A stretch of DNA of 64,000 nucleotides from a virus (lineage: Duplodnaviria > Caudoviricetes). The translations under genes and the position numbers were made by a program. How positions within the stretch are numbered: the stretch's first letter is position 1; the number at the start of each line of letters is the position of its first letter. Below the pieces are notes generated by a model, which saw nothing but the letters and a program-made list of their open reading frames with translations, was not told the origin of the DNA and ran no database searches. The stretch lies in IMG/VR virus record IMGVR_UViG_3300043432_000484, positions 32,001 to 96,000 of that record; one strand, written 5' to 3'. This document shows positions 1 through 64,000 of the stretch, piece by piece.

Positions 1-1098
1 GGGTGCCGGGGTTGCAGTCCCCATGAAGATCACGGGAGGTTGGGGTCCTTCAGAAGGCAGGTTCCCCTTGTTCTGAGAGAACTCTAGGATGTCACATTGC
101 AAGGCGTTCTTGGTGGTATCCCTGGACCTGGCCAGAAACCATCTAGCAAACCTGGTCACATGGTTCTGGTACTTGGCGTAGACCTGCTCTGCTAGGGCCT
201 TATCCACTTGGGAGAAGTCATGAACCATGCGGTGGGCCGTGCGGAAGCTATTCATAGCGGCCTCGGCCAATCCTGAAGCCACATCCTCAGGAGTCTCAAT
301 CTCGCAAGCCTGGTCCAGTACTCTGAAAGCTTCAGTGGGGTTGTCCAAAGAGAGCAACAGTTGGTAGTGGATCGTAACTGAAGGCAGGTGAAGATGGTCG
401 CGAACAGACGACGCTCTGATCGGACCGATCTGGGCTATCGCTTCCAGGGTGTTGATGACATCCCGGATGTGCCCTCCCTGATGGTCAATGACCGTCAGCA
501 CCGCCTCATCCTCATACTGGACAGATTGGGAGTCCAGTATGATCCTCATCCGCTCTAGAATCTTCTCCCTCGGAACCTTGCGTATGGGGTACTCCTCGCA
601 CCTGGAGCGGATGGCACCACGGAGCTTCTCGACTTCCGTGGTGCAAAACATCCCCACCATCCGCTTCTCTTCGAGTGGCTTGAGCAGAGCATCCTGAGCT
701 GTTTTGCTCATGCTCTGAGCCTCGTCAAAGAGGTAGATGCGCTTTGGGGCGTTCTCCAGAACGCATGGAAGGATCTCGATGATGGCTCGAACCTCGTCCG
801 CTGAGGCCTGGTTGGCAGAATCCCTCTCGCTATAAGCGCTCGGCTGCTCCTGTAGAATCGCCTTACAGTTATCACACTCGTTACAAGGTTCCGGGTCCTT
901 GAGGTTGATGTTCAGGCAGAGCATGGCCCGAGCATGAATGCGCCCCAGCGTTGTCTTCCCGCGGCCGTGACGACCTGAGAAGACATAGCTTGTGTCGAAC
1001 GCAGTCTTGTTCCGGATGCGGGCTTTGAGCAACTCAACATTGCCCTCTTGCCCTAGGACATCAGCGTAACGAAGAGGTCTGTAAAGGGTATCCCACAC
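1..1098 (-). CDS. dnaX: DNA polymerase III gamma/tau clamp-loader subunit (3' end outside window; absent from ORF track)
   Basis: Hand translation from GTG 1098: MWDTLYRPLRYADVLGQ...FSGRHGRGKTT (Walker A)...CLN...PCNECDNC (Zn module)...IYLFDEAQ...IRSRCE (SRC motif). Confidence 0.92.
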   Translation of the reverse strand, partial: MWDTLYRPLRYADVLGQEGNVELLKARIRNKTAFDTSYVFSGRHGRGKTTLGRIHARAMLCLNINLKDPEPCNECDNCKAILQEQPSAYSERDSANQASADEVRAIIEILPCVLENAPKRIYLFDEAQSMSKTAQDALLKPLEEKRMVGMFCTTEVEKLRGAIRSRCEEYPIRKVPREKILERMRIILDSQSVQYEDEAVLTVIDHQGGHIRDVINTLEAIAQIGPIRASSVRDHLHLPSVTIHYQLLLSLDNPTEAFRVLDQACEIETPEDVASGLAEAAMNSFRTAHRMVHDFSQVDKALAEQVYAKYQNHVTRFARWFLARSRDTTKNALQCDILEFSQNKGNLPSEGPQPPVIFMGTATPAP

Positions 1099-1112
1099 GA
1101 GTGCTCACCATT

Positions 1113-1598
1113 TCAACCGTTGGACTGTTGCGTAACCGATTCCACGACCTCTTGAGCCCGAGCTTCGATGTTGAGCCGCTGCGCTACCTCAACCATGCCA
1201 GTCAGCTCCTCTGTCCACGCACCATGGCGATTCAGGATGCTCGTGAACTCATTGACATCCGGCTTGCGCATCTTCCACTTCATGGTGCCGCCATCCTCGT
1301 CATCCTCTTCACCGGTGCACTCCTCCAACAGATGGTCTATGAGGGCGTTGCGCTTACGGTCATCCATCTCATTCCAGCAATCCAGGGCGATCAAGATGAT
1401 GAAGTCCGTTTCGATCAGGTACTCATAGAGCCCCGATACCTTGCTAGCCTTGCCTGGCACGGGCTTGCCGTTGTTCTTGCTGGCCTTGTCCACGGCCATG
1501 TACCGGATCCGAGCGGATGCCAGCTCCGGGTGATACGTGGGCACCAAGCGCTTCGCGATTTCCTCTGCCTGATCTGCGGTTCCGTATAGCTTTGGCAT
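1113..1598 (-). CDS. Putative phage metallopeptidase-family protein
   Basis: DFIILIA...W...ALIDHLLEEC...PDVNEF pattern; the HExxH motif is degenerate. Confidence 0.55.
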   Translation of the reverse strand: MPKLYGTADQAEEIAKRLVPTYHPELASARIRYMAVDKASKNNGKPVPGKASKVSGLYEYLIETDFIILIALDCWNEMDDRKRNALIDHLLEECTGEEDDEDGGTMKWKMRKPDVNEFTSILNRHGAWTEELTGMVEVAQRLNIEARAQEVVESVTQQSNG

Positions 1599-1601
1599 TT
1601 T

Positions 1602-2300
1602 CTACATCTCCTGTGACTGTTGATTGATGAACGTTCGAATGTACGGAGCCAGCTGAGCGTCGCCCCAAACTTCCCAAAGGTCGCTGGGATCCTTGATCTT
1701 GGCACCGATCACCGAAGGATACGGGAGTACGTACACCTGAAAATCGTGACTGTGCTGCTCTTCGAAATCTTTGCACCCTTTAATTCCAGGCGCGTCATTG
1801 TCGTATGCCATGAACACGCTATCCACCAAGCGGCGTAGCACCCGGGCCACCGACGGGGACACCCGTGCCGTTAGGGTAGCGACCACTGGCTGAATGGCCC
1901 TCTGGATCGGAAACAGATCGAAGGCGCCCTCCACCAGGCAAACGTACCTTGAGTCCCACATCGATTTGACCGCTTGGCCCAACCCAAATAGGCAAGGCTC
2001 GTGCTGCTCAGGAAGAAAGTAGTCCTGGTAGCCAGGATTCTTCCGATCCACATGGCGCAGTTGGAGTCCTCGGATCTCCCCCAAAGCCGTGGTCAAAGGT
2101 AAAACGTACACGTCATCGATCCTGTTTTTTGCCCACCGTAGGAAGTCCTCCGGAAGCCCCTCTGGCAGCTCCAAGTTCAAGTGTCCCAGCTGATACAACT
2201 CCATCTGCTCGCTGGACACTCCGCGCCCCATCAACAGATCGCGCTCCCGCTCGGTCAGTCGGCTGGCAGAGTACGCCACCAGGTCCTGAATCCAGGTCAT
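1602..2300 (-). CDS. DnaG-type primase catalytic core (Toprim), no Zn-binding domain
   Basis: LFGL, LVEGAFD, AYDND and KDPSD motifs. Confidence 0.8.
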   Translation of the reverse strand: MTWIQDLVAYSASRLTERERDLLMGRGVSSEQMELYQLGHLNLELPEGLPEDFLRWAKNRIDDVYVLPLTTALGEIRGLQLRHVDRKNPGYQDYFLPEQHEPCLFGLGQAVKSMWDSRYVCLVEGAFDLFPIQRAIQPVVATLTARVSPSVARVLRRLVDSVFMAYDNDAPGIKGCKDFEEQHSHDFQVYVLPYPSVIGAKIKDPSDLWEVWGDAQLAPYIRTFINQQSQEM

Positions 2301-2845
2301 GCGGGGATCACCGCCACAAAAGCCAGGTTCACCCTCTTGGCCATCACGCCAATGTAGTCCCCAACCCTCGTGTACAACCCAGCATCCTCAGGCCGCACTG
2401 AGATCAGAGCGACCCCGGGAGGGAATCCGCATGTCAAGGGGATCAACCCATCAGGTACCGGCAACGGCTCCTCCTTTGACATAACCACGAACTTTGGGGT
2501 GGTCCCTACCGTCTTCATTCGATCCAGACCTTCTTGAAAGCTAGGCACCGAGCACCCCCAGCCATTACGAGCGCTTTCAGCCACAAGTACCCTGTGGAAC
2601 TCCAGCAGCAGACCCTCTTCGCGATCAACCGGACATTCAGTGAAGCCGAACCTTGCGTACCCATTCTTGGATACCTCAGTGCGCATAAACGTGGACCGAG
2701 CGTTGGTCACCAACAAGGGGGTGATGGTTTTGATCTCTCGGGGATCAAGGTCCACCTGTGACAGCAAGGGCACCGAATGCCCAACGTTGCCAGCCCTAGG
2801 GCGATGTCGTTCGGTCACGAACAGATGGGACAGCAATGATAGCAC
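2297..2845 (-). CDS. Hypothetical protein
   Basis: Co-directional ORF tiling with neighbours. Confidence 0.6.
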   Translation of the reverse strand: MLSLLSHLFVTERHRPRAGNVGHSVPLLSQVDLDPREIKTITPLLVTNARSTFMRTEVSKNGYARFGFTECPVDREEGLLLEFHRVLVAESARNGWGCSVPSFQEGLDRMKTVGTTPKFVVMSKEEPLPVPDGLIPLTCGFPPGVALISVRPEDAGLYTRVGDYIGVMAKRVNLAFVAVIPA

Positions 2846-2848
2846 GAG

Positions 2849-3370
2849 TCAATCTCCTGATGGCAAGGAAGGCAGGGGGGCGGATTTGGATAGAGAGTCA
2901 GGGCGGATCTGAACGAAGCGAAACCAGAGGGCCTTCCACCAAGGCAAAGCTGGGATTGCGTCTGAACCGAGCGCCCATAACAGACCAGCGACTTCTGGCA
3001 TATTGGCCTCAACCCATGTCAGGTCTCGAATCTGCGCGTAGAACTCAGCTTGCACCGACTCCTTGGTGTCGATAGGAGTGAAATAGGGGCAACGCTTGGC
3101 ATCAATGGGGTCCTCACAGATGTTGCCAGGCCAGAGTGTGGGGTCCTCGGATCCCAACATGCAGAGCCCAATCACGGGCAAGTGCTTGCCAGAGATCACG
3201 TTGTACTGAGCATTTTTCTCGCCAGCCACCCGCTTCCTAACGTCCAACGGGTGCCTCTCATTGTGCTGACATTTGTGAGGCAGTCTGGCCCGAGCGTCCT
3301 CCACTCGACGGTTGATCTCTTGAGTCAGCAAGTATCGGATCCGATCCTGTATCTCGACTTCAGACCGCAT
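2849..3370 (-). CDS. Hypothetical Cys-rich protein
   Basis: ORF tiling; likely ATG at 3370. Confidence 0.6.
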   Translation of the reverse strand: MRSEVEIQDRIRYLLTQEINRRVEDARARLPHKCQHNERHPLDVRKRVAGEKNAQYNVISGKHLPVIGLCMLGSEDPTLWPGNICEDPIDAKRCPYFTPIDTKESVQAEFYAQIRDLTWVEANMPEVAGLLWALGSDAIPALPWWKALWFRFVQIRPDSLSKSAPLPSLPSGD

Positions 3371-4001
3371 GGTTATTCTCTCGTTGAAGGTGGAGCAGTC
3401 TTGAACCATCCGGAGCCTCTACAGGTCTAGCGTGGTAGCGCACATCAGCATGCTCCATGAAGGATGCCTTGTGGGTGATCAGGAAGATCGAGATACCAGT
3501 CTTTTTGGCCAGCTCCTGCAGGAACAGGCTGGTCGATTCTATGTACTCGTCAGACACCGCGGCCAATGTCTCATCTAAGACAAGAAGGGGCCACTTGTTC
3601 AAGCGCCTCATTGCCAGTACCTTCAGAATCAATGATGCGATGCTAGCCGGACCTCCTCCGAACGCCTCCAAGGGGTGAGCACGGATCGACATCCTCTTGT
3701 CATCTTGACGTAGGAAGAAATCGATGGCGATCTTGTTGTAACGTTGGGAGACCTCGGCCTCGAATGTCAGCGCCTGATCCACAAAGATGGAGCGCAGGCC
3801 CTCTGTGACGACTCCCTCGATCGAGCGTACATGATCCAAAACAAGGCGATCCATCAGAGCCCTGAACAGCTCTCCCACCTTAGTCAAGGTGTCCAAGCGA
3901 TCAGACAGGACCTCTACCTCCTTGGTGCGGGAGGAGAGATCCTGCTGTAGCTTTTTCCTAAGGGCCTGAAGTTCGGTAGCCGTCTCGGAGACGGCGCTCA
4001 C
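3360..4001 (-). CDS. SbcC/Rad50-like ABC ATPase, C-terminal half
   Basis: Coiled coil, signature-like FGGG, Walker B LLVLDE, H-loop LITH; no Walker A. Confidence 0.8.
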   Translation of the reverse strand: MSAVSETATELQALRKKLQQDLSSRTKEVEVLSDRLDTLTKVGELFRALMDRLVLDHVRSIEGVVTEGLRSIFVDQALTFEAEVSQRYNKIAIDFFLRQDDKRMSIRAHPLEAFGGGPASIASLILKVLAMRRLNKWPLLVLDETLAAVSDEYIESTSLFLQELAKKTGISIFLITHKASFMEHADVRYHARPVEAPDGSRLLHLQRENNHAV

Positions 4002-4003
4002 TC

Positions 4004-5266
4004 TCAGTCGATGCTCGGAGCGTATCTGGTCACTTTGCATTGGTGGGCCTCGCCTTCAAGTTTAGCCCCGATGCCCCCTACGGTACCATCGTTGCCAAGG
4101 CAGAATGTATCGATGGTGCGGAGCATGAACCGATCCCTCGGGCGCTTGTCGTCAGCCGGAATGACCTTAATGTGGAACCCCACCTTGTCCCCTTGGATGC
4201 CTTGGAACATGTCAATCATGTGGTCCACGTTCACATTGATTGACAGCGGGGAGGTGACTCGGACTTCCACTTTCTCTGTGGACACCGGCTCACTTTTGTT
4301 CGTGTTGTTCTCATCCGCACTTGAGAAGTGGAATGACAGATCCGATGGGTCGAAGTGCATGCGAGCCTTGACCTTGTCCTTTTGAGGAGAGCGGATGAAC
4401 TTCAGCTCATTGACCATGTCCTCGGGATTCACCAAGACCACCACCTCATCAGACTTGGCGGAGTAATACATGAACTTGGAGTACTCCGAAGAATGCTTAG
4501 GCCAGCCAAACACGTCCCCCTGACTGTTCAGCACGTAGGACTTTTTGTCCGTGGTATAGATGTGGACGTTACCCGTGGAGCGTCCTAGGAAGGCTTTGAA
4601 CATCCCCAAATGCAGCTGCGGAAGGGTGAGACCACAATCGATGAAGGCGGGGCAGTGGAAGTAACAAATCTCCTTGTTGTTGGAGGAGATCATATACCCA
4701 TTGGCCTTCTGAGCCAATTCGGGGTCGTCATTCCCAAAGATCTTGACGGTCTTGTAGAACTCTTGGTCCACCGAGTCAGTCTTCTTGGGTAGGAACGGCT
4801 CCGTAGTTCCAATCGCAAACTGAAGTACCGGGATCGAGAACTCCTTGGGCTGGATCGTGTCCTGAGCCGCCTTGATGTCTCGCTCGAAGTTGTACATCTC
4901 CCTGGGGTCGAACGACACCAAGTCCTCCTTACCGGAGGTACCGAAGGAGTACCCGACCTTAAACGCGCCATTGGTTTCGGTAGCCTTGAACGAGATGCTT
5001 GAGGCCTTGATGTACCCGAAACGGGCCACATACTCAGCGGGGAACATGAACTGCCCCTCCCCTTCAACGTTGGAGATTGGGAACGAAGAGCGCGCCTCAT
5101 GCTTGGTGCTGTCCCGCGAGTACAGGGTGCACTCTTGCCCCTGTACCGAAAAGAGGTAGCCCCCTCCTCCGCCCTGAGATGTGGCTTGAGGGGTCACGAT
5201 CGAAACTACCCCAATCGCGCGTCGCAGCTCACTCGTGTCTACTGTGAAAGAGATTTCCATGTTCAT
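4004..5266 (-). CDS. dnaN: Divergent DNA polymerase III beta sliding clamp
   Basis: 420 aa; N-terminus FTVDTSELRRAI...VEGEGQFMFPA and late INVNVDHMIDMF resemble beta clamp; clamp-loader genes nearby. Confidence 0.6.
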   Translation of the reverse strand: MNMEISFTVDTSELRRAIGVVSIVTPQATSQGGGGGYLFSVQGQECTLYSRDSTKHEARSSFPISNVEGEGQFMFPAEYVARFGYIKASSISFKATETNGAFKVGYSFGTSGKEDLVSFDPREMYNFERDIKAAQDTIQPKEFSIPVLQFAIGTTEPFLPKKTDSVDQEFYKTVKIFGNDDPELAQKANGYMISSNNKEICYFHCPAFIDCGLTLPQLHLGMFKAFLGRSTGNVHIYTTDKKSYVLNSQGDVFGWPKHSSEYSKFMYYSAKSDEVVVLVNPEDMVNELKFIRSPQKDKVKARMHFDPSDLSFHFSSADENNTNKSEPVSTEKVEVRVTSPLSINVNVDHMIDMFQGIQGDKVGFHIKVIPADDKRPRDRFMLRTIDTFCLGNDGTVGGIGAKLEGEAHQCKVTRYAPSID

Positions 5267-5286
5267 CTGTCCTTGCTGTTGTGTGG

Positions 5287-5556
5287 TTACTTCGTGAACG
5301 CCGCCAAAGCTGTCTCAACTTCGGTCAGCTCCTGATCCAGGGTCTGGATCATAGACTCTAGGGAGCCTTGGACCCGGTCCCGCTCCTGGGTGATCTTCTT
5401 GGGATCAAACCCCGCTTCTCGGATTTCCTGCACGATGGCCTTCAGCTCATCCTGCTTGGCCTGCAGCTGCCCTGCTACACCGGCTTTCTTCTGCACCACA
5501 GCACTGTGCCGGCGCTGAAGCTCCTCTATTTTGCGTTGAATCTCTTGTTCGTCCAT
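5287..5556 (-). CDS. Small coiled-coil protein
   Basis: Heptad-rich 89 aa ORF with RBS-like GAGGA. Confidence 0.7.
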   Translation of the reverse strand: MDEQEIQRKIEELQRRHSAVVQKKAGVAGQLQAKQDELKAIVQEIREAGFDPKKITQERDRVQGSLESMIQTLDQELTEVETALAAFTK

Positions 5557-5569
5557 AGGTCCTCGTTGG

Positions 5570-6472
5570 TCAGAAACTGACTCCCCCGTCCTCTACACCG
5601 CGCTGAATGTCATCCGCGATTTCCTCTTTGCGATCTTTCGAAAGGAAGCGCTGGCCCTCGGGGCACACCTCCAGATAGCGGCAAAACTTGCAACCGCTGG
5701 TCTTGGGGGACGCAGGGAACACCTTCTCCGGTTCAGCCCCGTTCAAAATGTCTCGGTTGGCTTGCTCAATGGTACCGATCATCTGAAGCACCGACGATTT
5801 CAACACGTTCAAAGCGTCAGGAGTGGTCTGTGTCCAATCCAGGCTATTCTCCGGCTCGTATCTCCAATACAAGAAGCCTAGGCGATCAGGGATGGACCCG
5901 AGCTTGAGCCAATGCAGCATCGCGTACCAGCGCAGCTGACGATGGTTCGTGTATTGGTCGCGATGCCTAGAGCCCTTTCCGTCGATGATGACTCGATCCC
6001 CATGAGGCTTCACCCTGGTCATCACGAAATCCGCGCGTCCAGCAATCTTGTGCCCGTCTACGATGGTATCCAAGACCACTTCAGCTTGGGCATCAGTACC
6101 GAGCAGCCGATGGTGCCGAATGCTTCGAAGCCCCCGATGGACCGTCTCGATGACCTCTCCTTCAACCTCCTTGATCGAACGTGTGCCCTCCTTCAAGCCC
6201 TTCTCTTTCCAATCGAAGGTTCCTCCCTTGCGGATCTCATTCGTGATGACCTTCTGAATGGTGGGCTTGACCAGGGCCAACATGCGAGCGGTGGTGTTGG
6301 CCTTCCAAAGACCATCGTTGTAGAAGGCTTGGTACAGGATTCCGACTGCTTCCCCGTAGAGCATATGGACCCTGTTGTCGAGCTTGGTCACTTGGGTCTT
6401 GGCGATGTACTGATGGTAGTAAGCTCGCAAACAGTCGTTGGCCAGATCGTACCCTGAGTATGAGATGTACAT
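5570..6472 (-). CDS. PD-(D/E)XK nuclease (RecB/AddB/Cas4-like, Fe-S Cys pattern)
   Basis: N-terminal C, GRADFV, IIDGK, QLRWY, C-terminal CKFCRYLEVC. Confidence 0.8.
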   Translation of the reverse strand: MYISYSGYDLANDCLRAYYHQYIAKTQVTKLDNRVHMLYGEAVGILYQAFYNDGLWKANTTARMLALVKPTIQKVITNEIRKGGTFDWKEKGLKEGTRSIKEVEGEVIETVHRGLRSIRHHRLLGTDAQAEVVLDTIVDGHKIAGRADFVMTRVKPHGDRVIIDGKGSRHRDQYTNHRQLRWYAMLHWLKLGSIPDRLGFLYWRYEPENSLDWTQTTPDALNVLKSSVLQMIGTIEQANRDILNGAEPEKVFPASPKTSGCKFCRYLEVCPEGQRFLSKDRKEEIADDIQRGVEDGGVSF

Positions 6473-6476
6473 GCTA

Positions 6477-7451
6477 TCAACCCTCCCTGGCCTGGGCCAA
6501 GTACCTCAAAGCGAAGTCCCGGACCTCGGAGGCGAAGTCCAGGGACCTGATGTTGTCGTCGATAGACAGAGCAGAGTCGAAGTTAGTGTCCGCCTGAAGA
6601 CGCTCCAAGAACGAGTCCATACTTCTGGTCTCAGCCTCGGCGCGCTCCTTGCGCTCCAAATCGAACACGTCAGAAGCTGGGGCTACGATCAGCGGGATAG
6701 TCTGAATCAAAGGGCCGGTGCTCTCAAACTCGATCAGAGAAACTTGGGGCACGCGCGAGGTGTTCTCGTGAGTCAGTGCCCCCCGGCTCACCGCCCCTTG
6801 GTTTACGAACTGCTTGCCCTTGACGCTGACAATACCTTGGTCCCTATGCCAATGACCGAAAGCCCACACGTCCGGGCCATCCTCGGTGACCAAATCAGCG
6901 TATCGAAATACGGGCTCCCCGAAAAAATCCTCCACTTTGGCGGGAGGGTTCTCCGCAGCCAGAGCGTGTACAATGGCCACCAAGAAGTCGTCTCCCGGCT
7001 TCTTCTGAATGGCCAGCAGTTCCTCTCTCGTTCTACGCGGGTGGTAAGGAACCCCAACGACCCTGACCTGTAGATCCCCGTCCTTGAACACTGTTTCTCT
7101 TAGGCGTTCAAATACCCCGCACCCATACAGTACTCCGAGTGGTTGGCGCTCTATGCTATCCAGGTTGTTGTACTGCATGTCATGGTTGCCCTCTGCACCA
7201 TACACGGGACACGGATACTGTTTGTGGATGGCCGCCGTCTTGTAGATGAGACCATGACTATTGCGGCTAGCAGCCTTCACATGGAAATAGTCCCCGCCAT
7301 CCAGGACCGCAGTTGCATCCATGTCTTTGGCGAATCGACCAATCTGCTCCAAGTTGGACCAGATCTCCTCAGGGTAGTCCCCCTTCCAAGACGCCGGGCT
7401 CCTATCAGCTACGTGTGTGTCCGTTCTGAAGATGAATCCTACCCTAGGCAT
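6477..7451 (-). CDS. sbcD: SbcD/Mre11-like metallophosphoesterase nuclease
   Basis: DTH, GGDYFH, GNHD and GHWH motifs; adjacent to SbcC-like gene. Confidence 0.85.
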   Translation of the reverse strand: MPRVGFIFRTDTHVADRSPASWKGDYPEEIWSNLEQIGRFAKDMDATAVLDGGDYFHVKAASRNSHGLIYKTAAIHKQYPCPVYGAEGNHDMQYNNLDSIERQPLGVLYGCGVFERLRETVFKDGDLQVRVVGVPYHPRRTREELLAIQKKPGDDFLVAIVHALAAENPPAKVEDFFGEPVFRYADLVTEDGPDVWAFGHWHRDQGIVSVKGKQFVNQGAVSRGALTHENTSRVPQVSLIEFESTGPLIQTIPLIVAPASDVFDLERKERAEAETRSMDSFLERLQADTNFDSALSIDDNIRSLDFASEVRDFALRYLAQAREG

Positions 7452-8677
7452 GCTGTTAGCTCCTGATTCTGATGTGGAGCTTGAAACCCCTGCTTGCATG
7501 TTGGGCAGACCCCCATGGCCCTAAAACCTGCCAGTACGTCCTCTTCCTCCTTGGAGACTGCAGCCAAGGATTGCCTCAAGGCAGCTTCTGAACTGGCCAA
7601 GCTAGTCACCTTAGACTGCCAGCCCACCAACCGCTTGAACTCAGTCTGAAGGTCCTTGAGAGGCCCTATTGCAGGAGGCTGCGCACTTTCAGTTGCTTTG
7701 ACTCTCTCGAAGAACCCCTTCAAGGCTCCAACTTGAGCTGCCCAACGAACTAGGTTCTTGTACCCCTTACCGAGCTGGCCAAATGATTCCAGGTCTGGAA
7801 TCCCCACGTCAGTGATCTTCGACAGGACAGACACCGAGGACATTCTATCCTTCAGTTGTTTGTCCAGGGTTGATAGCTTGCGGATCTGAGCCCCCAGCCC
7901 AACAGCCTGGGACACATCGGGAGCGACCAACTGTGTCACCCCTGAGAGAGCCTTGATCCCGCGTGCCACCGAGGTCAGGGACTCGACGAATTGACTCAGT
8001 CTAGCAGCCTGCAACTCCAACTGGTCAACCTTGGCTTCCAGGGCGCTGACGTCCTTCACTCTTAGAAGAACAGAATCCAGATCGGTATACCGATCCAATG
8101 CCAGTTGGATGTCAGAAATGTCCCTCTCCCGGACCTTACGGGTGGATGCCGCTTCCTTGCGGTCTTTCTCGACTAACCTACTGGCTACGTTGATCTGGTC
8201 GAGCTTAGCGACGTCCGATAGGACATCAGCCACAGCCGTACCTGACTTGTTCATCAAGAAGGGAGGGTCAAACTGATCGGCCACCTGAAGGAGTTCGCGT
8301 TCCCCGTTGCCGGTGCCCACCAAACCAAACCCGGGTCCAAGGAACTCTGGGGTGCCACGCCCAACAACCGTGTGTTCTACCGAGTTGTGCACGTAGCGAT
8401 TCACGGAGTCCCCCTTTTCCCAAAGGAGGTCTAATCCATCGCCCACTATGCGAACTGAGCAGAAACATTTACAGGTCTTGGACCCCTTGACTGTCCTGGG
8501 GCAGTCAGTGCTATGGCGCACGCAACTATCGGCAGGAGCGCCAGTGAGCGCGGCCTTGATGGCCCGAACAATGGCGCTCTTACCGATGTTGCTTCTCCCG
8601 GCCACGGCTGAGAAGCCATCGATCTCGATGACCTCATCAACCATGGATTGGAAGTTCTTGATCTCGACGCGGACCAT
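7439..8677 (-). CDS. sbcC: SbcC/Rad50-like ABC ATPase, N-terminal half ending at the Zn hook
   Basis: IKNFQS, Walker A GRSNIGKS, Q-loop DQFD, coiled coil, CPTC near C-terminus; no Walker B. Confidence 0.85.
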   Translation of the reverse strand: MVRVEIKNFQSMVDEVIEIDGFSAVAGRSNIGKSAIVRAIKAALTGAPADSCVRHSTDCPRTVKGSKTCKCFCSVRIVGDGLDLLWEKGDSVNRYVHNSVEHTVVGRGTPEFLGPGFGLVGTGNGERELLQVADQFDPPFLMNKSGTAVADVLSDVAKLDQINVASRLVEKDRKEAASTRKVRERDISDIQLALDRYTDLDSVLLRVKDVSALEAKVDQLELQAARLSQFVESLTSVARGIKALSGVTQLVAPDVSQAVGLGAQIRKLSTLDKQLKDRMSSVSVLSKITDVGIPDLESFGQLGKGYKNLVRWAAQVGALKGFFERVKATESAQPPAIGPLKDLQTEFKRLVGWQSKVTSLASSEAALRQSLAAVSKEEEDVLAGFRAMGVCPTCKQGFQAPHQNQELTACLG

Positions 8678-8680
8678 TGG

Positions 8681-9955
8681 TTACTCCGCGTTTACTTCAT
8701 CCTCGATCGAAACCACTTCCTCTGAGACCTCTTCCACGCTTCCGGCCGCCGACGAATCGTCAAGGTCGAATCCCTCAAGCAGCTCGTCATCCTCGCCGAT
8801 GTCATCTCCTGCATCCACAGCAGCAGCGTTTACCGATTGAGCCAGCTGTGTACGAAGAGTGTCATACACCTTGGGGTTCTCGATCAGGTACTTGCGCAGC
8901 TTGTCCTTACCCTGGAACCGAGCATCCTTCAGGGTGTAGTAGGCACCGTCACGGCGAATGACCTTGTGGACCACTCCGGTCTCGATGACCGAGTAGTAAT
9001 CGTCAATACCCACGCCATAACGAATGAAGATCTGAGTAGAGTGGCCCTGCTTTGCGTCCACCTTGGACTTCACGATCTTGACGTCCGTAACGTTGCCATA
9101 CGGGAACCGGCGCTTCTTTCCCGTCATCGTGTCTTTGCGCTCGATGAACTCGGACTTGATGCGTGAGGACCGCATGCGGAGGTAGGCGTAGAACTTGAGA
9201 GCCTTTCCGCCTGACGTGTTCTCATCTCCACCGTGCCCGCCACCGCTGGTCTGAATCAAAGCGCGCGTCTGGTTGATGAACACCAGGGCCGTACCAGGAT
9301 GTGAAGGATCGGATTTCTCCTTCTCCCCAGGGACCATCGGATGCTTCTGCAGCCAGGTCACAAACTTCGGCAGCACCATGGAGAACTGGCGAGCCACTGC
9401 ACCGATCTTGGCCGCATCATCGAAGCCCTTGATCAGCTCGTCCTTGGGCACCATCGCCGCTACCGAGTCGACGCCGATGATATCGAAGCCCGTTAGGATT
9501 CCGATGTACATCTGCTTGAAGCCATCCTCCATGCTGTCAGGCTGAAGAACCAGCAGCTTGTTGACGTCGTAATCCAGACCCAGAGCCTTCGCGTAGTTGT
9601 GATCCAAACTGTGCTCGAAGTCGATGAACATGGCCGCGCCCCCGGCCTTTTGAGCCTGGACCATGGCGGAGATCAACAGGGTGGTCTTGCCACTTGACTC
9701 AGGCCCGTAGAGTTCAGTGATGCGGCGGCGCGGGAAACCCGGGCAGATTGGCCCCTTCCCATCCTTAGCCGGAGTGCCACCGATCAGCATGTCCACCGGG
9801 AAAGACCCCGTGGAGATGTGACCCATTGTGGTGGCCCCTGGCTGCAAGGGCTTGGACCCGGTGGTCTTGAGGATCATCGCTCTCGCCTTAGCGAAGATCG
9901 CGTCCCGGTTTGGAGCTGCTTTTTTCTTGTCGTCAGTCTTCTTATCGTCGGCCAT
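8681..9955 (-). CDS. recA: RecA recombinase
   Basis: ELYGPESSGKTT, FIDFEH, VDSVAAM, FINQTR, SGGKALKFYA. Confidence 0.97.
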   Translation of the reverse strand: MADDKKTDDKKKAAPNRDAIFAKARAMILKTTGSKPLQPGATTMGHISTGSFPVDMLIGGTPAKDGKGPICPGFPRRRITELYGPESSGKTTLLISAMVQAQKAGGAAMFIDFEHSLDHNYAKALGLDYDVNKLLVLQPDSMEDGFKQMYIGILTGFDIIGVDSVAAMVPKDELIKGFDDAAKIGAVARQFSMVLPKFVTWLQKHPMVPGEKEKSDPSHPGTALVFINQTRALIQTSGGGHGGDENTSGGKALKFYAYLRMRSSRIKSEFIERKDTMTGKKRRFPYGNVTDVKIVKSKVDAKQGHSTQIFIRYGVGIDDYYSVIETGVVHKVIRRDGAYYTLKDARFQGKDKLRKYLIENPKVYDTLRTQLAQSVNAAAVDAGDDIGEDDELLEGFDLDDSSAAGSVEEVSEEVVSIEDEVNAE

Positions 9956-9963
9956 AACCTGCC

Positions 9964-10608
9964 TCATTTTGGTAGCTGTGAGAATCTAAAAAACCTCTGG
10001 CGTTCCTTGAACATCGCTCCCGAGTACACGATCTGTCCTTCACGTTTTCCTTTCGTGAAGGTGTGCACTTTGGCGAACGCCTGATACTCAGAAGGTGTCA
10101 GGTCCTCTACACGGAGTTCGTTTCTCAACAACATCCAGAAGCGACCTGTGAATTTTGCAACATGATAAGCGTCAGCCTCGTCAGCGTTCCACCGTGGGAC
10201 CCCGGTTTCTGCCTTAGCAACGTCGATCATGTCGCTCTTGAACATCTTTCCTTTGCGGAGCTTTGGGTCCACTTTGGTCAGCATCTTGACCGTGACGGGA
10301 TCAAAGTACACAACGTCCTTGCGCCTACTCCAGATGGCCTCGTTCAGCATTGCAAACAAAGCGTATGCACCGGGAGACCACTGCTCTCCAAAGGTTGGGG
10401 ATTCCACCCCAACCGCCTCAATGAGCAGGTACGTGTCCAGTAGGGTCTTCAACTCTTCGCGCAGTTGTACGTAGCGCTCAACCCACACCGTTTTAGGCGA
10501 AGTTGACCACCTGCCTTTGGCGAATACTCTTCGTTGACCGACGCCGGACGAATCGAAGACGCACCAACCAAAGCCAGTCAGGGACGGGTCTAAACCTAGG
10601 GTGATCAT
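9964..10608 (-). CDS. ruvC: RuvC-like Holliday junction resolvase
   Basis: LGLDPSLTGFG, VGVE, DEADA acidic motifs. Confidence 0.85.
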   Translation of the reverse strand: MITLGLDPSLTGFGWCVFDSSGVGQRRVFAKGRWSTSPKTVWVERYVQLREELKTLLDTYLLIEAVGVESPTFGEQWSPGAYALFAMLNEAIWSRRKDVVYFDPVTVKMLTKVDPKLRKGKMFKSDMIDVAKAETGVPRWNADEADAYHVAKFTGRFWMLLRNELRVEDLTPSEYQAFAKVHTFTKGKREGQIVYSGAMFKERQRFFRFSQLPK

Positions 10609-10653
10609 TGGATGGAACAGGGGCGCGGTGTTACCCACGCCCCTGCCTTCAGA

Positions 10654-11559
10654 TCACACGCTGTCGAGCATCTCTTGGAAGTTGTCCGATGAGATGTCGT
10701 CCGCGCCGGACGCGCCGCCGCCTGACGATCCGCCACCACCCAGGCCGAGCTTGGCGCGCAGTTGATCCGTGGTCAGCTCTCGGAAGGGAGACAGCTTGTC
10801 ATACATGGCAGCAGCTGCCGTAAGCACGACCTGCTTGATCTGCTCGTTCTTCTGCCAGACCGCGGGACCGGCAGTGGATACGGCCATGTTCTGAAACTGG
10901 GGGTTCTCGCACTCGATCTTGAAGTCCTGAGAACTCAGGGACAGTCCGTTCTCGCGCAGCCCGTCATTCAGCTTCCAGATCGACTCGTAGACCTTGTTTC
11001 CGAAGCGCCAGGGGATGAGCTTCGGCTTGTTCTGCTTGATCTGCGCCGCGAAGTTCTCGCGGTTCAGAGCACCCTCACTGTCCGTGGGGTACACGAGCAA
11101 GAGCGTGATGAAGTACGGCTTGGCGTCATTCAAACGCTTCCACACGGCATCAGCTTCGGCGCCATCCTTGCCGAGACGAGAGAGCACGAATCCGATGCCC
11201 TCCTGATAGTGAGCCTTCTGGGCCTTGAAGTGAGCCTTCGAGATGTCCAGGCGATCGGCTGCCGTCAGCTGATCCACCGTCTTCTTCAGTTCCTCGGCAC
11301 GCTTGTTAAGAGCGCCCTTGGCGATGACGGCAATCTCTTCACGAGAAAGCTTCTTGCCAGACTTCTGGGACGCCTTCATAGCATCCTGAACCGCGTTGGC
11401 GTCGACCGTGTAGAAGTTCACGAAAGCGGCCCGAAGGACCTGACCTTTCTGGGTCATCTTCAACCAGTCTTGCTTGTTTCCGCCGACGTTCTTCTGGTCC
11501 GGCTCCAGGCTTACGTCATCGCTGAAATCGTATTCTGTTGTGTATTCCTCAGTTGACAT
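10654..11559 (-). CDS. Probable phage single-stranded DNA-binding protein
   Basis: Next to recA/ruvC; Gly-rich linker and acidic tail (DDISSDNFQEMLDSV). Confidence 0.5.
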   Translation of the reverse strand: MSTEEYTTEYDFSDDVSLEPDQKNVGGNKQDWLKMTQKGQVLRAAFVNFYTVDANAVQDAMKASQKSGKKLSREEIAVIAKGALNKRAEELKKTVDQLTAADRLDISKAHFKAQKAHYQEGIGFVLSRLGKDGAEADAVWKRLNDAKPYFITLLLVYPTDSEGALNRENFAAQIKQNKPKLIPWRFGNKVYESIWKLNDGLRENGLSLSSQDFKIECENPQFQNMAVSTAGPAVWQKNEQIKQVVLTAAAAMYDKLSPFRELTTDQLRAKLGLGGGGSSGGGASGADDISSDNFQEMLDSV

Positions 11560-11732
11560 GGTAACGTTTTTTCCTCTAATTGGGCTGCCTCAACAACAAG
11601 TGCCATTTTAGGCTGGATGCTGAGGTCAGCAGTTTCGGTTGACAGTCTAGGTATACAGTGCCTGGGGCGTAGAGCCTATTGGCGGGTAGAACAGGGACTG
11701 CCAAGTTCCTCTACACCATTCGTACAAAAGGA

Positions 11733-12527
11733 TTACAGTCCCTCTAGCAGCGACATAAAGTCGTCTTCTTCGGGGGCTGGTTTAGATGGAGGAGCCGTTA
11801 CGACGTCCACCAAAGTATCGGAGCCAGAAAGGAACCTAAGAGCTGCGGCTTCATCCCCCTCTTCGGGTACGGTGGGGGACTCAGAAGAAACCTCTGGCTG
11901 CACAGGAGCAGCCTCGGTTTCGACTCCGGGCGCCTCCCCTTCTGGAGTGGGATCAGCCATCATCTGGGCCAATTCCTCAGCGCTGACATCATCGGTCACC
12001 ATGGACCGGCTGCGCATTGGATCCCGCCCAGCAGTATCCGTTCTCTCGTCGCCATAGAATCCGCCACTCCGGATCTCGGCACTCATGAGCTTGCTCTGAT
12101 CCTTGATGGCGGTCATCGTGGCGTGAAGCTCGCGATTCCGGTACGACACGACCTTGTATACAGAATCAAGGGAGTGCATGCGCGCCTTGAATTCGTTGAT
12201 CGCAGTCCGCTGTTCCCTTAGGCGGTACCCAACTGCTGACTTCCGATCCTCGATGCTGTCCAGGTTCTTGATCTCGGGTTCATTGGTCAAGAGGTTGTCG
12301 TAGTCCAGGGCGTAGAGGGCCTCCAGTCTGCGCAGCTCACCGCTGACCAACAAGCGCTCCCTGTTCAGCTCGTTCAGGACCAGCCCAACGCGATTGAGGA
12401 AGTTCCGGCAAACGGCGATGTGGTCTCGGAAGTATTGCGGCCCCAAAGATGTCGGGTCAGGGACCAGCTCCAGAACGTAACCGTCCATCTCTTTGAAGAT
12501 GGCGTCGACTCTCTCTTCGGTCAGCAT
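11733..12527 (-). CDS. Coiled-coil protein with acidic tail (possible recombination mediator)
   Basis: Helical N-terminus; tail EEDDFMSLLEGL resembles the SSB-like tail. Confidence 0.5.
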   Translation of the reverse strand: MLTEERVDAIFKEMDGYVLELVPDPTSLGPQYFRDHIAVCRNFLNRVGLVLNELNRERLLVSGELRRLEALYALDYDNLLTNEPEIKNLDSIEDRKSAVGYRLREQRTAINEFKARMHSLDSVYKVVSYRNRELHATMTAIKDQSKLMSAEIRSGGFYGDERTDTAGRDPMRSRSMVTDDVSAEELAQMMADPTPEGEAPGVETEAAPVQPEVSSESPTVPEEGDEAAALRFLSGSDTLVDVVTAPPSKPAPEEDDFMSLLEGL

Positions 12528-12580
12528 GCCTAGCCCCTACACCAGGGGCGTCGATAGTCGTTCAATGCCAAACGCTTTAT

Positions 12581-13309
12581 ATGCCCGACTCAGCCCCCAT
12601 TCGCGTGGCAGCCCGTTACCTGAGGGCGCAAGAGGACGCCGCTGCCCTTGAAGCAATGGCTGACCACGTAGCAGACCTGTTTCTGGATGCTTTGGCGGAA
12701 GAAAAGTTCACAGGTAAAGATGTTGCGCAGGCTTTTGGTCAGGCTGGCATCACGGCTGGGGACATCAACAAGCTGCTACCAAGTGCCAAGACGGCTGGTC
12801 TGGCAGAGTTCGGGACCAAGCTCAAGATTCTTGGCGGCTTGGTTCTTGAGGGGCTATGGCACGCGCTGATCCACCCCTTCCTGGCTTTGGGCAAGTTGTT
12901 CGTATCAGCCCAGTTCCGGAAGGAGGTGAAAGCAGCTTTCCGTAGAGCCCTGAGCCATGAGGTTCGTTCCACCCGTCACATGCTGAGCGTGGCAGGTCGC
13001 TTGGCTCGTAGGGAAGAGGTGAATCCTCAGGAGACCAAGGCGGCTCTGCATCAGATGACTGACATACTCAGCAAAGCCGTACTGGTCTATTTTGCTGGCC
13101 CTTCTGTGGCTCATTTGTTCTCCGGTGGTATCTGGAAAGCGTTCGTCACCCTCCTATCTCCCATCGATGAGATCATGGTCATCCTACTCGACAGGCCGTT
13201 GAGGGCCGTTGCCAAGAAGCTGATGAACGCGGACATAGGATTGCTCCCATCCGGATTCTACACGCACTTCTCTAAATCAGCCCAACAGTCTCAAACAACG
13301 CTCGATTGA
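12581..13309 (+). CDS. Hypothetical protein with N-terminal RVAARYL motif
   Basis: Only long ORF in the gap. Confidence 0.65.
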   Translation: MPDSAPIRVAARYLRAQEDAAALEAMADHVADLFLDALAEEKFTGKDVAQAFGQAGITAGDINKLLPSAKTAGLAEFGTKLKILGGLVLEGLWHALIHPFLALGKLFVSAQFRKEVKAAFRRALSHEVRSTRHMLSVAGRLARREEVNPQETKAALHQMTDILSKAVLVYFAGPSVAHLFSGGIWKAFVTLLSPIDEIMVILLDRPLRAVAKKLMNADIGLLPSGFYTHFSKSAQQSQTTLD

Positions 13310-13640
13310 AGGCTCGGAACGAGCACTGCTCGGTGAGCATACTTTCTGGGGCTACCCACTGGACCATGGAAGATTCTCGCGCTCGGGGCACCCCCTCCCA
13401 TTCCGTGACCAAGAAGGTGTGGACATAGTACCCGCACCCATCATCACACTCAAAGACATGGATCATACTGATAACGCGGATCCCTGTCTCCTCTAGCGTT
13501 TCCCTGATGGCTGCCTCCTCACAAGACTCCCCTGGGTCCAGCTTGCCTCCGGGCAGGCCGATGTCAGCGTGATCGTCCAACCTAGATACGGACAGGACTT
13601 GCCCTCGATCAATGATCAACGTAGTTGCGGCTTTTCTCAT
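13272..13640 (-). CDS. NUDIX hydrolase
   Basis: Nudix box GGKLDPGESCEEAAIRETLEETG. Confidence 0.93.
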   Translation of the reverse strand: MRKAATTLIIDRGQVLSVSRLDDHADIGLPGGKLDPGESCEEAAIRETLEETGIRVISMIHVFECDDGCGYYVHTFLVTEWEGVPRARESSMVQWVAPESMLTEQCSFRAFNRALFETVGLI

Positions 13641-13643
13641 GGC

Positions 13644-15866
13644 TCAAACCACCTGGCTATCAACTTCCCCCACATGCGGAGACACGAGACTTCGAAACAC
13701 CGTGTTCCTCTGGATCACTTTATCGTTGGCTACCGCCTTGAGCACCGCGTCCACTTCCCCTAACAGCCAGACCTTCTTTCGTGCGCGGGTGACGGCGGTA
13801 TAGAACAGGTTGCGTTGAAGCATCCTTCCCTGAGCACGGACCAGAGGCAGAATCACAGTCTCGAATTCTTCACCCTGGCACCGATGAACCGTGACCGCAT
13901 AGGCCAACTTGAGCATGTGAGGGGCCTGATCCCGAGGGATCATGACCTCCGTGTCAGGGGAACTTCCGATCCCGTGGATACGCACCTGCAGACCCTCCCG
14001 TGTGATAGCCTGCAGCTTCCCGACGTCCCCATTGTAGACATTGAGTCTGTAGTTGTTCTTGATGACCATCAAGCGGTCTCCCACTCGCGCATGCAGGCTT
14101 AGCATGTCACAGCTGGGTTGCCCGACATCCGGATTCAGGGCGTCCCGAAGCAGGGTATTCAGGTTATCAACCCCAACGATCCCCTCATACTTAGGAGACA
14201 ACACCTGAAAGTTTGCGTCCCGGGCTTTCAGCTTGATCGCGATCTTGACGATCAGGTCAGCGATCACTGCTTCGTTCTTGATCTCCACGAATTTGAACTC
14301 TGTGTCCTCCGGCTTCTTGGGCAATCCAAGAGGGGTGGCACCGCGGCGGATCCTGTGGGCAGCCAAGACTATGTCACTAGTCTCAGCTTGCCTAAACACG
14401 TGTTCCAAACGAATGGTAGGGACGCTGTCACATCCGATCAGCTCCCGGAGCACATTGCCCGGACCCACTGATGGAAGCTGAGCGTCGTCCCCCACTAGAA
14501 CCAGCATCGTCTTAGGATCCAAAGCATCCAACAAGCGATAGAGCAGCTCTTGATCAACCATGGAAATCTCGTCCACGATCACCGCCTGGGTATCCAACTG
14601 ATCCGCGTGGTCGAAGCCCCATTGAAACCCATCATACTTCAGAGCCCGATGGATCGTCTGAGCATGAGTCTCGGTTACATGAGACAGGCGTTTGGCGGCA
14701 ATGCCCGTAGGGGCCATGAGCATGTGGGAGAGCCCCAACGTCCTAAACAAGTGAACAAACGTTCTGATCAAGGTGGTCTTGCCCGTTCCAGGGGCACCGG
14801 TCACTACCAAGACTCGGTTAGCAATCAGCTTGCAGACTGCCTCCCGTTGCAGATCCGACAGAGTGATACTCTGAGTCTTCTCGTAGTCGCTCAGGAACAA
14901 ATCCAAATCTATGATCAACTCGGAGGGGGTCAAAAACCGAGAGAGCATAGCAGCCCCCGAGCGCTCGTACTGATACATGTCCGGAACGTATACCCCGATT
15001 CCCGGGTCAATACGGACCGACTCCGTACGTTCCAACTCAGTCAAGGCTTCCTCTACGGAGGCACTGAGATCCGGAACATCAAAAGGGGCTACCGTGGCCC
15101 TCTTGGTCATCTCCTCCAACAAGAACGGCAGGTCGCCACGTCGGACAAACAAGTGGCCTTGCTGCCTAATCTGATCCCGGATCACAGAGATCACCCCAGC
15201 CGCTATCCGGCGAGGGTCCCCGGCGCCTATCCCTCGTAACATCGCGATCGAGTCGGCGCGCTCGAAGGACACGCCATCGATCTCCACAAGCCGGTAGGGG
15301 TTATTGGCCAGGATCTCTACAGCCTCAAAACCAAAGCGATTGAACACTGCAGCGATCAAGGAGGCACCCAGATTGTACTCCTGCAGGAAGTCAGAGAGGG
15401 CTGCCAACCCGAGCACCTGATTCCACTTCAGGACGGCATCCAGAAGGATGTCCCTCTCGGCGTCGTTATCGGCCACGTCCAATATCTGGTGGCCCCTGAG
15501 GACCTCGTAGGTGTCTAAGCCAAACCGATCCACTACTTTCTTGACAAGACTGCGCTCACTGAATACGTCAACGCACGACTCCAGGAACTGTTGGATCTCG
15601 CGAGTCCCTTTAGCCCATGGCTTCCAGCCTGTGACTTTGAACTGCCTACCGTACTTGGCGTGGTTTATCCATTCGCCCTCGATCTCTAGCGTGGCCCCAT
15701 AGGGCAGATAGTTGAGCCCAAAGAAGTGCCCAGTAGCTTTGGTGTCCCGCGGGGCGCTGAAGTACGATTGCTCCTCAATCTTGAAGGAGAGGATGTTGAA
15801 GGTGCCGCTAGTGTGCAGCACCCTCTCTACTTGGCCTCTAAGAAAACCCACTACATCACGCTCCAA
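13644..15866 (-). CDS. recD2: RecD2-like SF1B helicase
   Basis: N-terminal GEW..H.KYGRQF, HhH region, GAPGTGKT, VDEISM, GDDAQLPSV, AYAVTVHRCQG, YTAVTRA. Confidence 0.93.
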   Translation of the reverse strand: MERDVVGFLRGQVERVLHTSGTFNILSFKIEEQSYFSAPRDTKATGHFFGLNYLPYGATLEIEGEWINHAKYGRQFKVTGWKPWAKGTREIQQFLESCVDVFSERSLVKKVVDRFGLDTYEVLRGHQILDVADNDAERDILLDAVLKWNQVLGLAALSDFLQEYNLGASLIAAVFNRFGFEAVEILANNPYRLVEIDGVSFERADSIAMLRGIGAGDPRRIAAGVISVIRDQIRQQGHLFVRRGDLPFLLEEMTKRATVAPFDVPDLSASVEEALTELERTESVRIDPGIGVYVPDMYQYERSGAAMLSRFLTPSELIIDLDLFLSDYEKTQSITLSDLQREAVCKLIANRVLVVTGAPGTGKTTLIRTFVHLFRTLGLSHMLMAPTGIAAKRLSHVTETHAQTIHRALKYDGFQWGFDHADQLDTQAVIVDEISMVDQELLYRLLDALDPKTMLVLVGDDAQLPSVGPGNVLRELIGCDSVPTIRLEHVFRQAETSDIVLAAHRIRRGATPLGLPKKPEDTEFKFVEIKNEAVIADLIVKIAIKLKARDANFQVLSPKYEGIVGVDNLNTLLRDALNPDVGQPSCDMLSLHARVGDRLMVIKNNYRLNVYNGDVGKLQAITREGLQVRIHGIGSSPDTEVMIPRDQAPHMLKLAYAVTVHRCQGEEFETVILPLVRAQGRMLQRNLFYTAVTRARKKVWLLGEVDAVLKAVANDKVIQRNTVFRSLVSPHVGEVDSQVV

Positions 15867-17778
15867 TCAACTGCAGAAGCTCGGCTTCGGATATGCACTT
15901 GGTGCCATTCTTGCGAGCTGCTACGGCCTTGGAACTCGTTGATTTTGGATCAGCGATCACCAGGTACGTCAACTTCTTACCGACAGAGCTTTTGACCTCT
16001 CCGCCCGCTGCCTTCACCATCTGCTCCAAGTCGGCTCTCGGACGAGATGAGGACCCGGTGAAACAGACGCTTGAGCCAGATAGGTTGCCGTGCTGCTTGC
16101 CCTCGATCTCTACACCCGCGGCAAGCAGATCATCCACGATGCCACTGCTTTTTTGGAGCCAGACCCAGATTGTCCGAGCCTTCACCGGACCCAACCCTTC
16201 CACGGCGGATAGCTGCTCGATGTTGGCAGCCTTCAGCTTGGGCAAGGTATCGTACCCAGCATCCATGGCCAACTTGATGCTGCTCTGCCCGCAGAGCGGG
16301 ATGGATAGGGCGCCCAGCAAGGTGTCCAGAGGGATTCGGTTTCTCTCCCAAAGAGTCTTGATCACTTTGGCAGCCGACCTTTGTCCCATGCGATCCACGT
16401 CGGCCAGCTGAACCTCAGTGAGCCGGTACAGAGCAACAACATCAGTGGCGAGCCCGGACGCCACCAGTTTCTCGATCAAGACCTCCCCCCACTCCTTGAC
16501 GTTCAGAACACTGAGGTACCGCTTGATGCGCCCTACCGCTTGGGCCGGGCATTCAGCGGAGTTGACACAGATCAGGTATTCCCCATCCATCTGGACATCG
16601 CCACCGCAGCAAGGGCATTGATTAGGAGGCGGCGCTATGGTTCCCGTGCCCTTACGCACTGCGGCTACCCTGGGAATCACGTCTTGAGCCCGAGCGATTA
16701 CGATCGTCGCCCCGACGTCTAGACCAAGCCCGTTGATGTACGCAATGTTGTACAGACTAGCATTGGTGATCTCGGCCCCGATCAATCGCACTGGATCGAA
16801 GATTGCCACGGGAGTTATCCGCCCGGTGGCCCCCACCTGCCATTCGATCTTGCGCAGTACCGACTCCCGGGTCATGGCAGCGAACTTGAAAGCCACCGCC
16901 CCCTTGGGGCAGTTGTCTACCTCACCCAAGGCCATCTGGGATGCCATGTCGTTGAGGCGGACCACCAGCCCATCGATCTCGTAATCCAACTGCCCGCGCT
17001 TGGATTGCTGATACTCGACCCAGATATCATGGGGAGTTTTGATCCCGGGAGTCATGGCTGTCACGTACCAATTGGGTACCTTCAAGCCCTGAGATTCCAG
17101 CCACTCAAACTGCAGACCTTCTGTTTCGAAATCCTGCCCATCGGCGACCTGGTAGAACATGACGGTGAGGTACTCGCACCCCTGACCGTCATAACGCTTG
17201 GCGATCCCGCTCGCAGCATTCCGCGTGTTAGCGTACTGCGGAAAGTGCTTGGCGTAGTCCGCTTTGGTGAGGATGATCTCACCCCTTAGGGTGCCGGTGA
17301 ATGCCTTCGGGAGCTTGCCCGGCACTCCCTGCATGCGCGCCACGTTGACTGAAATGTCCTCACCGGTGACCCCGTCCCCGCGAGTCACCGCCCTTGAAAA
17401 AGCACCCTTGACGTAATCGACCGCAATGGAGATCCCGTCCAGTTTCTCGGTCACCAGCAGGGCTGCGAACTTGGACTCCCCAGTCCCCATCACCCAAGTG
17501 GTCAGTTCCTCCAGGGTGTTGATCTTGTTCAACGAGCCCATGGGGATGGTGTGCTGGGCCTTGATCCATTCTGAGACCGCCGGAGCCCCCACTGCCTTGA
17601 CCTCCGGGCTGTCGTTCTTCAGCTCGGAAAGCTCGTCCATCCACGCGTCGTAGATCTCATCCGAGACATCAGGCGTGCCGTTGTAGTAGTTGTGGCGGGC
17701 TTGGTGGATCAAGCTTTCGAGTTCGATGACCCGGTCAGACGTGTCCTCGCCAAGGGAGTCGAAAATGTCAGGGGGCAT
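15856..17778 (-). CDS. ligA: NAD-dependent DNA ligase
   Basis: EKLDG adenylation motif, TRGDG, DGLVV, AFKF, Zn finger, HhH, BRCT; start uncertain. Confidence 0.96.
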   Translation of the reverse strand: MPPDIFDSLGEDTSDRVIELESLIHQARHNYYNGTPDVSDEIYDAWMDELSELKNDSPEVKAVGAPAVSEWIKAQHTIPMGSLNKINTLEELTTWVMGTGESKFAALLVTEKLDGISIAVDYVKGAFSRAVTRGDGVTGEDISVNVARMQGVPGKLPKAFTGTLRGEIILTKADYAKHFPQYANTRNAASGIAKRYDGQGCEYLTVMFYQVADGQDFETEGLQFEWLESQGLKVPNWYVTAMTPGIKTPHDIWVEYQQSKRGQLDYEIDGLVVRLNDMASQMALGEVDNCPKGAVAFKFAAMTRESVLRKIEWQVGATGRITPVAIFDPVRLIGAEITNASLYNIAYINGLGLDVGATIVIARAQDVIPRVAAVRKGTGTIAPPPNQCPCCGGDVQMDGEYLICVNSAECPAQAVGRIKRYLSVLNVKEWGEVLIEKLVASGLATDVVALYRLTEVQLADVDRMGQRSAAKVIKTLWERNRIPLDTLLGALSIPLCGQSSIKLAMDAGYDTLPKLKAANIEQLSAVEGLGPVKARTIWVWLQKSSGIVDDLLAAGVEIEGKQHGNLSGSSVCFTGSSSRPRADLEQMVKAAGGEVKSSVGKKLTYLVIADPKSTSSKAVAARKNGTKCISEAELLQLIGA

Positions 17779-17938
17779 CCCTTGTTCTACACCAATGGAT
17801 GCCCCCTGGACAACATCACTTTCCGCTCTTTTTCTTTTCCCTTTTGGCCTTGCTGGCTGCCCTGCGTAGCTTGAAAAGGGGAATGCCAAAGTGCACCGCG
17901 AATCTGAAAATTTCCAAAATGAATCGCATGGTTGGCCC

Positions 17939-18187
17939 CTAAACCTTGATGTCCCCCGCCTCCACCATGCGAGCTAACTCGGCGATGGCCTCCAAAGGCG
18001 TGGCGATCAGCCTTATTTCCTTACCTTTGTGCTTCTCCAGTTGTTCCTGGATGTCCAAGAATAGGTTGGAGCCGTCCTCTTGCTGGATCCGAAGGACCAT
18101 GCGGCCCGTCATCGGATCCAGCTCCACTACACCCTCTACCATCAACCCTAAGTCCATGTTGGCCTCAAACGATCGAGCAGAAGCCAC
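17939..18187 (-). CDS. Hypothetical protein
   Basis: ORF tiling. Confidence 0.55.
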   Translation of the reverse strand: MASARSFEANMDLGLMVEGVVELDPMTGRMVLRIQQEDGSNLFLDIQEQLEKHKGKEIRLIATPLEAIAELARMVEAGDIKV

Positions 18188-20468
18188 CCGCGCAAGCGGC
18201 TTCCCCGGTCAAATCGGTAACGTCTTCTTTCTCTACCAGGGCCGAGTAATCGACGGGCTTGTACGACCGTAGGATGTCGCCCCAGCGCTGCTCATCCGCT
18301 TCCGTGGTGATGGCCTCATTGGGAGCAAACGCGAAGTCCTTGTCCCCGCTACTGGACAATAGGGCTACGCCGGTGAACAGCTCGCGGTTGGCCCAAATGT
18401 AGGACGCAACGTCGTCCCATTCCTCAGGGCGCACTGTCACGGTGTTCGAAACGTTGTGGTTCAAGCCCGGGGAATCAGTGACTTCAGCGGTACCAGGAAG
18501 CACCCAGTTTTGCTGCGTAGACTTGACCAGCTCCAAGAACTGAATCGCTTGGATGTCGTCCTTGACAACGGCTTTAGCCGCGGCCTCTACAGGGAACTCG
18601 ATGACCCATTTCCCGTCAGGCTTACGAAGACACATATGCGGGTTGATGGCTTTGAATGCTTGGAAGATCGGCTCTAGTTCGTCAGCGGTCACACGTCTGA
18701 TATACCGTCTGGCATGGTGAGCATGGATCCCCGACCCAACACAACCAAGCTCCAAAGAGGTTGTGCCGGACGGCTTGACACAGGTTGTCCTGGAGGCGGT
18801 TCGGATACCAATGATGGCCGCGAACTCCGCGTTCCATTCCTTGATCTTGAGGGCAATCGTACGCTGGTACTCAGGGTTGCACGCAATGTCTGGGGCGTCC
18901 AGCATGCCTGTCATTCCGATCCCCAGCAGGGCTTCCTTTTTGGCCAACTCTTCGGATATCCACCCCAGGTAAGGCATCTTCGTGTAGGCCGCCTGCAACG
19001 TACCAATCAGGGTAGCGGCGCGGGCAACGGTCTCGAAATCCTCGAAAGACGTAAGCTTGGCGGCATTGATCTCGCACAGGTTACAGAATGCCCAGCCGGT
19101 ATAAGTGTCACCGACTCCAACTGAAACCCCTTGGGTAGCCAGTGTGGCCTTCAGAGTCTCGTCGATGGTCAGCTTAGGGTTCAAGCCAATCTCGGCACAA
19201 GGATTGGTCCCGTAGTCATAGTCAGCGGTAAAGTAGAACCCAGGCTCGCCCCACTGGCGAGTCATCTGGAAGATGCGCTTGAAGTTCTTCTTCTTCACCT
19301 CATCCCGCTTGAGCACCACTGAGTTGTTGGCGTTAGCGAACCACGGATCGTTCTCATACCACGTGCCGGTCTTGGCGTAGAGCATCTCACTGTCCTCGAA
19401 GGAGAACAGGCAGATCATGGCGGATCGCCGGATGCCTCCGGACAATACCGCATCCGCGGCATGGCACAGAATGCGGTGGCACTCAATGGGACGCAGCCTA
19501 CGCCCCTGTGCAGAGAACAGAACCGAACGGATCTTCTCCAAGGACTCTTTGAGCTTCAGATGTCCGGGAGCCCGACCTCCAGAGGTTTTGAGGGGCGCAC
19601 CTGCAGGGCGGATCTTGTGGTAGCTGAACTCGATGTTGTTACCGTCCTGGTAACTCTGCATCAGAGCTTTCAAGGCGTCAGCCCAGCCCTCGATCGTGTC
19701 CTGCACCACGTGGTGTTTGACCTGCTTGTGATTGATGTAACCAATCACGGGCATCTTCTCAACGTGGTCAAATTGAACGGAGTACCCAACCCCGCACCCT
19801 GACAGCAAGAGGTAGAGGGCTTCTGAGAAAGCGTCGAAGCGGTCAATGAGTGTGAAGGAGCAGTTGTAGATGCGATTGTTGTTGGCAAGGATAGCCTCAC
19901 CTCCGAACTGCATGGAACGCATAGAGGGCAGGAGTCGCTTATCCTGTACCAGTCTAAATGCGGCCTTGATCTCCTCCTCCAAGACAGGGAATTGCTTCAA
20001 GTGCATTCCCTCCACGCGAGCCACCGTTTCTGAGTAGACCTCGCGACGATTCAGCTCCGGAAGATACCGGGCATACTTGCTCGCATGGATGTAATCGGAC
20101 AACCCCGTTGGGTCTACGGCCTTACCCCGCATCTGGCGCAGATCCTGACGGCGCCTGCGATACAAGATGTAAGCCTTGGCAACCTTAAACTGGCCATGAT
20201 GCATGAGAGCAAGCTCTACAGCATCCTGAAGCACCTCGACGTCCACCACATCCCCACGGAGGGCGTGCAACACCGTATCCACTACTTCCGTGATCACTGC
20301 CTCATCCACGTCCCCAGCACTCTGTACCCAGGCAGCGTGGATCGCATTACGTAGCTTCATAGGGTCAAAAGCTTGTAGCGTTACCCCGTCCCTCTTGCGT
20401 GTGAATTTGGCAGCCGGGTGGCTGGACCCGTTGGTGTGCTGCGCGTGCGTGTGAGCTTGCTGTGACAT
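18165..20468 (-). CDS. nrdJ: Class II (B12-dependent) ribonucleotide reductase with N-terminal ATP cone
   Basis: ATP cone KRDG...FD, YNCSF, GGIRRSA, TNPCAEI, VKPSGT, C-terminal CAGGFC. Confidence 0.92.
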   Translation of the reverse strand: MSQQAHTHAQHTNGSSHPAAKFTRKRDGVTLQAFDPMKLRNAIHAAWVQSAGDVDEAVITEVVDTVLHALRGDVVDVEVLQDAVELALMHHGQFKVAKAYILYRRRRQDLRQMRGKAVDPTGLSDYIHASKYARYLPELNRREVYSETVARVEGMHLKQFPVLEEEIKAAFRLVQDKRLLPSMRSMQFGGEAILANNNRIYNCSFTLIDRFDAFSEALYLLLSGCGVGYSVQFDHVEKMPVIGYINHKQVKHHVVQDTIEGWADALKALMQSYQDGNNIEFSYHKIRPAGAPLKTSGGRAPGHLKLKESLEKIRSVLFSAQGRRLRPIECHRILCHAADAVLSGGIRRSAMICLFSFEDSEMLYAKTGTWYENDPWFANANNSVVLKRDEVKKKNFKRIFQMTRQWGEPGFYFTADYDYGTNPCAEIGLNPKLTIDETLKATLATQGVSVGVGDTYTGWAFCNLCEINAAKLTSFEDFETVARAATLIGTLQAAYTKMPYLGWISEELAKKEALLGIGMTGMLDAPDIACNPEYQRTIALKIKEWNAEFAAIIGIRTASRTTCVKPSGTTSLELGCVGSGIHAHHARRYIRRVTADELEPIFQAFKAINPHMCLRKPDGKWVIEFPVEAAAKAVVKDDIQAIQFLELVKSTQQNWVLPGTAEVTDSPGLNHNVSNTVTVRPEEWDDVASYIWANRELFTGVALLSSSGDKDFAFAPNEAITTEADEQRWGDILRSYKPVDYSALVEKEDVTDLTGEAACAGGFCSIV

Positions 20469-20480
20469 TGTTAAGAACCC

Positions 20481-21446
20481 CTATTGAGCTATGGACAGAA
20501 TGGTCAGCTCGACCATTGTCCTCTTGGAGAGTGAGCCAGTTTTTACATATGCGTCTAGTTTACATAGCTGTCTCATGTGGCCCACTAGCGACTTGACGTC
20601 ATGCTTGCGTGCAACCTGTCCAGACAACGACTTCTTGTAGTGCCACGGGTTCATGTCGATCAACGATGGGATGTCATCATCGCTGGTTCCCTTGTCCTGC
20701 AGCGTTCGAATCACGAGAGTTCGCTCGACCTGCTTCATCAGAGCGTTTAACACCGGAACACAGGCCTTTTGCTCCCCAACGTTGCCATATAGGATCGAGA
20801 ACAGGTTGATCGCCTTGGTCGCGTTCTTCCTGATCGCTTCTTCAGCAATCATCGAAGGCTCAGCTTGCGGCGTGCGGGTGGTCACCAACAGCACGTGCTC
20901 TTTGGTGATCGAGTGCGCCCGTCCAACGTAGATGGCCAGCTTACGCACTTCATTGGCTAGACGATACAAGTCTGGACCAACGAACTCTGCAAGCAGGGTG
21001 GCCACCTCCTTCGAGATATTCACGTGATTGAGAGCTGCCTCCGACACCACGAAATCAATGTAAGTGTCGGTTGCCCACGGCTTAGGCTTCTTGTGCTCGA
21101 ACGTGGTCCCCTTGTTATCCGGGAGCTGCCATACCGCTGGAAGCTTGGTGCCCCGCACAATGGCAAGTAGGATCAGGGATTGATCACGATTGTCTCTTGC
21201 GGCTATGAATGCCTTCAGGTCGTCAGCCCCCTTCAACTCCTGAGCGTTGTCCAAGATGATGGTACGCGGAGCCTCTTCGTAGGCTTCACAATGCGCGACT
21301 AGAGCGACGTCTGTAAGGCCCTCCCCATCCAAGCGAACAATCTTACGCTTACCCTGGCACGCCTTCTCGATCACGCGATCGAGGTGGAAGTCCTCAGCTC
21401 CATACGCAACTTTGAACGGCTTAAATGTCGATTCCTTCGGGGCCAT
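20481..21446 (-). CDS. holA: DNA polymerase III delta subunit
   Basis: YGAEDF, VGPDLYRLANEVRKLAIY, LCKLDAYVKTG. Confidence 0.85.
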   Translation of the reverse strand: MAPKESTFKPFKVAYGAEDFHLDRVIEKACQGKRKIVRLDGEGLTDVALVAHCEAYEEAPRTIILDNAQELKGADDLKAFIAARDNRDQSLILLAIVRGTKLPAVWQLPDNKGTTFEHKKPKPWATDTYIDFVVSEAALNHVNISKEVATLLAEFVGPDLYRLANEVRKLAIYVGRAHSITKEHVLLVTTRTPQAEPSMIAEEAIRKNATKAINLFSILYGNVGEQKACVPVLNALMKQVERTLVIRTLQDKGTSDDDIPSLIDMNPWHYKKSLSGQVARKHDVKSLVGHMRQLCKLDAYVKTGSLSKRTMVELTILSIAQ

Positions 21447-21458
21447 AGCTCTCTTGGT

Positions 21459-22409
21459 TCAGATGAAGGTTTCGGCAAGGATGGTTTTGGTCTGGAACCC
21501 TAGATTCAGGGTGGTGGCACGCGCTTGTACGCGTAGAGCATCTAGTCTCCTAGAGAGGGAAATCCATGTTCTGATGGGTGCGCGATTGCTCAGTAGAGCA
21601 AGGTCCTTGCTCAGATCCACGTTGATGACCCTCATGGGATCAAGCTGCACGATAAGTACATCGTGCAGCAGTTGAGTGAGGAACGTCAGCCCCAACTTCA
21701 GTTCCTTCTCCATCGCGTTGATTGAAGTGAATGCGCCTAGCAAGTCCTTCTCCAAGGCCATCTGGAGGATCCTGAACGATTGATCTCGGGTAGAGAGTTT
21801 GCCGTACTTGCAGTAGTGCAAAGCCCTCCCCGCAGATCCCTCACCCATTCGTGAATAGACAAGAGCTTTATCCTCGTCCCGCTCGTGCTTCGAGACGACC
21901 GACTTCACGAACTCCTCAGGCAAGAGGTGGTAGCGAACCACGCCGCAGCGCGATTTGATCGTGGGCAGTACTTTTCCCTGATCCTCCGCCAACAAAAAGA
22001 AGCGCGTGCTAGCCGGGGGCTCCTCCAGCGTCTTCAGGAAGGCGTTGGCAGCCGGCAATGTGAAATGATCTACACCATCAATCACCACGCATCGGATGTC
22101 TGCCGCCGAAGGAAACTGCCGAGCCTCTTCTATGACCTCTCGGACTGCATCGATCCCAATTTCCTTCTGGGATGCATCTACAAGCATCACGTCCGGGTGA
22201 CGCCCGTTTCTGATCTGGTAGCATGACGCGCAGGCACATGTGACATCCTTGGTGCCTACGCAAAACTTCTCACGCATCGCACAGAGTACTGAAAACTTTC
22301 GACCTGTGCCTTCAGGACCCAGCAAAAGGAGCGGAGATACCTGGGAGCCCTCAACTACCTTCCTGAGCAGTGCGGTCCCCTCCGCTTGGTGCTGAACCTC
22401 CTTGAGCAT
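21459..22409 (-). CDS. holB: DNA polymerase III delta-prime subunit
   Basis: GPEGTGR, C..CACASC, HPD, AANAFLKTLEEPP, TIKSRC. Confidence 0.92.
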   Translation of the reverse strand: MLKEVQHQAEGTALLRKVVEGSQVSPLLLLGPEGTGRKFSVLCAMREKFCVGTKDVTCACASCYQIRNGRHPDVMLVDASQKEIGIDAVREVIEEARQFPSAADIRCVVIDGVDHFTLPAANAFLKTLEEPPASTRFFLLAEDQGKVLPTIKSRCGVVRYHLLPEEFVKSVVSKHERDEDKALVYSRMGEGSAGRALHYCKYGKLSTRDQSFRILQMALEKDLLGAFTSINAMEKELKLGLTFLTQLLHDVLIVQLDPMRVINVDLSKDLALLSNRAPIRTWISLSRRLDALRVQARATTLNLGFQTKTILAETFI

Positions 22410-22575
22410 CCGATTCCAGTAACCCTTCCGCCCTGGTGATTGAGGGCACGGCTACCAACTGCAATACAGCCAAGAAGTTTTGGCCGCACTCTTTGCAGAT
22501 GTGCCGATGGACCTCTACACCACTGGGTAAGAGCTGCCCTCGACATTGCAAGCAACGGATGAAATCGTGGCTCAC
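22351..22575 (-). CDS. Small Zn-ribbon protein
   Basis: CLQC...CKEC. Confidence 0.5.
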   Translation of the reverse strand: MSHDFIRCLQCRGQLLPSGVEVHRHICKECGQNFLAVLQLVAVPSITRAEGLLESDAQGGSAPSGGDRTAQEGS

Positions 22576-22784
22576 AGCTCGAATGCACCGCCCAAGGACA
22601 CTCCGTGCGTGCGCTTGCATACGCAGCACTGGTAAAGGCGATGCCCAGGGCTCATCCCTTCCAACTTGAGTTCAATAGCCAAGATCGAACTGCACGTTGG
22701 GTTCTTGCACCGGATGTGGACTTTGGGAGGCTCTTCCGTCTTCGGGGTAAGGCCTGGGGCTGTTCCTGCGGGATCAATTGGCAT
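22572..22784 (-). CDS. Small Zn-ribbon protein
   Basis: CKNPTC...CCVC. Confidence 0.55.
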   Translation of the reverse strand: MPIDPAGTAPGLTPKTEEPPKVHIRCKNPTCSSILAIELKLEGMSPGHRLYQCCVCKRTHGVSLGGAFEL

Positions 22785-22785
22785 G

Positions 22786-23370
22786 TCACACCTGAGAGGT
22801 TGGATAGTCGGTCGGAAACAGCTGCTGCAGAATTCTGACCAGACGGTTATAAGGCTCGAAGCTATCATACCCATCGATGCGTTGCTCTGGAGGCGACACC
22901 GGCACCGGAGGGGTGTTGGGGAACGTGCCCATGGAGTAGGCAGTGGGCTGTTCCGAAGTCAGATTAGTGAGAGGCAGCAGTCTCTGAATTCTGCTGTACT
23001 CATCAAAGGGAAAGCGGTCAAGAAATGACCGTAGACCACGTCCCGGATTTTGAGGAGGCGGCTGCATCAACCGTTGAGGTTGTGGGGAGGGCACCAAGGC
23101 GGGAGGATTGGCGGGAGGGATCACAGGAGTGAAGTCCCCGGACCCGTAGCGAAGGAAGGGGAAGATTTTCCTCCAGTCATCCCCTCGAACCACCACCGAA
23201 TAGAATCCAGCCCTCACGAACTCAACATAGGGAGTATCGTGAGACATCCCTGACAGGACTCTCGCTCGCCCCGACAGGGAATCTACGATCGCCTGCGCAA
23301 CTCTAGGCGCATCTGAATAGAGCAGGTTGGCCAGTCTTTGACCACCCACCTGCTGTAATCTGGAGTCCAT
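22786..23370 (-). CDS. Hypothetical Pro-rich protein
   Basis: ORF tiling. Confidence 0.55.
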   Translation of the reverse strand: MDSRLQQVGGQRLANLLYSDAPRVAQAIVDSLSGRARVLSGMSHDTPYVEFVRAGFYSVVVRGDDWRKIFPFLRYGSGDFTPVIPPANPPALVPSPQPQRLMQPPPQNPGRGLRSFLDRFPFDEYSRIQRLLPLTNLTSEQPTAYSMGTFPNTPPVPVSPPEQRIDGYDSFEPYNRLVRILQQLFPTDYPTSQV

Positions 23371-23394
23371 TACCAGAGACGTTAAACAAAGGCC

Positions 23395-25402
<2,008 letters not shown>

Positions 25403-25403
<1 letters not shown>

Positions 25404-25603
25404 TACTTGTCTCCTTTGCTGGAGCTACCATAGCCATCCGAGTACCATCCGCCGCCCTTGAGGATGAAGTTACCACTGACGATCTGCCTCTTGGCCTTTG
25501 GGGCTCCGCACTTCACACAGACCTTCAGGGGCTCAGCACTGATGCGCTGCTCGACTTCAAATGACGCCCCACAAGCGTCACAGGCATAGCTATAAGTTGG
25601 CAT
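25403..25603 (-). CDS. FmdB-family Zn-ribbon protein
   Basis: MPTYSYACDACG...CVKCG...FILKGGGWY. Confidence 0.88.
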
Positions 25604-26183
25604 ATGACTCACCTCTGGAAACGGATCTTTCGTAGATCTCCCACAGCTCATCCTCAGAGAAAACGTTTGCCGAGAAAGGGCACACGGCCGGACTACCCTT
25701 GCGGCGAGCCACTCTAGCAAACTCTTTGGAAGGCTTGTCTCGTGTCAGCAGGGTGATCGTACCCTCGTCTGCCGTCACCCGATGGAAGGAGTCCCGATCC
25801 ATCTCGTAACAACCCTCATAGGTTGGTCCGGGCAGCACTGCGTGTTTTGCAATCCGCTGTAGCCGGCATGTGGACAAAAACTCTGGCTCCCCAGCCTCGC
25901 CGGGCTTGCAAGTCACTTGTGTCAGCTCGAACTCCCCGTTGGGATCAGGCACTACGGCCCACAACTCATTGATGAGCCGCCCCTGAATTACTGTCGATAG
26001 GAAGCCGTATCGATGATCGTGCACATCCTCGGGCTCTTGGGTCTGCCTCACCTGTTCTGTGTAGAGGTGCAGCCGCGGACCGAAACTCAACTTGATCTGA
26101 ATGAACCCAAGCCCAAACGCGTGGATGCTCAAGCAGTACTTGCGCAAAAAATCGACGTCTTTCCAGGTAACGTAATGATCCAC
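25590..26183 (-). CDS. Hypothetical cupin-like protein
   Basis: HDHRYGF...FHRV His pattern. Confidence 0.55.
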   Translation of the reverse strand: MDHYVTWKDVDFLRKYCLSIHAFGLGFIQIKLSFGPRLHLYTEQVRQTQEPEDVHDHRYGFLSTVIQGRLINELWAVVPDPNGEFELTQVTCKPGEAGEPEFLSTCRLQRIAKHAVLPGPTYEGCYEMDRDSFHRVTADEGTITLLTRDKPSKEFARVARRKGSPAVCPFSANVFSEDELWEIYERSVSRGESYANL

Positions 26184-26186
26184 GAT

Positions 26187-26546
26187 TCACCCCGCGTCAA
26201 AGAAGCGCTTTTCATGGGGTGAAACGATAGCCCCCTGAGCCGGCTTGATCCCTAGCTCCCCCATGGCTTCCTCGTCCCATTCGAACTTGGGTCGAAAATC
26301 TCCATCCCCGTCAGCGTAGATCGCCACCTCTCGACTGGAGCCCATCCCTCCAAGCTGCTGCATCGTCTTGAGCATGCCTAGGAACTGGCGTGCCCACCGC
26401 GCATTCATGGTGCACGTGACGCGGAATGTGATCTTGGGGTCAGTACTGGCCATGCCAGTACATACACCGATCACCGGATCCCATGCTGAGGCACTGAAAT
26501 TCATTTTCTTTCCCGGGTCAAAATAAATCCTCCCCGAGCTTGCCAT
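26187..26546 (-). CDS. Hypothetical protein
   Basis: ORF with DGDGDFRP motif; start uncertain. Confidence 0.55.
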   Translation of the reverse strand: MASSGRIYFDPGKKMNFSASAWDPVIGVCTGMASTDPKITFRVTCTMNARWARQFLGMLKTMQQLGGMGSSREVAIYADGDGDFRPKFEWDEEAMGELGIKPAQGAIVSPHEKRFFDAG

Positions 26547-26608
26547 TCAGCTCCCTGAGTAGTACATACTCTCCAATCCCTCACCCCGAGGGAAGGAGAT
26601 CAGAACAC

Positions 26609-27730
26609 ATGTTATCTAATTCAGATGGGGCCGTCCTAAACGGCCGAATCGTAAAGCCCTACTTGTTCCAGACCGCCCTAAAAGTGCGACGGCTAACCCA
26701 ATTCGTACCAGACCCCAGCCTCATGGAGGACCCCAAAGCACCCAAGACGCCAGAGCAGAAACAACTCATGGAGGTGCGCAAGGAAATCCAACGTCCCTTG
26801 GAAGGACGGAAAAAGGAAAATATGCGGTCATACGCGGACCACATCCTCTCTGGAGGTGAAACCCCTTCCATCATTCTCGCATCACTGGCCTCGTTGCCAG
26901 TCGAGACACTCCCTGTGCCAGGTGACGACATCGGAATTCAGCACGTGCAAATTCCGTACGGTATGCAGCTGGTTGCGGCGGATGGTGACACTCAGACAGC
27001 CGCCCTATACGCGGCGATGGTCGAGCGCCCCGCCATCGCAGATGACACGATCCGAATCGACATCTACCATGGACGTGATCTGGATTTCTTCAGACAGCTG
27101 TTTCATGACCTCAATAACAAGGGGGTGCGCCCATCCACAGTACTCGGACTGGGAATGGATGGCAGAGACCCTGTGGTCAGGATTTGCAGGGAAATAGAGA
27201 AGTTACCCTTCTTGACCGGCCGCCTCAACAAGAAATCGCGTCAACTAAAAAAGAAAGGTGGCGAACAGATCATCACGCTGACTGCCCTCCACACTGCCGT
27301 TCGCACGCTCCTCCTCGGTAAGCCCGGGATCGGACGGAAGGACGCACTCTCCATGGACTCGACTGAAGAGCGTCGCAACAGTGAATTGGCGTGCCTCTGG
27401 TTCGGCTCTGTCTTCGATGCGATTGGGGCAGCAATGGAAGATCGCGAGTGCTTGGCATCCGGTCCCGCTGTACTGCCAGCCATTGGGGCTGTTGGTCACC
27501 AACTTCTCAGCTTGGACCCTGCCCAACTGAAGCTGGAGGCCGCGCGTCTCGCGCTGGAGCTAAAAAGTGTGGACTGGAGACGTGGACAACACTGGGCAGG
27601 TATCGCGGGTCGCTGGGACACCGATAGAGGCACTTTGTCCACCGCTGGTGCCAAAGAGGCTTGTCACGCTGTCCTCACCGCACTCACGGACTCCAGTTCG
27701 TCAGCATACCGAGCCATCCGGCACCAGTGA
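26609..27730 (+). CDS. DndB/DGQHR-family (ParB/Srx superfamily) protein with variant motif
   Basis: IQRPL, TPSIIL, ADGDTQ in place of DGQHR, QLFHDLN. Confidence 0.7.
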   Translation: MLSNSDGAVLNGRIVKPYLFQTALKVRRLTQFVPDPSLMEDPKAPKTPEQKQLMEVRKEIQRPLEGRKKENMRSYADHILSGGETPSIILASLASLPVETLPVPGDDIGIQHVQIPYGMQLVAADGDTQTAALYAAMVERPAIADDTIRIDIYHGRDLDFFRQLFHDLNNKGVRPSTVLGLGMDGRDPVVRICREIEKLPFLTGRLNKKSRQLKKKGGEQIITLTALHTAVRTLLLGKPGIGRKDALSMDSTEERRNSELACLWFGSVFDAIGAAMEDRECLASGPAVLPAIGAVGHQLLSLDPAQLKLEAARLALELKSVDWRRGQHWAGIAGRWDTDRGTLSTAGAKEACHAVLTALTDSSSSAYRAIRHQ

Positions 27731-27734
27731 GATT

Positions 27735-28526
27735 CTACGTCTTGGTAAGGTGATACTTCCTCATCCTAATGGAGCGCTCACTCCGTCCCAGATGCAACAT
27801 TGCATCCTGGACGGGGTGGGTGCGGATGTAACTGTCCTGCTCCGGCGTCCACCAGTTCTTCGGGCCGCGTCGCTCCATCCCCTCCGGCCGGACCCACCGC
27901 ATGAGCCCGACATATGCCGCGTGCTTGCGCTCTAGCCGGAGCGCGCTACCCTCGTACAACTCACGAGACAGCTTCTGAGCATCCTCCTTGAAGACCGTCA
28001 AATTGTAGATGTGGTCCCGTCGGTTGCGGTTCGCCCTCTTGCGCTGACCGATCACACCCTCCAGGTACCCGACGTAAGCCAAAGCGATCGCCTCGCTCTT
28101 GGTGGTCAGAGACACAAAAGGCCAGCCTTTGGCGGTCAAACCCAGCGACCCGTCCCCATCGACCAAACCCCGGAAGTAGTCCCGCGGGCTGAAATCCCAG
28201 GTTGGCGGAGCCACGGTCTCCGATTTCGCCCCAACGGGCACCCCCAAGCGCTCCAGCTCTTCACGCGTCTCCCGGTCATAGAGGGTCCAAACACACGAAG
28301 CATAACCATCCTTGAAGTTGGTGTCCCGGGTGCGCTCAGACAGATGGGAATGCACCGGGAAGGCTGCTTGCAGGGCTTCCAGGATCTGGCGATCCCCGGC
28401 TTGCAGCTCCACTCGAACCTTCCCGCGATTACGAGAGTCTGAGCTGTGGTGGCCGTCGGACTGTAGGAAGCCAATGATGTAGGACAATTGAGGTGTTTCT
28501 AGGAAGTGGTGGAGCATGCCCACCAC
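27735..28526 (-). CDS. LAGLIDADG homing endonuclease
   Basis: Two motifs, YIIGFLQSDG and YFRGLVDGDG. Confidence 0.9.
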   Translation of the reverse strand: MVGMLHHFLETPQLSYIIGFLQSDGHHSSDSRNRGKVRVELQAGDRQILEALQAAFPVHSHLSERTRDTNFKDGYASCVWTLYDRETREELERLGVPVGAKSETVAPPTWDFSPRDYFRGLVDGDGSLGLTAKGWPFVSLTTKSEAIALAYVGYLEGVIGQRKRANRNRRDHIYNLTVFKEDAQKLSRELYEGSALRLERKHAAYVGLMRWVRPEGMERRGPKNWWTPEQDSYIRTHPVQDAMLHLGRSERSIRMRKYHLTKT

Positions 28527-28543
28527 TTCCTAGAAAAGGAATA

Positions 28544-29710
28544 TCACCCCTTGACGCAAAGCACCTGTTTGAGGGTTGCCACAATCTCCACCAGGTCAGA
28601 TTGATTCGCCATGACCTGATCGATGTCCTTGTAAGCCCCTGGAATCTCGTCCAGGACGGCTTGATCTTTTCGGCACTCTACTCCGGCTGTCTGCTCCGCG
28701 AGATCTTCCAGAGTGAACTTTCGCTTCGCTGCTCCCCGGGACATACGCCGTCCGGCTCCGTGGGAAGCCGAATGAAACGACTCTGGGTTGCCGAGCCCGC
28801 GAACGATGTAGGATCGCGTCCCCATTGAACCAGGGATGATTCCCAGTTCTCCGGATCGTGCCGATATGGCTCCCTTACGAGTCACCAACACATCTTCCCC
28901 GAAATGGTTCTCCTCAGAGACATAGTTGTGGTGACAGACAATGGGCTCTTCGTACTCGATCTGTGGGAACATCTTCGAGAGCACGTCTTGGGAGATCTTG
29001 AGCATGACCTCCCGGTTCGCACGTGCGTAATCTTGTGCCCACATCAAGTCATGCCGATACGCCACCATCTCCGGAGTGCCGGCAAGGAACACTGCCAAGT
29101 CCTTGTCAGGTAGGGCTTGGTTGTGTGTCAGCTTCATGGCCTTGCTGATGTGGATCTCAGCCAAGGTTTTGCCGATGTTCCGGGACCCGGAGTGAAGCAT
29201 GATCCAGACGTTCTGCTCTAAATCCAAGCAAACCTCATAAAAATGGTTCCCGGACCCGAGGGTACCCATCTGCTTACGGGCCTTCCCAACGATGTCCTGG
29301 ACGCTCTCATGCAAGTTTGGGAAGGCCTTCCACAGCTGGTGCTTGTCGGCATGCTTAGACACCTCTTCGTGCAACGAAAAGCCCACTGGCACAGCTGCTT
29401 CGATCGCTAGGCGCAACCCCTGAAGAGAGTCCGGTAGGTCCGAGGCTCGGAGGTTCGTTTTGACCGCGGCCATGCCGCAGCCGATATCTACGCCCACTGC
29501 CGCGGGAGAGATGGCGCCCTTCATGGCGATCACGGAGCCGACCGTAGCACCCTTGCCGAAGTGCACATCCGGCATGACCGCGACGTGATGGAACACCCAA
29601 GGCAATGCCGCAATGTTCTTGAGCTGCGTCAACGCTGCGCTCTCCACTTCGTGGATGTTCGTCCACAGATGGATCGGCGCGACCTTACCTTGTAGCTTGG
29701 AGATGGACAT
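28544..29710 (-). CDS. rtcB: RtcB RNA ligase
   Basis: MPDVHFG, GVDIGCGM, GTLGSGNHF, HSGSR, HHNY, PGSMG, SHGAGR, DEIPGAYK. Confidence 0.97.
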   Translation of the reverse strand: MSISKLQGKVAPIHLWTNIHEVESAALTQLKNIAALPWVFHHVAVMPDVHFGKGATVGSVIAMKGAISPAAVGVDIGCGMAAVKTNLRASDLPDSLQGLRLAIEAAVPVGFSLHEEVSKHADKHQLWKAFPNLHESVQDIVGKARKQMGTLGSGNHFYEVCLDLEQNVWIMLHSGSRNIGKTLAEIHISKAMKLTHNQALPDKDLAVFLAGTPEMVAYRHDLMWAQDYARANREVMLKISQDVLSKMFPQIEYEEPIVCHHNYVSEENHFGEDVLVTRKGAISARSGELGIIPGSMGTRSYIVRGLGNPESFHSASHGAGRRMSRGAAKRKFTLEDLAEQTAGVECRKDQAVLDEIPGAYKDIDQVMANQSDLVEIVATLKQVLCVKG

Positions 29711-29950
29711 TTATTCTTCCTCTAGCACCAGACTCGTGATCTTGGCGTACAGCCAAGGGATCTCAGGATCTCCCAAATTCTGCAGGATCCCATCTCTGGA
29801 CAACTGCTTGACGTAGATTCGATCTGACTTGGTCCTACTGAATCGTACGAATCTGAACCGCCTCCGGATAGGATCGCCCGCTCCATGCTCTGGGTAGCAA
29901 CAGGTGAACTCGCGCCCTTCTAGGCCGACAAACTCTCCACGCCTAGCCAT
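29711..29950 (-). CDS. Hypothetical protein
   Basis: ORF tiling. Confidence 0.5.
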   Translation of the reverse strand: MARRGEFVGLEGREFTCCYPEHGAGDPIRRRFRFVRFSRTKSDRIYVKQLSRDGILQNLGDPEIPWLYAKITSLVLEEE

Positions 29951-30549
29951 CAGCTCCCCAGCCCCTCCCCGACTTCCCAACGAATGAAGCGGCGGATGGT
30001 GACATTCTCACCCAACTTGGCCCCAAGTTCAATGCGGAGTTGGTCGATTGTCTTCCCCGGCTGGGTGACCGATTCCTGATCCAAGAGACAGGCCTCCTGG
30101 TACCACTTGTTCATCTTACCATCCAGGATTTTCTCCAACGCAACCCCAGTCTTACCAGCCGGGACTTGGTCCATGAAGATTGAACGCTGGTGCAGATTGA
30201 TGGCTTCCCCCACATCGGTACGGCTCAGGAAGCGTGGGGTGGAGGCCACAATGTGCATCGCCACTTCATCGCAGAACGCCTGGAACTCCGAGGTTCGGGC
30301 AGAGAAATCAGTCTCGCAATTGACCTCCACCACCGCGACCTTGGCGCCGCCGCCATGAACGTAGGTCACGACTTTACCCTCGGTTGCGATGCGTCCGGCG
30401 CGCTCCGTAGCCTTGACCATCCCGCGCTTCTGGAGCAGCTCCAACGCCTTCTCCACGTCGCCCGCGGACTCTTCCAAAGCCTTGCGGCAAGCGTCCATAC
30501 CCACACCCGAGCGGGTGCGCACTTCCTTGATTTGTTCCAGTGTGGCCAT
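29950..30549 (-). CDS. tsf: Translation elongation factor Ts (short form)
   Basis: IKEVRTRSGVGMDACRKAL, ATEG, EVNCETDF, LGENVTIRRFIRW. Confidence 0.95.
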   Translation of the reverse strand: MATLEQIKEVRTRSGVGMDACRKALEESAGDVEKALELLQKRGMVKATERAGRIATEGKVVTYVHGGGAKVAVVEVNCETDFSARTSEFQAFCDEVAMHIVASTPRFLSRTDVGEAINLHQRSIFMDQVPAGKTGVALEKILDGKMNKWYQEACLLDQESVTQPGKTIDQLRIELGAKLGENVTIRRFIRWEVGEGLGS

Positions 30550-30552
30550 ACA

Positions 30553-30765
30553 TTACCTCTGCAGGAAAAATTGCGTTCCTAACTCTGTGACCCTTACATG
30601 ACGTCGATTGCCCCACCCAGATCCGTCTCCGCGTAACCATCCTTTACGGATCAGGCCCAGCACCATGGCCTCCTCTTCTTCGGCGTACTGAACGATCAAC
30701 CCATCCCCCTGAAGGATGTAGTGCTCGGCACAGAAGGACATGAATTCGGATTCAGATTTAGGCAT
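30553..30765 (-). CDS. Small hypothetical (winged-helix-like) protein
   Basis: LIRKGWL...VTELG pattern. Confidence 0.45.
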   Translation of the reverse strand: MPKSESEFMSFCAEHYILQGDGLIVQYAEEEEAMVLGLIRKGWLRGDGSGWGNRRHVRVTELGTQFFLQR

Positions 30766-30825
30766 GAACGAAAAACGGGCGACAACCTTTCAGCTGCCGC
30801 CCGTTACACTACACCGAACCTAGGG

Positions 30826-32490
30826 TTACCAGCTCTTGGACTTCTGCTTGATCTTGCGCTTGGCCTTGGGCTTCTTTTCCGCCACAGGGGCCTCAGGAAC
30901 GGTGGTTACCGTGACCACTGGAGGAGTGGCCGGAGCAACATGCATGGCCCCACCGCCAATGAAGATCGGGTTGAGCCCCGTGTTTCCGCCAGTCCAAATG
31001 GCCTGGTTGCTCGGCCAAGAGGGCTGACCGAAAGGGTTGTTCGGATCCACGATCCAACTTGCCCCTGCTTGCCCGCCACCGATCTGCGTTGGACCTACAG
31101 TCGAAACATCTTGGATGGGTAGAGCGTCCCCAGTCCTCACGTCGTCTACCGAAAATGCGTCCGCAACGTTGGTTTGAAAAGAGTTGTTCATCGCGACGCC
31201 CAAGGATTCCAAATCCACGGCAGCGTCGGCAGAGTATGTCCCGCCAAGCCCCCGAGTTGCGCCGCGGGTAACGCTTGCACGATAGGAAGCGCTCCCCACA
31301 TAGGCATCTCTGGAACTCAAGCTGTTCCCAAGGTTGCTGGACACTGCACTCAGGCCGACCAGCCCACGTGTTTTGACACTGTCCGAGAACGTGTTCATAA
31401 CGGACGATGCCCTCATATAGTCGCCGCGCTTGGCGTGCTCATCCGCCTCCAATTGCGCTCTGACCATCTGGGCGATACCCACGATCTGATCCAGCTCCGG
31501 GTCGATCTTGGTTTGTTCTTCCCCGGACTTGACGAACTGGACCTTGGCTTTGACCTCTAGGGTCTTGCGCTCGCGCTTCAAGTTCGCGTCCATCACGTCA
31601 TATCCGATCGTGACATCGAGTACGTTCACCTCTCGGGGGAATGCGTTCTTCTGTGCTTGCAGTTTGATCGCGAGAACCAGGTGTCGAGTTTCCTCAGAAA
31701 GGATCTCTGGAAGCTTGATGGTAACATCCCCCATGTCCTCCTCATCGGCGTCCACATCTGTCACCACTTGAGTGATGCTGTGCCCTGCCAATGGGGATAC
31801 CTCGACCGTGATGTTTGTGGCGTAGGTTGAGCACAGGCCGCCCAACTCTTTGCCGAAAGCCGACAAGGCATCATCAGGGTTGCTGATGAATGCGTAGTTG
31901 CCGTTTCCGCCGTTGGCCAACCCAAGTAGCAACTCCTGGTTAGCCCCCAACCCGTAACCAAAGGCGCTCAAGCTTGCGGTTCCAATGTTGGGCTTGACCA
32001 ATGCCAGGATGTCGGGGGTCTTGACGGCGGGACCGCGGTTGGCTTCCCCATCCGTGAAGAGTATCACTCGCGTGATCACCTCATGAGCCAAATCCATCTT
32101 GTTGGCTACTTCGAATCCCATCAAGAGCGCGCTAGCGATGTTGGTGGCGTTTCCAACGTCCAACCCGAGGATCTTCCGCTTGAGTTCATCTTTGGCTTCT
32201 TTGGTGCAACGCACCGGGCGCTGCACCAGCTCAGCATCAGACGAGAAGGTGATGAGCCCGCAGTGATCCTGAGGAGTCATGTGCTCGATCAGCTTGATCA
32301 AGCTCTTCTTGGCGTACTCTAGCTTGGCCCCCATCATAGATGGGGAGACGTCCACCAGAGGAACAATGCAGAGAGGGGGTCGCTTGACTTCCTCTTGAAT
32401 GGAAGGGGCCGTGAAGCTCACGACCAGGTGGGTGTCCTTCTCCTGATCGAAGCGGACTTTGTTAGATGTGAGTTGTGCTTTAATTTCCAT
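30826..32490 (-). CDS. VWA domain protein (YfbK-like)
   Basis: MIDAS DVSPSM, ATNI, LFTDGEAN, GNYAFI. Confidence 0.88.
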   Translation of the reverse strand: MEIKAQLTSNKVRFDQEKDTHLVVSFTAPSIQEEVKRPPLCIVPLVDVSPSMMGAKLEYAKKSLIKLIEHMTPQDHCGLITFSSDAELVQRPVRCTKEAKDELKRKILGLDVGNATNIASALLMGFEVANKMDLAHEVITRVILFTDGEANRGPAVKTPDILALVKPNIGTASLSAFGYGLGANQELLLGLANGGNGNYAFISNPDDALSAFGKELGGLCSTYATNITVEVSPLAGHSITQVVTDVDADEEDMGDVTIKLPEILSEETRHLVLAIKLQAQKNAFPREVNVLDVTIGYDVMDANLKRERKTLEVKAKVQFVKSGEEQTKIDPELDQIVGIAQMVRAQLEADEHAKRGDYMRASSVMNTFSDSVKTRGLVGLSAVSSNLGNSLSSRDAYVGSASYRASVTRGATRGLGGTYSADAAVDLESLGVAMNNSFQTNVADAFSVDDVRTGDALPIQDVSTVGPTQIGGGQAGASWIVDPNNPFGQPSWPSNQAIWTGGNTGLNPIFIGGGAMHVAPATPPVVTVTTVPEAPVAEKKPKAKRKIKQKSKSW

Positions 32491-32696
32491 TGGCTTGGTA
32501 ACTTTCTCTCGTTGCCGTCTGGCTACTCGACTCAGGTGACGCAGGGCTGGACAGCCCTCAAATCACGTGAACGAACTAGCGGGTTGCAGAACGTCCTCCG
32601 CCTCCCCAAACCTATCTCTAGGCGCGATCAGCGGTACGAGAGGTCCAAACCATATGGCGCGACCTCACGCTTATACCCTATACACCAACAAAGGGA

Positions 32697-33497
32697 TTAC
32701 CGGGGCAGTCTTTCGTTCAGCTTCTCGCGACGAATCGTGCGAGAGCTGACCTGCTCTTTCTGATAGGCAACCACGGCCTGACCGTGGGCCGAAAACAAGG
32801 CCCCCGTGCTGGACTCCCGATCAACCCTCCACTCGTAGAGAAGCACGTCAGGACCCCCGTGGTGTTTAGAGAACCAGTCGGTGCGCCCGATGGCGCGGAC
32901 CCACTTCTTGAGGATGACATCGAAAATGGGCGGAGTCCCGGATTCCGGCATGGGCAAGGGCTTGAGCCAAACACGGAACCAATCGGCGCCGATCTTGTAG
33001 TAGGCGGAGCGCTCATCAATGGCCACCCGCGCCGGGGGAGTCCGCTTGTAGCGGCGGCGGGGGAGCCGCGGCGCCCAGCGCAAGATCCCTTGGCGGTCAA
33101 CGTAATAGTCCCCGTCCAGAGGGCGAGATTGGTTCCCGTAATTCTGGTGCGGCGGTGAATGGGGGACATCCCCATGCCAAACCGGATTGAGCACCACGAA
33201 ATCGTTGAGCAAGTGCATCTTCGTGTGCTGAACGACGGTGCCCCCACCATGCAGGGACGCGCTCAGCTCCGAGAACACCTTGTCCCAAGGACGCCCACAA
33301 TTCTTCCGCAAGAACCCCTTGAGGGGCGCGAAGTACTCCCCAAATTCCTTGCGCTCCCGGTAAGGGCGACGAATCCCTTCCTTGGTGGGAGTCGTCTCCA
33401 AATCACCGTGGTTAGCCGTGTGCCGATGCCAGCGGTACGTTTCCCCTCCATTTCGGCGAGGAGTTTCCACGAGCAACTGCGCCAAATCATTACGCAT
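32697..33497 (-). CDS. Hypothetical basic protein
   Basis: ORF with RBS GGAGG; PLKGFL...GRPWDKVFSE. Confidence 0.65.
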   Translation of the reverse strand: MRNDLAQLLVETPRRNGGETYRWHRHTANHGDLETTPTKEGIRRPYRERKEFGEYFAPLKGFLRKNCGRPWDKVFSELSASLHGGGTVVQHTKMHLLNDFVVLNPVWHGDVPHSPPHQNYGNQSRPLDGDYYVDRQGILRWAPRLPRRRYKRTPPARVAIDERSAYYKIGADWFRVWLKPLPMPESGTPPIFDVILKKWVRAIGRTDWFSKHHGGPDVLLYEWRVDRESSTGALFSAHGQAVVAYQKEQVSSRTIRREKLNERLPR

Positions 33498-33630
33498 TTT
33501 TACCTCCAGGTTACAGTAACTACAGTGACCCTGGGCGATGCCAGCGTCCTATGTTACCTACCTGGAAGTTTGAAATACCGGACATGAGATGTGGTCCTCG
33601 GTGTACCGAGTATCCGTGAAAGGACACACG

Positions 33631-35955
33631 ATGTCAACCCACTCATACCTGGTTACAAAAGATCTATACCTGGTCACGCAACAGCTGACCCTCACATCTG
33701 CCCCCAAGAAGGTGGTAGAGATGCCTACCAACCATTTCCTAGTGATCGATTGCAGCGGCTCGATGAGTCAAGACCTGCCCAAGATCCGGGAGCAGCTGAA
33801 GCGCAAGCTCCCAAAGCTCCTGAAGGAGCAAGACACAGTCTCGGTCATCTGGTTCAGTGGCCGCGGGGAATTCGGCACCCTGCTGGAAGCCGAGCCCGTG
33901 GCGTCCTTGACGGATCTGCAAAACGTAGAGCGCGCTATCGATCGTTGGCTCAAGCCGGTGGGGCTCACCGGCTTCACCGATCCTCTAAAGGAAGCTACCA
34001 AAGTCGTCGAGCGCGTGGCCAAGGCCCGCAAGGGTAGTGTGTCCAGTCTGTTCTTCATGAGCGATGGCTGTGACAACACGGGGACCCGTTCAGGGATCCT
34101 GCAGGCCATGGAGACCGCGGCTAGCGAGTTCGCCTCCACAACGATCATCGAGTACGGGTACTACGCTGATCGCTCTTTGCTGTCCGCGATGGCGGAGAAA
34201 GCTGGAGGCTGCCACATCTTCGCAGAAGACTTCGATCGCTACTCACCGACGTTCGAAGCCGCGATGCAGAAGAAGCAGACCGGCGCCAAGAAAGTGGGGG
34301 TCACGATCCAGGGAGACCCAATCGGTGGCTTCGCGTTCTCACTCGGAGATGGGGAGCTGACCACCTATGGCATCGATGCTGGGATGGTGGCTGTTCCCGA
34401 AGACCTCAAAACGCTGGCATACCTGTCCCCTACCCTGATCGGGACATCCAAGGGCAACCTGTCCGATCTGACGTCTCCGGAGTTTGCCTATGCGGCCATC
34501 TCCCTCTTCGCGGTCCGCATGAAGCCTGGGATCGTATACCCTCTCCTAGCAGGCCTCGGGGATGCGTCCCTCATTGACCAGTTCTCCAGCTGCTTCGGCA
34601 AGCAGAAGTACAGTGAGTTCCAGGCCCGCGCACAACGAGCGGCATTCGTCAAAGAAGAGCGCTTCACTGCTGGGCAGGACTTCAATCGAGTCCCCAAAGA
34701 GGATGCGTTCACAGTGCTAGACGCCCTGAACCTGCTGGCCAGCGAAGAGGGCAATAGGGTGCTGCTCGACCACCCAGAGTTCCGCTACAGCCGAATCGGC
34801 CGCGGGCGCATCGATGCCAACGAACAGCTGACCGCTGAAGAGCAAGAAGAGATTCGGGTTCTCAGTGAGGAGCTTGCCACGACCAAGAAAGCAGCTCGGG
34901 TGCAGGAGATCAGCACCCGGATCGCAGCTATCACGGCAAGCAAGCCCAAAGCCCTGAAGTTCGAGGCAGACGCGGCCCCGAACGGCTACCCCATCTCGTC
35001 CCTGACCTTCAATGAGGATCGGCCGAACGTGTCCTTCCTAGTTCGCAAGAGCGGGTCCGTTGACCTTTCCTCACGAACGGACAAGCCAACTCAAACCCCG
35101 GAGGTGTTCCCAACCTTCGTGTTCCGCAACTACGCGGTCATCAAGGACGGTCTGGTCAACATCGACAAGCTGCCTGTGAAGGTTACAGCAGAGACGTGTG
35201 ACAAGATCATGAAACTAGAACTGCGGGGTTGGGTTCAACGCCACACTACTATGTCCACGGACGGCAAAATCGGCCTTACTTTGAATCTCCGTGCCCTACC
35301 GGTGATCAACCGCAAGATGGTAAAAGAGGTCTCGGCAAAGAATTTCTTCGAGACCCAGTACCAGCTCCTTCTGGCCCAAGCCGAACAGAAAGTTCTGAAC
35401 AGCTACGCCAAGGAGTTGCTCCCGTCCAGGAAGTCAGAGGGGTTTGAAGAACGCTACGGCGCCGACGCCGCGCAATGGCTCAAGGAACAGGGGTTCACCG
35501 ACTACTCGGGTTTCTCTCCCAAAGCCGTTGTAGCTGAGTCCACGGACTTCTACATGGGCAAAGAGTTGAAGGTCAGCCTCAAGGGCTACTCCAAGCTACC
35601 AAGTCTCAAAGAGGTCAAAGACCAGATTGCCAAGAAGAAGTTGAACGGTCCAGGTGCACTCATGGCCCCAACCGTGACTCTCGTCGAGGACTTCCTGGCC
35701 AGCGACTTCTACCAGAAGAGCAAGGGCAACTCGGCAACGCTAGAGGTGTGGATCGACGGGCAAGCCAAGGCCGCCAAAGAGAAGGTGCGCAAGCTGATCT
35801 TCCAGATCTCCCAAACCACCTTTGCGCTGGTGGTTGGTCAAACCTGGTTCCAGGAGTTCAGCTCGCTGGATGAGAACAGCCTCACGTTGACACTGCCCGG
35901 CGGAGCAACCGTTGAGTGCAAAGCCGAGATGAAGGAAGTCCAAATTCGCATCTGA
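33631..35955 (+). CDS. Large VWA domain protein
   Basis: MIDAS DCSGSM, FMSDG; RBS AAGGA. Confidence 0.85.
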   Translation: MSTHSYLVTKDLYLVTQQLTLTSAPKKVVEMPTNHFLVIDCSGSMSQDLPKIREQLKRKLPKLLKEQDTVSVIWFSGRGEFGTLLEAEPVASLTDLQNVERAIDRWLKPVGLTGFTDPLKEATKVVERVAKARKGSVSSLFFMSDGCDNTGTRSGILQAMETAASEFASTTIIEYGYYADRSLLSAMAEKAGGCHIFAEDFDRYSPTFEAAMQKKQTGAKKVGVTIQGDPIGGFAFSLGDGELTTYGIDAGMVAVPEDLKTLAYLSPTLIGTSKGNLSDLTSPEFAYAAISLFAVRMKPGIVYPLLAGLGDASLIDQFSSCFGKQKYSEFQARAQRAAFVKEERFTAGQDFNRVPKEDAFTVLDALNLLASEEGNRVLLDHPEFRYSRIGRGRIDANEQLTAEEQEEIRVLSEELATTKKAARVQEISTRIAAITASKPKALKFEADAAPNGYPISSLTFNEDRPNVSFLVRKSGSVDLSSRTDKPTQTPEVFPTFVFRNYAVIKDGLVNIDKLPVKVTAETCDKIMKLELRGWVQRHTTMSTDGKIGLTLNLRALPVINRKMVKEVSAKNFFETQYQLLLAQAEQKVLNSYAKELLPSRKSEGFEERYGADAAQWLKEQGFTDYSGFSPKAVVAESTDFYMGKELKVSLKGYSKLPSLKEVKDQIAKKKLNGPGALMAPTVTLVEDFLASDFYQKSKGNSATLEVWIDGQAKAAKEKVRKLIFQISQTTFALVVGQTWFQEFSSLDENSLTLTLPGGATVECKAEMKEVQIRI

Positions 35956-35962
35956 GGTTGCT

Positions 35963-36676
35963 TTGACCACAACGCTGAACTGGTTCATCTACTCTCTGGT
36001 TGATCCCAGAGAGCCAGATCCTCCCCGCTACGTTGGGTGGACTAGAGATCCAGTTCGGCGTTTGCGATCACATTTGAACAACGCCAAAACTGGAAGAGAT
36101 CGCACCAGATGCGGGAATTGGAAGAGATCCTTGTTGTCAACCGGAGTTAAGCCTCAACTTGTACTGCTGGAATCGGGCACAGGTGATGAGTGGAAGGTTG
36201 CTGAAGTGCGTTGGATCCAACATTTCCGTAACCTAGCAGGGGACAAACTTACGAATCACACCCTAGGCGGGGAAGGTTTCACGGCCACCCATACAGAAGA
36301 AACTCGTAAGCGCATGAGCGAAGCTCAAAAGGGTCGTCCTAAGCCCCGCACACCAGAGCACCAGAGCAATTTGGAGGTTGCGCTTAGGAGCCGAGTTTGG
36401 ACGATGGAGTCACGCTTAAAAATGAGCGTTGATAGGACCGGCAGGGTAGAAACGGAAGCCCACAAATCTAAGATCAGCAGAGCGTTGAAAGCCCATCTGG
36501 AGGGTAATCAAGAGGCACGCCAAAAGAGGAGTCAAGGAGCCAGTAAGTTAGCAGGGACACCAGAAGAAAAAAGGATCCGAAGTGAGCGGTTGAAAGCCAT
36601 ATGGGCAGATCCAATCCTGCGAGCCGAAAGAATCAAAGCTCAGATAAACGGCAGGGCACTGAAACAGCCAGGGTAA
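35963..36676 (+). CDS. GIY-YIG homing endonuclease with NUMOD3-like repeats
   Basis: FIYSL...YVGWT...R...H, EVRWI, LTN...GGEG, HTEETRKRMSEAQKG. Confidence 0.88.
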   Translation: MTTTLNWFIYSLVDPREPDPPRYVGWTRDPVRRLRSHLNNAKTGRDRTRCGNWKRSLLSTGVKPQLVLLESGTGDEWKVAEVRWIQHFRNLAGDKLTNHTLGGEGFTATHTEETRKRMSEAQKGRPKPRTPEHQSNLEVALRSRVWTMESRLKMSVDRTGRVETEAHKSKISRALKAHLEGNQEARQKRSQGASKLAGTPEEKRIRSERLKAIWADPILRAERIKAQINGRALKQPG

Positions 36677-36709
36677 CTGCTTATATCCTAGCTAGCTAGA
36701 GGTGCCTCC

Positions 36710-36940
36710 ATGAATAATCCAGAGTCAGATTTGCAAGAGTTGAGCGCGCTACTGAATGAAAGACGACTGCTGGATACGGAGATGGATCGCATGTCCACGA
36801 TATATATTACCATCTCCGGGCACGTATCCCCCAGTACGCTCAGCACGATACATCAGGCCATCATCTCTCTAGACGCAGAGATCAGCGCTATCGATGACCG
36901 ACTAGAGATCCGCAGATGGGTAGACTACAGAGGCTGGTGA
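36710..36940 (+). CDS. Hypothetical protein
   Basis: RBS GAGGTG before ATG. Confidence 0.55.
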   Translation: MNNPESDLQELSALLNERRLLDTEMDRMSTIYITISGHVSPSTLSTIHQAIISLDAEISAIDDRLEIRRWVDYRGW

Positions 36941-37095
36941 CCAGCTAGGATCCGGTTCCAGCAAAGGGCCTGGACAGTACTTTCCGTCCTCTCCTTTGCG
37001 CTCCCCGGCGTGACGATGCTCACACCAGTGACAGAACGGCTCCTCCCCATTTCTGGGGGTACCGCCCGGGGCCTTCACTGTTCCTGTGTTCTCCA

Positions 37096-37641
37096 TCACC
37101 CGAACATCAATTCAAGGTGGGGCACATTCTGCAGCCAGTACCTCCACGATTCAGGCACCGTACGGATGGGCACGGCTGGCATTTGCAGAGGCAAATGCGT
37201 CGGGCGGACTGGCTGCTTCAGCAACCTCATCTTGGCTTGCTCCGGGGTCCTGCCACCCTTCCGAGAGTTGCACGGGATGCAGGAGCTTACGACGTTGGTC
37301 CAGACCGTCTTGCCTCCCTGAGTGCGCGGGATGACGTGGTCGTAGTTCAACTGACGCCTTGGGAACTTGTTCCCGCAGTACTGGCAGGTGAACTTGTCAC
37401 GTGTGAGAACGTTGACGCGGCTGAACTTGACACCCTTCTTGTTCGCGGGGATCGCCGTCTTGATGCGCGCCACGGAGGGGATCTGAAACGAGACGCTCGG
37501 GCTCGACACCTTAGCGTCTGGAGACTCGTGAGACTCCAGGACCTCGATCTCGCCCTCCACCAGCTTGCAGATCGCCTCCTGCCACCCAACTATGCGGTGG
37601 GGTTCCATCCAGGGCGTGAGTAGGAGTGTGTGAAATTGCAT
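37096..37641 (-). CDS. HNH endonuclease (McrA-like)
   Basis: RDKFTCQYCG...DHVIP..GG..VWTNVVSSCIPCNSRK. Confidence 0.92.
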   Translation of the reverse strand: MQFHTLLLTPWMEPHRIVGWQEAICKLVEGEIEVLESHESPDAKVSSPSVSFQIPSVARIKTAIPANKKGVKFSRVNVLTRDKFTCQYCGNKFPRRQLNYDHVIPRTQGGKTVWTNVVSSCIPCNSRKGGRTPEQAKMRLLKQPVRPTHLPLQMPAVPIRTVPESWRYWLQNVPHLELMFG

Positions 37642-37658
37642 GGCGTTCTCTCAATCAG

Positions 37659-37746
37659 TACTCGGGGAAGGGATCGAACCTTCATGCCTCTCGGCAACAG
37701 GGCGTATACCCCATCGTGTCTACCTAGGATTTTTCACCACCCGAGC
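37659..37746 (-). tRNA. tRNA-Leu-like gene with aberrant anticodon loop (possible pseudo-tRNA)
   Basis: GCTCGGG/CCCGAGT-A acceptor, Leu-type D arm, long variable arm, TTCGATC T loop; anticodon region GTATACG is non-canonical. Confidence 0.6.
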
Positions 37747-37805
37747 ATAGATGCAGCGTTGTAGCAGATTCCCTTTTGGCCCGCCACCACTATGGAGGGC
37801 TACCA

Positions 37806-37982
37806 ATGGATCATAAGAAAGCGCAGTGTCCAGTCTGTCACGGGGCTCGTACCCGCGTCGATCGAGACGTGGAGAAGCTCTGTTTCCTATGCAACGGGGC
37901 CGGGACTATTTCCTCCCACATCGCGCATGTGATCGAACGCCGGCTAAGGCAGCGGCGGGCATCAAAACCTAGTTCGAGCTGA
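37806..37982 (+). CDS. Small DnaJ-type Zn-finger protein
   Basis: CPVCHG...CFLCNGAG; RBS GGAGG. Confidence 0.6.
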   Translation: MDHKKAQCPVCHGARTRVDRDVEKLCFLCNGAGTISSHIAHVIERRLRQRRASKPSSS

Positions 37983-38211
37983 CCCTCCGCGCCTCCAAGA
38001 GGGCTTCCTTGCTCACTGCCTTCACCAGGCCTTGGGAGTCAAGCTTCAAGGAGGATGAGGGCAGGAGAATCGCTCGTTTGGCGCAGCTCGCCCCCCACCC
38101 CTTGGTGAGCACAAAAATGCCCATACGATCACACGACCGCCTACCACAGCCCAGGCACACGTAAACGAGCAACGGGGAGCGCTCGTTAGACTCAAGTGTA
38201 GTCTCCATCAC
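37969..38211 (-). CDS. Hypothetical protein
   Basis: ORF 9 nt downstream of a GGTGTA motif. Confidence 0.5.
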   Translation of the reverse strand: MMETTLESNERSPLLVYVCLGCGRRSCDRMGIFVLTKGWGASCAKRAILLPSSSLKLDSQGLVKAVSKEALLEARRVSSN

Positions 38212-38241
38212 TCTAGGAGGTACACCAGAAGATTCGTGAGC

Positions 38242-38868
38242 TTACGGTAAAATCGACAAAGTCAGGATTTGTTCGTGCACGTCCAGGGTGCGAACCTGCA
38301 GGGCTTCCCGATTGTTGTCGTTGAAGATCACGTAATCAGCCACGTCCAGCTTCTTGGCCAACGGGTACTGGGAGGCGATCCGGCTGCGCGCTTCCTCCTC
38401 GGTGATCCCGTTGCGCTTCATGACTCGCGTGGTTTGCAGATCGGGGCTCGCGGCCACCACGATCAGCTTGTCCATCCCAGCATACAACCCCAACTCAACC
38501 AGCAGGGCCGCTTCGTAGAGGATGTATGGGGTAGTGGTATTGCGAGCCTCCTGGACGCGCTCCTCATAGAGCTGCCGGATTCGAGGGTGCGTGATGGCTT
38601 CCAGGGCCTTGCGCGCCGACGGCTCACGAAAGACCAGCGCCCCCAGCTTGGCCCGATCCAAGATGCCTTCGGGGGTAAGGTACTCGGACCCAAATAGCCC
38701 AACCAGCTCCGCCAAACCAGAGGTCCCTGGAGCCACGGCATCCCGAGATAGCTGATCAGCGTCGATTACCGTCACCCCCAAGGAGGTGAAAATCTTGGCG
38801 GTGGCGCTCTTACCTGACGCTATACCTCCGGTGAGCCCAATAACTAGTTTGTGGGATTGGTTAGACAT
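38242..38868 (-). CDS. coaE: Dephospho-CoA kinase
   Basis: IGLTGGIASGKS, IDAD, LDRAKLG..VF, ITHP, RIASQ. Confidence 0.95.
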   Translation of the reverse strand: MSNQSHKLVIGLTGGIASGKSATAKIFTSLGVTVIDADQLSRDAVAPGTSGLAELVGLFGSEYLTPEGILDRAKLGALVFREPSARKALEAITHPRIRQLYEERVQEARNTTTPYILYEAALLVELGLYAGMDKLIVVAASPDLQTTRVMKRNGITEEEARSRIASQYPLAKKLDVADYVIFNDNNREALQVRTLDVHEQILTLSILP

Positions 38869-39679
38869 GAATACCTACATTTACGCCATACTGTACAATG
38901 GTTTGCCGGTTTATGTCGGGAAGACCAAGCAAAAGATACACCGTAGACTGGTAACCCACTGGAGCGACGCAAAGCGAGGAAAAACCCACACGCCCTTTGG
39001 GAGATGGCTAGAAAAGCAAACAGTCAAGCCCGAAATCATTTCCTTAGAGGAAGTGCTGGATGTCTCTGAGTGGCAAGAGCGCGAAAGATTTTGGATCAAG
39101 AGCCTCACTAAACAAGGGCTCAAGCTATTCAATACTCACCCAGGAGGTAATGGAAGCCACACTATTAGTCACCGCTTTCCTGCAGAAGCTATTGAGTTGT
39201 TAGGTAAAATTTCAGATTCCAGAATCGCGGAAATGATCGGGCTCACTCGTGAAGCGGTCCGATATCACCGTACGCAACTTGGGGTTGTTGCCTCGGATGA
39301 CAGATCCAGAATCAAACCACCAGCACCAAGGCCCAAAGGGTACCGTCACGTCAAACGGGTGGAGCTTCCTGAGGAAGCTGTGAAACTTTTGGGGAGAATC
39401 AGTGATCAAAAGATAGCAGAGCAATTCGGGCTAAGTCGGCACATTGTCAAGACGCGCAGAAACGAAATGGGAATCCCAAGGGCGTCAGCCATACACGGGA
39501 GCGCCCATCATTCCTCAAAGCTAAGTGCAGAAGCCATTCTAGATATCCAAGCTAACTACATCAAGGGTTCGGCGGGACATAGATCCAGCAACAGTCTAGG
39601 GCACTTTGCCAGGAAATACTCAGTCCACCCCACTTCCGTTTGGACCGTCGTCAGGAGCTACTTGGAGTCCAAAGAGTAA
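38867..39679 (+). CDS. GIY-YIG homing endonuclease with two HTH repeats
   Basis: YIYAI...YVGKT...R...H, ERFWI, LFN..PGG; repeated LLG(K/R)ISD..IAE..GL. Confidence 0.88.
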   Translation: MNTYIYAILYNGLPVYVGKTKQKIHRRLVTHWSDAKRGKTHTPFGRWLEKQTVKPEIISLEEVLDVSEWQERERFWIKSLTKQGLKLFNTHPGGNGSHTISHRFPAEAIELLGKISDSRIAEMIGLTREAVRYHRTQLGVVASDDRSRIKPPAPRPKGYRHVKRVELPEEAVKLLGRISDQKIAEQFGLSRHIVKTRRNEMGIPRASAIHGSAHHSSKLSAEAILDIQANYIKGSAGHRSSNSLGHFARKYSVHPTSVWTVVRSYLESKE

Positions 39680-40026
39680 AATTGCTGTACGCATAATGCA
39701 GCAATCACCGATGTCTTGACCCTGACCCTTTTGTTTCTGGGTAACTTCTCCCCGGTCATCTTGGTGCAGATGGCTAGCTTGAGGATGGCTATGTCCAGCT
39801 CAGCCATGTTTGAGAACTTAAGAGCCGCGGGGAGAGGCTGCTCATTATATACAGCAAGGAGGAAATCCGAGATGGTAGCTAACTCATTGTTTCGACTGGC
39901 ATCAAGCCACTCCTGGATTGCCGAATGGTGCAAGGTTCCCTGGGTGTGCTTCCAGGCGTCATCATCTGCGGCAGCCAGACTGGGCAACAGTAGGGACAAA
40001 ATAATGATGGAAATCAGCTTCTTCAT
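39658..40026 (-). CDS. Secreted hypothetical protein
   Basis: Signal peptide MKKLISIIILSLLLPSLAAA. Confidence 0.65.
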   Translation of the reverse strand: MKKLISIIILSLLLPSLAAADDDAWKHTQGTLHHSAIQEWLDASRNNELATISDFLLAVYNEQPLPAALKFSNMAELDIAILKLAICTKMTGEKLPRNKRVRVKTSVIAALCVQQFYSLDSK

Positions 40027-40028
40027 CG

Positions 40029-40478
40029 CTACCCTTTTGGTTCTGACTTTTGGGCGAGCAGTTCGATCAGGTGATCGATGCGCCGGTTCTGAGAGTCTAG
40101 CATCCTTCGTAGTTCCTGCACGTCCAGTTCGGTTTTGGCACTCACGAAGTAGGAGCTTTTGGACACATACCGGTCTTTGTAGGACTCACGATTCTGCGCC
40201 ATCATGATCATGGGGGCAGTGTAGGCGGCCTGCAAAGACAGGAACAAATTCATCAAGATGAATGGGTAAGGATCCCAATGTGGCCCCCACGGCAACGCGT
40301 TGAATACCAGCCACCCGAGCAGGAACAAAGATTGGGCGATGATGAAGCGCCAAGAGCCCACCACATGGGCGACCTTCTCGGCGGCGCGCTGACCAAAAGA
40401 GGGGGTTTCGTAGCCCGGCACCCTGAGCGAGGGTAGACTGCTGGGTAGGTGAGGTGCGGACTCGGGATCAATCTCCAT
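40029..40478 (-). CDS. DUF1003-family membrane protein
   Basis: VGSWRFII, WDPYPFILMNLFLSLQAAYTAPMIMMAQNR. Confidence 0.88.
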   Translation of the reverse strand: MEIDPESAPHLPSSLPSLRVPGYETPSFGQRAAEKVAHVVGSWRFIIAQSLFLLGWLVFNALPWGPHWDPYPFILMNLFLSLQAAYTAPMIMMAQNRESYKDRYVSKSSYFVSAKTELDVQELRRMLDSQNRRIDHLIELLAQKSEPKG

Positions 40479-40520
40479 GATGGCCTCCTACAAAGGCTCA
40501 CCATAGGTGCGCTATTCTTG

Positions 40521-40601
40521 CGTTCCCGGCTGGACTCGAACCAGCATTTGTCTTTCGACCCGGCTTAGGAAGCCGACGCCCATCCTTTGGACCACGGGAA
40601 C
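40521..40601 (-). tRNA. tRNA-Arg(CCT) with extra variable-arm hairpin
   Basis: GTTCCCG/CGGGAAC-G; TCGGC-TTCCTAA-GCCGG; variable GTC-GAAA-GAC; TTCGAGT. Confidence 0.88.
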
Positions 40602-40606
40602 AGAAC

Positions 40607-40780
40607 TCAGTCGGGTACCACCCTTATAAGGGCCGGCACACATACTTTCGTGGACTCGCCACCGTTCACCGACTCCAACTCCTTGTAGACCCCGCCGCGG
40701 GCTTCACAGGACGTGGATGGCTGGAGTGCCAGAGCGGTAAGCCCCGTGACGATCAAGGCGATTACAATCAAGAGCTTCAT
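40607..40780 (-). CDS. Small secreted/membrane protein (57 aa; not in ORF track)
   Basis: MKLLIVIALIVTGLTALA...two Cys; start overlaps the E1 stop. Confidence 0.55.
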   Translation of the reverse strand: MKLLIVIALIVTGLTALALQPSTSCEARGGVYKELESVNGGESTKVCVPALIRVVPD

Positions 40781-41352
40781 CATGTTCTCATCACTCCGCC
40801 CGGGTGGATTGCGTAGTCAAGCTTCTTGCCCCGGAGCAAGAAATCCTGTGCCGCCTTGGCGATCATGGACGACGCCACAGCGATGAACGGAAGGTGCTCT
40901 CCTCCCTCGCACGTGGCTTGCCCGGCCACGTTCTCTGAGTCGATCACGAAGTTTTCGTCCCAGACCACCCGCCCATATGATCCATCTGCAGCCAAGGCCC
41001 CATGCAAGCACGGAGTCTTGGTGTGCCGCGCAAACGCCTGGACGACCTCCCGGGCCGGCGCGTTGTCGAGGCAATCCAGAAGCAGGTCAGCCCCCGAAAG
41101 GAGCTGGGTAGCATTGTCCGTGGTCAGCCGGTGAGGCACCGCCGTAGGCTTGAGCCCGAACAAGAACCCCATCGACTGCTGCAGCGACTGGGCCTTGTTC
41201 TTGCCCACCCCGGGCTTGCTGTGGAACTGGGCGAGCACGTTCTTTTGCTCAATTCGATCCATGTCGATGAGCTTGAGGTCGGCCTCATTCCTAAGAAACA
41301 AAGCCACATGCGAGCCCAGAGCCCCTACGCCTATGATGGTGACCTTTTTCAT
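40780..41352 (-). CDS. E1/ThiF-family ubiquitin-like activating enzyme (minimal)
   Basis: IIGVGALG, IDMDRIEQKN, KNKA, LLLDCLDN, candidate catalytic Cys in ATCEG. Confidence 0.9.
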   Translation of the reverse strand: MKKVTIIGVGALGSHVALFLRNEADLKLIDMDRIEQKNVLAQFHSKPGVGKNKAQSLQQSMGFLFGLKPTAVPHRLTTDNATQLLSGADLLLDCLDNAPAREVVQAFARHTKTPCLHGALAADGSYGRVVWDENFVIDSENVAGQATCEGGEHLPFIAVASSMIAKAAQDFLLRGKKLDYAIHPGGVMRT

Positions 41353-41510
41353 GTTCCCGAACCCGTCTCCTCCTTCTTATCACAGTTTGGACAGAGAGGG
41401 GGAGGATTCCACTCATCATTGGAAGCCGTCTCGCATTCAACCACCGCGCCACAGCGCTTGCACTTGTAGCGCAGCAGTTGAACCCAGTGCTTCCAACCGG
41501 TGAAGTACAT
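41349..41510 (-). CDS. Small Zn-ribbon protein (53 aa; not in ORF track)
   Basis: MYFTGW...YKCKRCG...LCPNCD; overlaps the Ubl stop and the E1 start. Confidence 0.7.
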   Translation of the reverse strand: MYFTGWKHWVQLLRYKCKRCGAVVECETASNDEWNPPPLCPNCDKKEETGSGT

Positions 41511-41764
41511 CAGCCGTCCAGCTGGCCGCCGAATGGCGTCTTGGGGCGCACCGCGACACGGTTCGGGAGGTCATCCTTTGCCGGGAAGCGATCGACCACG
41601 TAATCCGAGAAGTCAGCCGTCTGGGCATCGATACCCGGGACGTTGCCGTTGAGCACTGCCTCCGCGGCCCAACGCTTGATCTCAGCATCGGTAGCGTCGA
41701 ATGGGATCGGGTCGGTCAAGTCCCCGTTGGACCCCGCGAATGTGACGTTCAGGTTTGCTTCCAT
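41510..41764 (-). CDS. Ubiquitin-like (beta-grasp) protein with short C-terminal extension
   Basis: 84 aa between JAB and E1; ends VAVRPKTPFGG-QLDG; RBS AAGGAG. Confidence 0.72.
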   Translation of the reverse strand: MEANLNVTFAGSNGDLTDPIPFDATDAEIKRWAAEAVLNGNVPGIDAQTADFSDYVVDRFPAKDDLPNRVAVRPKTPFGGQLDG

Positions 41765-42219
41765 GTCTCTTCTCCTTGATTGTCAGAACCCTCAGGCTCT
41801 GCGATTGCCTCTACGCTGGACTGCCAACGTCGAACCATGTGATGGTTGTAGTAGGACTTGCCCCGCAGCTCTCCCATCCACGTGGGCTCATATAGCGCAG
41901 GACCCTTGGCGTAGTCAAGCTTCCCTGGCCCAACCCAGCACAGTTCGATGAACTGATCCTCGCTCGTGATCCACCAGACCAACCGGCGGCCCAATCCAGA
42001 CTCGACGGCCGCGAAAGTGGTCAGGTCCGTGTCCGAAGGGCCGGGCTCTCCTGACCCCGGATGACTATGAGCAAAGCCCAGAATGTTGGCGCGGTTCTCC
42101 CAGATGACTTCCCAAAGCTCTCGGGAGTCAGGGAGCGCACCACCACTGCGATCCACCGGCAGATGCCAGTAGATCGGCTCGCAGCCCATTCCAACCAAAA
42201 CTCCAGCTTCAATGCTCAT
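41749..42219 (-). CDS. JAB/MPN+ metalloisopeptidase
   Basis: N-terminal E, HSHP-GSGEPG-PS-DT-D JAMM motif. Confidence 0.88.
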   Translation of the reverse strand: MSIEAGVLVGMGCEPIYWHLPVDRSGGALPDSRELWEVIWENRANILGFAHSHPGSGEPGPSDTDLTTFAAVESGLGRRLVWWITSEDQFIELCWVGPGKLDYAKGPALYEPTWMGELRGKSYYNHHMVRRWQSSVEAIAEPEGSDNQGEETWKQT

Positions 42220-42452
42220 GGCGTTTCTTCTTCCCTAACCGGATACCGATCACCGAAGATCTTGATACACAGTTGCCCAATCTCTTCGTAGGTCAAATCT
42301 CCTGCATTGGTTTTGAGGATAGCCCCCATCACATCTTCGCGTTCGTGAATAGCTAAGCGATACAGAGCCTCAGAAAGGGACTTACGCTCCTTCTCGGTGA
42401 GCTGCTTCGCACGCTCGGCCTCGAAAGCTTCATGCATACCTGGGTGGCTCAT
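42216..42452 (-). CDS. Hypothetical protein
   Basis: Translationally coupled ORF. Confidence 0.6.
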   Translation of the reverse strand: MSHPGMHEAFEAERAKQLTEKERKSLSEALYRLAIHEREDVMGAILKTNAGDLTYEEIGQLCIKIFGDRYPVREEETP

Positions 42453-42748
42453 GGTTCCTCCAACTCGCTGATGACATCCGACAGATCCAACCCAAAGCGT
42501 TCTCCAGTTCTCCGCAGATCCTCAGCAAATCGTGCTTTGGAATGCAAATTGCCCCATTGATCGCTGTACCAACCGGGATGAGCGTTGTCCGCTGGAGCCG
42601 AACCCTCGGAACGATCGTAATCTGAGTCCTCGGACCACCCGCAGCTGGGGCACCCCCACGGGCCATAGATGATCCCCACCCCGACATCCACGGAGTCCTG
42701 TGTGCAATGATCATTGCACTTGGGGCAGTTCAATCTGCCCTCACGCAA
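42449..42748 (-). CDS. Zn-ribbon protein
   Basis: CPKC...VDVGVG...CPSCGW. Confidence 0.6.
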   Translation of the reverse strand: MREGRLNCPKCNDHCTQDSVDVGVGIIYGPWGCPSCGWSEDSDYDRSEGSAPADNAHPGWYSDQWGNLHSKARFAEDLRRTGERFGLDLSDVISELEEP

Positions 42749-42954
42749 TGGAAGAGAACGTCCCGGTCCTCTTCATGAGTGACGAAGCGTCCGTGGCAAT
42801 GCTCCGCCATCAGTTCCCGGGCCTCTTCCATGGCCGGGACGTATGCCCCGGACAGGTGAACCAAACCCCCAAAAGAATCGGTTCGAACGGGGCTGGCTCC
42901 GGAGCTGCACGCCCCAAGGACTAGGGCCAAAATGAGTGCTGTGATGGTTTTCAT
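42730..42954 (-). CDS. Small lipoprotein
   Basis: Lipobox LGAC after hydrophobic leader; RBS GAGGAG. Confidence 0.65.
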   Translation of the reverse strand: MKTITALILALVLGACSSGASPVRTDSFGGLVHLSGAYVPAMEEARELMAEHCHGRFVTHEEDRDVLFHCVRAD

Positions 42955-42964
42955 AGGTAGCTCC

Positions 42965-43927
42965 TCAATCCACGTGCCTGTACACAACCAACTTCCCATC
43001 GCGATCGGCTTCCATGATCACCGAGGGCAGGCTTTCCAGAGTGAACCACGTGTCCCCTTTGGTGCCATACGCGAAATCGTCATCATCCCCGTGTGCGGAG
43101 AGGCAGATCCCAGAATCGATGATCCTTAGCGTGTTCTTGTCACACGTGCACTCGAAACGGCGACGCAGGACCCGGAATCTCACCACCATCTCGTTCCCGC
43201 GATGAGCGGCCCGATGATCCAGGTACTCAGCACCCCCTAGCGCCAACGCGGCGCGAGCTGCCGCTTCAAAGTCCACAGCGGCAATGGCGCGACGCCCGGC
43301 GCCGTCACCTAGGCGACCCATCATTTCTCGGCGAAGCTCTTCCTTGCGGCGTGCTTCCTCCTCCAAGCGCAGCTGTTCGGTTAGCTCCGCTCGGCGACGA
43401 TCCGCTTCGATCCTCTGCCAGCGCGCCATCCGGAATGCAGCGTCCAATGCTGGGACCACACCCTTTACGTGACGAACAGAATCCAGCGCGTCCAAATAGG
43501 CCGTCAGTACCCCATCCTCGGCCCCCAGAGGCATCTCCTGCTGGATAAACACCAAGGACCCATCCTCACTGCAACGCCCGGCTGAAACCAGCACAAAGCG
43601 ATCCAGCCCCGGATCAATCAGATTCACGCGCTCCGACTGAAACGCAATCTTGATCGGGTCCGGGTTCACGTCCACATCGCTCGCAATGATGCGATCCCCT
43701 ACCAGGTAGCCCACCATCTTGTGGCGCAGGTTGGCTGGCTCCGGATCGCTGGCTTCCAGATATCGTGCCTTGCGGCCGTCAAGAGTGAACTTGGCCCAAC
43801 CGTGCTCCGCCGGAAGGGGTCCTTCGAGCGTCCACCCTCTGGGACCAGATCGAAGAGACCTACCTCCAAGCCACGGCAGCACGATCGTGCTGGGCTCACG
43901 GTTCTGAAGTAGGCCTCTCCAATCCAT
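42965..43927 (-). CDS. Protein of the Ubl operon; candidate divergent E2-like conjugase
   Basis: Central coiled coil; C-terminal domain FECTCD...IIDSGICL resembles the E2 G-x-ICL active site; operon context. Confidence 0.5.
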   Translation of the reverse strand: MDWRGLLQNREPSTIVLPWLGGRSLRSGPRGWTLEGPLPAEHGWAKFTLDGRKARYLEASDPEPANLRHKMVGYLVGDRIIASDVDVNPDPIKIAFQSERVNLIDPGLDRFVLVSAGRCSEDGSLVFIQQEMPLGAEDGVLTAYLDALDSVRHVKGVVPALDAAFRMARWQRIEADRRRAELTEQLRLEEEARRKEELRREMMGRLGDGAGRRAIAAVDFEAAARAALALGGAEYLDHRAAHRGNEMVVRFRVLRRRFECTCDKNTLRIIDSGICLSAHGDDDDFAYGTKGDTWFTLESLPSVIMEADRDGKLVVYRHVD

Positions 43928-44630
43928 TGTCGCTCCTGTCCAAACGCTCAAGCCTAGCATGCCATGATTCAAGAGTCTCGCGTGGCAAACGTCTACGAGC
44001 CATCTTCAGTCGAACTTCAGCACTAATCCCAGCCTTTTGCCGTTTGATTCTCTCTTCTCGCTCTTCCTCAGAATATTTAGACCATGCAGCTTTCAACGCC
44101 ACTCTAGTCTTCTCCCTAATCTCTGGGTCTGAATGCTGAATCAAGGCCCTGGCCTTGCGACGTTCTCTCTCCACTGTAGAGTTGAAAGCAATCTTCGTAG
44201 CCCTCTTGTGTCGGGCCTTCACATCAGGTTTAGCCATAGCAGTTTTGACACTGGAACTGTTTCTGGCCTTCACCTCAGGCCGATTCTGAGCAACTACCCC
44301 AGAATTAGATATCTTGCGCTTAGTGTCTTCCGATGGCCGTCCAGCAGCGCCCCCACTTTTCAAGTTGTAGCCCACAGGGAACAAAGAGGTTGCCACCCAT
44401 CGTATCTCCAAAGAGTCCAGCTCCTCTTTGGAAGAAGCCCCTTCCACAACCTCGAACTGGAAGTTGTCTTTCCCGTACTTGGCTATGGCATTACGCAATG
44501 CGTGACAATGACTATCCGAACGAAAATGGTGAACCCACCTCTCCGATGGGTTCACCGTCTGCCCGTGATATAATTTGTCATTCACAAGGCATCGTATTCT
44601 GTACACAATTCCGTAAGTCACACCGCCCAA
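43896..44630 (-). CDS. GIY-YIG homing endonuclease
   Basis: GIVYRI...YHGQT...R, KYGKDNF, EIRWV, GYNL..GG. Confidence 0.9.
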   Translation of the reverse strand: MGGVTYGIVYRIRCLVNDKLYHGQTVNPSERWVHHFRSDSHCHALRNAIAKYGKDNFQFEVVEGASSKEELDSLEIRWVATSLFPVGYNLKSGGAAGRPSEDTKRKISNSGVVAQNRPEVKARNSSSVKTAMAKPDVKARHKRATKIAFNSTVERERRKARALIQHSDPEIREKTRVALKAAWSKYSEEEREERIKRQKAGISAEVRLKMARRRLPRETLESWHARLERLDRSDNGLERPTSEP

Positions 44631-46531
44631 GCTGGTTTGGAGAGGAGCTTGGTGCCCATGATGGTGTCGATCAACGTGACCCGCGGGGTAGCCATGAACT
44701 TAGCTGTGGTGGTGCCCACCGGTGTCGATGCGATCAACGCACTGATGGTGCGGGGGATCGCATAAGGGTCTTGGAAGATGCGCTCATCGATCATGAAGCA
44801 GGGGATTCCCAGCTCCGCTGCCGTAGTTGTGACCGCAGTGTGCGCGTGCCCCATGTTGCCAGGCACGTAGAGGAACCCGAATGCGATCGGGTTGAGACCC
44901 GACTCACGGACGGCTGCCGTGAACGGTGCGTCTTGCTCGTCACCCACGATGATGAAGATCGCATCCTCACCTTCCTTGGGCTTGTACTTCTTCAGAGCCT
45001 TTACACCCTGAGCGTGGCTCGTCCCACCACCGGCATTGATGCCCTTGAAGGCTTGTTCGATGCCAGCTGCCGACTGATGCTTGATCACGACCTCACGCCC
45101 TGTCTGGCTGAACACCGAGACGTGGAGCTGATCCGCCGGGAACCCCTGCAGGAACTTCGCCAAGTACTCCTTGGCCTTCACGATCGCCCCGTCCATCGAG
45201 CCCGAGATGTCGACCATGAAGTAGATGCGAAGGTTCTTGACAACCTCTGCGACAGCCGTCTTGATGGCGTTGTCCGCGGCATCCTTGAGCTGTTCCTGAG
45301 TGGCCTTGGAGCGCACGCGAGTCGCGATGTTCGCAGCACGCATGTCCTCAGCTGTCGCGATAGCCCGGTCCCACCGGTGCTTGATCTCTTGCACCTCCAA
45401 GAGCCCAAGGTCCTCCAACGTCGGAGTCGCGATGATCAGGTCCTTGTCCGACAACGAACCAGCATCGATGGCCACGGCCACGATCGCCCGCGTCAGACCC
45501 ACGCCCTTGGGCAGCAAGCCCACGATGCGCTTGAAGTTCGGCTTGTCCCTTTGGATGAGCTGGCAGATCTGCTCCTCCGAGAGACCTTCCCACGATTCGG
45601 CGGCTTTCACGGCCTCACCGATCGCCATCTGCCGATGCCCGTCATCCGCTTGGATTTGCGGCCAACGAAGTGTCTCGAAGAACTTTTGCGTGTTGGGCTT
45701 GTAGCCCACGCGACGCGCCAGCTCGATCACGGTGCGGCGGAAGCCGGCCTTGACGAGACCCTCCAACATCCGGGGGTTCTCCTCCCGGTAACGCAGCCAC
45801 TTGTCCACGGCCTTGGTCCAACGACCCAAGAACGGGTTGCGCGCCGACTTGCCGAACCCGAGCTGGCGATTGATCTCAGCCACTCCCGGCAAGCGCAGCA
45901 CGTCGTGCACCCGAAGCAGGAGCTTTGGGTTGAAGTCGGTAGCCTTGGAACCAGCGGCCTTCGCCCCCGGCTTCTCCAGGTCCTTGCGACCAAGCAACAG
46001 CATGGCCTCACCGACGTCGCGGTAGTCCTCATCGTGAAACACGAGCTTCCCACCGTCGATGACCGGATCACCCTTGCGCGACTGAACAAGCAAGAATGCA
46101 GCGAGGATCACCTTCAAGTCTCGGTGCTCCAAGCCAAACGCGTAGCTGGCCCACTTGGCGGCGAACTCGTTGTCGAGCTTCCACACTTCCGCGACCTGCT
46201 TGTACATCCACACCGCGACTTCCGGGTAGATGCCAGCGGGCTGGTAGCGACCGATCACGCGATTGCCTTCCTTGACGCGACCGTCGTCCTTCAGCTTGCC
46301 GAGCTTGATCTTGGTGGATTGCTTGCCGGTCTTGCGCAGCTCGTAGACAACCTTGTCTCCCTCTTCGAGCACGTGAGTGACAGGGAGCCACTTCACTCCG
46401 ATCGTGGAGCCGGCGTCGGGGACCACGATGCCGGCTCTCCCATGATGAGCATGGTCCGAATACGCCAGAACTGTCTGAAGTATTCTCTCCGCCGGCCCAA
46501 GATTTTCATTCACATTTGCCATAGTCGCCAT
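44618..46531 (-). CDS. Divergent Ro60/TROVE-like protein with C-terminal VWA domain
   Basis: TROVE-like segments DNEFAAKWASYA..HRDLKVILAAFLL, GRWTKAVDKWL, LARRVGYKP, SWEGLS; VWA FMVDISGSM, GGTS, IVGDEQ. Confidence 0.7.
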   Translation of the reverse strand: MATMANVNENLGPAERILQTVLAYSDHAHHGRAGIVVPDAGSTIGVKWLPVTHVLEEGDKVVYELRKTGKQSTKIKLGKLKDDGRVKEGNRVIGRYQPAGIYPEVAVWMYKQVAEVWKLDNEFAAKWASYAFGLEHRDLKVILAAFLLVQSRKGDPVIDGGKLVFHDEDYRDVGEAMLLLGRKDLEKPGAKAAGSKATDFNPKLLLRVHDVLRLPGVAEINRQLGFGKSARNPFLGRWTKAVDKWLRYREENPRMLEGLVKAGFRRTVIELARRVGYKPNTQKFFETLRWPQIQADDGHRQMAIGEAVKAAESWEGLSEEQICQLIQRDKPNFKRIVGLLPKGVGLTRAIVAVAIDAGSLSDKDLIIATPTLEDLGLLEVQEIKHRWDRAIATAEDMRAANIATRVRSKATQEQLKDAADNAIKTAVAEVVKNLRIYFMVDISGSMDGAIVKAKEYLAKFLQGFPADQLHVSVFSQTGREVVIKHQSAAGIEQAFKGINAGGGTSHAQGVKALKKYKPKEGEDAIFIIVGDEQDAPFTAAVRESGLNPIAFGFLYVPGNMGHAHTAVTTTAAELGIPCFMIDERIFQDPYAIPRTISALIASTPVGTTTAKFMATPRVTLIDTIMGTKLLSKPAWAV

Positions 46532-47015
46532 CCATTTGCTGCTGTGTTACTGAACGACACATCTCCAAGAAATCCTGTAGTTTCCAGTCATTAAGGGATG
46601 CGTTCACAATCCATGCCACTAACCGTACATTGTCCCGCACGTAACCCATTGCAGGGTCGATCCGATCAATGGAGGGCCTCCAGGGTTGTTCCTCACCGCG
46701 CTCACTCACCCCATCGTCCACCAACATGGGCACCCCTGAAAGAGCGCACAAACCATTCTGTGTTGACCATAGATTGAGCACGAAGTCAAGGTCAATCTCA
46801 AAAGCCAGCCCAAACTTCTTGGACCTTATCCTAGCTGACCTTACTCGATGGGCCAACTGCCCCTCAACCGTACGGTATTTGCCTCTTTGGTAGACTTTGG
46901 AACATTCTTTGCACCAAGAGTACACACCGCTGCGAGTGCGGTTAGTTGTCGTAAAATGGGAGATTTCAAGTTCCGTTTTACAGTTACTGCAGCACTTATG
47001 GGTGATGACCGTCAC
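46506..47015 (-). CDS. HNH-type endonuclease with N-terminal Zn finger
   Basis: CSNC...WCKEC; CALSG...PSIDRID...GYVRDNVRLV. Confidence 0.82.
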   Translation of the reverse strand: MTVITHKCCSNCKTELEISHFTTTNRTRSGVYSWCKECSKVYQRGKYRTVEGQLAHRVRSARIRSKKFGLAFEIDLDFVLNLWSTQNGLCALSGVPMLVDDGVSERGEEQPWRPSIDRIDPAMGYVRDNVRLVAWIVNASLNDWKLQDFLEMCRSVTQQQMDGDYGKCE

Positions 47016-47025
47016 CTACTCCTAC

Positions 47026-47031
47026 TACACC
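47026..47031 (-). promoter_or_regulatory. Recurrent GGTGTA promoter-like motif heading the HNH-TROVE-Ubl operon
   Basis: Same hexamer 9-11 nt before six start codons (12538, 38221, 47026, 50324, 52734, 53182). Confidence 0.55.
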
Positions 47032-47142
47032 GGAACCGATGCTACTTCAAGTAGCGATAGCATTTTGATTGAGTTACGTGTGGGCGTGTGTGGAGGATGT
47101 TGCGCATTGGCACGCGACAGAGCCCTGTATTACCGTAGGGTT

Positions 47143-47532
47143 ATGAGATACCCATGCCGTGGATGTGGTTGCGCCACATCATCTGAAAAACCTTACGTAC
47201 ACGAGATCGTGATCGATGGCATCCCCACACGGAGCACCCCAAAGCTGAAAATGCAGTGCGATGGGTGTGGCGAGTTGACCCTGACCATGAACGAGTTGCA
47301 AGAGTACGAGCGAGCCGCAGCCGCCGCAGTGCTCTGCACCATGGTTCCTGGTTCGGGCGCCATGGTCCGTTATGCACGCCGCGCTTTGGGACTATCCAAA
47401 GAAGGGCTGGCGGACGCAATCTACTGCAACTCGATCGACGTGATCACACGATGGGAGGACGGGCAGGAAGCCATCGACCTCTGCAGCCAAATGGCGATCG
47501 TGGCCTTGCTGATGCCAAGCGAAGTTGGCTAG
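47143..47532 (+). CDS. MqsA-like antitoxin (Zn ribbon + Xre HTH)
   Basis: CRGCG...CDGCGE, then RRALGLSKEGLA...ITRWEDG. Confidence 0.75.
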   Translation: MRYPCRGCGCATSSEKPYVHEIVIDGIPTRSTPKLKMQCDGCGELTLTMNELQEYERAAAAAVLCTMVPGSGAMVRYARRALGLSKEGLADAIYCNSIDVITRWEDGQEAIDLCSQMAIVALLMPSEVG

Positions 47533-47944
47533 CCCTTATCTGGGAGATGGTCAATCAGGAACGTCTTCCGAGCCGTCGAAATGTAGTCGAGATGCCTGCG
47601 CAAGGGTGGCGCCTTGGCCTCACCTCGCATGACCTCCTCGGTGTGATGGCGACACAGCACCATCTCACCTTTTTCTGGGTGGATCCAACGGGAGTCACCG
47701 CAGTACTCACGCATGCAGATACCGGGTTTGTAGACAGGACGTTCACCGTCGTAGGGATTCATAGGATCACCATCAGCGCGGCTTCGGCCCGCCCTGCTTT
47801 TGCAACTCTTGGGCCACCGCAGCTGCAAGCTTGCCAGGGGCTGGGTGCTCACCAAGCTTCAACCCAAGCACCTTGGCCAGGCGCATCAGGTTCTCGTACT
47901 CGCACTTCTGGAGGTCATTCTTGGTGAAGTGCAGAGCCATGGCC

Positions 47945-48220
47945 TCAGTCTAACGCAGCCGAAAGGATTGCGCCACGCTGACACAACTGAGCGCGCCCGG
48001 GGATGGTGCGGATCAACTTCGTTATGCGCCGATGCTTTGAGCTGCCATTCGAGAATCTGGGGGATTCCATTACTGTGGTAAGGGCGATCTCCCATACTTC
48101 GAAGGGGCCAGTGAACCCGATAACGCGTCGCATGGGATCGTCGCTCGATACAACCACGTCACCAGCCAAGACATGCTTCTGCATGTCCTCGATCATCTCG
48201 AACAAATTGTTCCACATCAT
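47945..48220 (-). CDS. Hypothetical protein
   Basis: ORF tiling. Confidence 0.5.
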   Translation of the reverse strand: MMWNNLFEMIEDMQKHVLAGDVVVSSDDPMRRVIGFTGPFEVWEIALTTVMESPRFSNGSSKHRRITKLIRTIPGRAQLCQRGAILSAALD

Positions 48221-48332
48221 GGCGTGCTCGCCGCTGGCGCTCCATCGTGTTCTTCCGTAGCAGGAGCTGGACGCGGGATGTCGATCGTCGGAACCACAAC
48301 TTCGCCGTAATCTGAAACCTACTCATTTCTAC

Positions 48333-49520
48333 TCACGCTGAAATGATGTTCAGTTCCTGCTTCACCGAGGACTGCTTGGCCAAAAGGTCAAGTCTGACGT
48401 TCTCTCCACAGGCAGACGCCGTGTCACTCACGGCCATACGCTTTAGGTTGCGAGCGGCATTTACATCGCGGTCGTGCACGCAGCCACATTCCTGGCACGT
48501 CCACTCACGCTCCGACAGGCTAAGCTCCGGCTTGACCGCGTCGCATTCCGAGCATGTCTTGGAGCTGGGGAACCACTGGCTGGCCCATACGACCTTGCAG
48601 CCGTATAGCGCCGCTTTGTAGGTGAGCTGGCGCTTGAACTCGTAGAAGCCCACGTCCGCAATCGCTCTGGAGAGCTTGCGGTTCTTGAGCATGCCTTTGA
48701 CGTTCAGGGTCTCGGCCCCGATGACGCCATAGGTCTTGCACAGGAACGTGGTGAGCTTGTGGAGTGCGTCGTGTCGGATGCACCTGATTCGGTAGTGCAA
48801 CCTCGCAACCTTCATACGCGCCTTCATGCGGTTCGCGGAACCTTTCCGCTTCCTGGACAACGACCGCTGTAGACGCTTCAACTTAGTGAGATTCCTCCGG
48901 AGTGCTTTCGGGTTCTCAAACACCGTCCCGTCCGACAGGGTGGCGAGACGCTTCAGCCCAAGGTCACAGCCTACCGCCGCTTGGTTTTCGCGGATGGGCG
49001 GGATGTGGTTTACCTCGACCTGAAAGCTAGCGAACCACCGGTCGGCAGTGCGGCTAACGACACACGAAACGATGCGACCTTGCAGGCGCAGCGCCTCTTT
49101 CATTCTTACGGTTCCGAGCCGGGGCAAGGTGACGGTCTGACCGTTCACCTCCACCGCGTGGCTCAGCTTGTCCTTGGGGCCGTTGTCGGCTCGGAAGCTG
49201 TCATGACGGCCCTTCTTGTGCGGCTTCGGATACTTGGCGGTGCCTTTGAAGAAGCGCTTGAACGCTTGGCCAAGATTCTTGATGGCTTGCTGCGGTGCGC
49301 ACTTCGTGACTTCGGCCATCCAGGGCCACTCGGATCCTTTGGCCGCGTTCAGCTGGCGGCGTAGTGCTGCCTCGCTGGGCTTCTCGCCCGCTTTATACTG
49401 GCGGCGCCACTCGGACAAGGCCCAGTTGTAGGCAAACCTTGCCGTCCCGGCAGCGCGAGCACAGTACGTGCGCTGCTTGTCCGTTAGGTCAAGCTCCACC
49501 TTGTGGGCCAGCTGAATCAC
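48333..49520 (-). CDS. tnpB: TnpB RNA-guided nuclease
   Basis: HTH ARFAYNWAL, RuvC-I VGCDLG, RuvC-II AETLNV, FPSSKTCSEC...CQECG..HDRDVNAARN. Confidence 0.95.
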   Translation of the reverse strand: MIQLAHKVELDLTDKQRTYCARAAGTARFAYNWALSEWRRQYKAGEKPSEAALRRQLNAAKGSEWPWMAEVTKCAPQQAIKNLGQAFKRFFKGTAKYPKPHKKGRHDSFRADNGPKDKLSHAVEVNGQTVTLPRLGTVRMKEALRLQGRIVSCVVSRTADRWFASFQVEVNHIPPIRENQAAVGCDLGLKRLATLSDGTVFENPKALRRNLTKLKRLQRSLSRKRKGSANRMKARMKVARLHYRIRCIRHDALHKLTTFLCKTYGVIGAETLNVKGMLKNRKLSRAIADVGFYEFKRQLTYKAALYGCKVVWASQWFPSSKTCSECDAVKPELSLSEREWTCQECGCVHDRDVNAARNLKRMAVSDTASACGENVRLDLLAKQSSVKQELNIISA

Positions 49521-50146
49521 TCGGCGGCCTCCACGGTGTCCAGCTTCTTCTTGCGTCGCCCAGCCGACCTACGTCCGTAGACTTTGGCCGAGAAGCTGGC
49601 GATGAGGCTCATCATGTCCTCAACGATTTCCGCCTCGTAGCTCTTGGGCAGCACGTCCTCCATCCACTCGACTTCCACGCCGTGGCTCTGAAGGAACTTG
49701 ACGAAGATGGTTGAGTTGAAGCGTGTGAACCTGTCCTTGTGCTCGATGACCACACGGCCAATCTCGCCCGCGATGGCAAGGTCGAACAGACGGTGGAGCT
49801 TGGGCCGGTTGTCGTTCATCCCGGATCCGACTTCCTCCAGGATGTGCTGGACGTGGTAGCCACGCTTCACGCAATACTCAAGGACGCGGCCTTTCTGGCG
49901 CTCCAGGTCGCCTTTCTGCTTCTGTTCGTTGGAGCTGACTCGACAGTAGGCAGCCACCACAGTGGACTTGGCGGCAAGCTTCCGGGCCTTGCCTTGGAAT
50001 GCCTCCAAAGCCTCGACCAGGTAGCGCCGCTTGCCGCCCGGAGTCCGGACAGCTACAAGCTTACCACCTTCGTCCCAACGGCGAAGCGTAGTGACCGAAC
50101 AGCCAAGCATTTCAGCAGCTTTCGATATTGAGACCAAGCCAGTCAT
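49517..50146 (-). CDS. tnpA: IS607 TnpA serine recombinase
   Basis: MerR-like HTH, RTPGGKRRY, YCRVSS, EVGSG, HKDRFTR, FSAKVYGRRS. Confidence 0.95.
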   Translation of the reverse strand: MTGLVSISKAAEMLGCSVTTLRRWDEGGKLVAVRTPGGKRRYLVEALEAFQGKARKLAAKSTVVAAYCRVSSNEQKQKGDLERQKGRVLEYCVKRGYHVQHILEEVGSGMNDNRPKLHRLFDLAIAGEIGRVVIEHKDRFTRFNSTIFVKFLQSHGVEVEWMEDVLPKSYEAEIVEDMMSLIASFSAKVYGRRSAGRRKKKLDTVEAAE

Positions 50147-50312
50147 TCACAGCAAATCTTTCCGCCACCCGGTCGTAAATACGCTGGAACTCCTGGGGTG
50201 AAGGCACCACGTCCAGCTCGACTGGGTGTTGGTAGACTCGGCCGTCAGACAGCTCAAACTCCTGAGCAGTCACCCGCACTACCTTGACTCTATGTGTCTT
50301 CGCTCCCAGCAT
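50112..50312 (-). CDS. Small IS-internal ORF
   Basis: 66 aa; ATG 11 nt after a GGTGTA motif; overlaps tnpA. Confidence 0.55.
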   Translation of the reverse strand: MLGAKTHRVKVVRVTAQEFELSDGRVYQHPVELDVVPSPQEFQRIYDRVAERFAVNDWLGLNIESC

Positions 50313-50475
50313 CTGGTACCTACTACACCAGTCCCATAAGTAGAAACGGGTAGGAATGGACATAAAAGAGTAGGTTTCAGCTCAACTGTTCGAACCCGCT
50401 ACGCGCTCGGCAATGATGGCGGCCTCGAATGCTTTGCGTGGGTCCTGAGCCATACCTAGCCCTTCACACAAATGG

Positions 50476-50772
50476 TTATTCGTTGGCTATCCGGGCCAGC
50501 ACATCCCCGTGGCAGGCCTTGTCTGGTTTGCACCAGCACCCAAGGACTTTACCGCGCAATTCTTGGCGCACCAACCGAACCAACCCAGGCTGGGCCAGCA
50601 ACCACTCTTCGTACCGGGCGATCGCCTCAGCGCGGGTGGCCACCTTGAACTTGGCGGTTGTTCCCTCCCGGTGGCTGAACGGATTGCCCCAGATGGTTGG
50701 CCGCGTGATGCAGACGTCGAAACGACTCGTTCGCAGATGAACAACCAACCCACTTATATCCACACTTGGCAT
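50476..50772 (-). CDS. DUF4326-family protein
   Basis: WGNPF...AIARYEEWL...LRGKVLGCWCKP..CHGDVL. Confidence 0.88.
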   Translation of the reverse strand: MPSVDISGLVVHLRTSRFDVCITRPTIWGNPFSHREGTTAKFKVATRAEAIARYEEWLLAQPGLVRLVRQELRGKVLGCWCKPDKACHGDVLARIANE

Positions 50773-51313
50773 GCCCAGAACACCTGAGTTGAAGAAAGAG
50801 AAAAACCAAGCGAGGAGACTAGCCAGAATAGCAGCCGGACTGTGCTCTCGCTGTGGAAAGGGTACACCACCCGATGGAAGACGAACTTGTGATAGCTGCA
50901 AAACGTACGCCAAAAATTTCGCCTCTAAGGAATGGAAAACTGAAGCCGGTAAAGAGAAGAGAAGAAAGAGGCAAAGAGAATGGCAAGCTTCCAACCCTGA
51001 AGTGCTTAGGGCAAGGTCCAAAGCCGCCTACCATAGAGCGAGGAACTTAGTGTTTGAACACTACGGATGGAAGTGTGCCTGTTGCGGAGAAACTGAGCCA
51101 GGATTCCTAACCATAGACCACATCAACAATGATGGAGGGCAGGATCGAAAGGCCAACTTCTACAACAGAATAGTCCGAAAAGGTTACCCTGAAGATCTTC
51201 AGACACTATGCTATAACTGTAACATCTCAAAAGCCCACTACGGGCAGTGTCCTCACATAATGCGGAAGGCAGACGGCTCGAACGCCATACCCTTTCGGGT
51301 ACCACCCGATTAG
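50771..51313 (+). CDS. HNH endonuclease
   Basis: YGWKCACCGE...LTIDHINNDG...LQTLCYNCN. Confidence 0.88.
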   Translation: MPRTPELKKEKNQARRLARIAAGLCSRCGKGTPPDGRRTCDSCKTYAKNFASKEWKTEAGKEKRRKRQREWQASNPEVLRARSKAAYHRARNLVFEHYGWKCACCGETEPGFLTIDHINNDGGQDRKANFYNRIVRKGYPEDLQTLCYNCNISKAHYGQCPHIMRKADGSNAIPFRVPPD

Positions 51314-51332
51314 CAATCGGGGCCGGGCTCCA

Positions 51333-51548
51333 TCAGCCCAGTTTACCTTCCAAAAACTTAGCCCGCACCTTCGCGATCAGCAGAGGCACTTGCTCTTCAG
51401 TGACCTCGTACACCTTGAGGTTGGGTGTCGGGGCCAGCAACCAGGACTCGGTTGGGAACCGGTGAGCCAGAAAGCGATCCCCGCCCAAAGCAGCCTGCAA
51501 GATCACACAACCAGGACGCATCAGCTCAACATCGAATGCAATCTTCAT
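51333..51548 (-). CDS. Hypothetical protein
   Basis: ORF tiling. Confidence 0.5.
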   Translation of the reverse strand: MKIAFDVELMRPGCVILQAALGGDRFLAHRFPTESWLLAPTPNLKVYEVTEEQVPLLIAKVRAKFLEGKLG

Positions 51549-51702
51549 AGCCTACCCTTGATGCGATTCAGATGCTTCTTGAAGACCGTGGCCATGTGCC
51601 TTGGCCCCCTTAGAGGAGACCAATACAACTCCCAACCTTCTTTGAATCCATCTACGAATGCGTGCCAGAGTATCTTCATGTTCGCCACCCTAGCACACTT
51701 TG

Positions 51703-51787
51703 CGGAAGATCGAGGTCCCGACCCCCACAGACTTTCGCCTGCCCACCGCTTTCAAGGCGGGTCCCGCACCTTGCGAGTTGATCTTCC
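51703..51787 (-). tRNA. tRNA-Ser(TGA), 8/4 cloverleaf
   Basis: 8-bp acceptor GGAAGATC/GATCTTCC-G73, CTTGAAA loop, long variable arm, 4-bp T stem. Confidence 0.85.
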
Positions 51788-51794
51788 AATGATT

Positions 51795-52088
51795 TCACAT
51801 ATCCAATTCAAAACAAGGGTGCTGATCATCCCCAAAGTAGAACATCAACACCTGAGATACCCGACGCTTCATTTGTTCACCCGGTATCTCCCATGTCTCG
51901 TCATTTTTGACGAAACTAGAGTGCTGGAAAGCCGTGTACTCACTTCCAACATCCAAATAACTTGCAAACAGGTTGACCGCATTCACACGCACGCGAACAC
52001 GTAGAGGATCCTCCTCTATCAGCTCCAATACCTCCCACTCATCCCCGTGATCGGAGGCGATCTGCCCAACTTTCAACCTTGTTCTCAT
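51795..52088 (-). CDS. Hypothetical protein
   Basis: ORF between tRNAs. Confidence 0.55.
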   Translation of the reverse strand: MRTRLKVGQIASDHGDEWEVLELIEEDPLRVRVRVNAVNLFASYLDVGSEYTAFQHSSFVKNDETWEIPGEQMKRRVSQVLMFYFGDDQHPCFELDM

Positions 52089-52090
52089 AG

Positions 52091-52180
52091 CGGAAACCGG
52101 AGGTATTGATCCCCACAGACGGTCTTAGCGCCTGCACACTGTTTTCGAAACAGGTCCGGCCCCCGGCCGGTTCAGCTTCC
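52091..52180 (-). tRNA. tRNA-Ser(CGA), 8/4 cloverleaf
   Basis: GGAAGCTG/CGGTTTCC-G73, TTCGAAA loop, long variable arm, GGGG-ATCAATA-CCTC. Confidence 0.85.
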
Positions 52181-52181
52181 A

Positions 52182-52253
52182 TGGTGGCGGTAAGAGGAAT
52201 CGAACCTCACCCGAAGGCCTTATGAGAGCCCCGTCCCGCCTTGGGATACCGCC
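52182..52253 (-). tRNA. tRNA(CAT), Met or Ile2, compact D arm
   Basis: GGCGGTA/TACCGCC-ACCA, CTCATAA loop. Confidence 0.8.
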
Positions 52254-52256
52254 ATG

Positions 52257-52724
52257 TTACTCTTCTTTGGGTAGATGCGGAGGAAACGCTGCCTCGCACT
52301 CCTTGTTGAACTCTTCCATCCCAACCTGAGGCCTGGGGTTGTCCAGCATAGCCTCAATCTGCCGAGGAGTCAGGTGTGTTGGCGTTGGATTGCTGTAGTG
52401 ATCCCGCTTGGAGAGCTTGTTGATCAATGCCTCAGACTCTTCAGCGGTCTGGTATATGATCGGGAACCCAGGGAATGCACGCTTGGCTTCTCGCTTGGCT
52501 GGAGGGGCCAAAGGGTCCACCAGGAGGCCTTCCCTCACAGCTGTGTCTACGCTCACTCGTTCCAAGAATCCCGCGTGCCATGCCGCGCCGCCGGGCAGCA
52601 ACCAAATGATCGATCCCTTGTCAATCTTGGTCAACCCGAGCCAGAACGGCGCAGGAGCGACTACCCTCTGGCAACGCAGGAGGAGCAACAGGGTAGAGAA
52701 AAAATGGCGTAGGTAGCGGAGCAT
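52257..52724 (-). CDS. Hypothetical protein
   Basis: ORF 9 nt after GGTGTA. Confidence 0.55.
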   Translation of the reverse strand: MLRYLRHFFSTLLLLLRCQRVVAPAPFWLGLTKIDKGSIIWLLPGGAAWHAGFLERVSVDTAVREGLLVDPLAPPAKREAKRAFPGFPIIYQTAEESEALINKLSKRDHYSNPTPTHLTPRQIEAMLDNPRPQVGMEEFNKECEAAFPPHLPKEE

Positions 52725-52742
52725 GACGTTATTTACACCGAT

Positions 52743-53171
52743 TCAGCGAAGCCCGTACAGGTACAAAAAGGCGGCCCACCCAGATGGGAGCAAATCGGTT
52801 GGCTCATCCAACTGATTGCCATACTGCACCGCCATCTCAAGCATGTACTTGGCATGCATGAACGCCTCCACGATCGGGCGAGTCTCCTGCAACCAGTTGG
52901 CATTGGTGGTACCATGGTTGAAATGGCGCCCGGTGCCGTCCTGGATGATCCGCATGAACCACTCGTTCAGCCTCACCTCTGGCATCAGCGCTTGCAACGC
53001 GTCCACCATCGCGGAAGTGCTGTGCTGCATGTAGAAGACCTTGAAGCTCTGGTGGTAGAACCTGTACACGTAGTCCTCGTAGCACCAGTGATCCGAAATC
53101 TCCCCCAACAGCTTGGTGAGCTGCGGGAGGTCCCTCTTCAGTGCTGCCAGCAAATCGCGATCGGTTCCCAT
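52743..53171 (-). CDS. Hypothetical protein
   Basis: ORF 10 nt after GGTGTA; YRFYHQSFKV...LPSGWAAFLYL. Confidence 0.7.
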   Translation of the reverse strand: MGTDRDLLAALKRDLPQLTKLLGEISDHWCYEDYVYRFYHQSFKVFYMQHSTSAMVDALQALMPEVRLNEWFMRIIQDGTGRHFNHGTTNANWLQETRPIVEAFMHAKYMLEMAVQYGNQLDEPTDLLPSGWAAFLYLYGLR

Positions 53172-53194
53172 GGCTCTTTACTACACCGGTTGGG

Positions 53195-53266
53195 CGCTCC
53201 TGGAAGGAATCGAACCTACGTAAACGGCGTTCGAAGCGCCGCGCCTGTCCTCTAGGCTACAGGAGC
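53195..53266 (-). tRNA. tRNA-Arg(TCG)
   Basis: Cloverleaf, CGGCG-CTTCGAA-CGCCG. Confidence 0.9.
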
Positions 53267-53269
53267 ATG

Positions 53270-53340
53270 CGTTCCCGGAAGGAATCGAACCTTCGTGGCA
53301 GCCTTCGCAAAGCTGTGCCTATCCTCTAGGCTACGGGAAC
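53270..53340 (-). tRNA. tRNA-Arg(GCG)
   Basis: Cloverleaf, CAGCT-TTGCGAA-GGCTG. Confidence 0.9.
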
Positions 53341-53346
53341 ATTGAA

Positions 53347-54159
53347 CTATTCTACTGTGTCTAGAATGTCTTCGATTGTGAGCTTGTCCAGCTCCTTCGA
53401 GACACGAGCGGCCACCAACTGGGCGTAGATCTCCATGGGGTCCATCTCCTCTCCGCCCTCTTCCTTGGCGCGCTTGAGGAAAAACTTGAACAGGACCTTC
53501 GCCGTGTATTTGCCGGCCGTGATGATGTCCCTGACGTCTTCCATGTCCCCCTGGACATCCCCGATCCCGTCGGCGGTGATCGCATTGATGCTGATCTTCT
53601 TGGCGATGCCCGTCACAAAACCGTAGATGGACTTGCTGGCGAGCCCTCCGCCCCCGAGCAGAGCTACGACCGCTATCTGGACCGCCACATCCCGGGCAAC
53701 CGTCTGCATAGCCTTGGACTGCTCTGGGGTGACCTTCTTGCCGGTCAGGAGGGCCTTGACTCCGGTGCCGCAAGCCTTGAACTCCGCGATCTCATCCTTC
53801 GAGTGCTTCAGCGCATTCCTGGCAAACGTGCCGGGCGCCTTCTTGATCTCTTCAGCGGCCGTGCTGAGGGCCTTCTTCCGGTGCTCAGGGTCGGTCAGAA
53901 ACTTGTGGGCTTCCTTGGGGAGCTTCTTGATGGCCGCCGCAATTCTCTTGTCCAGCTTGGCTGGGAGGAGGGGGACCTTGGGCTCGTTACCACTCTCCTC
54001 GGGCTCCTTTTTGGGTTCCGGGTGCTTGGCCGCGGGGGCCACCGAGTGGTTCGCCTTGTCGGCCTTAGGATGCTCCTTCAGGTAGTCCTGAAGGGCCTTG
54101 TCCGATGGGAACTCTTTTGCCTGCAGGTAGCGGCGGGCAACGCGGTGAGCCGAATCCAT
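53347..54159 (-). CDS. Hypothetical protein with N-terminal RVARRYL motif
   Basis: Long ORF, likely ATG 54159. Confidence 0.7.
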   Translation of the reverse strand: MDSAHRVARRYLQAKEFPSDKALQDYLKEHPKADKANHSVAPAAKHPEPKKEPEESGNEPKVPLLPAKLDKRIAAAIKKLPKEAHKFLTDPEHRKKALSTAAEEIKKAPGTFARNALKHSKDEIAEFKACGTGVKALLTGKKVTPEQSKAMQTVARDVAVQIAVVALLGGGGLASKSIYGFVTGIAKKISINAITADGIGDVQGDMEDVRDIITAGKYTAKVLFKFFLKRAKEEGGEEMDPMEIYAQLVAARVSKELDKLTIEDILDTVE

Positions 54160-54310
54160 ACCACAGGCAGGGCACAAGAAGGATCGCGTGACGGTGGCCG
54201 GCTTTCCACCTGGCTCTTGCATGGCACCATTAGGTTTACAGCCCCCGGCCCCATGCGGCCTCAGGCGTCCGTTGGTGCTGGCCTCTTACGCCAGCCGCAC
54301 CATCACACGG

Positions 54311-54381
54311 CGTCCCTAGAAGGAATCGAACCTTCACCGCTGGTTTCGGAAACCAGTACTCGTCCGTCGAGCTGCAGGGAC
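54311..54381 (-). tRNA. tRNA-Arg(CCG)
   Basis: Cloverleaf, CTGGT-TTCCGAA-ACCAG. Confidence 0.9.
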
Positions 54382-54443
54382 ATTCTTCCGATTCGAACCA
54401 AACACTTTGTGCAACTGCTGATCTATTCATACACCACCCAGAT

Positions 54444-54971
54444 ATGCACCCGTGTGACCATTGCCAGACAGAAACCAGTAACCCTCGTTTCTGCTCCAAG
54501 TCTTGTTCAGCTAAGCATACCAACAAAGAGGCCCCAAAACGAAAAAGGGTGAACTTCTGCTCTTGCGGAAGCCCCCGTAGGAGTGGTGTGGCATTCTGCT
54601 CAAGTTGTGTCAAGGCTAGGGCTGCCAGCATCAAAACTCGAACTCTGGGAGAGTATCGCCAGATGCTATCTGTAAGGGGTAAGCACAGCTCATGGACACA
54701 TGCCCATATCCGAGCGCTTAATCGGGATTGGAATCGAGACTTGACCAGTCTACCGTGCTTAGCATGCGGGTACTCAAAGCATGTAGAGCTATGCCACATC
54801 AAACCGGTATCTGAGTTTCATGATGGCGCTACTTTAGGAGAGGTCAATGCACCGAAAAACTTGTTGGTGCTTTGCAGGAATCATCACTGGGAGTTTGATC
54901 ACGGTCATATTACACTGGCATGCTTGCTTGCGCCTTCGGCTGGACTCGAACCAGCATGTAAAACGGCTTAG
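54444..54971 (+). CDS. HNH endonuclease
   Basis: FCSKSC, CLACGY..VELCHIK...NLLVLCRNHHWEFD. Confidence 0.85.
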   Translation: MHPCDHCQTETSNPRFCSKSCSAKHTNKEAPKRKRVNFCSCGSPRRSGVAFCSSCVKARAASIKTRTLGEYRQMLSVRGKHSSWTHAHIRALNRDWNRDLTSLPCLACGYSKHVELCHIKPVSEFHDGATLGEVNAPKNLLVLCRNHHWEFDHGHITLACLLAPSAGLEPACKTA

Positions 54972-55004
54972 AAGACCGCTGCCCATCCTTTGGACCACGA
55001 AGGC
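54931..55004 (-). tRNA. tRNA-Arg(TCT)
   Basis: Cloverleaf, GCGGT-CTTCTAA-GCCGT. Confidence 0.9.
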
Positions 55005-55054
55005 ATTGAGGCAGCTGGGTTGTTCATCCCCTTGAGGCACGCTGCTATGCCAGG

Positions 55055-55126
55055 AGGCGTGGGTCAGATTCGAACTGACGAATAACGGGGTTGCAATCCG
55101 CTCCCTTTCCTCTTGGGTACCACGCC
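55055..55126 (-). tRNA. tRNA-Cys(GCA)
   Basis: Cloverleaf, TTGCAAC loop, U73. Confidence 0.9.
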
Positions 55127-55138
55127 AAAAATTCACAA

Positions 55139-55570
55139 TCACAACACCCCACCGTTCCTAACGTAAGTCCTAAGACGATGGCATACAGCACACACTAAAT
55201 CACACTTGGAGATCTCATCCATCACCTTCTCCCAAGAATTCCCAAAAGTACCAGCCATCCAAGAAACATTCCCGGATTTAGTCGTTCCTTCTCGGTGATC
55301 GAAATCCATGGCATATGGGTGAAAATAACACCCACAATCCACGCAGGGGCGTCCCGTCTTATACTCTTGGAGTTTGCTCGCGATCCTAGTGCGTCTGGAT
55401 TTGGCGTTATCGAGGTACGTGTCACGGTTAGACACGTAATGCTCCCTATGGCTGATCTTCTTGCAGGATTTACAGTACGACTGATACCTAATGGACCCGT
55501 CCTGATACGTGCCCCTTCTAGTAAAAGCACTCTCTGGTTTAAACTCCCTACATTTACTGCACGCCAACAT
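55139..55570 (-). CDS. HNH-type endonuclease
   Basis: CSKC...CKSC; CVDCG...MDFDH...EISKCDLVCAVCHRLRT. Confidence 0.85.
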   Translation of the reverse strand: MLACSKCREFKPESAFTRRGTYQDGSIRYQSYCKSCKKISHREHYVSNRDTYLDNAKSRRTRIASKLQEYKTGRPCVDCGCYFHPYAMDFDHREGTTKSGNVSWMAGTFGNSWEKVMDEISKCDLVCAVCHRLRTYVRNGGVL

Positions 55571-55583
55571 GCATCCCCACCGA

Positions 55584-56102
55584 TCATTCTGCCAAATACT
55601 GCACTACCGCATGATGGTTGCTCTTGATCATCCTAACGATCAACCCCACCAACCGATTGCTCTGATCATACACCGGGCCGCCAGAATCTCCGATGCACAT
55701 GGGAACGTCGTACATGAGGTCCCTGCCATCAATCGACACAACGCGACCCACACTCTCGATCTGTCGGTAATGCCCAAGAGGGCATCCCCACCCCAACAGC
55801 CTCGAAGTGTCTCCCACCTTAGGCTTGTGATCGGCCCACACCACATCTTTGATCCCCTTCAATCCCGGGACATGCAACATGGCCATATCCCATTCCGGGT
55901 TCGGAACAATCGGTAGATCAACTTTGAGCCCGTTGACCCACATCGGGCCTGGACCCATGCAGTGAGCGGCAGTCAGGACCCAATGATTGTGGATCGGGAC
56001 TCCGCTACATTGCATCCGATCCTTCTTGATGATCGTCACCTTCACCGAGGCGGGGGCCTGGCAACCAGCCAACAGGCACAGGAGAAGGAATCTGACTATC
56101 AT
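55584..56102 (-). CDS. Trypsin-like serine protease, lipoprotein
   Basis: Lipobox LAGC; WVLTAAHC, DMAML, GDSGGP triad. Confidence 0.9.
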   Translation of the reverse strand: MIVRFLLLCLLAGCQAPASVKVTIIKKDRMQCSGVPIHNHWVLTAAHCMGPGPMWVNGLKVDLPIVPNPEWDMAMLHVPGLKGIKDVVWADHKPKVGDTSRLLGWGCPLGHYRQIESVGRVVSIDGRDLMYDVPMCIGDSGGPVYDQSNRLVGLIVRMIKSNHHAVVQYLAE

Positions 56103-56175
56103 GGAGCGACCGACAGGAATTGAACCCGCGTGTTCAGCTTGGAAGGCTGATGCCCTGCCACTAGGCCACGATCGC
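56102..56175 (-). tRNA. tRNA-Gly(TCC)
   Basis: Cloverleaf, CTTCCAA loop, UCCA end. Confidence 0.92.
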
Positions 56176-56187
56176 ATTATTCACTAG

Positions 56188-56274
56188 CGGAAGACAGAGC
56201 ATTCGAAGCCCATACCCTTTCAGGTACGCATCCCTTTCCAGGGGAGCCCGGCGAGCCTTTCCGGTTTATCTTCC
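56188..56274 (-). tRNA. tRNA-Ser(GGA), 8/4 cloverleaf
   Basis: GGAAGATA/TGTCTTCC-G73, CTGGAAA loop, long variable arm, GGGC-TTCGAAT-GCTC. Confidence 0.88.
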
Positions 56275-56832
56275 TCTATACCGCCACACCCCAAACAGCC
56301 CTGCTTCTCGAACCTCTTTCAAAACGAAAGACAGCATCTTCCATGCCTCATAAGGCATGTCTCCACGTAACAAATTACACCGAATGCAGCTAGGCAAGCA
56401 ATTTTCATTAGTGTGTCCCAACTCATTGTCTTTTCGATCCAATGTCATGAGATTGGAGACGTCGCCGCAATACGTGCACGGCAAACTCAGAGACGCCTCA
56501 ACAAAATCTCGCGTCAAATCAAACGTTCTCCCATAGCGACGATCAGACTTTCTAGCGTCGTCAAAAACGTACCAACCCCGGTTCTCCGGCTTTAGACGAC
56601 GGCGTTTTTGCCGTTCGTTGATTGACTGTCGACTCTCTGTGGAGTAAACGTAGTTTTCGTGCCTTATGAAGTGTGAGATATCAAGACCATAGGCTTTGAC
56701 TCGTTTGGCCACACTCATTTGAGCGCCACCACCCTGTTTCAAACCTAACTCACGCAACACCCCAGACATAGACGTGCTATTGGACACCGCCGAGGCTAAA
56801 AGTTCGCGAGAGTATTTGATCCTGATCGCCAT
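56266..56832 (-). CDS. HNH-type endonuclease
   Basis: N-terminal HTH; CTYCG...TLDRKDN..GH...NCLPSCIRCN. Confidence 0.82.
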   Translation of the reverse strand: MAIRIKYSRELLASAVSNSTSMSGVLRELGLKQGGGAQMSVAKRVKAYGLDISHFIRHENYVYSTESRQSINERQKRRRLKPENRGWYVFDDARKSDRRYGRTFDLTRDFVEASLSLPCTYCGDVSNLMTLDRKDNELGHTNENCLPSCIRCNLLRGDMPYEAWKMLSFVLKEVREAGLFGVWRYRGR

Positions 56833-56845
56833 CAGATATGGAAAA

Positions 56846-57460
56846 TCATAAGTACATTTTCCAATTGGTAGGTAGAAGGTCTTTAGACAGCACCCAAGTA
56901 ATGCCGCTCGGCTCCAAAACTAGCACATCAGTGCTCCCGCCAACCAATCCTGGTTTACCGATGCACTCCAGCAACCAAGACGTGGTGCCAACAAACCGAA
57001 CAGCGAATCTCACGCCCATCCTCGTAGTTTGGATCATGGGCCGCAAGCCGTTCATCACGTCTACCACACACCCCATCGTAAGAAAATAACTAACACCTTG
57101 GGGGATGACCTTCTCTTGACCTCCCCCGAACACTAAATGCCGGGCGTGATCTATCCCGGCCCAATACCCCACGACTGTAAGCTCTAGGTCACAAGCTGAT
57201 TGAAATCTCTGCCTCAAATCCCCACACACAGACTCTATTTCTGGTTTAGAGACCCAAGATTCCGAGATATCACGCAAATGGAACCCTATAGTAGCGCCCT
57301 CAAACTGAACGTCCCCCGCTACCGCGACTACAATGTCATGGCGCAAGACATGAATTTTTTCAGCGGTGTAGTAGGATCCAGACCCGTCGGTGGAAATACT
57401 GCAACTATCCGCGGCTATTACCACTGATTCCAAAGTGCGTACTGTCACTATACAGGTCAT
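56846..57460 (-). CDS. Ntn-hydrolase, proteasome-beta/HslV-like peptidase
   Basis: M-T1-CIV...VVIAADS...EKIH...VAVAGD...VGG. Confidence 0.7.
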   Translation of the reverse strand: MTCIVTVRTLESVVIAADSCSISTDGSGSYYTAEKIHVLRHDIVVAVAGDVQFEGATIGFHLRDISESWVSKPEIESVCGDLRQRFQSACDLELTVVGYWAGIDHARHLVFGGGQEKVIPQGVSYFLTMGCVVDVMNGLRPMIQTTRMGVRFAVRFVGTTSWLLECIGKPGLVGGSTDVLVLEPSGITWVLSKDLLPTNWKMYL

Positions 57461-57465
57461 GAGTT

Positions 57466-57543
57466 TGGTAGGCCGTGAGGGAATCGAACCCTCCTGTGAC
57501 CCGCTTATAAGACGGGCGCCTTCTCCAGATGTGCTAACGGCCC
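57466..57543 (-). tRNA. tRNA-Ile(TAT)
   Basis: Cloverleaf, CCCGT-CTTATAA-GCGGG, ACCA. Confidence 0.9.
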
Positions 57544-57546
57544 AAA

Positions 57547-57762
57547 TCAGTTCTCGCTTCTCACTACACCGGGAGGGTCCTGCCACTCTATCTCCGTGGG
57601 AGACTTTGCGACCAAGATCTGCCCGGCACGCGGGGGCGTGGTGGTCAGTGCAAGCACATACTCCCCACGTTGGCTCTTCCTCGATGTGATGTGGATCTCG
57701 AAAGGGACCCTGCACACGTTGCATTCGTGGTACCCATGCCTGCATGTCTGATCGTTACTCAT
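57547..57762 (-). CDS. Small hypothetical protein
   Basis: ATG shares the terminal A of tRNA-Thr CCA. Confidence 0.45.
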   Translation of the reverse strand: MSNDQTCRHGYHECNVCRVPFEIHITSRKSQRGEYVLALTTTPPRAGQILVAKSPTEIEWQDPPGVVRSEN

Positions 57763-57837
57763 GGAGCCGTCGATGGGAGTCGAACCCACAAACTCCAACA
57801 TACCAAGTTGGCGCTCGGCCACCCGAGCAACGACGGC
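57762..57837 (-). tRNA. tRNA-Thr(GGT)
   Basis: Cloverleaf, CCAAC-TTGGTAT-GTTGG, CCA. Confidence 0.9.
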
Positions 57838-57847
57838 AAAATCTCTG

Positions 57848-57921
57848 TACCCACCGAGGGAGTCGAACCCTCACCGTTGCGCGTTTTAAGTGCGCTGCCT
57901 CTGCCTTTGGGCTACGTGGGC
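57848..57921 (-). tRNA. tRNA-Leu(TAA), short variable loop
   Basis: CTTAAAA loop, A73. Confidence 0.85.
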
Positions 57922-57929
57922 AAATCTAG

Positions 57930-58004
57930 TAGCGGCGGAGGGAGTCGAACCCTCACTGAATGGGATTTGAAGCCATTGCCTCCTGCCAATTGGGCTACGC
58001 CGCC
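57930..58004 (-). tRNA. tRNA-Leu(CAA), short variable loop
   Basis: ATGGC-TTCAAAT-CCCAT by alignment with its paralogs, A73. Confidence 0.8.
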
Positions 58005-58040
58005 ATGTGACACTAACCAGATCCTACAAATACACCAGGG

Positions 58041-58112
58041 GGGGGCCGACGGGAATCGAACCCGCTACACATGATCCACAATCATGCCGCTAACCAATTG
58101 CGTTCGGTCCCC
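58041..58112 (-). tRNA. tRNA-His(GTG)
   Basis: G-1:C73, CATGA-TTGTGGA-TCATG. Confidence 0.85.
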
Positions 58113-58114
58113 AG

Positions 58115-58188
58115 TGCGGATGGAGGGAGTTGAACCCTCACTTGACGGCTTCTCGAACCGTTGCCTCTGCCAGTTGGGCTACATCCGC
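58115..58188 (-). tRNA. tRNA-Leu(GAG), short variable loop, C33
   Basis: ACGGT-TCGAGAA-GCCGT, A73. Confidence 0.82.
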
Positions 58189-58189
58189 A

Positions 58190-58275
58190 TGGTGCACGAG
58201 AGAGGAGTCGAACCTCCACGATCAAATGATCACCGGCTTCTGAGACCGGGGCGTCTGCCGTTTCGCCACTCGTGC
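58190..58275 (-). tRNA. tRNA-Leu(CAG), canonical long arm
   Basis: CCGGT-CTCAGAA-GCCGG, GATC-ATTT-GATC arm, ACCA. Confidence 0.92.
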
Positions 58276-58277
58276 AT

Positions 58278-58352
58278 TGGTACCGCGGGAGGGACTCGAA
58301 CCCACCTAGTTCTCCGTGTAAAAGAGATGCCCTCCCCGAGGACGACCGCGGC
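58278..58352 (-). tRNA. tRNA-Val(TAC)
   Basis: TCTCT-TTTACAC-GGAGA, ACCA. Confidence 0.88.
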
Positions 58353-58359
58353 ATGAAAA

Positions 58360-58953
58360 TCAGTCGATGCGTTGTAGCAGCTTCTTGACCAAACGCATCA
58401 TTGTCAACCCCGCAAGCTCGGGATTGGTGGCGATCGCTTGCTCGTGGATCGCCTTCGAGAAATCAGACCCTCCCTGGAGCTTGGTTGGAATGTACCCAAC
58501 CCAAACCAATGGGTACCCACCATGGATCCCTAGAGTCAGAGCAATCGTCTCTAGGGCGGGGTAACCGGAGAAATAGTAGTAGAGCTTGAGCCGCTGCTGA
58601 GTGGCTCTCATGTAGAACTTATCGTGAAACTTTTTGCTCAGTTGGTTCTGGAAGCTAGGGAGCATTACCTCCATAGAGAGCTTGGCATCGTCGAACACCA
58701 GCTGCTTGGCATCCTTCACCACTTCGGGCGACTCATGCAGCTTGGGGTTGAGAATCGGAGGAGGCTCATTCCGCAGCTCACGCTGGCGCTCTGGCGTCAT
58801 CGGGCGAGCCGGAAGCACTGGAAACAGCCCTCTGGCTACCTTCAGCTGACCCTCAACCCAGCCCACCACTTCCGGGCTGGGCTCCGGGCCACCGGTGGCG
58901 GCCTGAACCGCCCAACGGGCGGCAACGCGGAGAGTCCTCTTGTCCATCATCAT
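58360..58953 (-). CDS. Hypothetical protein with N-terminal RVAARW motif
   Basis: ORF between tRNAs. Confidence 0.65.
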   Translation of the reverse strand: MMMDKRTLRVAARWAVQAATGGPEPSPEVVGWVEGQLKVARGLFPVLPARPMTPERQRELRNEPPPILNPKLHESPEVVKDAKQLVFDDAKLSMEVMLPSFQNQLSKKFHDKFYMRATQQRLKLYYYFSGYPALETIALTLGIHGGYPLVWVGYIPTKLQGGSDFSKAIHEQAIATNPELAGLTMMRLVKKLLQRID

Positions 58954-58974
58954 TGCGCCTGGATAAGAAGACTG

Positions 58975-59047
58975 TGGAGCCTGCGGGCTCTGCCCCCGCC
59001 ACCTCAACCATGCCATGGTCGCGCTCTCCTGAATGAGCTAAGGCCCC
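58975..59047 (-). tRNA. tRNA-Ala(GGC) with non-canonical T loop
   Basis: G3:U70, ATGGCAT loop, T loop GGCAGAG. Confidence 0.8.
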
Positions 59048-59116
59048 AGAACATCGAGGGCGGGCGCCGAGCTTTCACAAGCACTGCTACTTGCTCGGCA
59101 CCCGATGCTTACCCAG

Positions 59117-59188
59117 TGGAGAGTACGGGAATCGAACCCGTCAACTGCTGTGTGCGAGACAGCACCGGCCCCTTGCCTGTCACTCCCC
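59117..59188 (-). tRNA. tRNA-Ala(CGC)
   Basis: G3:U70, GCTGT-CTCGCAC-ACAGC. Confidence 0.85.
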
Positions 59189-59728
59189 GTTCGTATCTAC
59201 CGAATTATGAGCGGCAACCGCTAAGCAAAACTCGACCAAGCTCTCGTCTGAATAGGTGTTCCGAGCAAGATTGGCCATGACGCTAACGAATCTGACATTA
59301 CCCTCCACATAGCCTAAAGAGCAATCGATCCTGTCAAGGCTAGCATTCCTGGGAGATGGGGTTTCCCAACCTGAAGTGCATGAAGGTAGAATCAACTTCC
59401 ACCCCGTAATAGGGCACACACCTTCCTGCGAATTCCATACACTAGACAGATACACCAGGGTCAAACTGGTAGCACCCCGATGGCGTCTATCCTTAGCCTT
59501 AGCCCTCAAAAGGAACCAACGAAACGGAGCGTGCTCGTCTCTGCTTCGAGGACGCAAGTTAGTTAGGTTGCCAGGTCCTGGATGAGTCTTATTGCGTTCG
59601 GTCATTGCACAAGAATGACCGCAAAAGAATCGGGTTCTGCCTTGTTTGACCCAACGATTATGCTCCCTTGTCAATTTCAAAAAGGGGGATGAGCAGTTGG
59701 CACACAGTAGTTCGATCTTGTTAGGCAT
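59180..59728 (-). CDS. HNH-type endonuclease
   Basis: CANC...FCGHSC; CPITG...ASLDRID...GYVEGNVRFV. Confidence 0.82.
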   Translation of the reverse strand: MPNKIELLCANCSSPFLKLTREHNRWVKQGRTRFFCGHSCAMTERNKTHPGPGNLTNLRPRSRDEHAPFRWFLLRAKAKDRRHRGATSLTLVYLSSVWNSQEGVCPITGWKLILPSCTSGWETPSPRNASLDRIDCSLGYVEGNVRFVSVMANLARNTYSDESLVEFCLAVAAHNSVDTNGE

Positions 59729-60084
59729 GGTGGAAACGGGTGGAGTCGAACCACCGTCCAGAAACGATCCGAGACGAGTACTACGAACGTATCCTCTTGT
59801 TGCTACGTGGCTCGGTTCACCAAGAGGCGGCTACCCGGCCACGTTCCGACTGTTTCTAGTGAGTGTCGGTCGGAAACACCTGACTCACCGAACCCTTGTA
59901 CTTTCTCAGCCCTCCGAGCCGCGTCCCCCAAGGGTAGGGAAGCTCGAAGTTTAGCGCCTCAGGCCGCTACGGCAAAACCGTTGTCGTTGGCTTTTGTATC
60001 GTCCAGACAGGATTTACGTGGTCACCTGGACCCACGGTTCGCACTCCATCACTTCAGCGTCCCTGTCGAAACCGGGGCGTTCCC
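59728..60084 (-). ncRNA. ssrA: tmRNA, tag (A)ANDNGFAVAA*
   Basis: 5' GGGAACG...GGTTTCGAC, G3:U70 acceptor, T arm plus ACCA, tag ORF 59991-59959. Confidence 0.95.
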
Positions 60085-60096
60085 AAACTTCACTAG

Positions 60097-60169
60097 AGCC
60101 CTAGATCGGGATCGAACCGACCAAAACCTGAGTACAAAACAGGGGCCTCACCATTGAGGCGACTAGGGC
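60097..60169 (-). tRNA. tRNA-Thr(TGT)
   Basis: GCCCTAG/CTAGGGC, TTTGTAC loop. Confidence 0.82.
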
Positions 60170-60174
60170 AAAAC

Positions 60175-60450
60175 TCACTTCAAGCTCAACCTCGCGCCGT
60201 CCCTCTTCAGAAAGGTGGCTGTGCTGAGCACGATCTTCATGTCCACGTCTGACGGTTGGAAGTCCCCGCCGCAATACTCGCAGGCCTCTTGGAGCAACTC
60301 TTCTTCTGTGAAGGAGCCTTCTGGGTCCTTGGTCAGGGTGATCGCGGCTAGCTCAAGGAGCGTCACGATCGCTTCGAGATCTTCTGGGTCCCATGGTGTG
60401 ATCTCCACCTTGGGAGGAGACTTGTCGGAGCCTTCAAAGTCGTAGCTCAT
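60175..60450 (-). CDS. Hypothetical protein
   Basis: Coupled ORF. Confidence 0.55.
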   Translation of the reverse strand: MSYDFEGSDKSPPKVEITPWDPEDLEAIVTLLELAAITLTKDPEGSFTEEELLQEACEYCGGDFQPSDVDMKIVLSTATFLKRDGARLSLK

Positions 60451-60836
60451 TCGTCCTCGTCTTCCGGGTCACCATCGGGGAAGCACACTCGGCACCTTCC
60501 ACCGCACCGGCTCCCTCTTTCCTCATTGTAGAGGGCATGCTTCTCTGGGTCCACATCCGTGTCAAGGATCGCAGAGTCCAGGAATGCTGAGAGGTACTGC
60601 TGCACCTTCTCACGACCCATGCACTCGGTGTCGACGAAGACACCTTTCTGGGTTTGCACGATCGTGATCTCACCGAATCCGAACCCCGTCTCGGAGAACT
60701 GAAACACCACCACAACCTCTTCGGGTGGTATCTCCAGCGGGTGAAGCCCTTCTTGCGGAGCCCCCGCTTTGTGTGACCCGTAGCTCAACGTTACCTTCGT
60801 TGGGATCCCGGCCATGATTTCTTTAAGGGTCTTCAT
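60447..60836 (-). CDS. Hypothetical protein
   Basis: Coupled ORF; GFGFGE, DTECMGRE. Confidence 0.6.
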   Translation of the reverse strand: MKTLKEIMAGIPTKVTLSYGSHKAGAPQEGLHPLEIPPEEVVVVFQFSETGFGFGEITIVQTQKGVFVDTECMGREKVQQYLSAFLDSAILDTDVDPEKHALYNEERGSRCGGRCRVCFPDGDPEDEDE

Positions 60837-60838
60837 AC

Positions 60839-61306
60839 CTATTCCCTGGACCGATTACCGAATGTAGGAGTTTGCCAATGACAATTAGGGCATAGAAAAC
60901 GTAGGTTGCTCAATCGATTGTCTTTCCAATTTCCATCAACGTGGTCGACAGGGAGGTATAGAGCTTTTCCGTTCCACTCAGGACCTAACCCACACTCAGC
61001 ACATTTATGAGGTATACCTACCTCCAGAAGAGCCCGACGCAGTTGGTGTCCAGGTACCCTTTTTGAGTACCCGTCCCGCAGTATAACTTCAGATGACTTA
61101 CGATTCTTAGGGGGTTCCCCCAGATTATGGCGTAAACCTAGGAAATGAGATGTGTCTATACCGAGTGACAGCACCCTTTCCTTGATGTGGCGAGTCAGAC
61201 CGCCAGATCGATCATTTGCCCCTAACTCTCTCATCATCCCCATCCAGGTTGTGGATCTGGAAGCAGCCGTACTTAGGTCCTCGTTTGTATATTTGACATG
61301 ACTCAT
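60839..61306 (-). CDS. HNH endonuclease
   Basis: CAECG...VDHVDGN..DNRLSNLRFLCPNCH. Confidence 0.92.
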   Translation of the reverse strand: MSHVKYTNEDLSTAASRSTTWMGMMRELGANDRSGGLTRHIKERVLSLGIDTSHFLGLRHNLGEPPKNRKSSEVILRDGYSKRVPGHQLRRALLEVGIPHKCAECGLGPEWNGKALYLPVDHVDGNWKDNRLSNLRFLCPNCHWQTPTFGNRSRE

Positions 61307-61309
61307 TCG

Positions 61310-61381
61310 TCGCTCCATCGGGAATCGAACCCGCAGAGTATCGGCTTATGAAACCGACCCACCCACCTTGAGCGTGGAGCG
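61310..61381 (-). tRNA. tRNA(CAT), Met or Ile2, compact D arm
   Basis: CGCTCCA/TGGAGCG-A, TCGGT-TTCATAA-GCCGA. Confidence 0.8.
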
Positions 61382-61386
61382 ATTGT

Positions 61387-61485
61387 GAGCCGATAGCCCG
61401 CTCAGCCTTCCTGGCAGCCGCTACAAACCTGCAGCCCTAGCCAGTATCTCTGAACGGACACCTTGGGTTTGTCCTCACTCGGCTC
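61387..61485 (-). ncRNA. Unassigned ~99-nt structured RNA
   Basis: Terminal GAGCCGA/TCGGCTC, GTCCGTTCAG/CTGAGCGGGC and CTGGC/GCCAG stems; lies between two tRNAs. Confidence 0.5.
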
Positions 61486-61500
61486 TCGATGAGGCAAGGT

Positions 61501-61577
61501 TGGTAGCGCCGGAGAGATTTGAACTCTCACTGATCCGCCTCTAAAACGGATGCCTCTGCCAGTTGGGCTACGGCGCC
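61501..61577 (-). tRNA. tRNA-Leu(TAG), short variable loop
   Basis: TCCGT-TTTAGAG-GCGGA, ACCA. Confidence 0.87.
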
Positions 61578-61982
61578 ATGTTTTCTAACGTAAGTGCGTA
61601 ACCTGTGACAGTTGGAGCACACCAATTCACACTTGGCTATCTCCCTGAGCAGGGATTCCCTAGATAGGTCCTTCCTACGGGCTATCGTAAACTTCTTGTC
61701 TGACAAGTGATCAAAATCCATCTGTACAGGATGGTATGTTCCCTTGCAATCGGTACAAGGCCCTGATTTCAACTCATTCAACCAAGCCGATGTAATAGGT
61801 ACAACCCTCTTACGCCTGCTGGTAGCCTTGTCCACATACCTCTGCTTGTTATCGGCATAATGGGATTTTGCGTACTCCTTAGCGCACTTCTTGCAGTATG
61901 GTTGAAGAGTGCCCTTGGCCTTGCGTTCCCCGAATGCGTTTGAAGGCAAGTCCCTCTTGCATTTACCAGCACATATTGGCAT
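61527..61982 (-). CDS. HNH-type endonuclease (paralog of 55139-55570)
   Basis: CTDC...MDFDH...EIAKCELVCSNCHRLRT. Confidence 0.85.
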   Translation of the reverse strand: MPICAGKCKRDLPSNAFGERKAKGTLQPYCKKCAKEYAKSHYADNKQRYVDKATSRRKRVVPITSAWLNELKSGPCTDCKGTYHPVQMDFDHLSDKKFTIARRKDLSRESLLREIAKCELVCSNCHRLRTYVRKHGAVAQLAEASVLEADQ

Positions 61983-61990
61983 GACTTTTG

Positions 61991-62064
61991 GGTATCATAC
62001 GGGAATCGAACCCGCCAAGGTCGCTTTCACAGAGCGCCCGGTTCACCAGCTCCATCATGACACC
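61991..62064 (-). tRNA. tRNA-His(GTG), second copy
   Basis: GGTGTCAT/ATGATACC including G-1:C73, CTGTGAA loop. Confidence 0.78.
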
Positions 62065-62070
62065 ATATGT

Positions 62071-62403
62071 TCAGTTTACACCCGTGGGCTCATTCATCCC
62101 TCGGGCAAAATGTGATTGGTACTCCAACAGCGTCTGCGTAGCGAAACGCCGGTTGCGCTGGAAGTACACCCTCAGTTGACAGTTGAGCCCCATGATAGTG
62201 GCCTCTGTGATCGCGAGGGTAATCATGTTCAGAACCCGACCTTGCAGGTCAACGGCCGGGCACGCCACCAGCACCCCATCAGAGCACAGACCGACTGAGA
62301 GCTTGAACCCGGGCTTTGGTATGAACCCAGCCCGTCCGAACTCCACTGACAGGATCGCTTGGATGTCATCCAGCACTTGATCGCTGTAGGGTTCCGCAGT
62401 CAT
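62071..62403 (-). CDS. Hypothetical protein
   Basis: ATG directly after the CCA of RNA-A. Confidence 0.5.
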   Translation of the reverse strand: MTAEPYSDQVLDDIQAILSVEFGRAGFIPKPGFKLSVGLCSDGVLVACPAVDLQGRVLNMITLAITEATIMGLNCQLRVYFQRNRRFATQTLLEYQSHFARGMNEPTGVN

Positions 62404-62546
62404 TGGCGCCGTTTCCTGGAGTCGAACCAGAATGTCTTGTGAGGAACTGCTGGGTGCGCCCTTACGGGTGCGAGATGCTGATCCTGGGATAGAGCTTTCG
62501 CTCCAGCTTGAAAGGCTGGTGGGGAACCGGTCCCCTGTAAAACGGC
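62404..62546 (-). ncRNA. RNA-A: tRNA-Glu(TTC)-like RNA with ~70-nt module in the variable region
   Basis: GCCGTTT/AAACGGC-GCCA, CCAGC-CTTTCAA-GCTGG, insert with CATCTC/ACCCAG loop and CACAAG, T arm. Confidence 0.8.
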
Positions 62547-62554
62547 AAAGTCTT

Positions 62555-62626
62555 GCCCGCGTTCGAGATGAGAGACCTGTGTTTGCATTACCTTAGCGTG
62601 TAAGGTCTCTCTTGGTGAACGTGAGC
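62555..62626 (-). ncRNA. RNA-B: stand-alone module hairpin
   Basis: GCTCACGTTC-ACCAA-GAGAGACCT-TACAC...AGGTCTCTC-ATCTC-GAACGCGGGC. Confidence 0.75.
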
Positions 62627-62628
62627 GG

Positions 62629-62741
62629 TGGGCCTTTCCGGAGTCGAACCGAAAAGATCTTGTGTGCACCACTGGGTGGGTCAATCTCTGACCCGAGGTG
62701 ATTGGTGCAGTACTAGTTGGCAGCCACCTGCCAAAAGGCCC
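62629..62741 (-). ncRNA. RNA-C: tRNA-like RNA with no anticodon arm, carrying the module
   Basis: GGGCCTT/AAGGCCC-A, D-like hairpin, CACCTC/ACCCAG loop, CACAAG, TTCGACT T arm. Confidence 0.78.
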
Positions 62742-62809
62742 ATTGAGACATCAGTGTAGAAACCTACTTCTTCTCCGAGGAGAAAGGTAGTGATGCCGGA
62801 CTACCTTAG

Positions 62810-62940
62810 TGGGGAACCTTGGACTCGAACCAAGTTTGCTTGTAAGCGTCGCTAGGTGCTCCCTTGCGGGTGCGAGGTACGATGCTGGTATCGTGCTTTC
62901 GATTTACCGTCGAAGTGGAGGCCAACCCCCCGTATTCCCC
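62810..62940 (-). ncRNA. RNA-D: tRNA-like RNA (GTA in degenerate anticodon loop) carrying the module
   Basis: GGGGAAT/GTTCCCC-A, TACCTC/ACCTAG loop, TACAAG, TTCGAGT T arm. Confidence 0.78.
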
Positions 62941-62972
62941 ATAGTGCTCGTCTTTCCGAGCCGTCAAAATTT

Positions 62973-63115
62973 TGCCCACTTCCGAGTTGAGAGACCTGGT
63001 TGCTTTTTGCCTGTTCCTAAAACGGGTGCCTTGCCAGTCGGCCACATCGGGTTTCCCCAACGGATGGATTCGAACCACCATGATGCGTGTAAGGACTCTA
63101 GGGTGAAAGCGAGCA
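62973..63115 (-). ncRNA. RNA-E: circularly permuted tRNA mimic (YrlA/Y-RNA-like topology)
   Basis: Terminal stem TGCTCGCTTTC/GGAAGTGGGCA, ACCCT/AACTC loop, then T arm, acceptor closed by GAAA, D arm, anticodon-like arm. Confidence 0.82.
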
Positions 63116-63116
63116 G

Positions 63117-63171
63117 CGGACTCCAGGGAGTTGAACCCTGACCAACGGTGGCGGCCTAACCCGCCGAGTCC
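63117..63171 (-). ncRNA. 55-nt mini-tRNA without anticodon arm
   Basis: GGACTC/GAGTCC-G, GGCGG-GTTAGG-CCGCC, ACC-GTT-GGT, CAGGG-TTCAACT-CCCTG. Confidence 0.72.
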
Positions 63172-63303
63172 AAGTAACCGTGACGTAGGAGTACGACCGA
63201 CACAACTAAACCGGAGACACAGACAAGACACCCTGTATGTACACCGAGATGTGGGAGCCGTCAACAGCTACTGGCCAAAAATCGACATCTGGTGTCGAAT
63301 CGG

Positions 63304-63375
63304 TGCGGGTAGGGAGAATCGAACTCCCGAGATCTTCGTTGGCAACGAAGCGCTCTACCACTGAGCGATACCCGC
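63304..63375 (-). tRNA. tRNA-Gly(GCC)
   Basis: CTTCG-TTGCCAA-CGAAG; A73. Confidence 0.9.
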
Positions 63376-63400
63376 ATTGAACTTTTTTAGTAGGGATGTA

Positions 63401-63745
63401 TCAGGTCTCCAGGGAGACCAAGGTGGCTCCCATATCGCCTAGGGCCGCCGACACGTACACGTTCCCCTCATGGTCCTTACGCTTCATCAGGGTCACTTTG
63501 GCCATTGGATGGGGTTTGCTCCCGTTCCCGGGCAGCAAGGACACAGTCTCCCCGTACCGGCCCTTCCCGCGGCGGCCCACAATGTACTCGGTGGGGGTGC
63601 CATTCTCTGCGTCTCCATGACCCATGACAGCCCTGATCGCCGCTTTGACCCTCTGCTTGGGGCGGAGGGAGTCAAAAACCTGGATCAGCTTCTCTTGTTC
63701 CATTTTCGCCGTAAGTAGGCGTGAGATTCGGAAATCGTAGGTCAT
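63401..63745 (-). CDS. Hypothetical protein
   Basis: RBS GGAG; ORF between tRNAs. Confidence 0.6.
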   Translation of the reverse strand: MTYDFRISRLLTAKMEQEKLIQVFDSLRPKQRVKAAIRAVMGHGDAENGTPTEYIVGRRGKGRYGETVSLLPGNGSKPHPMAKVTLMKRKDHEGNVYVSAALGDMGATLVSLET

Positions 63746-63775
63746 GGCCTAGCTCCGGCACAAAAGGAACCACAG

Positions 63776-63849
63776 TCAGCGTAGGGGGATTTGAACCCCC
63801 AACCTCACCCACCCCAAGGGTGCGCGCTACCAGATTGCGCTACACGCTG
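63776..63849 (-). tRNA. tRNA-Pro(GGG)
   Basis: C1:G72, CACCC-TTGGGGT-GGGTG. Confidence 0.92.
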
Positions 63850-63941
63850 ATGAAAAGCGCTAGGATACCCGTCACACCCCCTAGCGGGTGCCTGTTACAA
63901 GGACGGCTATGCTGTCTGCCAGCTGGTTTGCACAACGGCAT

Positions 63942-64000
63942 TGGTGGCCGGAAGAGGAGTCGAACCTCTGACGCCCTGCTCTTCAGGCAAGCGCTCTACC
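63942..64000 (-). tRNA. tRNA-Phe(GAA), 5' end outside window
   Basis: CTGAAGA loop, T arm, ACCA. Confidence 0.88.

Follow-up and report, generated by a model that had tools for sequence, protein, structure and literature searches.

The minus-strand gene run at positions 40780-46531 of the window (the whole 64,000-nucleotide stretch of phage DNA that was analysed) of this huge phage contains five genes that recur together in other genomes. In the reading that we prefer, to which we give an even chance, they form a module centred on the activation of a ubiquitin-like protein (Ubl). The Ubl would be transferred to one of the proteins that make up the module's complex, with a Ro60-like vWA protein ('RoL') and its cysteine-bearing partner ('p335') as the platform. 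The features of the region are as follows.

40520..40601, minus strand: tRNA-Arg(CCT), found by ARAGORN and Rfam, just downstream of E1
40780..41352, minus strand: minimal E1/ThiF adenylyltransferase, 190 aa (ThiF E 3.9e-21; ATCEG motif)
41349..41510, minus strand: Zn-ribbon ORF, 53 aa, CxxC...CxxC (weak Zn_ribbon_8 match); accessory
41510..41764, minus strand: Ubl precursor, 84 aa, ending PFGG-QLDG (core end F78-G79, tail GQLDG)
41749..42219, minus strand: JAB/JAMM metallopeptidase, 156 aa (Prok-JAB E 2.3e-5)
42216..42452, minus strand: small ORF, 78 aa; variable filler
42449..42748, minus strand: small Zn-ribbon ORF, 99 aa (phrog_6115 E 1.5e-6); accessory
42730..42999, minus strand: small ORF, 89 aa, candidate lipoprotein by its LVLGAC motif; no family match
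42965..43927, minus strand: p335, 320 aa from M16 (SGICL motif; listed ORF 42965-43972)
43896..44630, minus strand: GIY-YIG homing endonuclease (Pfam GIY-YIG E 1.3e-12; phrog_314 E 1.9e-29)
44618..46531, minus strand: RoL, 637 aa (Pfam VWA_2 at residues 437-529)

All ORFs listed for the run in the preliminary description were present at their positions on the minus strand, and adjacent genes overlap by 1 to 35 nt. Its account of a tightly coupled run holds: neighbours overlap or abut. The start of p335 was set at M16 by comparison with homologues.

When all ORFs were clustered across loci, the conserved core consisted of RoL, p335, JAB, Ubl and E1 only, which leaves the GIY-YIG gene, the three small ORFs and the 53-aa Zn-ribbon ORF outside it. 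The core order RoL-p335-JAB-Ubl-E1 is kept across huge phages, at 45 to 83% identity. Among 13 near-clade phage loci with at least 9 kb of flank, 11 had the five core genes in this order, and in the remaining two E1 was located just past the flank. All four partner genes were present in 22 of 36 loci from bacterial assemblies. Such recurrence argues for an arrangement beyond chance. The preliminary description had paired a vWA protein with a triad of E1, JAB and Ubl precursor. The triad was borne out by a ThiF match, an intact JAMM site and an invariant C-terminal Gly in the Ubl, and the pairing by co-occurrence, as the TROVE-like gene accompanies E1, JAB and Ubl elsewhere. The Zn-ribbon and the three small ORFs, which had been listed in the run, are not conserved among related loci.

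As a mobile insertion, the GIY-YIG gene stands outside the module. It was found at the RoL/p335 junction only in loci L007 and L008; in the other loci RoL joins p335 directly. The 89-aa ORF is variable filler that is not kept in related loci, the 78-aa ORF had neither a family match nor a homologue in these loci, and the 99-aa Zn-ribbon ORF was seen only in L008. The 53-aa Zn-ribbon ORF, translationally coupled between Ubl and E1, was retained only in L016. Of 54 modules, 9 contain a Zn-ribbon ORF, a density roughly threefold that of the flanks.

E1 gave its lowest E-values with the ThiF and MoeB models, and the PADLOC E1-E2 models match its Rossmann part. Its invariant residues are G8-x-G10-x-x-G13, D30, D93-C-L-D96 and T147-C148-E149; it has neither CxxC Zn pairs nor a rhodanese domain. 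In the Ubl, an invariant RPKTPFG is followed by 0 to 60 variable residues (alignment A4): three homologues have nothing beyond FG, many stop after the second G (FGG), and further ones extend by as much as about 60 aa. E35 is also invariant, and D15, D18 and D58 nearly so. The Ubl had no Pfam family, and no match to ThiS/MoaD was given by hhalign. The check proposed in the preliminary description, a model of the E1-Ubl complex, placed Gly79 in the E1 adenylation pocket, against the GxGxxG loop. Ubl residues 73-79 contacted E1 residues 8-13, 94-98 and 118-128, and E1 residues 146-148 were at the predicted interface. The model reached an ipSAE of 0.79, compared with 0.00 for the best control, and so passed a mark that is passed by 58 of 80 solved complexes and by 2 of 110 mismatched pairs; as ThiF-ThiS-type complexes have already been solved, this pass indicates likeness to them rather than binding by this particular copy. 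Runs had at least 57% of contacts in common, with a partner pLDDT of at least 88. A beta-grasp fold of the Ubl, as supposed earlier, can be inferred only from this predicted docking to E1. In every near-clade locus, JAB is flanked by p335 and Ubl. Its Prok-JAB score is 24.7 bits for a cut-off of 25, and its JAMM site is complete, with E4, H51-x-H53, S62 and D65 invariant in 12 homologues.

RoL comprises an N-terminal beta domain (residues ~28-97), a helical domain (~103-431) and a vWA domain (434-602). The MIDAS of the latter is intact, and its residues D441, S443, S445, T504 and D531 are invariant. More than 1456 homologues were found, and identity is 54 to 83% across the near phage clade. 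When the AF2 model (pLDDT 81) was searched with Foldseek, the top ten matches were all Ro60/TROVE (E 4e-8 to 4e-6, 519 to 557 aligned columns, TM 0.2-0.3), and these proteins were the best full-length structural neighbours in both PDB and BFVD; the VIA and Foldseek matches to Ro60 nevertheless had low TM or high rmsd. An hhalign comparison with canonical TROVE proteins gave a probability of 96.8% over residues 318-536; without the vWA part, it was barely above shuffles (P 0.075). The Pfam TROVE model did not match RoL, and the family profile failed to reach Ro60 among PDB sequences. With most of the profile signal in the vWA part, no Pfam match and low TM, the earlier label 'TROVE-like-VWA' is weakened: the vWA domain with its MIDAS stands, and from the models RoL appears Ro60-like at the level of fold and architecture only, homology of the helical domain to TROVE being weak.

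In the AF2 model of p335 (pLDDT 86), two beta-barrels (1-145) precede a long helix (159-207), after which comes an alpha/beta domain at the C-terminus; in this domain, G273-x-C275, D292, S299 and R317 are invariant. The homologues of p335 number more than 1200, and no Pfam family was seen in any of them. Cys275 is the sole invariant Cys in a deep alignment (A8) extending down to 15-20% identity, in which C260, C262 and H279 are missing from the distant clade. The preliminary description had set the run, with its SGICL protein, beside bacterial E1+E2+JAB+Ubl sets. The SGICL protein is not recognisable as an E2: no UBC match or other E2 signal was obtained by fold, Pfam, NCBIfam, PADLOC or hhalign to Prok-E2_B. 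Cys275 is nonetheless conserved even in very distant homologues.

The module in the window lies at the border of the phage tRNA/tmRNA region. Among 23 related phage loci, 20 had tRNA genes in the fetched flanks, mostly on the module strand. An RtcB gene is located at 28544-29710 of the window, and two relatives also have RtcB no more than a few kb away from their module. As noted earlier, thiamine or molybdopterin biosynthesis genes are not nearby; none was found among the flanking ORFs scanned against Pfam.

The preliminary description presented the pathway as phage-borne, but the cassette is not restricted to phages. The five-gene set is also present in cultured species of the myxobacterium Archangium, in an ordinary chromosomal context and including complete chromosomes. 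Genes for acyl-CoA oxidase and histidine kinase surround these copies, and neither phage genes nor tRNA genes are nearby. In five Archangium-like genomes, RoL-p335-JAB occurred without E1 within 10 kb, and an orthologous E1 was found elsewhere in all five. A distant phage clade holds a version of the set, recognised by a RoL HMM (E 1e-14 to 1e-33): a p335-like gene was present in 5 of 10 loci and a same-strand E1 in 8 of 10, while in 5 of 10 the gene immediately upstream of RoL was a small ORF with -AG as its last residues. All six loci read by eye contained an ORF with a JAMM motif, and two had candidate Ubls, which in this clade stop at the Gly without a tail.

Two steps of the proposed mechanism appear well supported. 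The Ubl would be made with a disposable C-terminal tail, trimmed by JAB to expose the invariant Gly79; the minimal E1 would then bind it with the tail in the adenylation pocket and adenylate Gly79, with Cys148 beside the pocket. For the steps beyond adenylation (conjugate, thioester, RNA binding), we infer the following. The activated Ubl would become covalently attached to a member of the complex that the module itself forms, either straight from E1, in the manner of archaeal SAMP and Thermus TtuB, or via Cys275 of p335, and JAB might also reverse the linkage. RoL and p335, the latter combining a pair of OB-like barrels with a coiled coil and a Cys domain, may form the working platform, which the Ubl would tag or switch. 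This platform probably acts on RNA, as suggested by the tRNA/tmRNA region in which phage modules are found and by the nearby RtcB. The MIDAS would be a plausible dock for an acidic residue supplied by either the Ubl or p335. The preferred reading is weakened by the missing E2 signal in p335, the weak TROVE homology of the RoL helical domain, the lack of ThiS/MoaD similarity in the Ubl, the tRNA-free surroundings of the Archangium copies and the absence of an Rfam Y RNA match.

Tailed Ubls with a JAMM partner also occur in sulfur-carrier pathways, where QbsD trims QbsE and Mec+ trims CysO. Here too, E1 might adenylate the Ubl, a host persulfide convert it to a thiocarboxylate, and the sulfur go to a tRNA thionucleoside or a small molecule, JAB serving for trimming only. 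We regard this as unlikely, though appreciably possible. The combination of E1, JAB and tailed Ubl describes such systems too, the best models for E1 are ThiF and MoeB, its conserved Cys fits an acyl-persulfide, and phage modules sit in tRNA arrays. The reading is weakened by the absence of PP-loop and rhodanese genes from four near-complete relatives (376-536 kb); a cysteine desulfurase was found in only one of five relatives, and the five conserved genes include no sulfur-acceptor enzyme, although host enzymes could supply the missing steps. Moreover, the Ubl has no ThiS/MoaD profile similarity, RoL and p335, the best-conserved partners, are left without a role, and a JAMM-motif ORF is kept in all six distant loci read, including the two with a tailless Ubl. 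It is rather improbable that the Ubl acts non-covalently as a ligand of the RoL MIDAS, with E1 and JAB only setting the state of its C-terminus. The invariant MIDAS, the conserved acidic residues of the Ubl, a Rea1-MIDAS/Rsa4-UBL structure (6qta) among the structural neighbours of the vWA domain and the position of Ubl next to RoL in the distant clade would all fit, but if no covalent step took place, it would be difficult to explain an E1 that consumes ATP and has an invariant Cys at the Ubl tail.

The Ubl conjugation systems characterised in bacteria are all antiphage (PMC10557695, PMC11601596, PMC10097602), and the module, common to bacteria and phages, has an E1 matched by PADLOC E1-E2 models. 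A Bil-, CBASS- or Bub-type conflict system, either a host defence captured by phages or a phage counter-defence that tags host proteins, is nonetheless very improbable: PADLOC found nothing for RoL, p335 or Ubl, there is no recognisable E2 or effector gene, the Archangium surroundings are not a defence island, and the identity of RoL across the near clade resembles that of a phage housekeeping gene rather than an arms-race gene. Only the slightest probability is given to a function in virion assembly or as a chaperone, by analogy with lambda tail proteins I (Ubl) and K (JAB) and with MoxR-vWA chaperones. JAB weakly matches phrog_5556 'tail protein' (E 3e-4), Ubl-JAB pairs are known in tail assembly (PMC1779556), and jumbo phages with vWA chaperones are known (PMC7824862); against this, the phage copies are in the tRNA region and not among structural genes, the conserved neighbours include no MoxR gene, and the Archangium setting has no phage genes.

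We found the RoL-p335-JAB-Ubl-E1 set in no paper, and within the literature searched it is apparently undescribed, as the preliminary description had supposed for the pairing. The paper on the Ro60 of Thermus phage phiLo makes no link to ubiquitin, ThiF or JAB (PMC12135203). In RoL, as in the Ro60/Rsr-Y RNA particles (PDB 9l5y, 1yvp, 2nvo), a MIDAS vWA comes after a helical domain, and the tRNA-rich, RtcB-containing surroundings recall rsr-yrlBA-rtcBA. However, near-clade RoL has an extra N-terminal beta domain and the limited TROVE similarity described above, and no Rfam Y RNA was found at positions 40000-64000 of the window. In Rea1 (Mdn1), whose MIDAS binds the UBL domains of Rsa4 and Ytm1 (6qta), the eukaryotic UBLs are neither activated by E1 nor free proteins, and a contact of this type in the cassette is hypothetical. 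The lambda/T1 proteins I and K (the latter JAB + NlpC/P60) also place a phage Ubl with a conserved C-terminal Gly beside a JAB (PMC1779556), but with no E1 and among tail genes, whereas the cassette has an E1, a tRNA-array setting and bacterial chromosomal copies.

The cassette resembles Bil (BilABCD), CBASS Cap2/Cap3 and Bub in combining E1, Ubl and peptidase (PMC10557695, PMC10097602, PMC11601596), and processing of the Ubl precursor recalls the cleavage of BubAB by BubCD. It differs in having no detectable E2 domain and no defence context, in being phage-borne or chromosomal, and in its partners, a Ro60-like vWA protein and an OB/coiled-coil/Cys protein. In QbsE/QbsD and CysO/Mec+, the extra residues after the Gly are removed by the JAMM enzyme before E1 adenylation. 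The post-Gly residues of the Ubl and its JAMM partner are similar, but no sulfur-acceptor enzyme, rhodanese or PP-loop gene was found in the module or in complete relatives. In systems of the SAMP/TtuB type, a small Ubl that has Gly at its C-terminus is accompanied by a JAMM peptidase and by a ThiF-type E1 bearing a catalytic Cys, and there is no canonical E2. Such E2-less prokaryotic systems include archaeal SAMP/UbaA/HvJAMM1 and Thermus TtuB/TtuC (PMC4443979, PMC2948915). Although the cassette's Ubl has no ThiS/MoaD similarity and is usually tailed, its E1 is minimal (190 aa, with neither Zn pairs nor rhodanese) and nothing in those systems corresponds to the obligate partners RoL and p335, the cassette likewise dispenses with a canonical E2 and combines a Gly-ended Ubl core, a JAMM peptidase and a ThiF-type E1 with a conserved Cys.

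The preliminary description had read a minus-strand run of genes as an operon joining a Ro60/TROVE-vWA protein to an E1, JAB and Ubl conjugation set. All of its ORFs were recovered in place on that strand, each abutting or overlapping the next; the main ones are listed below.

Main genes of the run, in the order in which they are encoded
44618..46531, minus strand: RoL, Ro60-like/vWA protein of 637 aa; VWA_2 at residues 437-529, with MIDAS residues (DxSxS...T...D) invariant in 30 homologues
RoL-p335 junction, minus strand: GIY-YIG gene, homing endonuclease (Pfam, PHROG)
42965..43927, minus strand: p335, Cys-bearing protein with an SGICL motif; 320 aa with M16 taken as the start, since its homologues (more than 1200) are 313-320 aa long
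41749..42219, minus strand: JAB, JAMM peptidase of 156 aa, slightly below the Prok-JAB cut-off (24.7 against 25 bits); E4, H51, H53, S62 and D65 invariant
41510..41764, minus strand: Ubl, ubiquitin-like protein
40780..41352, minus strand: E1, 190 aa, ThiF match at E 3.9e-21; GxGxxG, DCLDN and T147-C148-E149 invariant

To define the core set, loci were fetched with RoL or E1 as bait and searched by tblastn and with HMMs. When all ORFs were clustered across these loci, RoL, p335, JAB, Ubl and E1 were the only conserved families, and their order was kept in every near-clade phage locus (related huge-phage loci) with enough flanking sequence. The cassette is real and deeply conserved. The GIY-YIG gene is found at the RoL-p335 junction of just two other loci, and neither the three small ORFs nor the 53-aa Zn-ribbon is conserved across related loci; the Zn-ribbon was rejected as a core part, some Zn-ribbon ORF lying inside only 9 of 54 modules. 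One of the filler ORFs (89 aa, 42730-42999) has a lipoprotein-like signal (LVLGAC) if read from an internal Met. An apparent JAB-Ubl fusion in one related locus, L014, was dismissed, the two genes being separated by two stop codons.

The window comes from a huge phage and covers only part of it. The parent record is an IMG/VR entry of 132.7 kb with a completeness of 28% (CheckV), and relatives with the same genes measure 376-536 kb, two of them with direct terminal repeats. The window carries 25 tRNA genes and one tmRNA (ARAGORN, Rfam), and a Pfam scan identified RtcB, EF-Ts, Cpn60, ribonucleotide reductase, an NAD-dependent ligase, a RecD2-like helicase and many homing endonucleases. The RtcB RNA ligase (28544-29710) and EF-Ts (29950-30549) are on the same strand as the module; a LAGLIDADG endonuclease (27735-28526) adjoins RtcB, and a DndB-like protein of the DNA-sulfur modification-associated family is encoded at 26540-27730 on the plus strand. 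Homing endonucleases are dense here, with three GIY-YIG and one HNH within 9 kb (35963-36676, 37096-37641, 38786-39679 and 43896-44630); the HNH family is present again in seven related loci. An IS607-type pair occupies 48333-50146 and consists of a serine-recombinase TnpA with a MerR HTH (49517-50146) and a TnpB (48333-49520) with OrfB_IS605 and Cas12f-like TNB domains. Two more vWA-domain proteins, at 30826-32490 (554 aa) and 33589-35955 (788 aa), have the vWA domain at the N terminus, an architecture unrelated to that of RoL. The tmRNA (59728-60084) encodes the tag ANDNGFAVAA; an odd tRNA-like gene at 63116-63195, untyped by ARAGORN, gave a weak mascRNA-like Rfam match (E 0.2).

The preliminary description also asked whether the vWA (TROVE-like) gene is paired with E1, JAB and Ubl elsewhere. 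Such pairing was found in huge phages and in Archangium. RoL homologues number more than 1400, on contigs of up to 660 kb; huge phages of at least two lineages have them, and so do cultured species of Archangium. With each species represented by a single genome, a scan yielded 64 loci, for the most part in Myxococcota assemblies. In cultured Archangium gephyra, A. violaceum and A. lansingense, the complete chromosome carries the set at about 38-40% identity, annotated as a VWA protein, three hypothetical proteins and a ThiF family adenylyltransferase and nothing more. Its neighbours there are acyl-CoA oxidase, hybrid histidine-kinase and DUF1684 genes, and no tRNA genes lie near it. Since this is an ordinary chromosomal context, the set is not phage-specific: the gene set read as phage-borne is indeed present in huge phages, but it also belongs to bacterial chromosomes. 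In all five Archangium-like genomes where no E1 lies within 10 kb of RoL-p335-JAB, an orthologous E1 was found elsewhere in the genome, in one case 1.7 Mb away. In the A. gephyra SDU49 chromosome (locus L089, 13187-19739), RoL-p335-JAB is split from Ubl-E1 by about 6.5 kb of unannotated genes and a DUF1684 protein, and in a Leptonemataceae chromosome (locus L061) a tRNA-Arg(TCT) at 12421-12492 separates the RoL and p335 homologues.

A second, far more distant phage clade was reached through weak matches of an exhaustive profile search. Its RoL proteins are 500-550 aa long; by HMM search, 5 of 10 loci have a p335-like gene and 8 of 10 a same-strand E1, and a JAMM-motif ORF was present in all six loci read by eye. 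Immediately upstream of RoL, 5 of the 10 loci have a small ORF ending in -AG. Comparison of these ORFs with near-clade Ubl (hhalign) gave P 0.007, with 1 of 10 shuffles scoring above, which is only suggestive of homology.

Processing and activation of Ubl are well supported. E1 has a Rossmann adenylation domain with GxGxxG and DxxD(N), in which G8, G10, G13, D93 and D96 are invariant, and the invariant Cys148, a candidate for a thioester or acyl-persulfide, is predicted to lie near the adenylation site. None of the 12 aligned E1 sequences has the two CxxC zinc pairs of MoeB/ThiF. In JAB, the JAMM site E...HxH...S..D is complete. The Ubl family shares an invariant RPKTPFG, with F78-G79 at the end of the core; three homologues end at FG and many at FGG; others extend by up to about 60 residues. 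Judged from these sequences, the C-terminal ends look like those of a precursor that is cut back to a reactive glycine. The Pfam scan placed Ubl in no family, and profile comparison with ThiS/MoaD (hhalign) detected no similarity.

The multimer check of the E1-Ubl pair proposed in the preliminary description was run and places G79 at the E1 adenylation pocket in the model. The complex with Ubl(1-79) had an ipSAE of 0.79 (best control, 0.00), passing a mark that 58 of 80 solved complexes attained, as did 2 of 110 mismatched pairs; because ThiF-ThiS-type complexes have already been solved, this pass speaks for likeness to an E1-Ubl pair, not for binding. At least 57% of contacts were common to the runs, with partner pLDDT of at least 88. 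The modelled Ubl tail (residues 73-79) packs on E1 at the GxGxxG loop, at the DCLDN motif and along residues 118-128, and G79 contacts residues 12 and 120; E1 residues 146-148, including Cys148, are also at the predicted interface. As to the putative beta-grasp fold of Ubl, its contacts alternate in a strand-like manner at 6/8, 54/56/58/60, 64/66 and 69/71, and residues 22-40 face away from E1.

The preliminary description had noted a Cys motif in the SGICL protein (p335), which was compared with E2 enzymes. The model of p335 (pLDDT 86) consists of a pair of beta-barrels, then a long helix and a small alpha/beta domain, and the C-terminal order of helix, four strands, Cys loop and helix would fit a minimal UBC core without demonstrating one. 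Foldseek/VIA returned no E2, in lists dominated by the N-terminal barrels that barely probed the C-terminal domain. No match to p335 was found in Pfam, NCBIfam or PADLOC, no E2 family appeared among the weak matches of 10 diverse members, and an ESM Atlas search was uninformative. The C-terminal domain showed no similarity to Prok-E2_B (hhalign against 15 Prok-E2_B domains, Prob 0.16%), and there is no HPN motif upstream of C275. G273-x-C275 is invariant among homologues of 15-54% identity, whether from the near clade, from bacteria or from the distant phages, and in the alignment down to 15-20% identity only G232, G273, C275, D292, S299 and R317 are invariant. A zinc site formed by C260, C262, C275 and H279 was discarded as a general feature, three of the four residues being gone in the distant clade. 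Since C275 is kept while the other cysteines drop out of the deep alignment, it is, from conservation, a strong candidate for a catalytic or carrier residue in a protein of unassigned fold. An E2-like role for p335 may be envisaged on this basis.

RoL was modelled (AF2, pLDDT 81) as a small beta domain followed by helical and vWA domains; helical repeats followed by a MIDAS-bearing vWA domain are co-linear with Ro60. The top 10 Foldseek matches in the PDB were all Ro60/TROVE structures (519-557 columns, E 4e-8 to 4e-6), the Ro60 of Thermus phage phiLo among them, with low TM-scores of 0.2-0.3. Neighbours in BFVD were Ro-like, TROVE and DUF2828 proteins. Against five canonical TROVE proteins, hhalign gave Prob 96.8% and E 2e-10 over residues 318-536; the helical part compared with its TROVE counterpart gave P 0.075, scarcely above column shuffles, and was not counted. 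An exhaustive profile search with the N-terminal domain produced 203 matches. Pfam TROVE (PF05731) matched none of the scanned ORFs at E 0.1 and nothing in a six-frame search of its own record even at E 10; it gave nothing above cut-off in five related genomes and no match in distant full-length relatives. Searches of PDB sequences with RoL (phmmer) and family profile A1 returned weak vWA matches only, and no Ro60 chain. The models thus support the Ro60 likeness of RoL at fold level: RoL is Ro60-like in architecture and probably homologous to Ro60. Given the low TM-scores, the weak helical comparison and the lack of a Pfam match, we therefore call it Ro60-like and withhold TROVE membership, which is not demonstrated. 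Of the 'TROVE-like-VWA' designation, the likeness to Ro60 in fold and architecture stands.

A link of the cassette to RNA may be suggested by its surroundings. tRNA genes, often whole arrays and mostly on the cassette's strand, were found in the fetched flanks of 20 of 23 phage loci, and two relatives have RtcB no more than a few kb from the cassette. No Rfam YrlA/Y RNA was found in window positions 40000-64000 at E up to 1.

The boldest reading of these observations is a tentative one, which we consider possible and rather doubtful: the cassette may be a Ubl cascade dedicated to an RNA-surveillance particle, acting via E1 and p335 Cys275 onto a Ro60-like ring, in huge phages and myxobacteria. 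Ubl would be activated by the minimal E1 and passed via Cys275 of p335, which would represent a new, non-UBC class of carrier. It would then be attached to the Ro60-like ring, or docked on its MIDAS site, and the ring would handle phage tRNAs or tRNA-mimic RNAs. In the first case, RoL would be the presumed covalent target. Alternatively, Ubl could serve as a sulfur carrier. PP-loop thiolase and rhodanese are absent from four near-complete relatives, a desulfurase occurs in only one of five genomes, and clustering of the loci revealed no sulfur-acceptor enzyme among the conserved cassette genes. The missing PP-loop, rhodanese and acceptor genes count against sulfur carriage; the host could provide the missing steps, so that this explanation is weakened rather than removed. 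Even as a sulfur carrier, Ubl would represent a new family with new partner proteins.

The preliminary description knew of no system with this pairing, and full-text literature searches, with term searches within papers, likewise turned up no description of a Ubl cassette paired with a Ro60-like protein. Among the papers covered are a 2006 survey of Ubl systems in prokaryotes, a comparative survey of jumbo phages and the paper on phiLo Ro60 (PMC12135203), and the cassette is undescribed in this literature. Because Archangium can be cultured and is non-pathogenic, its copies open the system to experiment. If the RNA-handling link is true, it would be the first tie of Ro60-type RNA surveillance to ubiquitin-like chemistry, and a gene set of huge phages that ranks among their best-conserved unknowns would acquire a function.

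To our knowledge, the prokaryotic ubiquitin-like systems so far known serve sulfur transfer, archaeal sampylation and antiphage defence. In the Bil, CBASS Cap2-Cap3 and Bub systems, E1 is accompanied by a recognisable E2, fused or separate, in a defence operon. The cassette differs from these: family scans of p335 and hhalign against Prok-E2_B found no E2 domain, the PADLOC E1-E2 models match its E1 in the E1 part only, and PADLOC, Pfam, PHROG and NCBIfam scans of all ORFs gave no TROVE, E2 or Ubl family. Its setting is also different, being phage tRNA arrays or an ordinary chromosomal neighbourhood. Compared with the known prokaryotic Ubl systems, the cassette is wired differently: it has no recognisable E2, and its E1, JAMM peptidase and tailed Ubl are tied to two fixed partners, the Ro60-like MIDAS protein and a new protein with a single invariant cysteine.

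What the first reader, a model, noticed from the sequence alone, without database searches (positions are those of the whole stretch)
62404..63115. Five related tRNA-mimic / Y-RNA-like ncRNAs sharing one module, in both linear and circularly permuted topology
Seen (minus strand, hand-folded): RNA-A, -C and -D are tRNA bodies whose variable region carries a stem, an internal loop and a capped hairpin, followed by YACAAG and the T arm. Their loop strands are CATCTC/ACCCAG, CACCTC/ACCCAG and TACCTC/ACCTAG. RNA-E (62973-63115) is the circular permutation: the module is formed by the free ends (ACCCT/AACTC loop, then TACAC), followed by T arm, acceptor stem closed by GAAA, D arm and anticodon-like arm. 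RNA-B (62555-62626) is the module alone (ACCAA/ATCTC, TACAC). Loop nucleotides are conserved while stem sequences differ but still pair. Known: T-acceptor-D order behind a terminal stem is the architecture of bacterial YrlA Y RNAs that bind Ro60. Inference: this is a Y-like RNA family with a non-standard protein-binding loop, and it includes versions with a free acceptor end (A ends GCCA and has a Glu anticodon).
Basis: partly seen in the sequence, partly recalled or inferred. Interest (0 to 1): 0.95.

Follow-up and report, generated by a model that had tools for sequence, protein, structure and literature searches.

The report
Phage tRNA-shaped RNAs sharing one handle
A clade of huge bacteriophages encodes arrays of tRNA-shaped non-coding RNAs that all carry the same small conserved stem-loop-stem "handle", grafted on in several topologies including a circularly permuted one, and these arrays sit next to a very divergent Ro60-like gene, which suggests a new kind of Y-RNA-like particle.

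Summary
None matches an Rfam family, YrlA and tRNA included.

Covariance models built from them find more than 150 full-length relatives in about 50 huge-phage contigs of 100-620 kb. About 91-93% of cells are paired, and compensatory changes far exceed both shuffled and slid controls. RNAalifold recovers the permuted fold of RNA-E de novo: module at the free ends, T arm, closed acceptor hairpin, D arm, anticodon-like arm. A further topology also appears.

Invariant elements are CUC plus a G-C closing pair on one loop strand, and YACA(A/C/U)G after the body-proximal stem. Anticodon loops drift between orthologues, so these are mimics rather than decoding tRNAs.

The 637-aa protein at 44618-46531 is Ro60-like at fold level only. 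It occurs in 18 of 18 near-complete RNA-positive genomes. It usually lies 0.5-6 kb from a permuted RNA on the same strand.

Binding and expression are untested. Best reading: a new Y-RNA-like RNP family. The scan had already noted this family on an overlapping window of the same genome.

The parts
62404..62546 (-). RNA-A: a full cloverleaf (7-bp acceptor, D arm, UUC anticodon-like arm, extra GAGC-GAAA-GCUC hairpin) that ends GCCA. The capped module sits in the variable-arm position at about 62436-62485.
   Evidence: Fold; R1 90 bits. SNPs in related metagenome contigs are structure-neutral, including a compensatory G13A+C25U change in the D stem.
62555..62626 (-). RNA-B: the module alone with free ends. 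It consists of an outer stem, an ACCAA/AUCUC internal loop, a 9-bp inner stem, then UACAC and a 24-nt loop.
   Evidence: Fold z -5.4. R2 gives 46.7 bits over the module ends. Short orthologues of 80-96 nt occur in G003, G001, G011 and G007.
62630..62741 (-). RNA-C: acceptor stem, one 5-bp/4-nt hairpin in place of the D and AC arms, capped module, T arm. Its 3' end abuts RNA-B.
   Evidence: Fold; R1 81.8 bits. The same reduced body is seen in G009 and G001.
62807..62940 (-). RNA-D: a cloverleaf with a GUA (Tyr-like) anticodon loop, CGGUAAA (G at position 33), and the capped module in the variable-arm position.
   Evidence: Orthologues keep GUAAA but vary position 33 (G, U, C; A in a metagenome variant). 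Canonical tRNA-Tyr is also present in relatives.
62974..63114 (-). RNA-E (E1 type): a circularly permuted tRNA-like RNA. The order is module at the free ends, UACAC, T arm, 7-bp acceptor closed by GAAA, D arm, AC-like arm, module 3' strand.
   Evidence: RNAalifold on 8 orthologues. R2 gives 114 bits here and about 38 full-length matches above 50 bits in loci of contigs not used to build the model. Pair counts.
63116..63173 (-). Element F: an anticodon-less mini tRNA-like element ending 1 nt before RNA-E. It probably supplies an RNase P/Z processing site.
   Evidence: ARAGORN calls an odd tRNA. There is a weak mascRNA-like match at 27.9 bits, below gathering. Fold. The processing role is inference.
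44618..46531 (-). Gene for a 637-aa Ro60-like protein (helical-repeat N-terminal domain plus C-terminal VWA). It is the candidate protein partner.
   Evidence: Pfam finds VWA only. Foldseek top 10 for the full model are Ro60/TROVE structures at E about 1e-7. The N-terminal 430 aa alone has Ro60 chains as its top 3 of 48,161 (Z 8.8, 8.5, 7.4; next 6.2). Nearest language-model clusters are TROVE/DUF2828, score 0.78.
40780..43972 (-). Context: a conserved 335-aa protein, a JAB peptidase and a ThiF-like E1 lie downstream of the Ro60-like gene.
   Evidence: Pfam ThiF and Prok-JAB. In G013 the same order is followed directly by a 7-RNA module array.

Best explanation
These are members of a large, previously undescribed family of phage non-coding RNAs. 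A conserved 'handle' is grafted onto tRNA-shaped bodies. The handle is a body-proximal stem, an internal loop with NNCUC on one strand and an A/C-rich strand opposite, a G-C-closed distal stem, and then YACAYG.

In A, C and D the handle replaces the variable arm and is capped, usually by a GNRA loop, while the acceptor end is free and often carries an encoded CCA. In E the same handle is formed by the RNA's own 5' and 3' ends and the acceptor stem is closed, which makes it an exact circular permutation. B is the handle alone. A further form places the handle at the acceptor/D-arm junction.

Shown: the family, its structure and its covariation.

Inferred: the RNAs are cut from a polycistronic array by RNase P and RNase Z acting at the tRNA-like ends, and this also frees the open forms. 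The handle is the binding site for the clade's divergent Ro60-like TROVE-VWA protein. The tRNA-shaped part acts as bait or tether for host tRNA-binding factors, by analogy with YrlA/Ro60/PNPase particles.
For: Structure:
- Folds.
- On the R1 alignments, 90.5% and 91.3% of cells are paired, against about 63% in shuffles and 31-52% when partners are slid. Compensatory cells number 186 and 425, against 51 and 133 in shuffles.
- RNAalifold predicts E1 and E2 de novo, with 25 of 36 and 25 of 29 pairs compensated.
- R2 module helices are 82-93% paired.
- All 9 natural SNPs inside the RNAs are structure-neutral and one pair is compensatory.

Not decoding tRNAs:
- Orthologous bodies carry different anticodon loops, non-7-nt loops or no AC arm.
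- Canonical tRNA-Glu and tRNA-Tyr exist alongside them.

Protein link:
- Ro60-like fold.
- The gene is present in 12 of 12 near-complete (>=90%) contigs found by an RNA pattern alone, and in 30 of 37 overall.
- The RNAs are present in 12 of 12 contigs found by the protein.
- The nearest E1 RNA is on the same strand in 22 of 22 contigs, within 6 kb in 18, and 0.56 kb upstream in G013.
- The small ORFs flanking the array are not conserved.

Precedent:
- Phage Ro60 binds phage-encoded Y-like RNAs (PMC12135203).
- M. smegmatis YrlA is cut by RNase P and gains CCA (PMC4201824).
Against: - No binding or expression data exist.
- The canonical Ro60 motif (GNCGAAN0-1G/CGAA) is absent and the YrlA model does not match.
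- Pfam TROVE misses the protein. The fold match has modest Z (7-9) with rmsd of 12-17 A, and Foldseek on the N-terminal domain alone gives nothing significant.
- Co-occurrence and synteny lie within one phage clade, so shared ancestry could explain them.
- In G014 the E1 RNA (the only RNA type located in that contig) lies about 200 kb from the gene, and in this window 16 kb.
- The arrays are embedded in ordinary tRNA islands, which also cluster near the gene.
Confidence: 0.55

Rival explanations
1. The RNAs are real tRNA mimics, but their partner is not the Ro60-like protein. They may act as decoys or sponges for host tRNA-targeting defence nucleases, synthetases or modification enzymes. The handle would then be a stabilising or tertiary-docking element (for example a GNRA-loop receptor) or the site of another phage protein, such as the conserved 335-aa neighbour.
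For: - Bodies imitate several tRNA types. The D type keeps GUAAA while position 33 varies, which looks like recognition by a protein rather than by the ribosome.
- GNRA hairpins recur beside the handle.
- The arrays sit inside tRNA islands.
- A conserved 335-aa protein and a Ubl/E1/JAB set also travel with the locus.
Against: The only strongly conserved RNA-binding-type protein tied to the arrays in every near-complete genome is the Ro60-like one. Short flanking ORFs are not conserved. No test separates these options yet.
Confidence: 0.3
2. A, C and D are working, aminoacylated tRNAs with an oversized class-II-like variable arm that are used in translation. B and E are decayed or by-product copies.
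For: - A and D have full cloverleaves and 7-bp acceptor stems, and many orthologues end in NCCA.
- Bacterial tRNA-Tyr naturally has a long variable arm, and the D type keeps GUA.
Against: - Anticodon loops differ between orthologous bodies (UUC, CUU, UUG, UCC and others). U33 is often G, A or C. Some loops are 4 or 9 nt, and C lacks an anticodon arm.
- Canonical tRNAs for the same anticodons are present.
- The tRNA model scores none of them above threshold.
- B and E types are conserved with covariation, not decaying.
Confidence: 0.05
3. The handle is an intron-like processing signal. Cleavage and ligation at the loop would remove it from A, C and D and would circularise E, as with archaeal or algal permuted tRNA genes.
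For: E has the gene order of a permuted tRNA, with acceptor ends joined by 4 nt. The handle sits at sites where non-canonical tRNA introns can occur.
Against: - The loop is a roughly symmetric 5x5 internal loop, not a bulge-helix-bulge.
- No splicing endonuclease was seen among the window ORFs scanned.
- The products would still lack conserved anticodons.
- B has no tRNA body.
- The distal stem and its GNRA cap are conserved, which is unexpected for a discarded intron.
Confidence: 0.05

Closest known systems
Bacterial and phage YrlA Y RNAs (Rfam RF02553; Chen et al. 2014, PMC4201824)
   Same: - tRNA-mimicking non-coding RNA.
- RNA-E has the order 5'/3' terminal stem, YUAY-type motif, T arm, closed acceptor-like hairpin, D arm.
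- Encoded near a Ro60-type gene and on the same strand.
- M. smegmatis YrlA even acquires a free CCA acceptor end.
   Different: - No match to the YrlA model, and no GNCGAAN0-1G motif.
- The terminal stem leaves from the variable-arm position and a full anticodon-like arm is kept.
- The conserved element is an NNCUC/G-C internal loop plus YACAYG.
- The same element also occurs capped inside otherwise normal cloverleaves and at the acceptor/D junction.
Thermus phage phiLo Ro60 with Yrl1/Yrl2 (PMC12135203; PDB 9KOP, 9L5Y)
   Same: A phage-encoded Ro60 homologue with phage-encoded partner RNAs beside the gene. The RNAs have a stem-bulge-stem design. 9L5Y is among the top structural matches of the protein here.
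   Different: The phiLo RNAs carry the CGAA motif and are not tRNA arrays. The protein here has an extra N-terminal beta domain, is missed by Pfam TROVE, and sits beside a Ubl/E1/JAB gene set.
Class II tRNAs (long variable arm) and allo-tRNAs
   Same: An extra helix emerges between the anticodon and T arms of a cloverleaf. The D type has a Tyr anticodon.
   Different: The arm is about 45-50 nt or more (up to about 70) with a conserved internal loop. Anticodons are not conserved, and permuted and body-less forms exist.
Circularly permuted tRNA genes of red algae and archaea (PMC3978253)
   Same: The 3' part of the tRNA is encoded before the 5' part, with the acceptor ends linked.
   Different: There is no bulge-helix-bulge motif and no conserved anticodon. 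The permuted form appears to be the end product rather than a precursor.
mascRNA-type tRNA-like processing signals
   Same: Element F and the capped RNAs directly abut the open RNAs, so RNase P/Z cuts would define their ends.
   Different: The resemblance is sub-threshold only (27.9 vs 42.5 bits). This is a bacterial or phage setting, and the role is inferred.

Membership tests
YrlA / bacterial Y RNA (RF02553) | Scores at or above the Rfam gathering threshold (69 bits) | tested here: not met
   No match to any of the five RNAs even at E<=10. The best hits in the genome are 19 bits, on ordinary tRNA T arms.
YrlA / bacterial Y RNA (RF02553) | [quoted passage not shown] | tested here: not met
   The 5' strands read, for example, CUUUC-ACCCU-AGAGUCC (E) and CGUUC-ACCAA-GAGAGACC (B). 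The motif is also absent in the 8 E1 orthologues.
YrlA / bacterial Y RNA (RF02553) | T arm, closed acceptor-like stem-loop and D arm, in that order, enclosed by a stem formed from the 5' and 3' ends | tested here: met
   Met for RNA-E and the E1 type. Not applicable to A, C, D and B.
YrlA / bacterial Y RNA (RF02553) | Encoded close to, and on the same strand as, a Ro60 orthologue | tested here: met
   Same strand in 22 of 22 contigs, with a median gap of about 3 kb. The gap is 16 kb in this window and about 200 kb in G014.
YrlA / bacterial Y RNA (RF02553) | Physically bound by Ro60 | not testable with these tools
   Needs co-purification or a gel-shift assay.
tRNA (RF00005) | Scores above the tRNA model threshold and is called by a tRNA finder | tested here: not met
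   None of A-E is reported by cmscan or ARAGORN. ARAGORN mis-calls some E2 cores using a 4-of-7-pair acceptor stem.
tRNA (RF00005) | 7-nt anticodon loop with U33, and an anticodon conserved among orthologues | tested here: not met
   Loops and anticodons differ between orthologous bodies. Position 33 is G, A, C or U in the D type.
Ro60 (TROVE + VWA) for protein 44618-46531 | Pfam TROVE domain (PF05731) | tested here: not met
   No hit on the protein, nor in six-frame searches of 5 genomes. The control D. radiodurans is positive.
Ro60 (TROVE + VWA) for protein 44618-46531 | C-terminal von Willebrand A domain | tested here: met
   VWA_2 at 7.5e-8 over residues 437-529. Z 14 to VWA structures.
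Ro60 (TROVE + VWA) for protein 44618-46531 | N-terminal helical-repeat ring with the TROVE fold | tested here: inconclusive
   In an unbiased search of the N-terminal domain alone, the top 3 of 48,161 chains are Ro60s, but with Z of only 7.4-8.8 and rmsd of 12-17 A. The full-length Foldseek top 10 are Ro60. Foldseek on the domain alone finds nothing significant. Nearest language-model clusters are TROVE/DUF2828 at 0.78.
Circularly permuted tRNA genes (BHB-processed) | Bulge-helix-bulge motif formed by the precursor ends | tested here: not met
   The ends form a 9-bp stem, a 5x5 or 5x6 internal loop, and a 7-9-bp stem.

The most novel reading that the evidence does not exclude
The handle may be a portable docking motif that plugs tRNA-shaped baits of several identities into a phage machine built from a Ro60-like ring and the adjacent E1 (ThiF), JAB, Ubl and 335-aa proteins. 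Such a particle would capture host tRNA-binding factors, for example anticodon nucleases. It would then either mark them by ubiquitin-like conjugation or use the Ubl/E1 pair as a sulfur relay to modify the RNAs. Either way, this would be an RNA-mimic-guided counter-defence or RNA-modification system with no described equivalent.
Probability: 0.12. Interest if true: 0.95.

Novelty: new variant of a known kind. Interest (0 to 1): 0.8.

Why it matters
The scaffolded design is unusual. One small motif is kept intact while being moved between the variable arm, the free ends of a permuted tRNA and the acceptor/D junction. That gives a natural experiment on how an RNA-protein docking site can be transplanted.

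If the partner is the Ro60-like protein, three things follow. A second, non-CGAA recognition code would be defined. RNA-B would serve as a roughly 70-nt minimal ligand for structural work.

It also matters for annotation. These RNAs are missed or mis-called by tRNA finders and inflate the apparent intergenic space of huge phages.

Tried and rejected
- Rfam at gathering and at E<=10: only ordinary tRNAs and the tmRNA, with no ribozyme, YrlA or Y RNA match.
- blastn of the locus against 50,697 phage records: no match.
- First two sequence-pattern scans of IMG/VR: only coding or chance hits.
- My first crude regular-expression descriptor missed A, C and E. The looser open-form scanner gives many false positives genome-wide and was used only as a lead.
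- MAFFT mis-aligned B with E, so that alignment was not used.
- phmmer and a profile of the protein against PDB sequences: only VWA-level or noise hits.
- PHROGs: nothing for the protein.
- pdb_via on the full model was swamped by VWA domains.
- Foldseek on the N-terminal domain alone: nothing significant.
- Virus Rctr197k has the protein (57.6% identity) but no R1 match. One E2-type copy was found there by scan and fits alignment A8.
- GTDB genome scan: mostly chance hits. Real R1 matches came only on MAG contigs (four of 4-23 kb, one of 94 kb) labelled Methylobacter, Myxococcota, Sorangium and Proteobacteria. These are host leads only.
- No RNA holder was listed among the public sequencing runs, so expression and ends could not be examined.
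- Language-model search on the 335-aa neighbour: uninformative.
- Literature searches found no description of this RNA family.

Full report
**Where the window lies.** The window is bases 32001-96000 of a 132.7-kb IMG/VR huge-phage fragment that CheckV estimates to be 28% complete. It carries 26 ARAGORN-called genes: 25 tRNAs and one tmRNA. All of these, and the finding itself, lie on the minus strand.

**The observation.**
- Unconstrained MFE folds give cloverleaf-like bodies for A, C and D. Each carries a long arm between the anticodon region and the T arm: a stem, an internal loop of about 5x5 nt, and a second stem capped by GUAA, GAGAU or GCAA.
- B folds as stem, ACCAA/AUCUC loop and a 9-bp stem (z -5.4).
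- E keeps the same element at its free ends.
- When the loop is viewed from the tRNA body outward, it is the same in both topologies: C-AYCUC-G on one strand and C-ACCNA-G on the other.
- Neither Rfam at gathering nor Rfam at E<=10 assigns these RNAs to any family. The YrlA model RF02553 scores nothing above 19 bits in the whole record, and those hits are ordinary T arms.

**Comparative support, capped form.**
- I built model R1 from A, C and D, covering the module plus the T arm.
- I searched 12 related contigs that had been fetched through the neighbouring VWA protein. All 12 have full-length matches, with E down to 5e-14, and usually several per contig.
- On the resulting alignment, 90.5% of cells are paired, against 63.7% in shuffles and 31-52% when partners are slid. 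There are 186 compensatory cells against 51 in shuffles.
- A scan of IMG/VR with an RNA-only pattern found 81 stretches, mostly in contigs of 100-620 kb.
- R1 confirmed 77 matches in contigs not used before. These show 91.3% pairing and 425 compensatory cells against 133.
- These alignments were fitted to the model, which favours the structure. The slid controls and the de novo predictions described below argue that the signal is real.
- Column profiles show near-invariant CUC, the G of the closing pair and ACA(A/C)G, and a GNRA-like cap. The opposite loop strand is only A/C-rich. Part of that conservation was imposed by the search pattern.

**Comparative support, open forms.**
- A simple scanner followed by folding showed open-ended copies in nearly every relative, in three kinds.
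- E1 has the architecture of RNA-E.
- E2 runs: module ends, UACACG, D arm, anticodon-like arm, T arm, small GNRA hairpin.
- The third kind is short B-like RNAs.
- RNAalifold on MAFFT alignments, with no input from me, returned these structures. It found 25 of 36 pairs (E1) and 25 of 29 pairs (E2) showing compensatory change.
- Models R2 and R3 find about 38 and 39 full-length matches in loci of contigs not used to build them.
- The three module helices of R2 are 82-93% paired, with many double changes.
- The permuted topology is therefore a conserved design and not a local accident.
- The present genome has two further E2 copies just beyond the window, making seven in all.

**Micro-variation.**
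- Contigs from four other metagenomes differ from the window at nine positions inside the RNAs.
- Two changes form a compensatory G-C to A-U swap in the D stem of A.
- One change turns G-C into G-U in the distal stem of C.
- One change turns GUAA into GCAA.
- One change keeps a conserved non-Watson-Crick position in the distal stem (A.C to A.A, as in D).
- The remaining four fall in loops: the D loop of A, the cap loop of C, the variable Y of AYCUC in B, and position 33 of D.

**Are they tRNAs?**
- Almost every capped match sits in a body with a 7-bp acceptor stem, and many end NCCA.
- However, orthologous bodies carry different anticodon loops. A-like bodies show UUC, CUU, UUG and UCC. Some loops have 4 or 9 nt, and C-type bodies lack the arm altogether.
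- E1 and E2 loops are likewise unconstrained.
- Only the D type keeps GUAAA, and it does so with G, U, C or A at position 33.
- Canonical tRNA-Glu is present in this genome and canonical tRNA-Tyr in relatives.
- I read them as mimics.

**Processing.** Arrays alternate capped and open RNAs with gaps of 1-10 nt. F abuts E, C abuts B, and A starts 8 nt after B. The same pattern appears in G010. RNase P and RNase Z cuts at the tRNA-like ends would release the open forms. This is inference, with mascRNA and M. smegmatis YrlA as precedents.

**The protein.**
- ORF 44618-46531 hits only VWA families in Pfam.
- It has more than 1,400 homologues, the best 120 of which are 60-83% identical, several on contigs of 280-660 kb.
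- An AlphaFold2 model (pLDDT 79) has Ro60/TROVE structures as its ten best Foldseek matches, at E about 1e-7 but TM of only 0.2-0.34.
- The N-terminal 430 residues were modelled alone (pLDDT 81). Foldseek found nothing significant for them.
- In an all-against-representatives search, the three Ro60 chains were ranks 1-3 of 48,161: Z 8.8, 8.5 and 7.4, with the next hit at 6.2 and rmsd of 12-17 A.
- Language-model neighbours are TROVE and DUF2828 clusters, at a weak score of 0.78.
- No Pfam-detectable TROVE gene exists elsewhere in five of these genomes.
- I therefore call the protein Ro60-like at the level of fold and architecture, not a demonstrated Ro60 orthologue.

**The link between RNAs and protein.**
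- Thirty of 37 contigs found through the RNA pattern alone carry the gene, including 12 of 12 that are at least 90% complete.
- All 12 contigs found through the gene carry the RNAs, including 6 of 6 complete ones.
- From the coordinates, the nearest E1 RNA is on the same strand in 22 of 22 contigs.
- The gap is 0.56-6 kb in 18 contigs, 9-16 kb in three (this window is one, at 16.4 kb), and about 200 kb in one (G014).
- The RNA can lie upstream, downstream or on both sides of the gene.
- In G013 the order is: tRNAs, E1 RNA, two tRNAs, the Ro60-like gene, a conserved 335-aa protein (55% identical to window 42965-43972), JAB, ThiF, then seven module RNAs.
- This matches the criterion used to define YrlA genes, namely within about 4 kb and on the same strand.
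- All of these phages are relatives, however, and the arrays lie inside tRNA islands. Shared ancestry is therefore not excluded.
- The small ORFs flanking the array here are not conserved.

**Comparison with what is known.**
- Phage Ro60 homologues with adjacent Y-like RNAs are established, in mycobacteriophages (PMC4201824) and in Thermus phage phiLo, where binding and a PNPase complex were shown (PMC12135203).
- Jumbo-phage TROVE proteins have been noted before (PMC7824862).
- What differs here is the recognition element (no CGAA motif), its position on the tRNA scaffold, and its re-use in at least four topologies in multi-copy arrays.
- I found no paper describing this family.

**Verdict.** The Y-RNA-like reading is the best available and is partly supported. 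Binding, transcripts and the role of the tRNA-shaped part remain to be shown.

Noticed in passing
window 40780-46531 (-); L293 2005-6403 (-): The Ro60-like gene heads a conserved same-strand cluster: a 335-aa protein of no known family, a JAB peptidase and a ThiF-like E1. In G013 the cluster runs straight into a 7-RNA module array, and Rctr197k has a ThiF-like gene about 7 kb downstream. This could be Ubl conjugation or a sulfur relay.
   Followed up: partly
window 63116-63173 (-): A mini tRNA-like element with no anticodon arm ends 1 nt before RNA-E. It gives a sub-threshold mascRNA-like match (27.9 bits).
   Followed up: partly
G000 97765-97884 and 98104-98227 (-), i.e. 1.8-2.2 kb beyond the window end: There are two more module RNAs of the E2 type. 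The second seems to have lost its 5' outer strand. ARAGORN calls its core tRNA-Asn(att) using an acceptor stem with only 4 of 7 pairs.
   Followed up: partly
window 57847-58188 and 61501-61577 (-): Four of the five tRNA-Leu genes are only 75-77 nt long, which is too short for the long variable arm expected of bacterial tRNA-Leu.
   Followed up: no
window 59728-60084 (-): A phage-encoded one-piece tmRNA (134.8 bits) with tag ANDNGFAVAA. A relative (G005) has tag ANYNGFAQAA.
   Followed up: no
window 43896-44630, 46506-47015, 48333-50146, 60839-61982 (-): Mobile elements are interspersed among the tRNA genes and lie between the Ro60-like gene and the RNA array: GIY-YIG and HNH endonucleases and a TnpB (OrfB_IS605) with a resolvase. 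This probably explains why the gap is 16 kb here against about 3 kb in relatives.
   Followed up: no
L175, L185, L202, L207, L221: The only R1 matches in the GTDB genome set lie on MAG contigs (four of 4-23 kb, one of 94 kb) binned as Methylobacter, Sorangium, Myxococcota and Proteobacteria. These may be mis-binned phage contigs or host hints.
   Followed up: no
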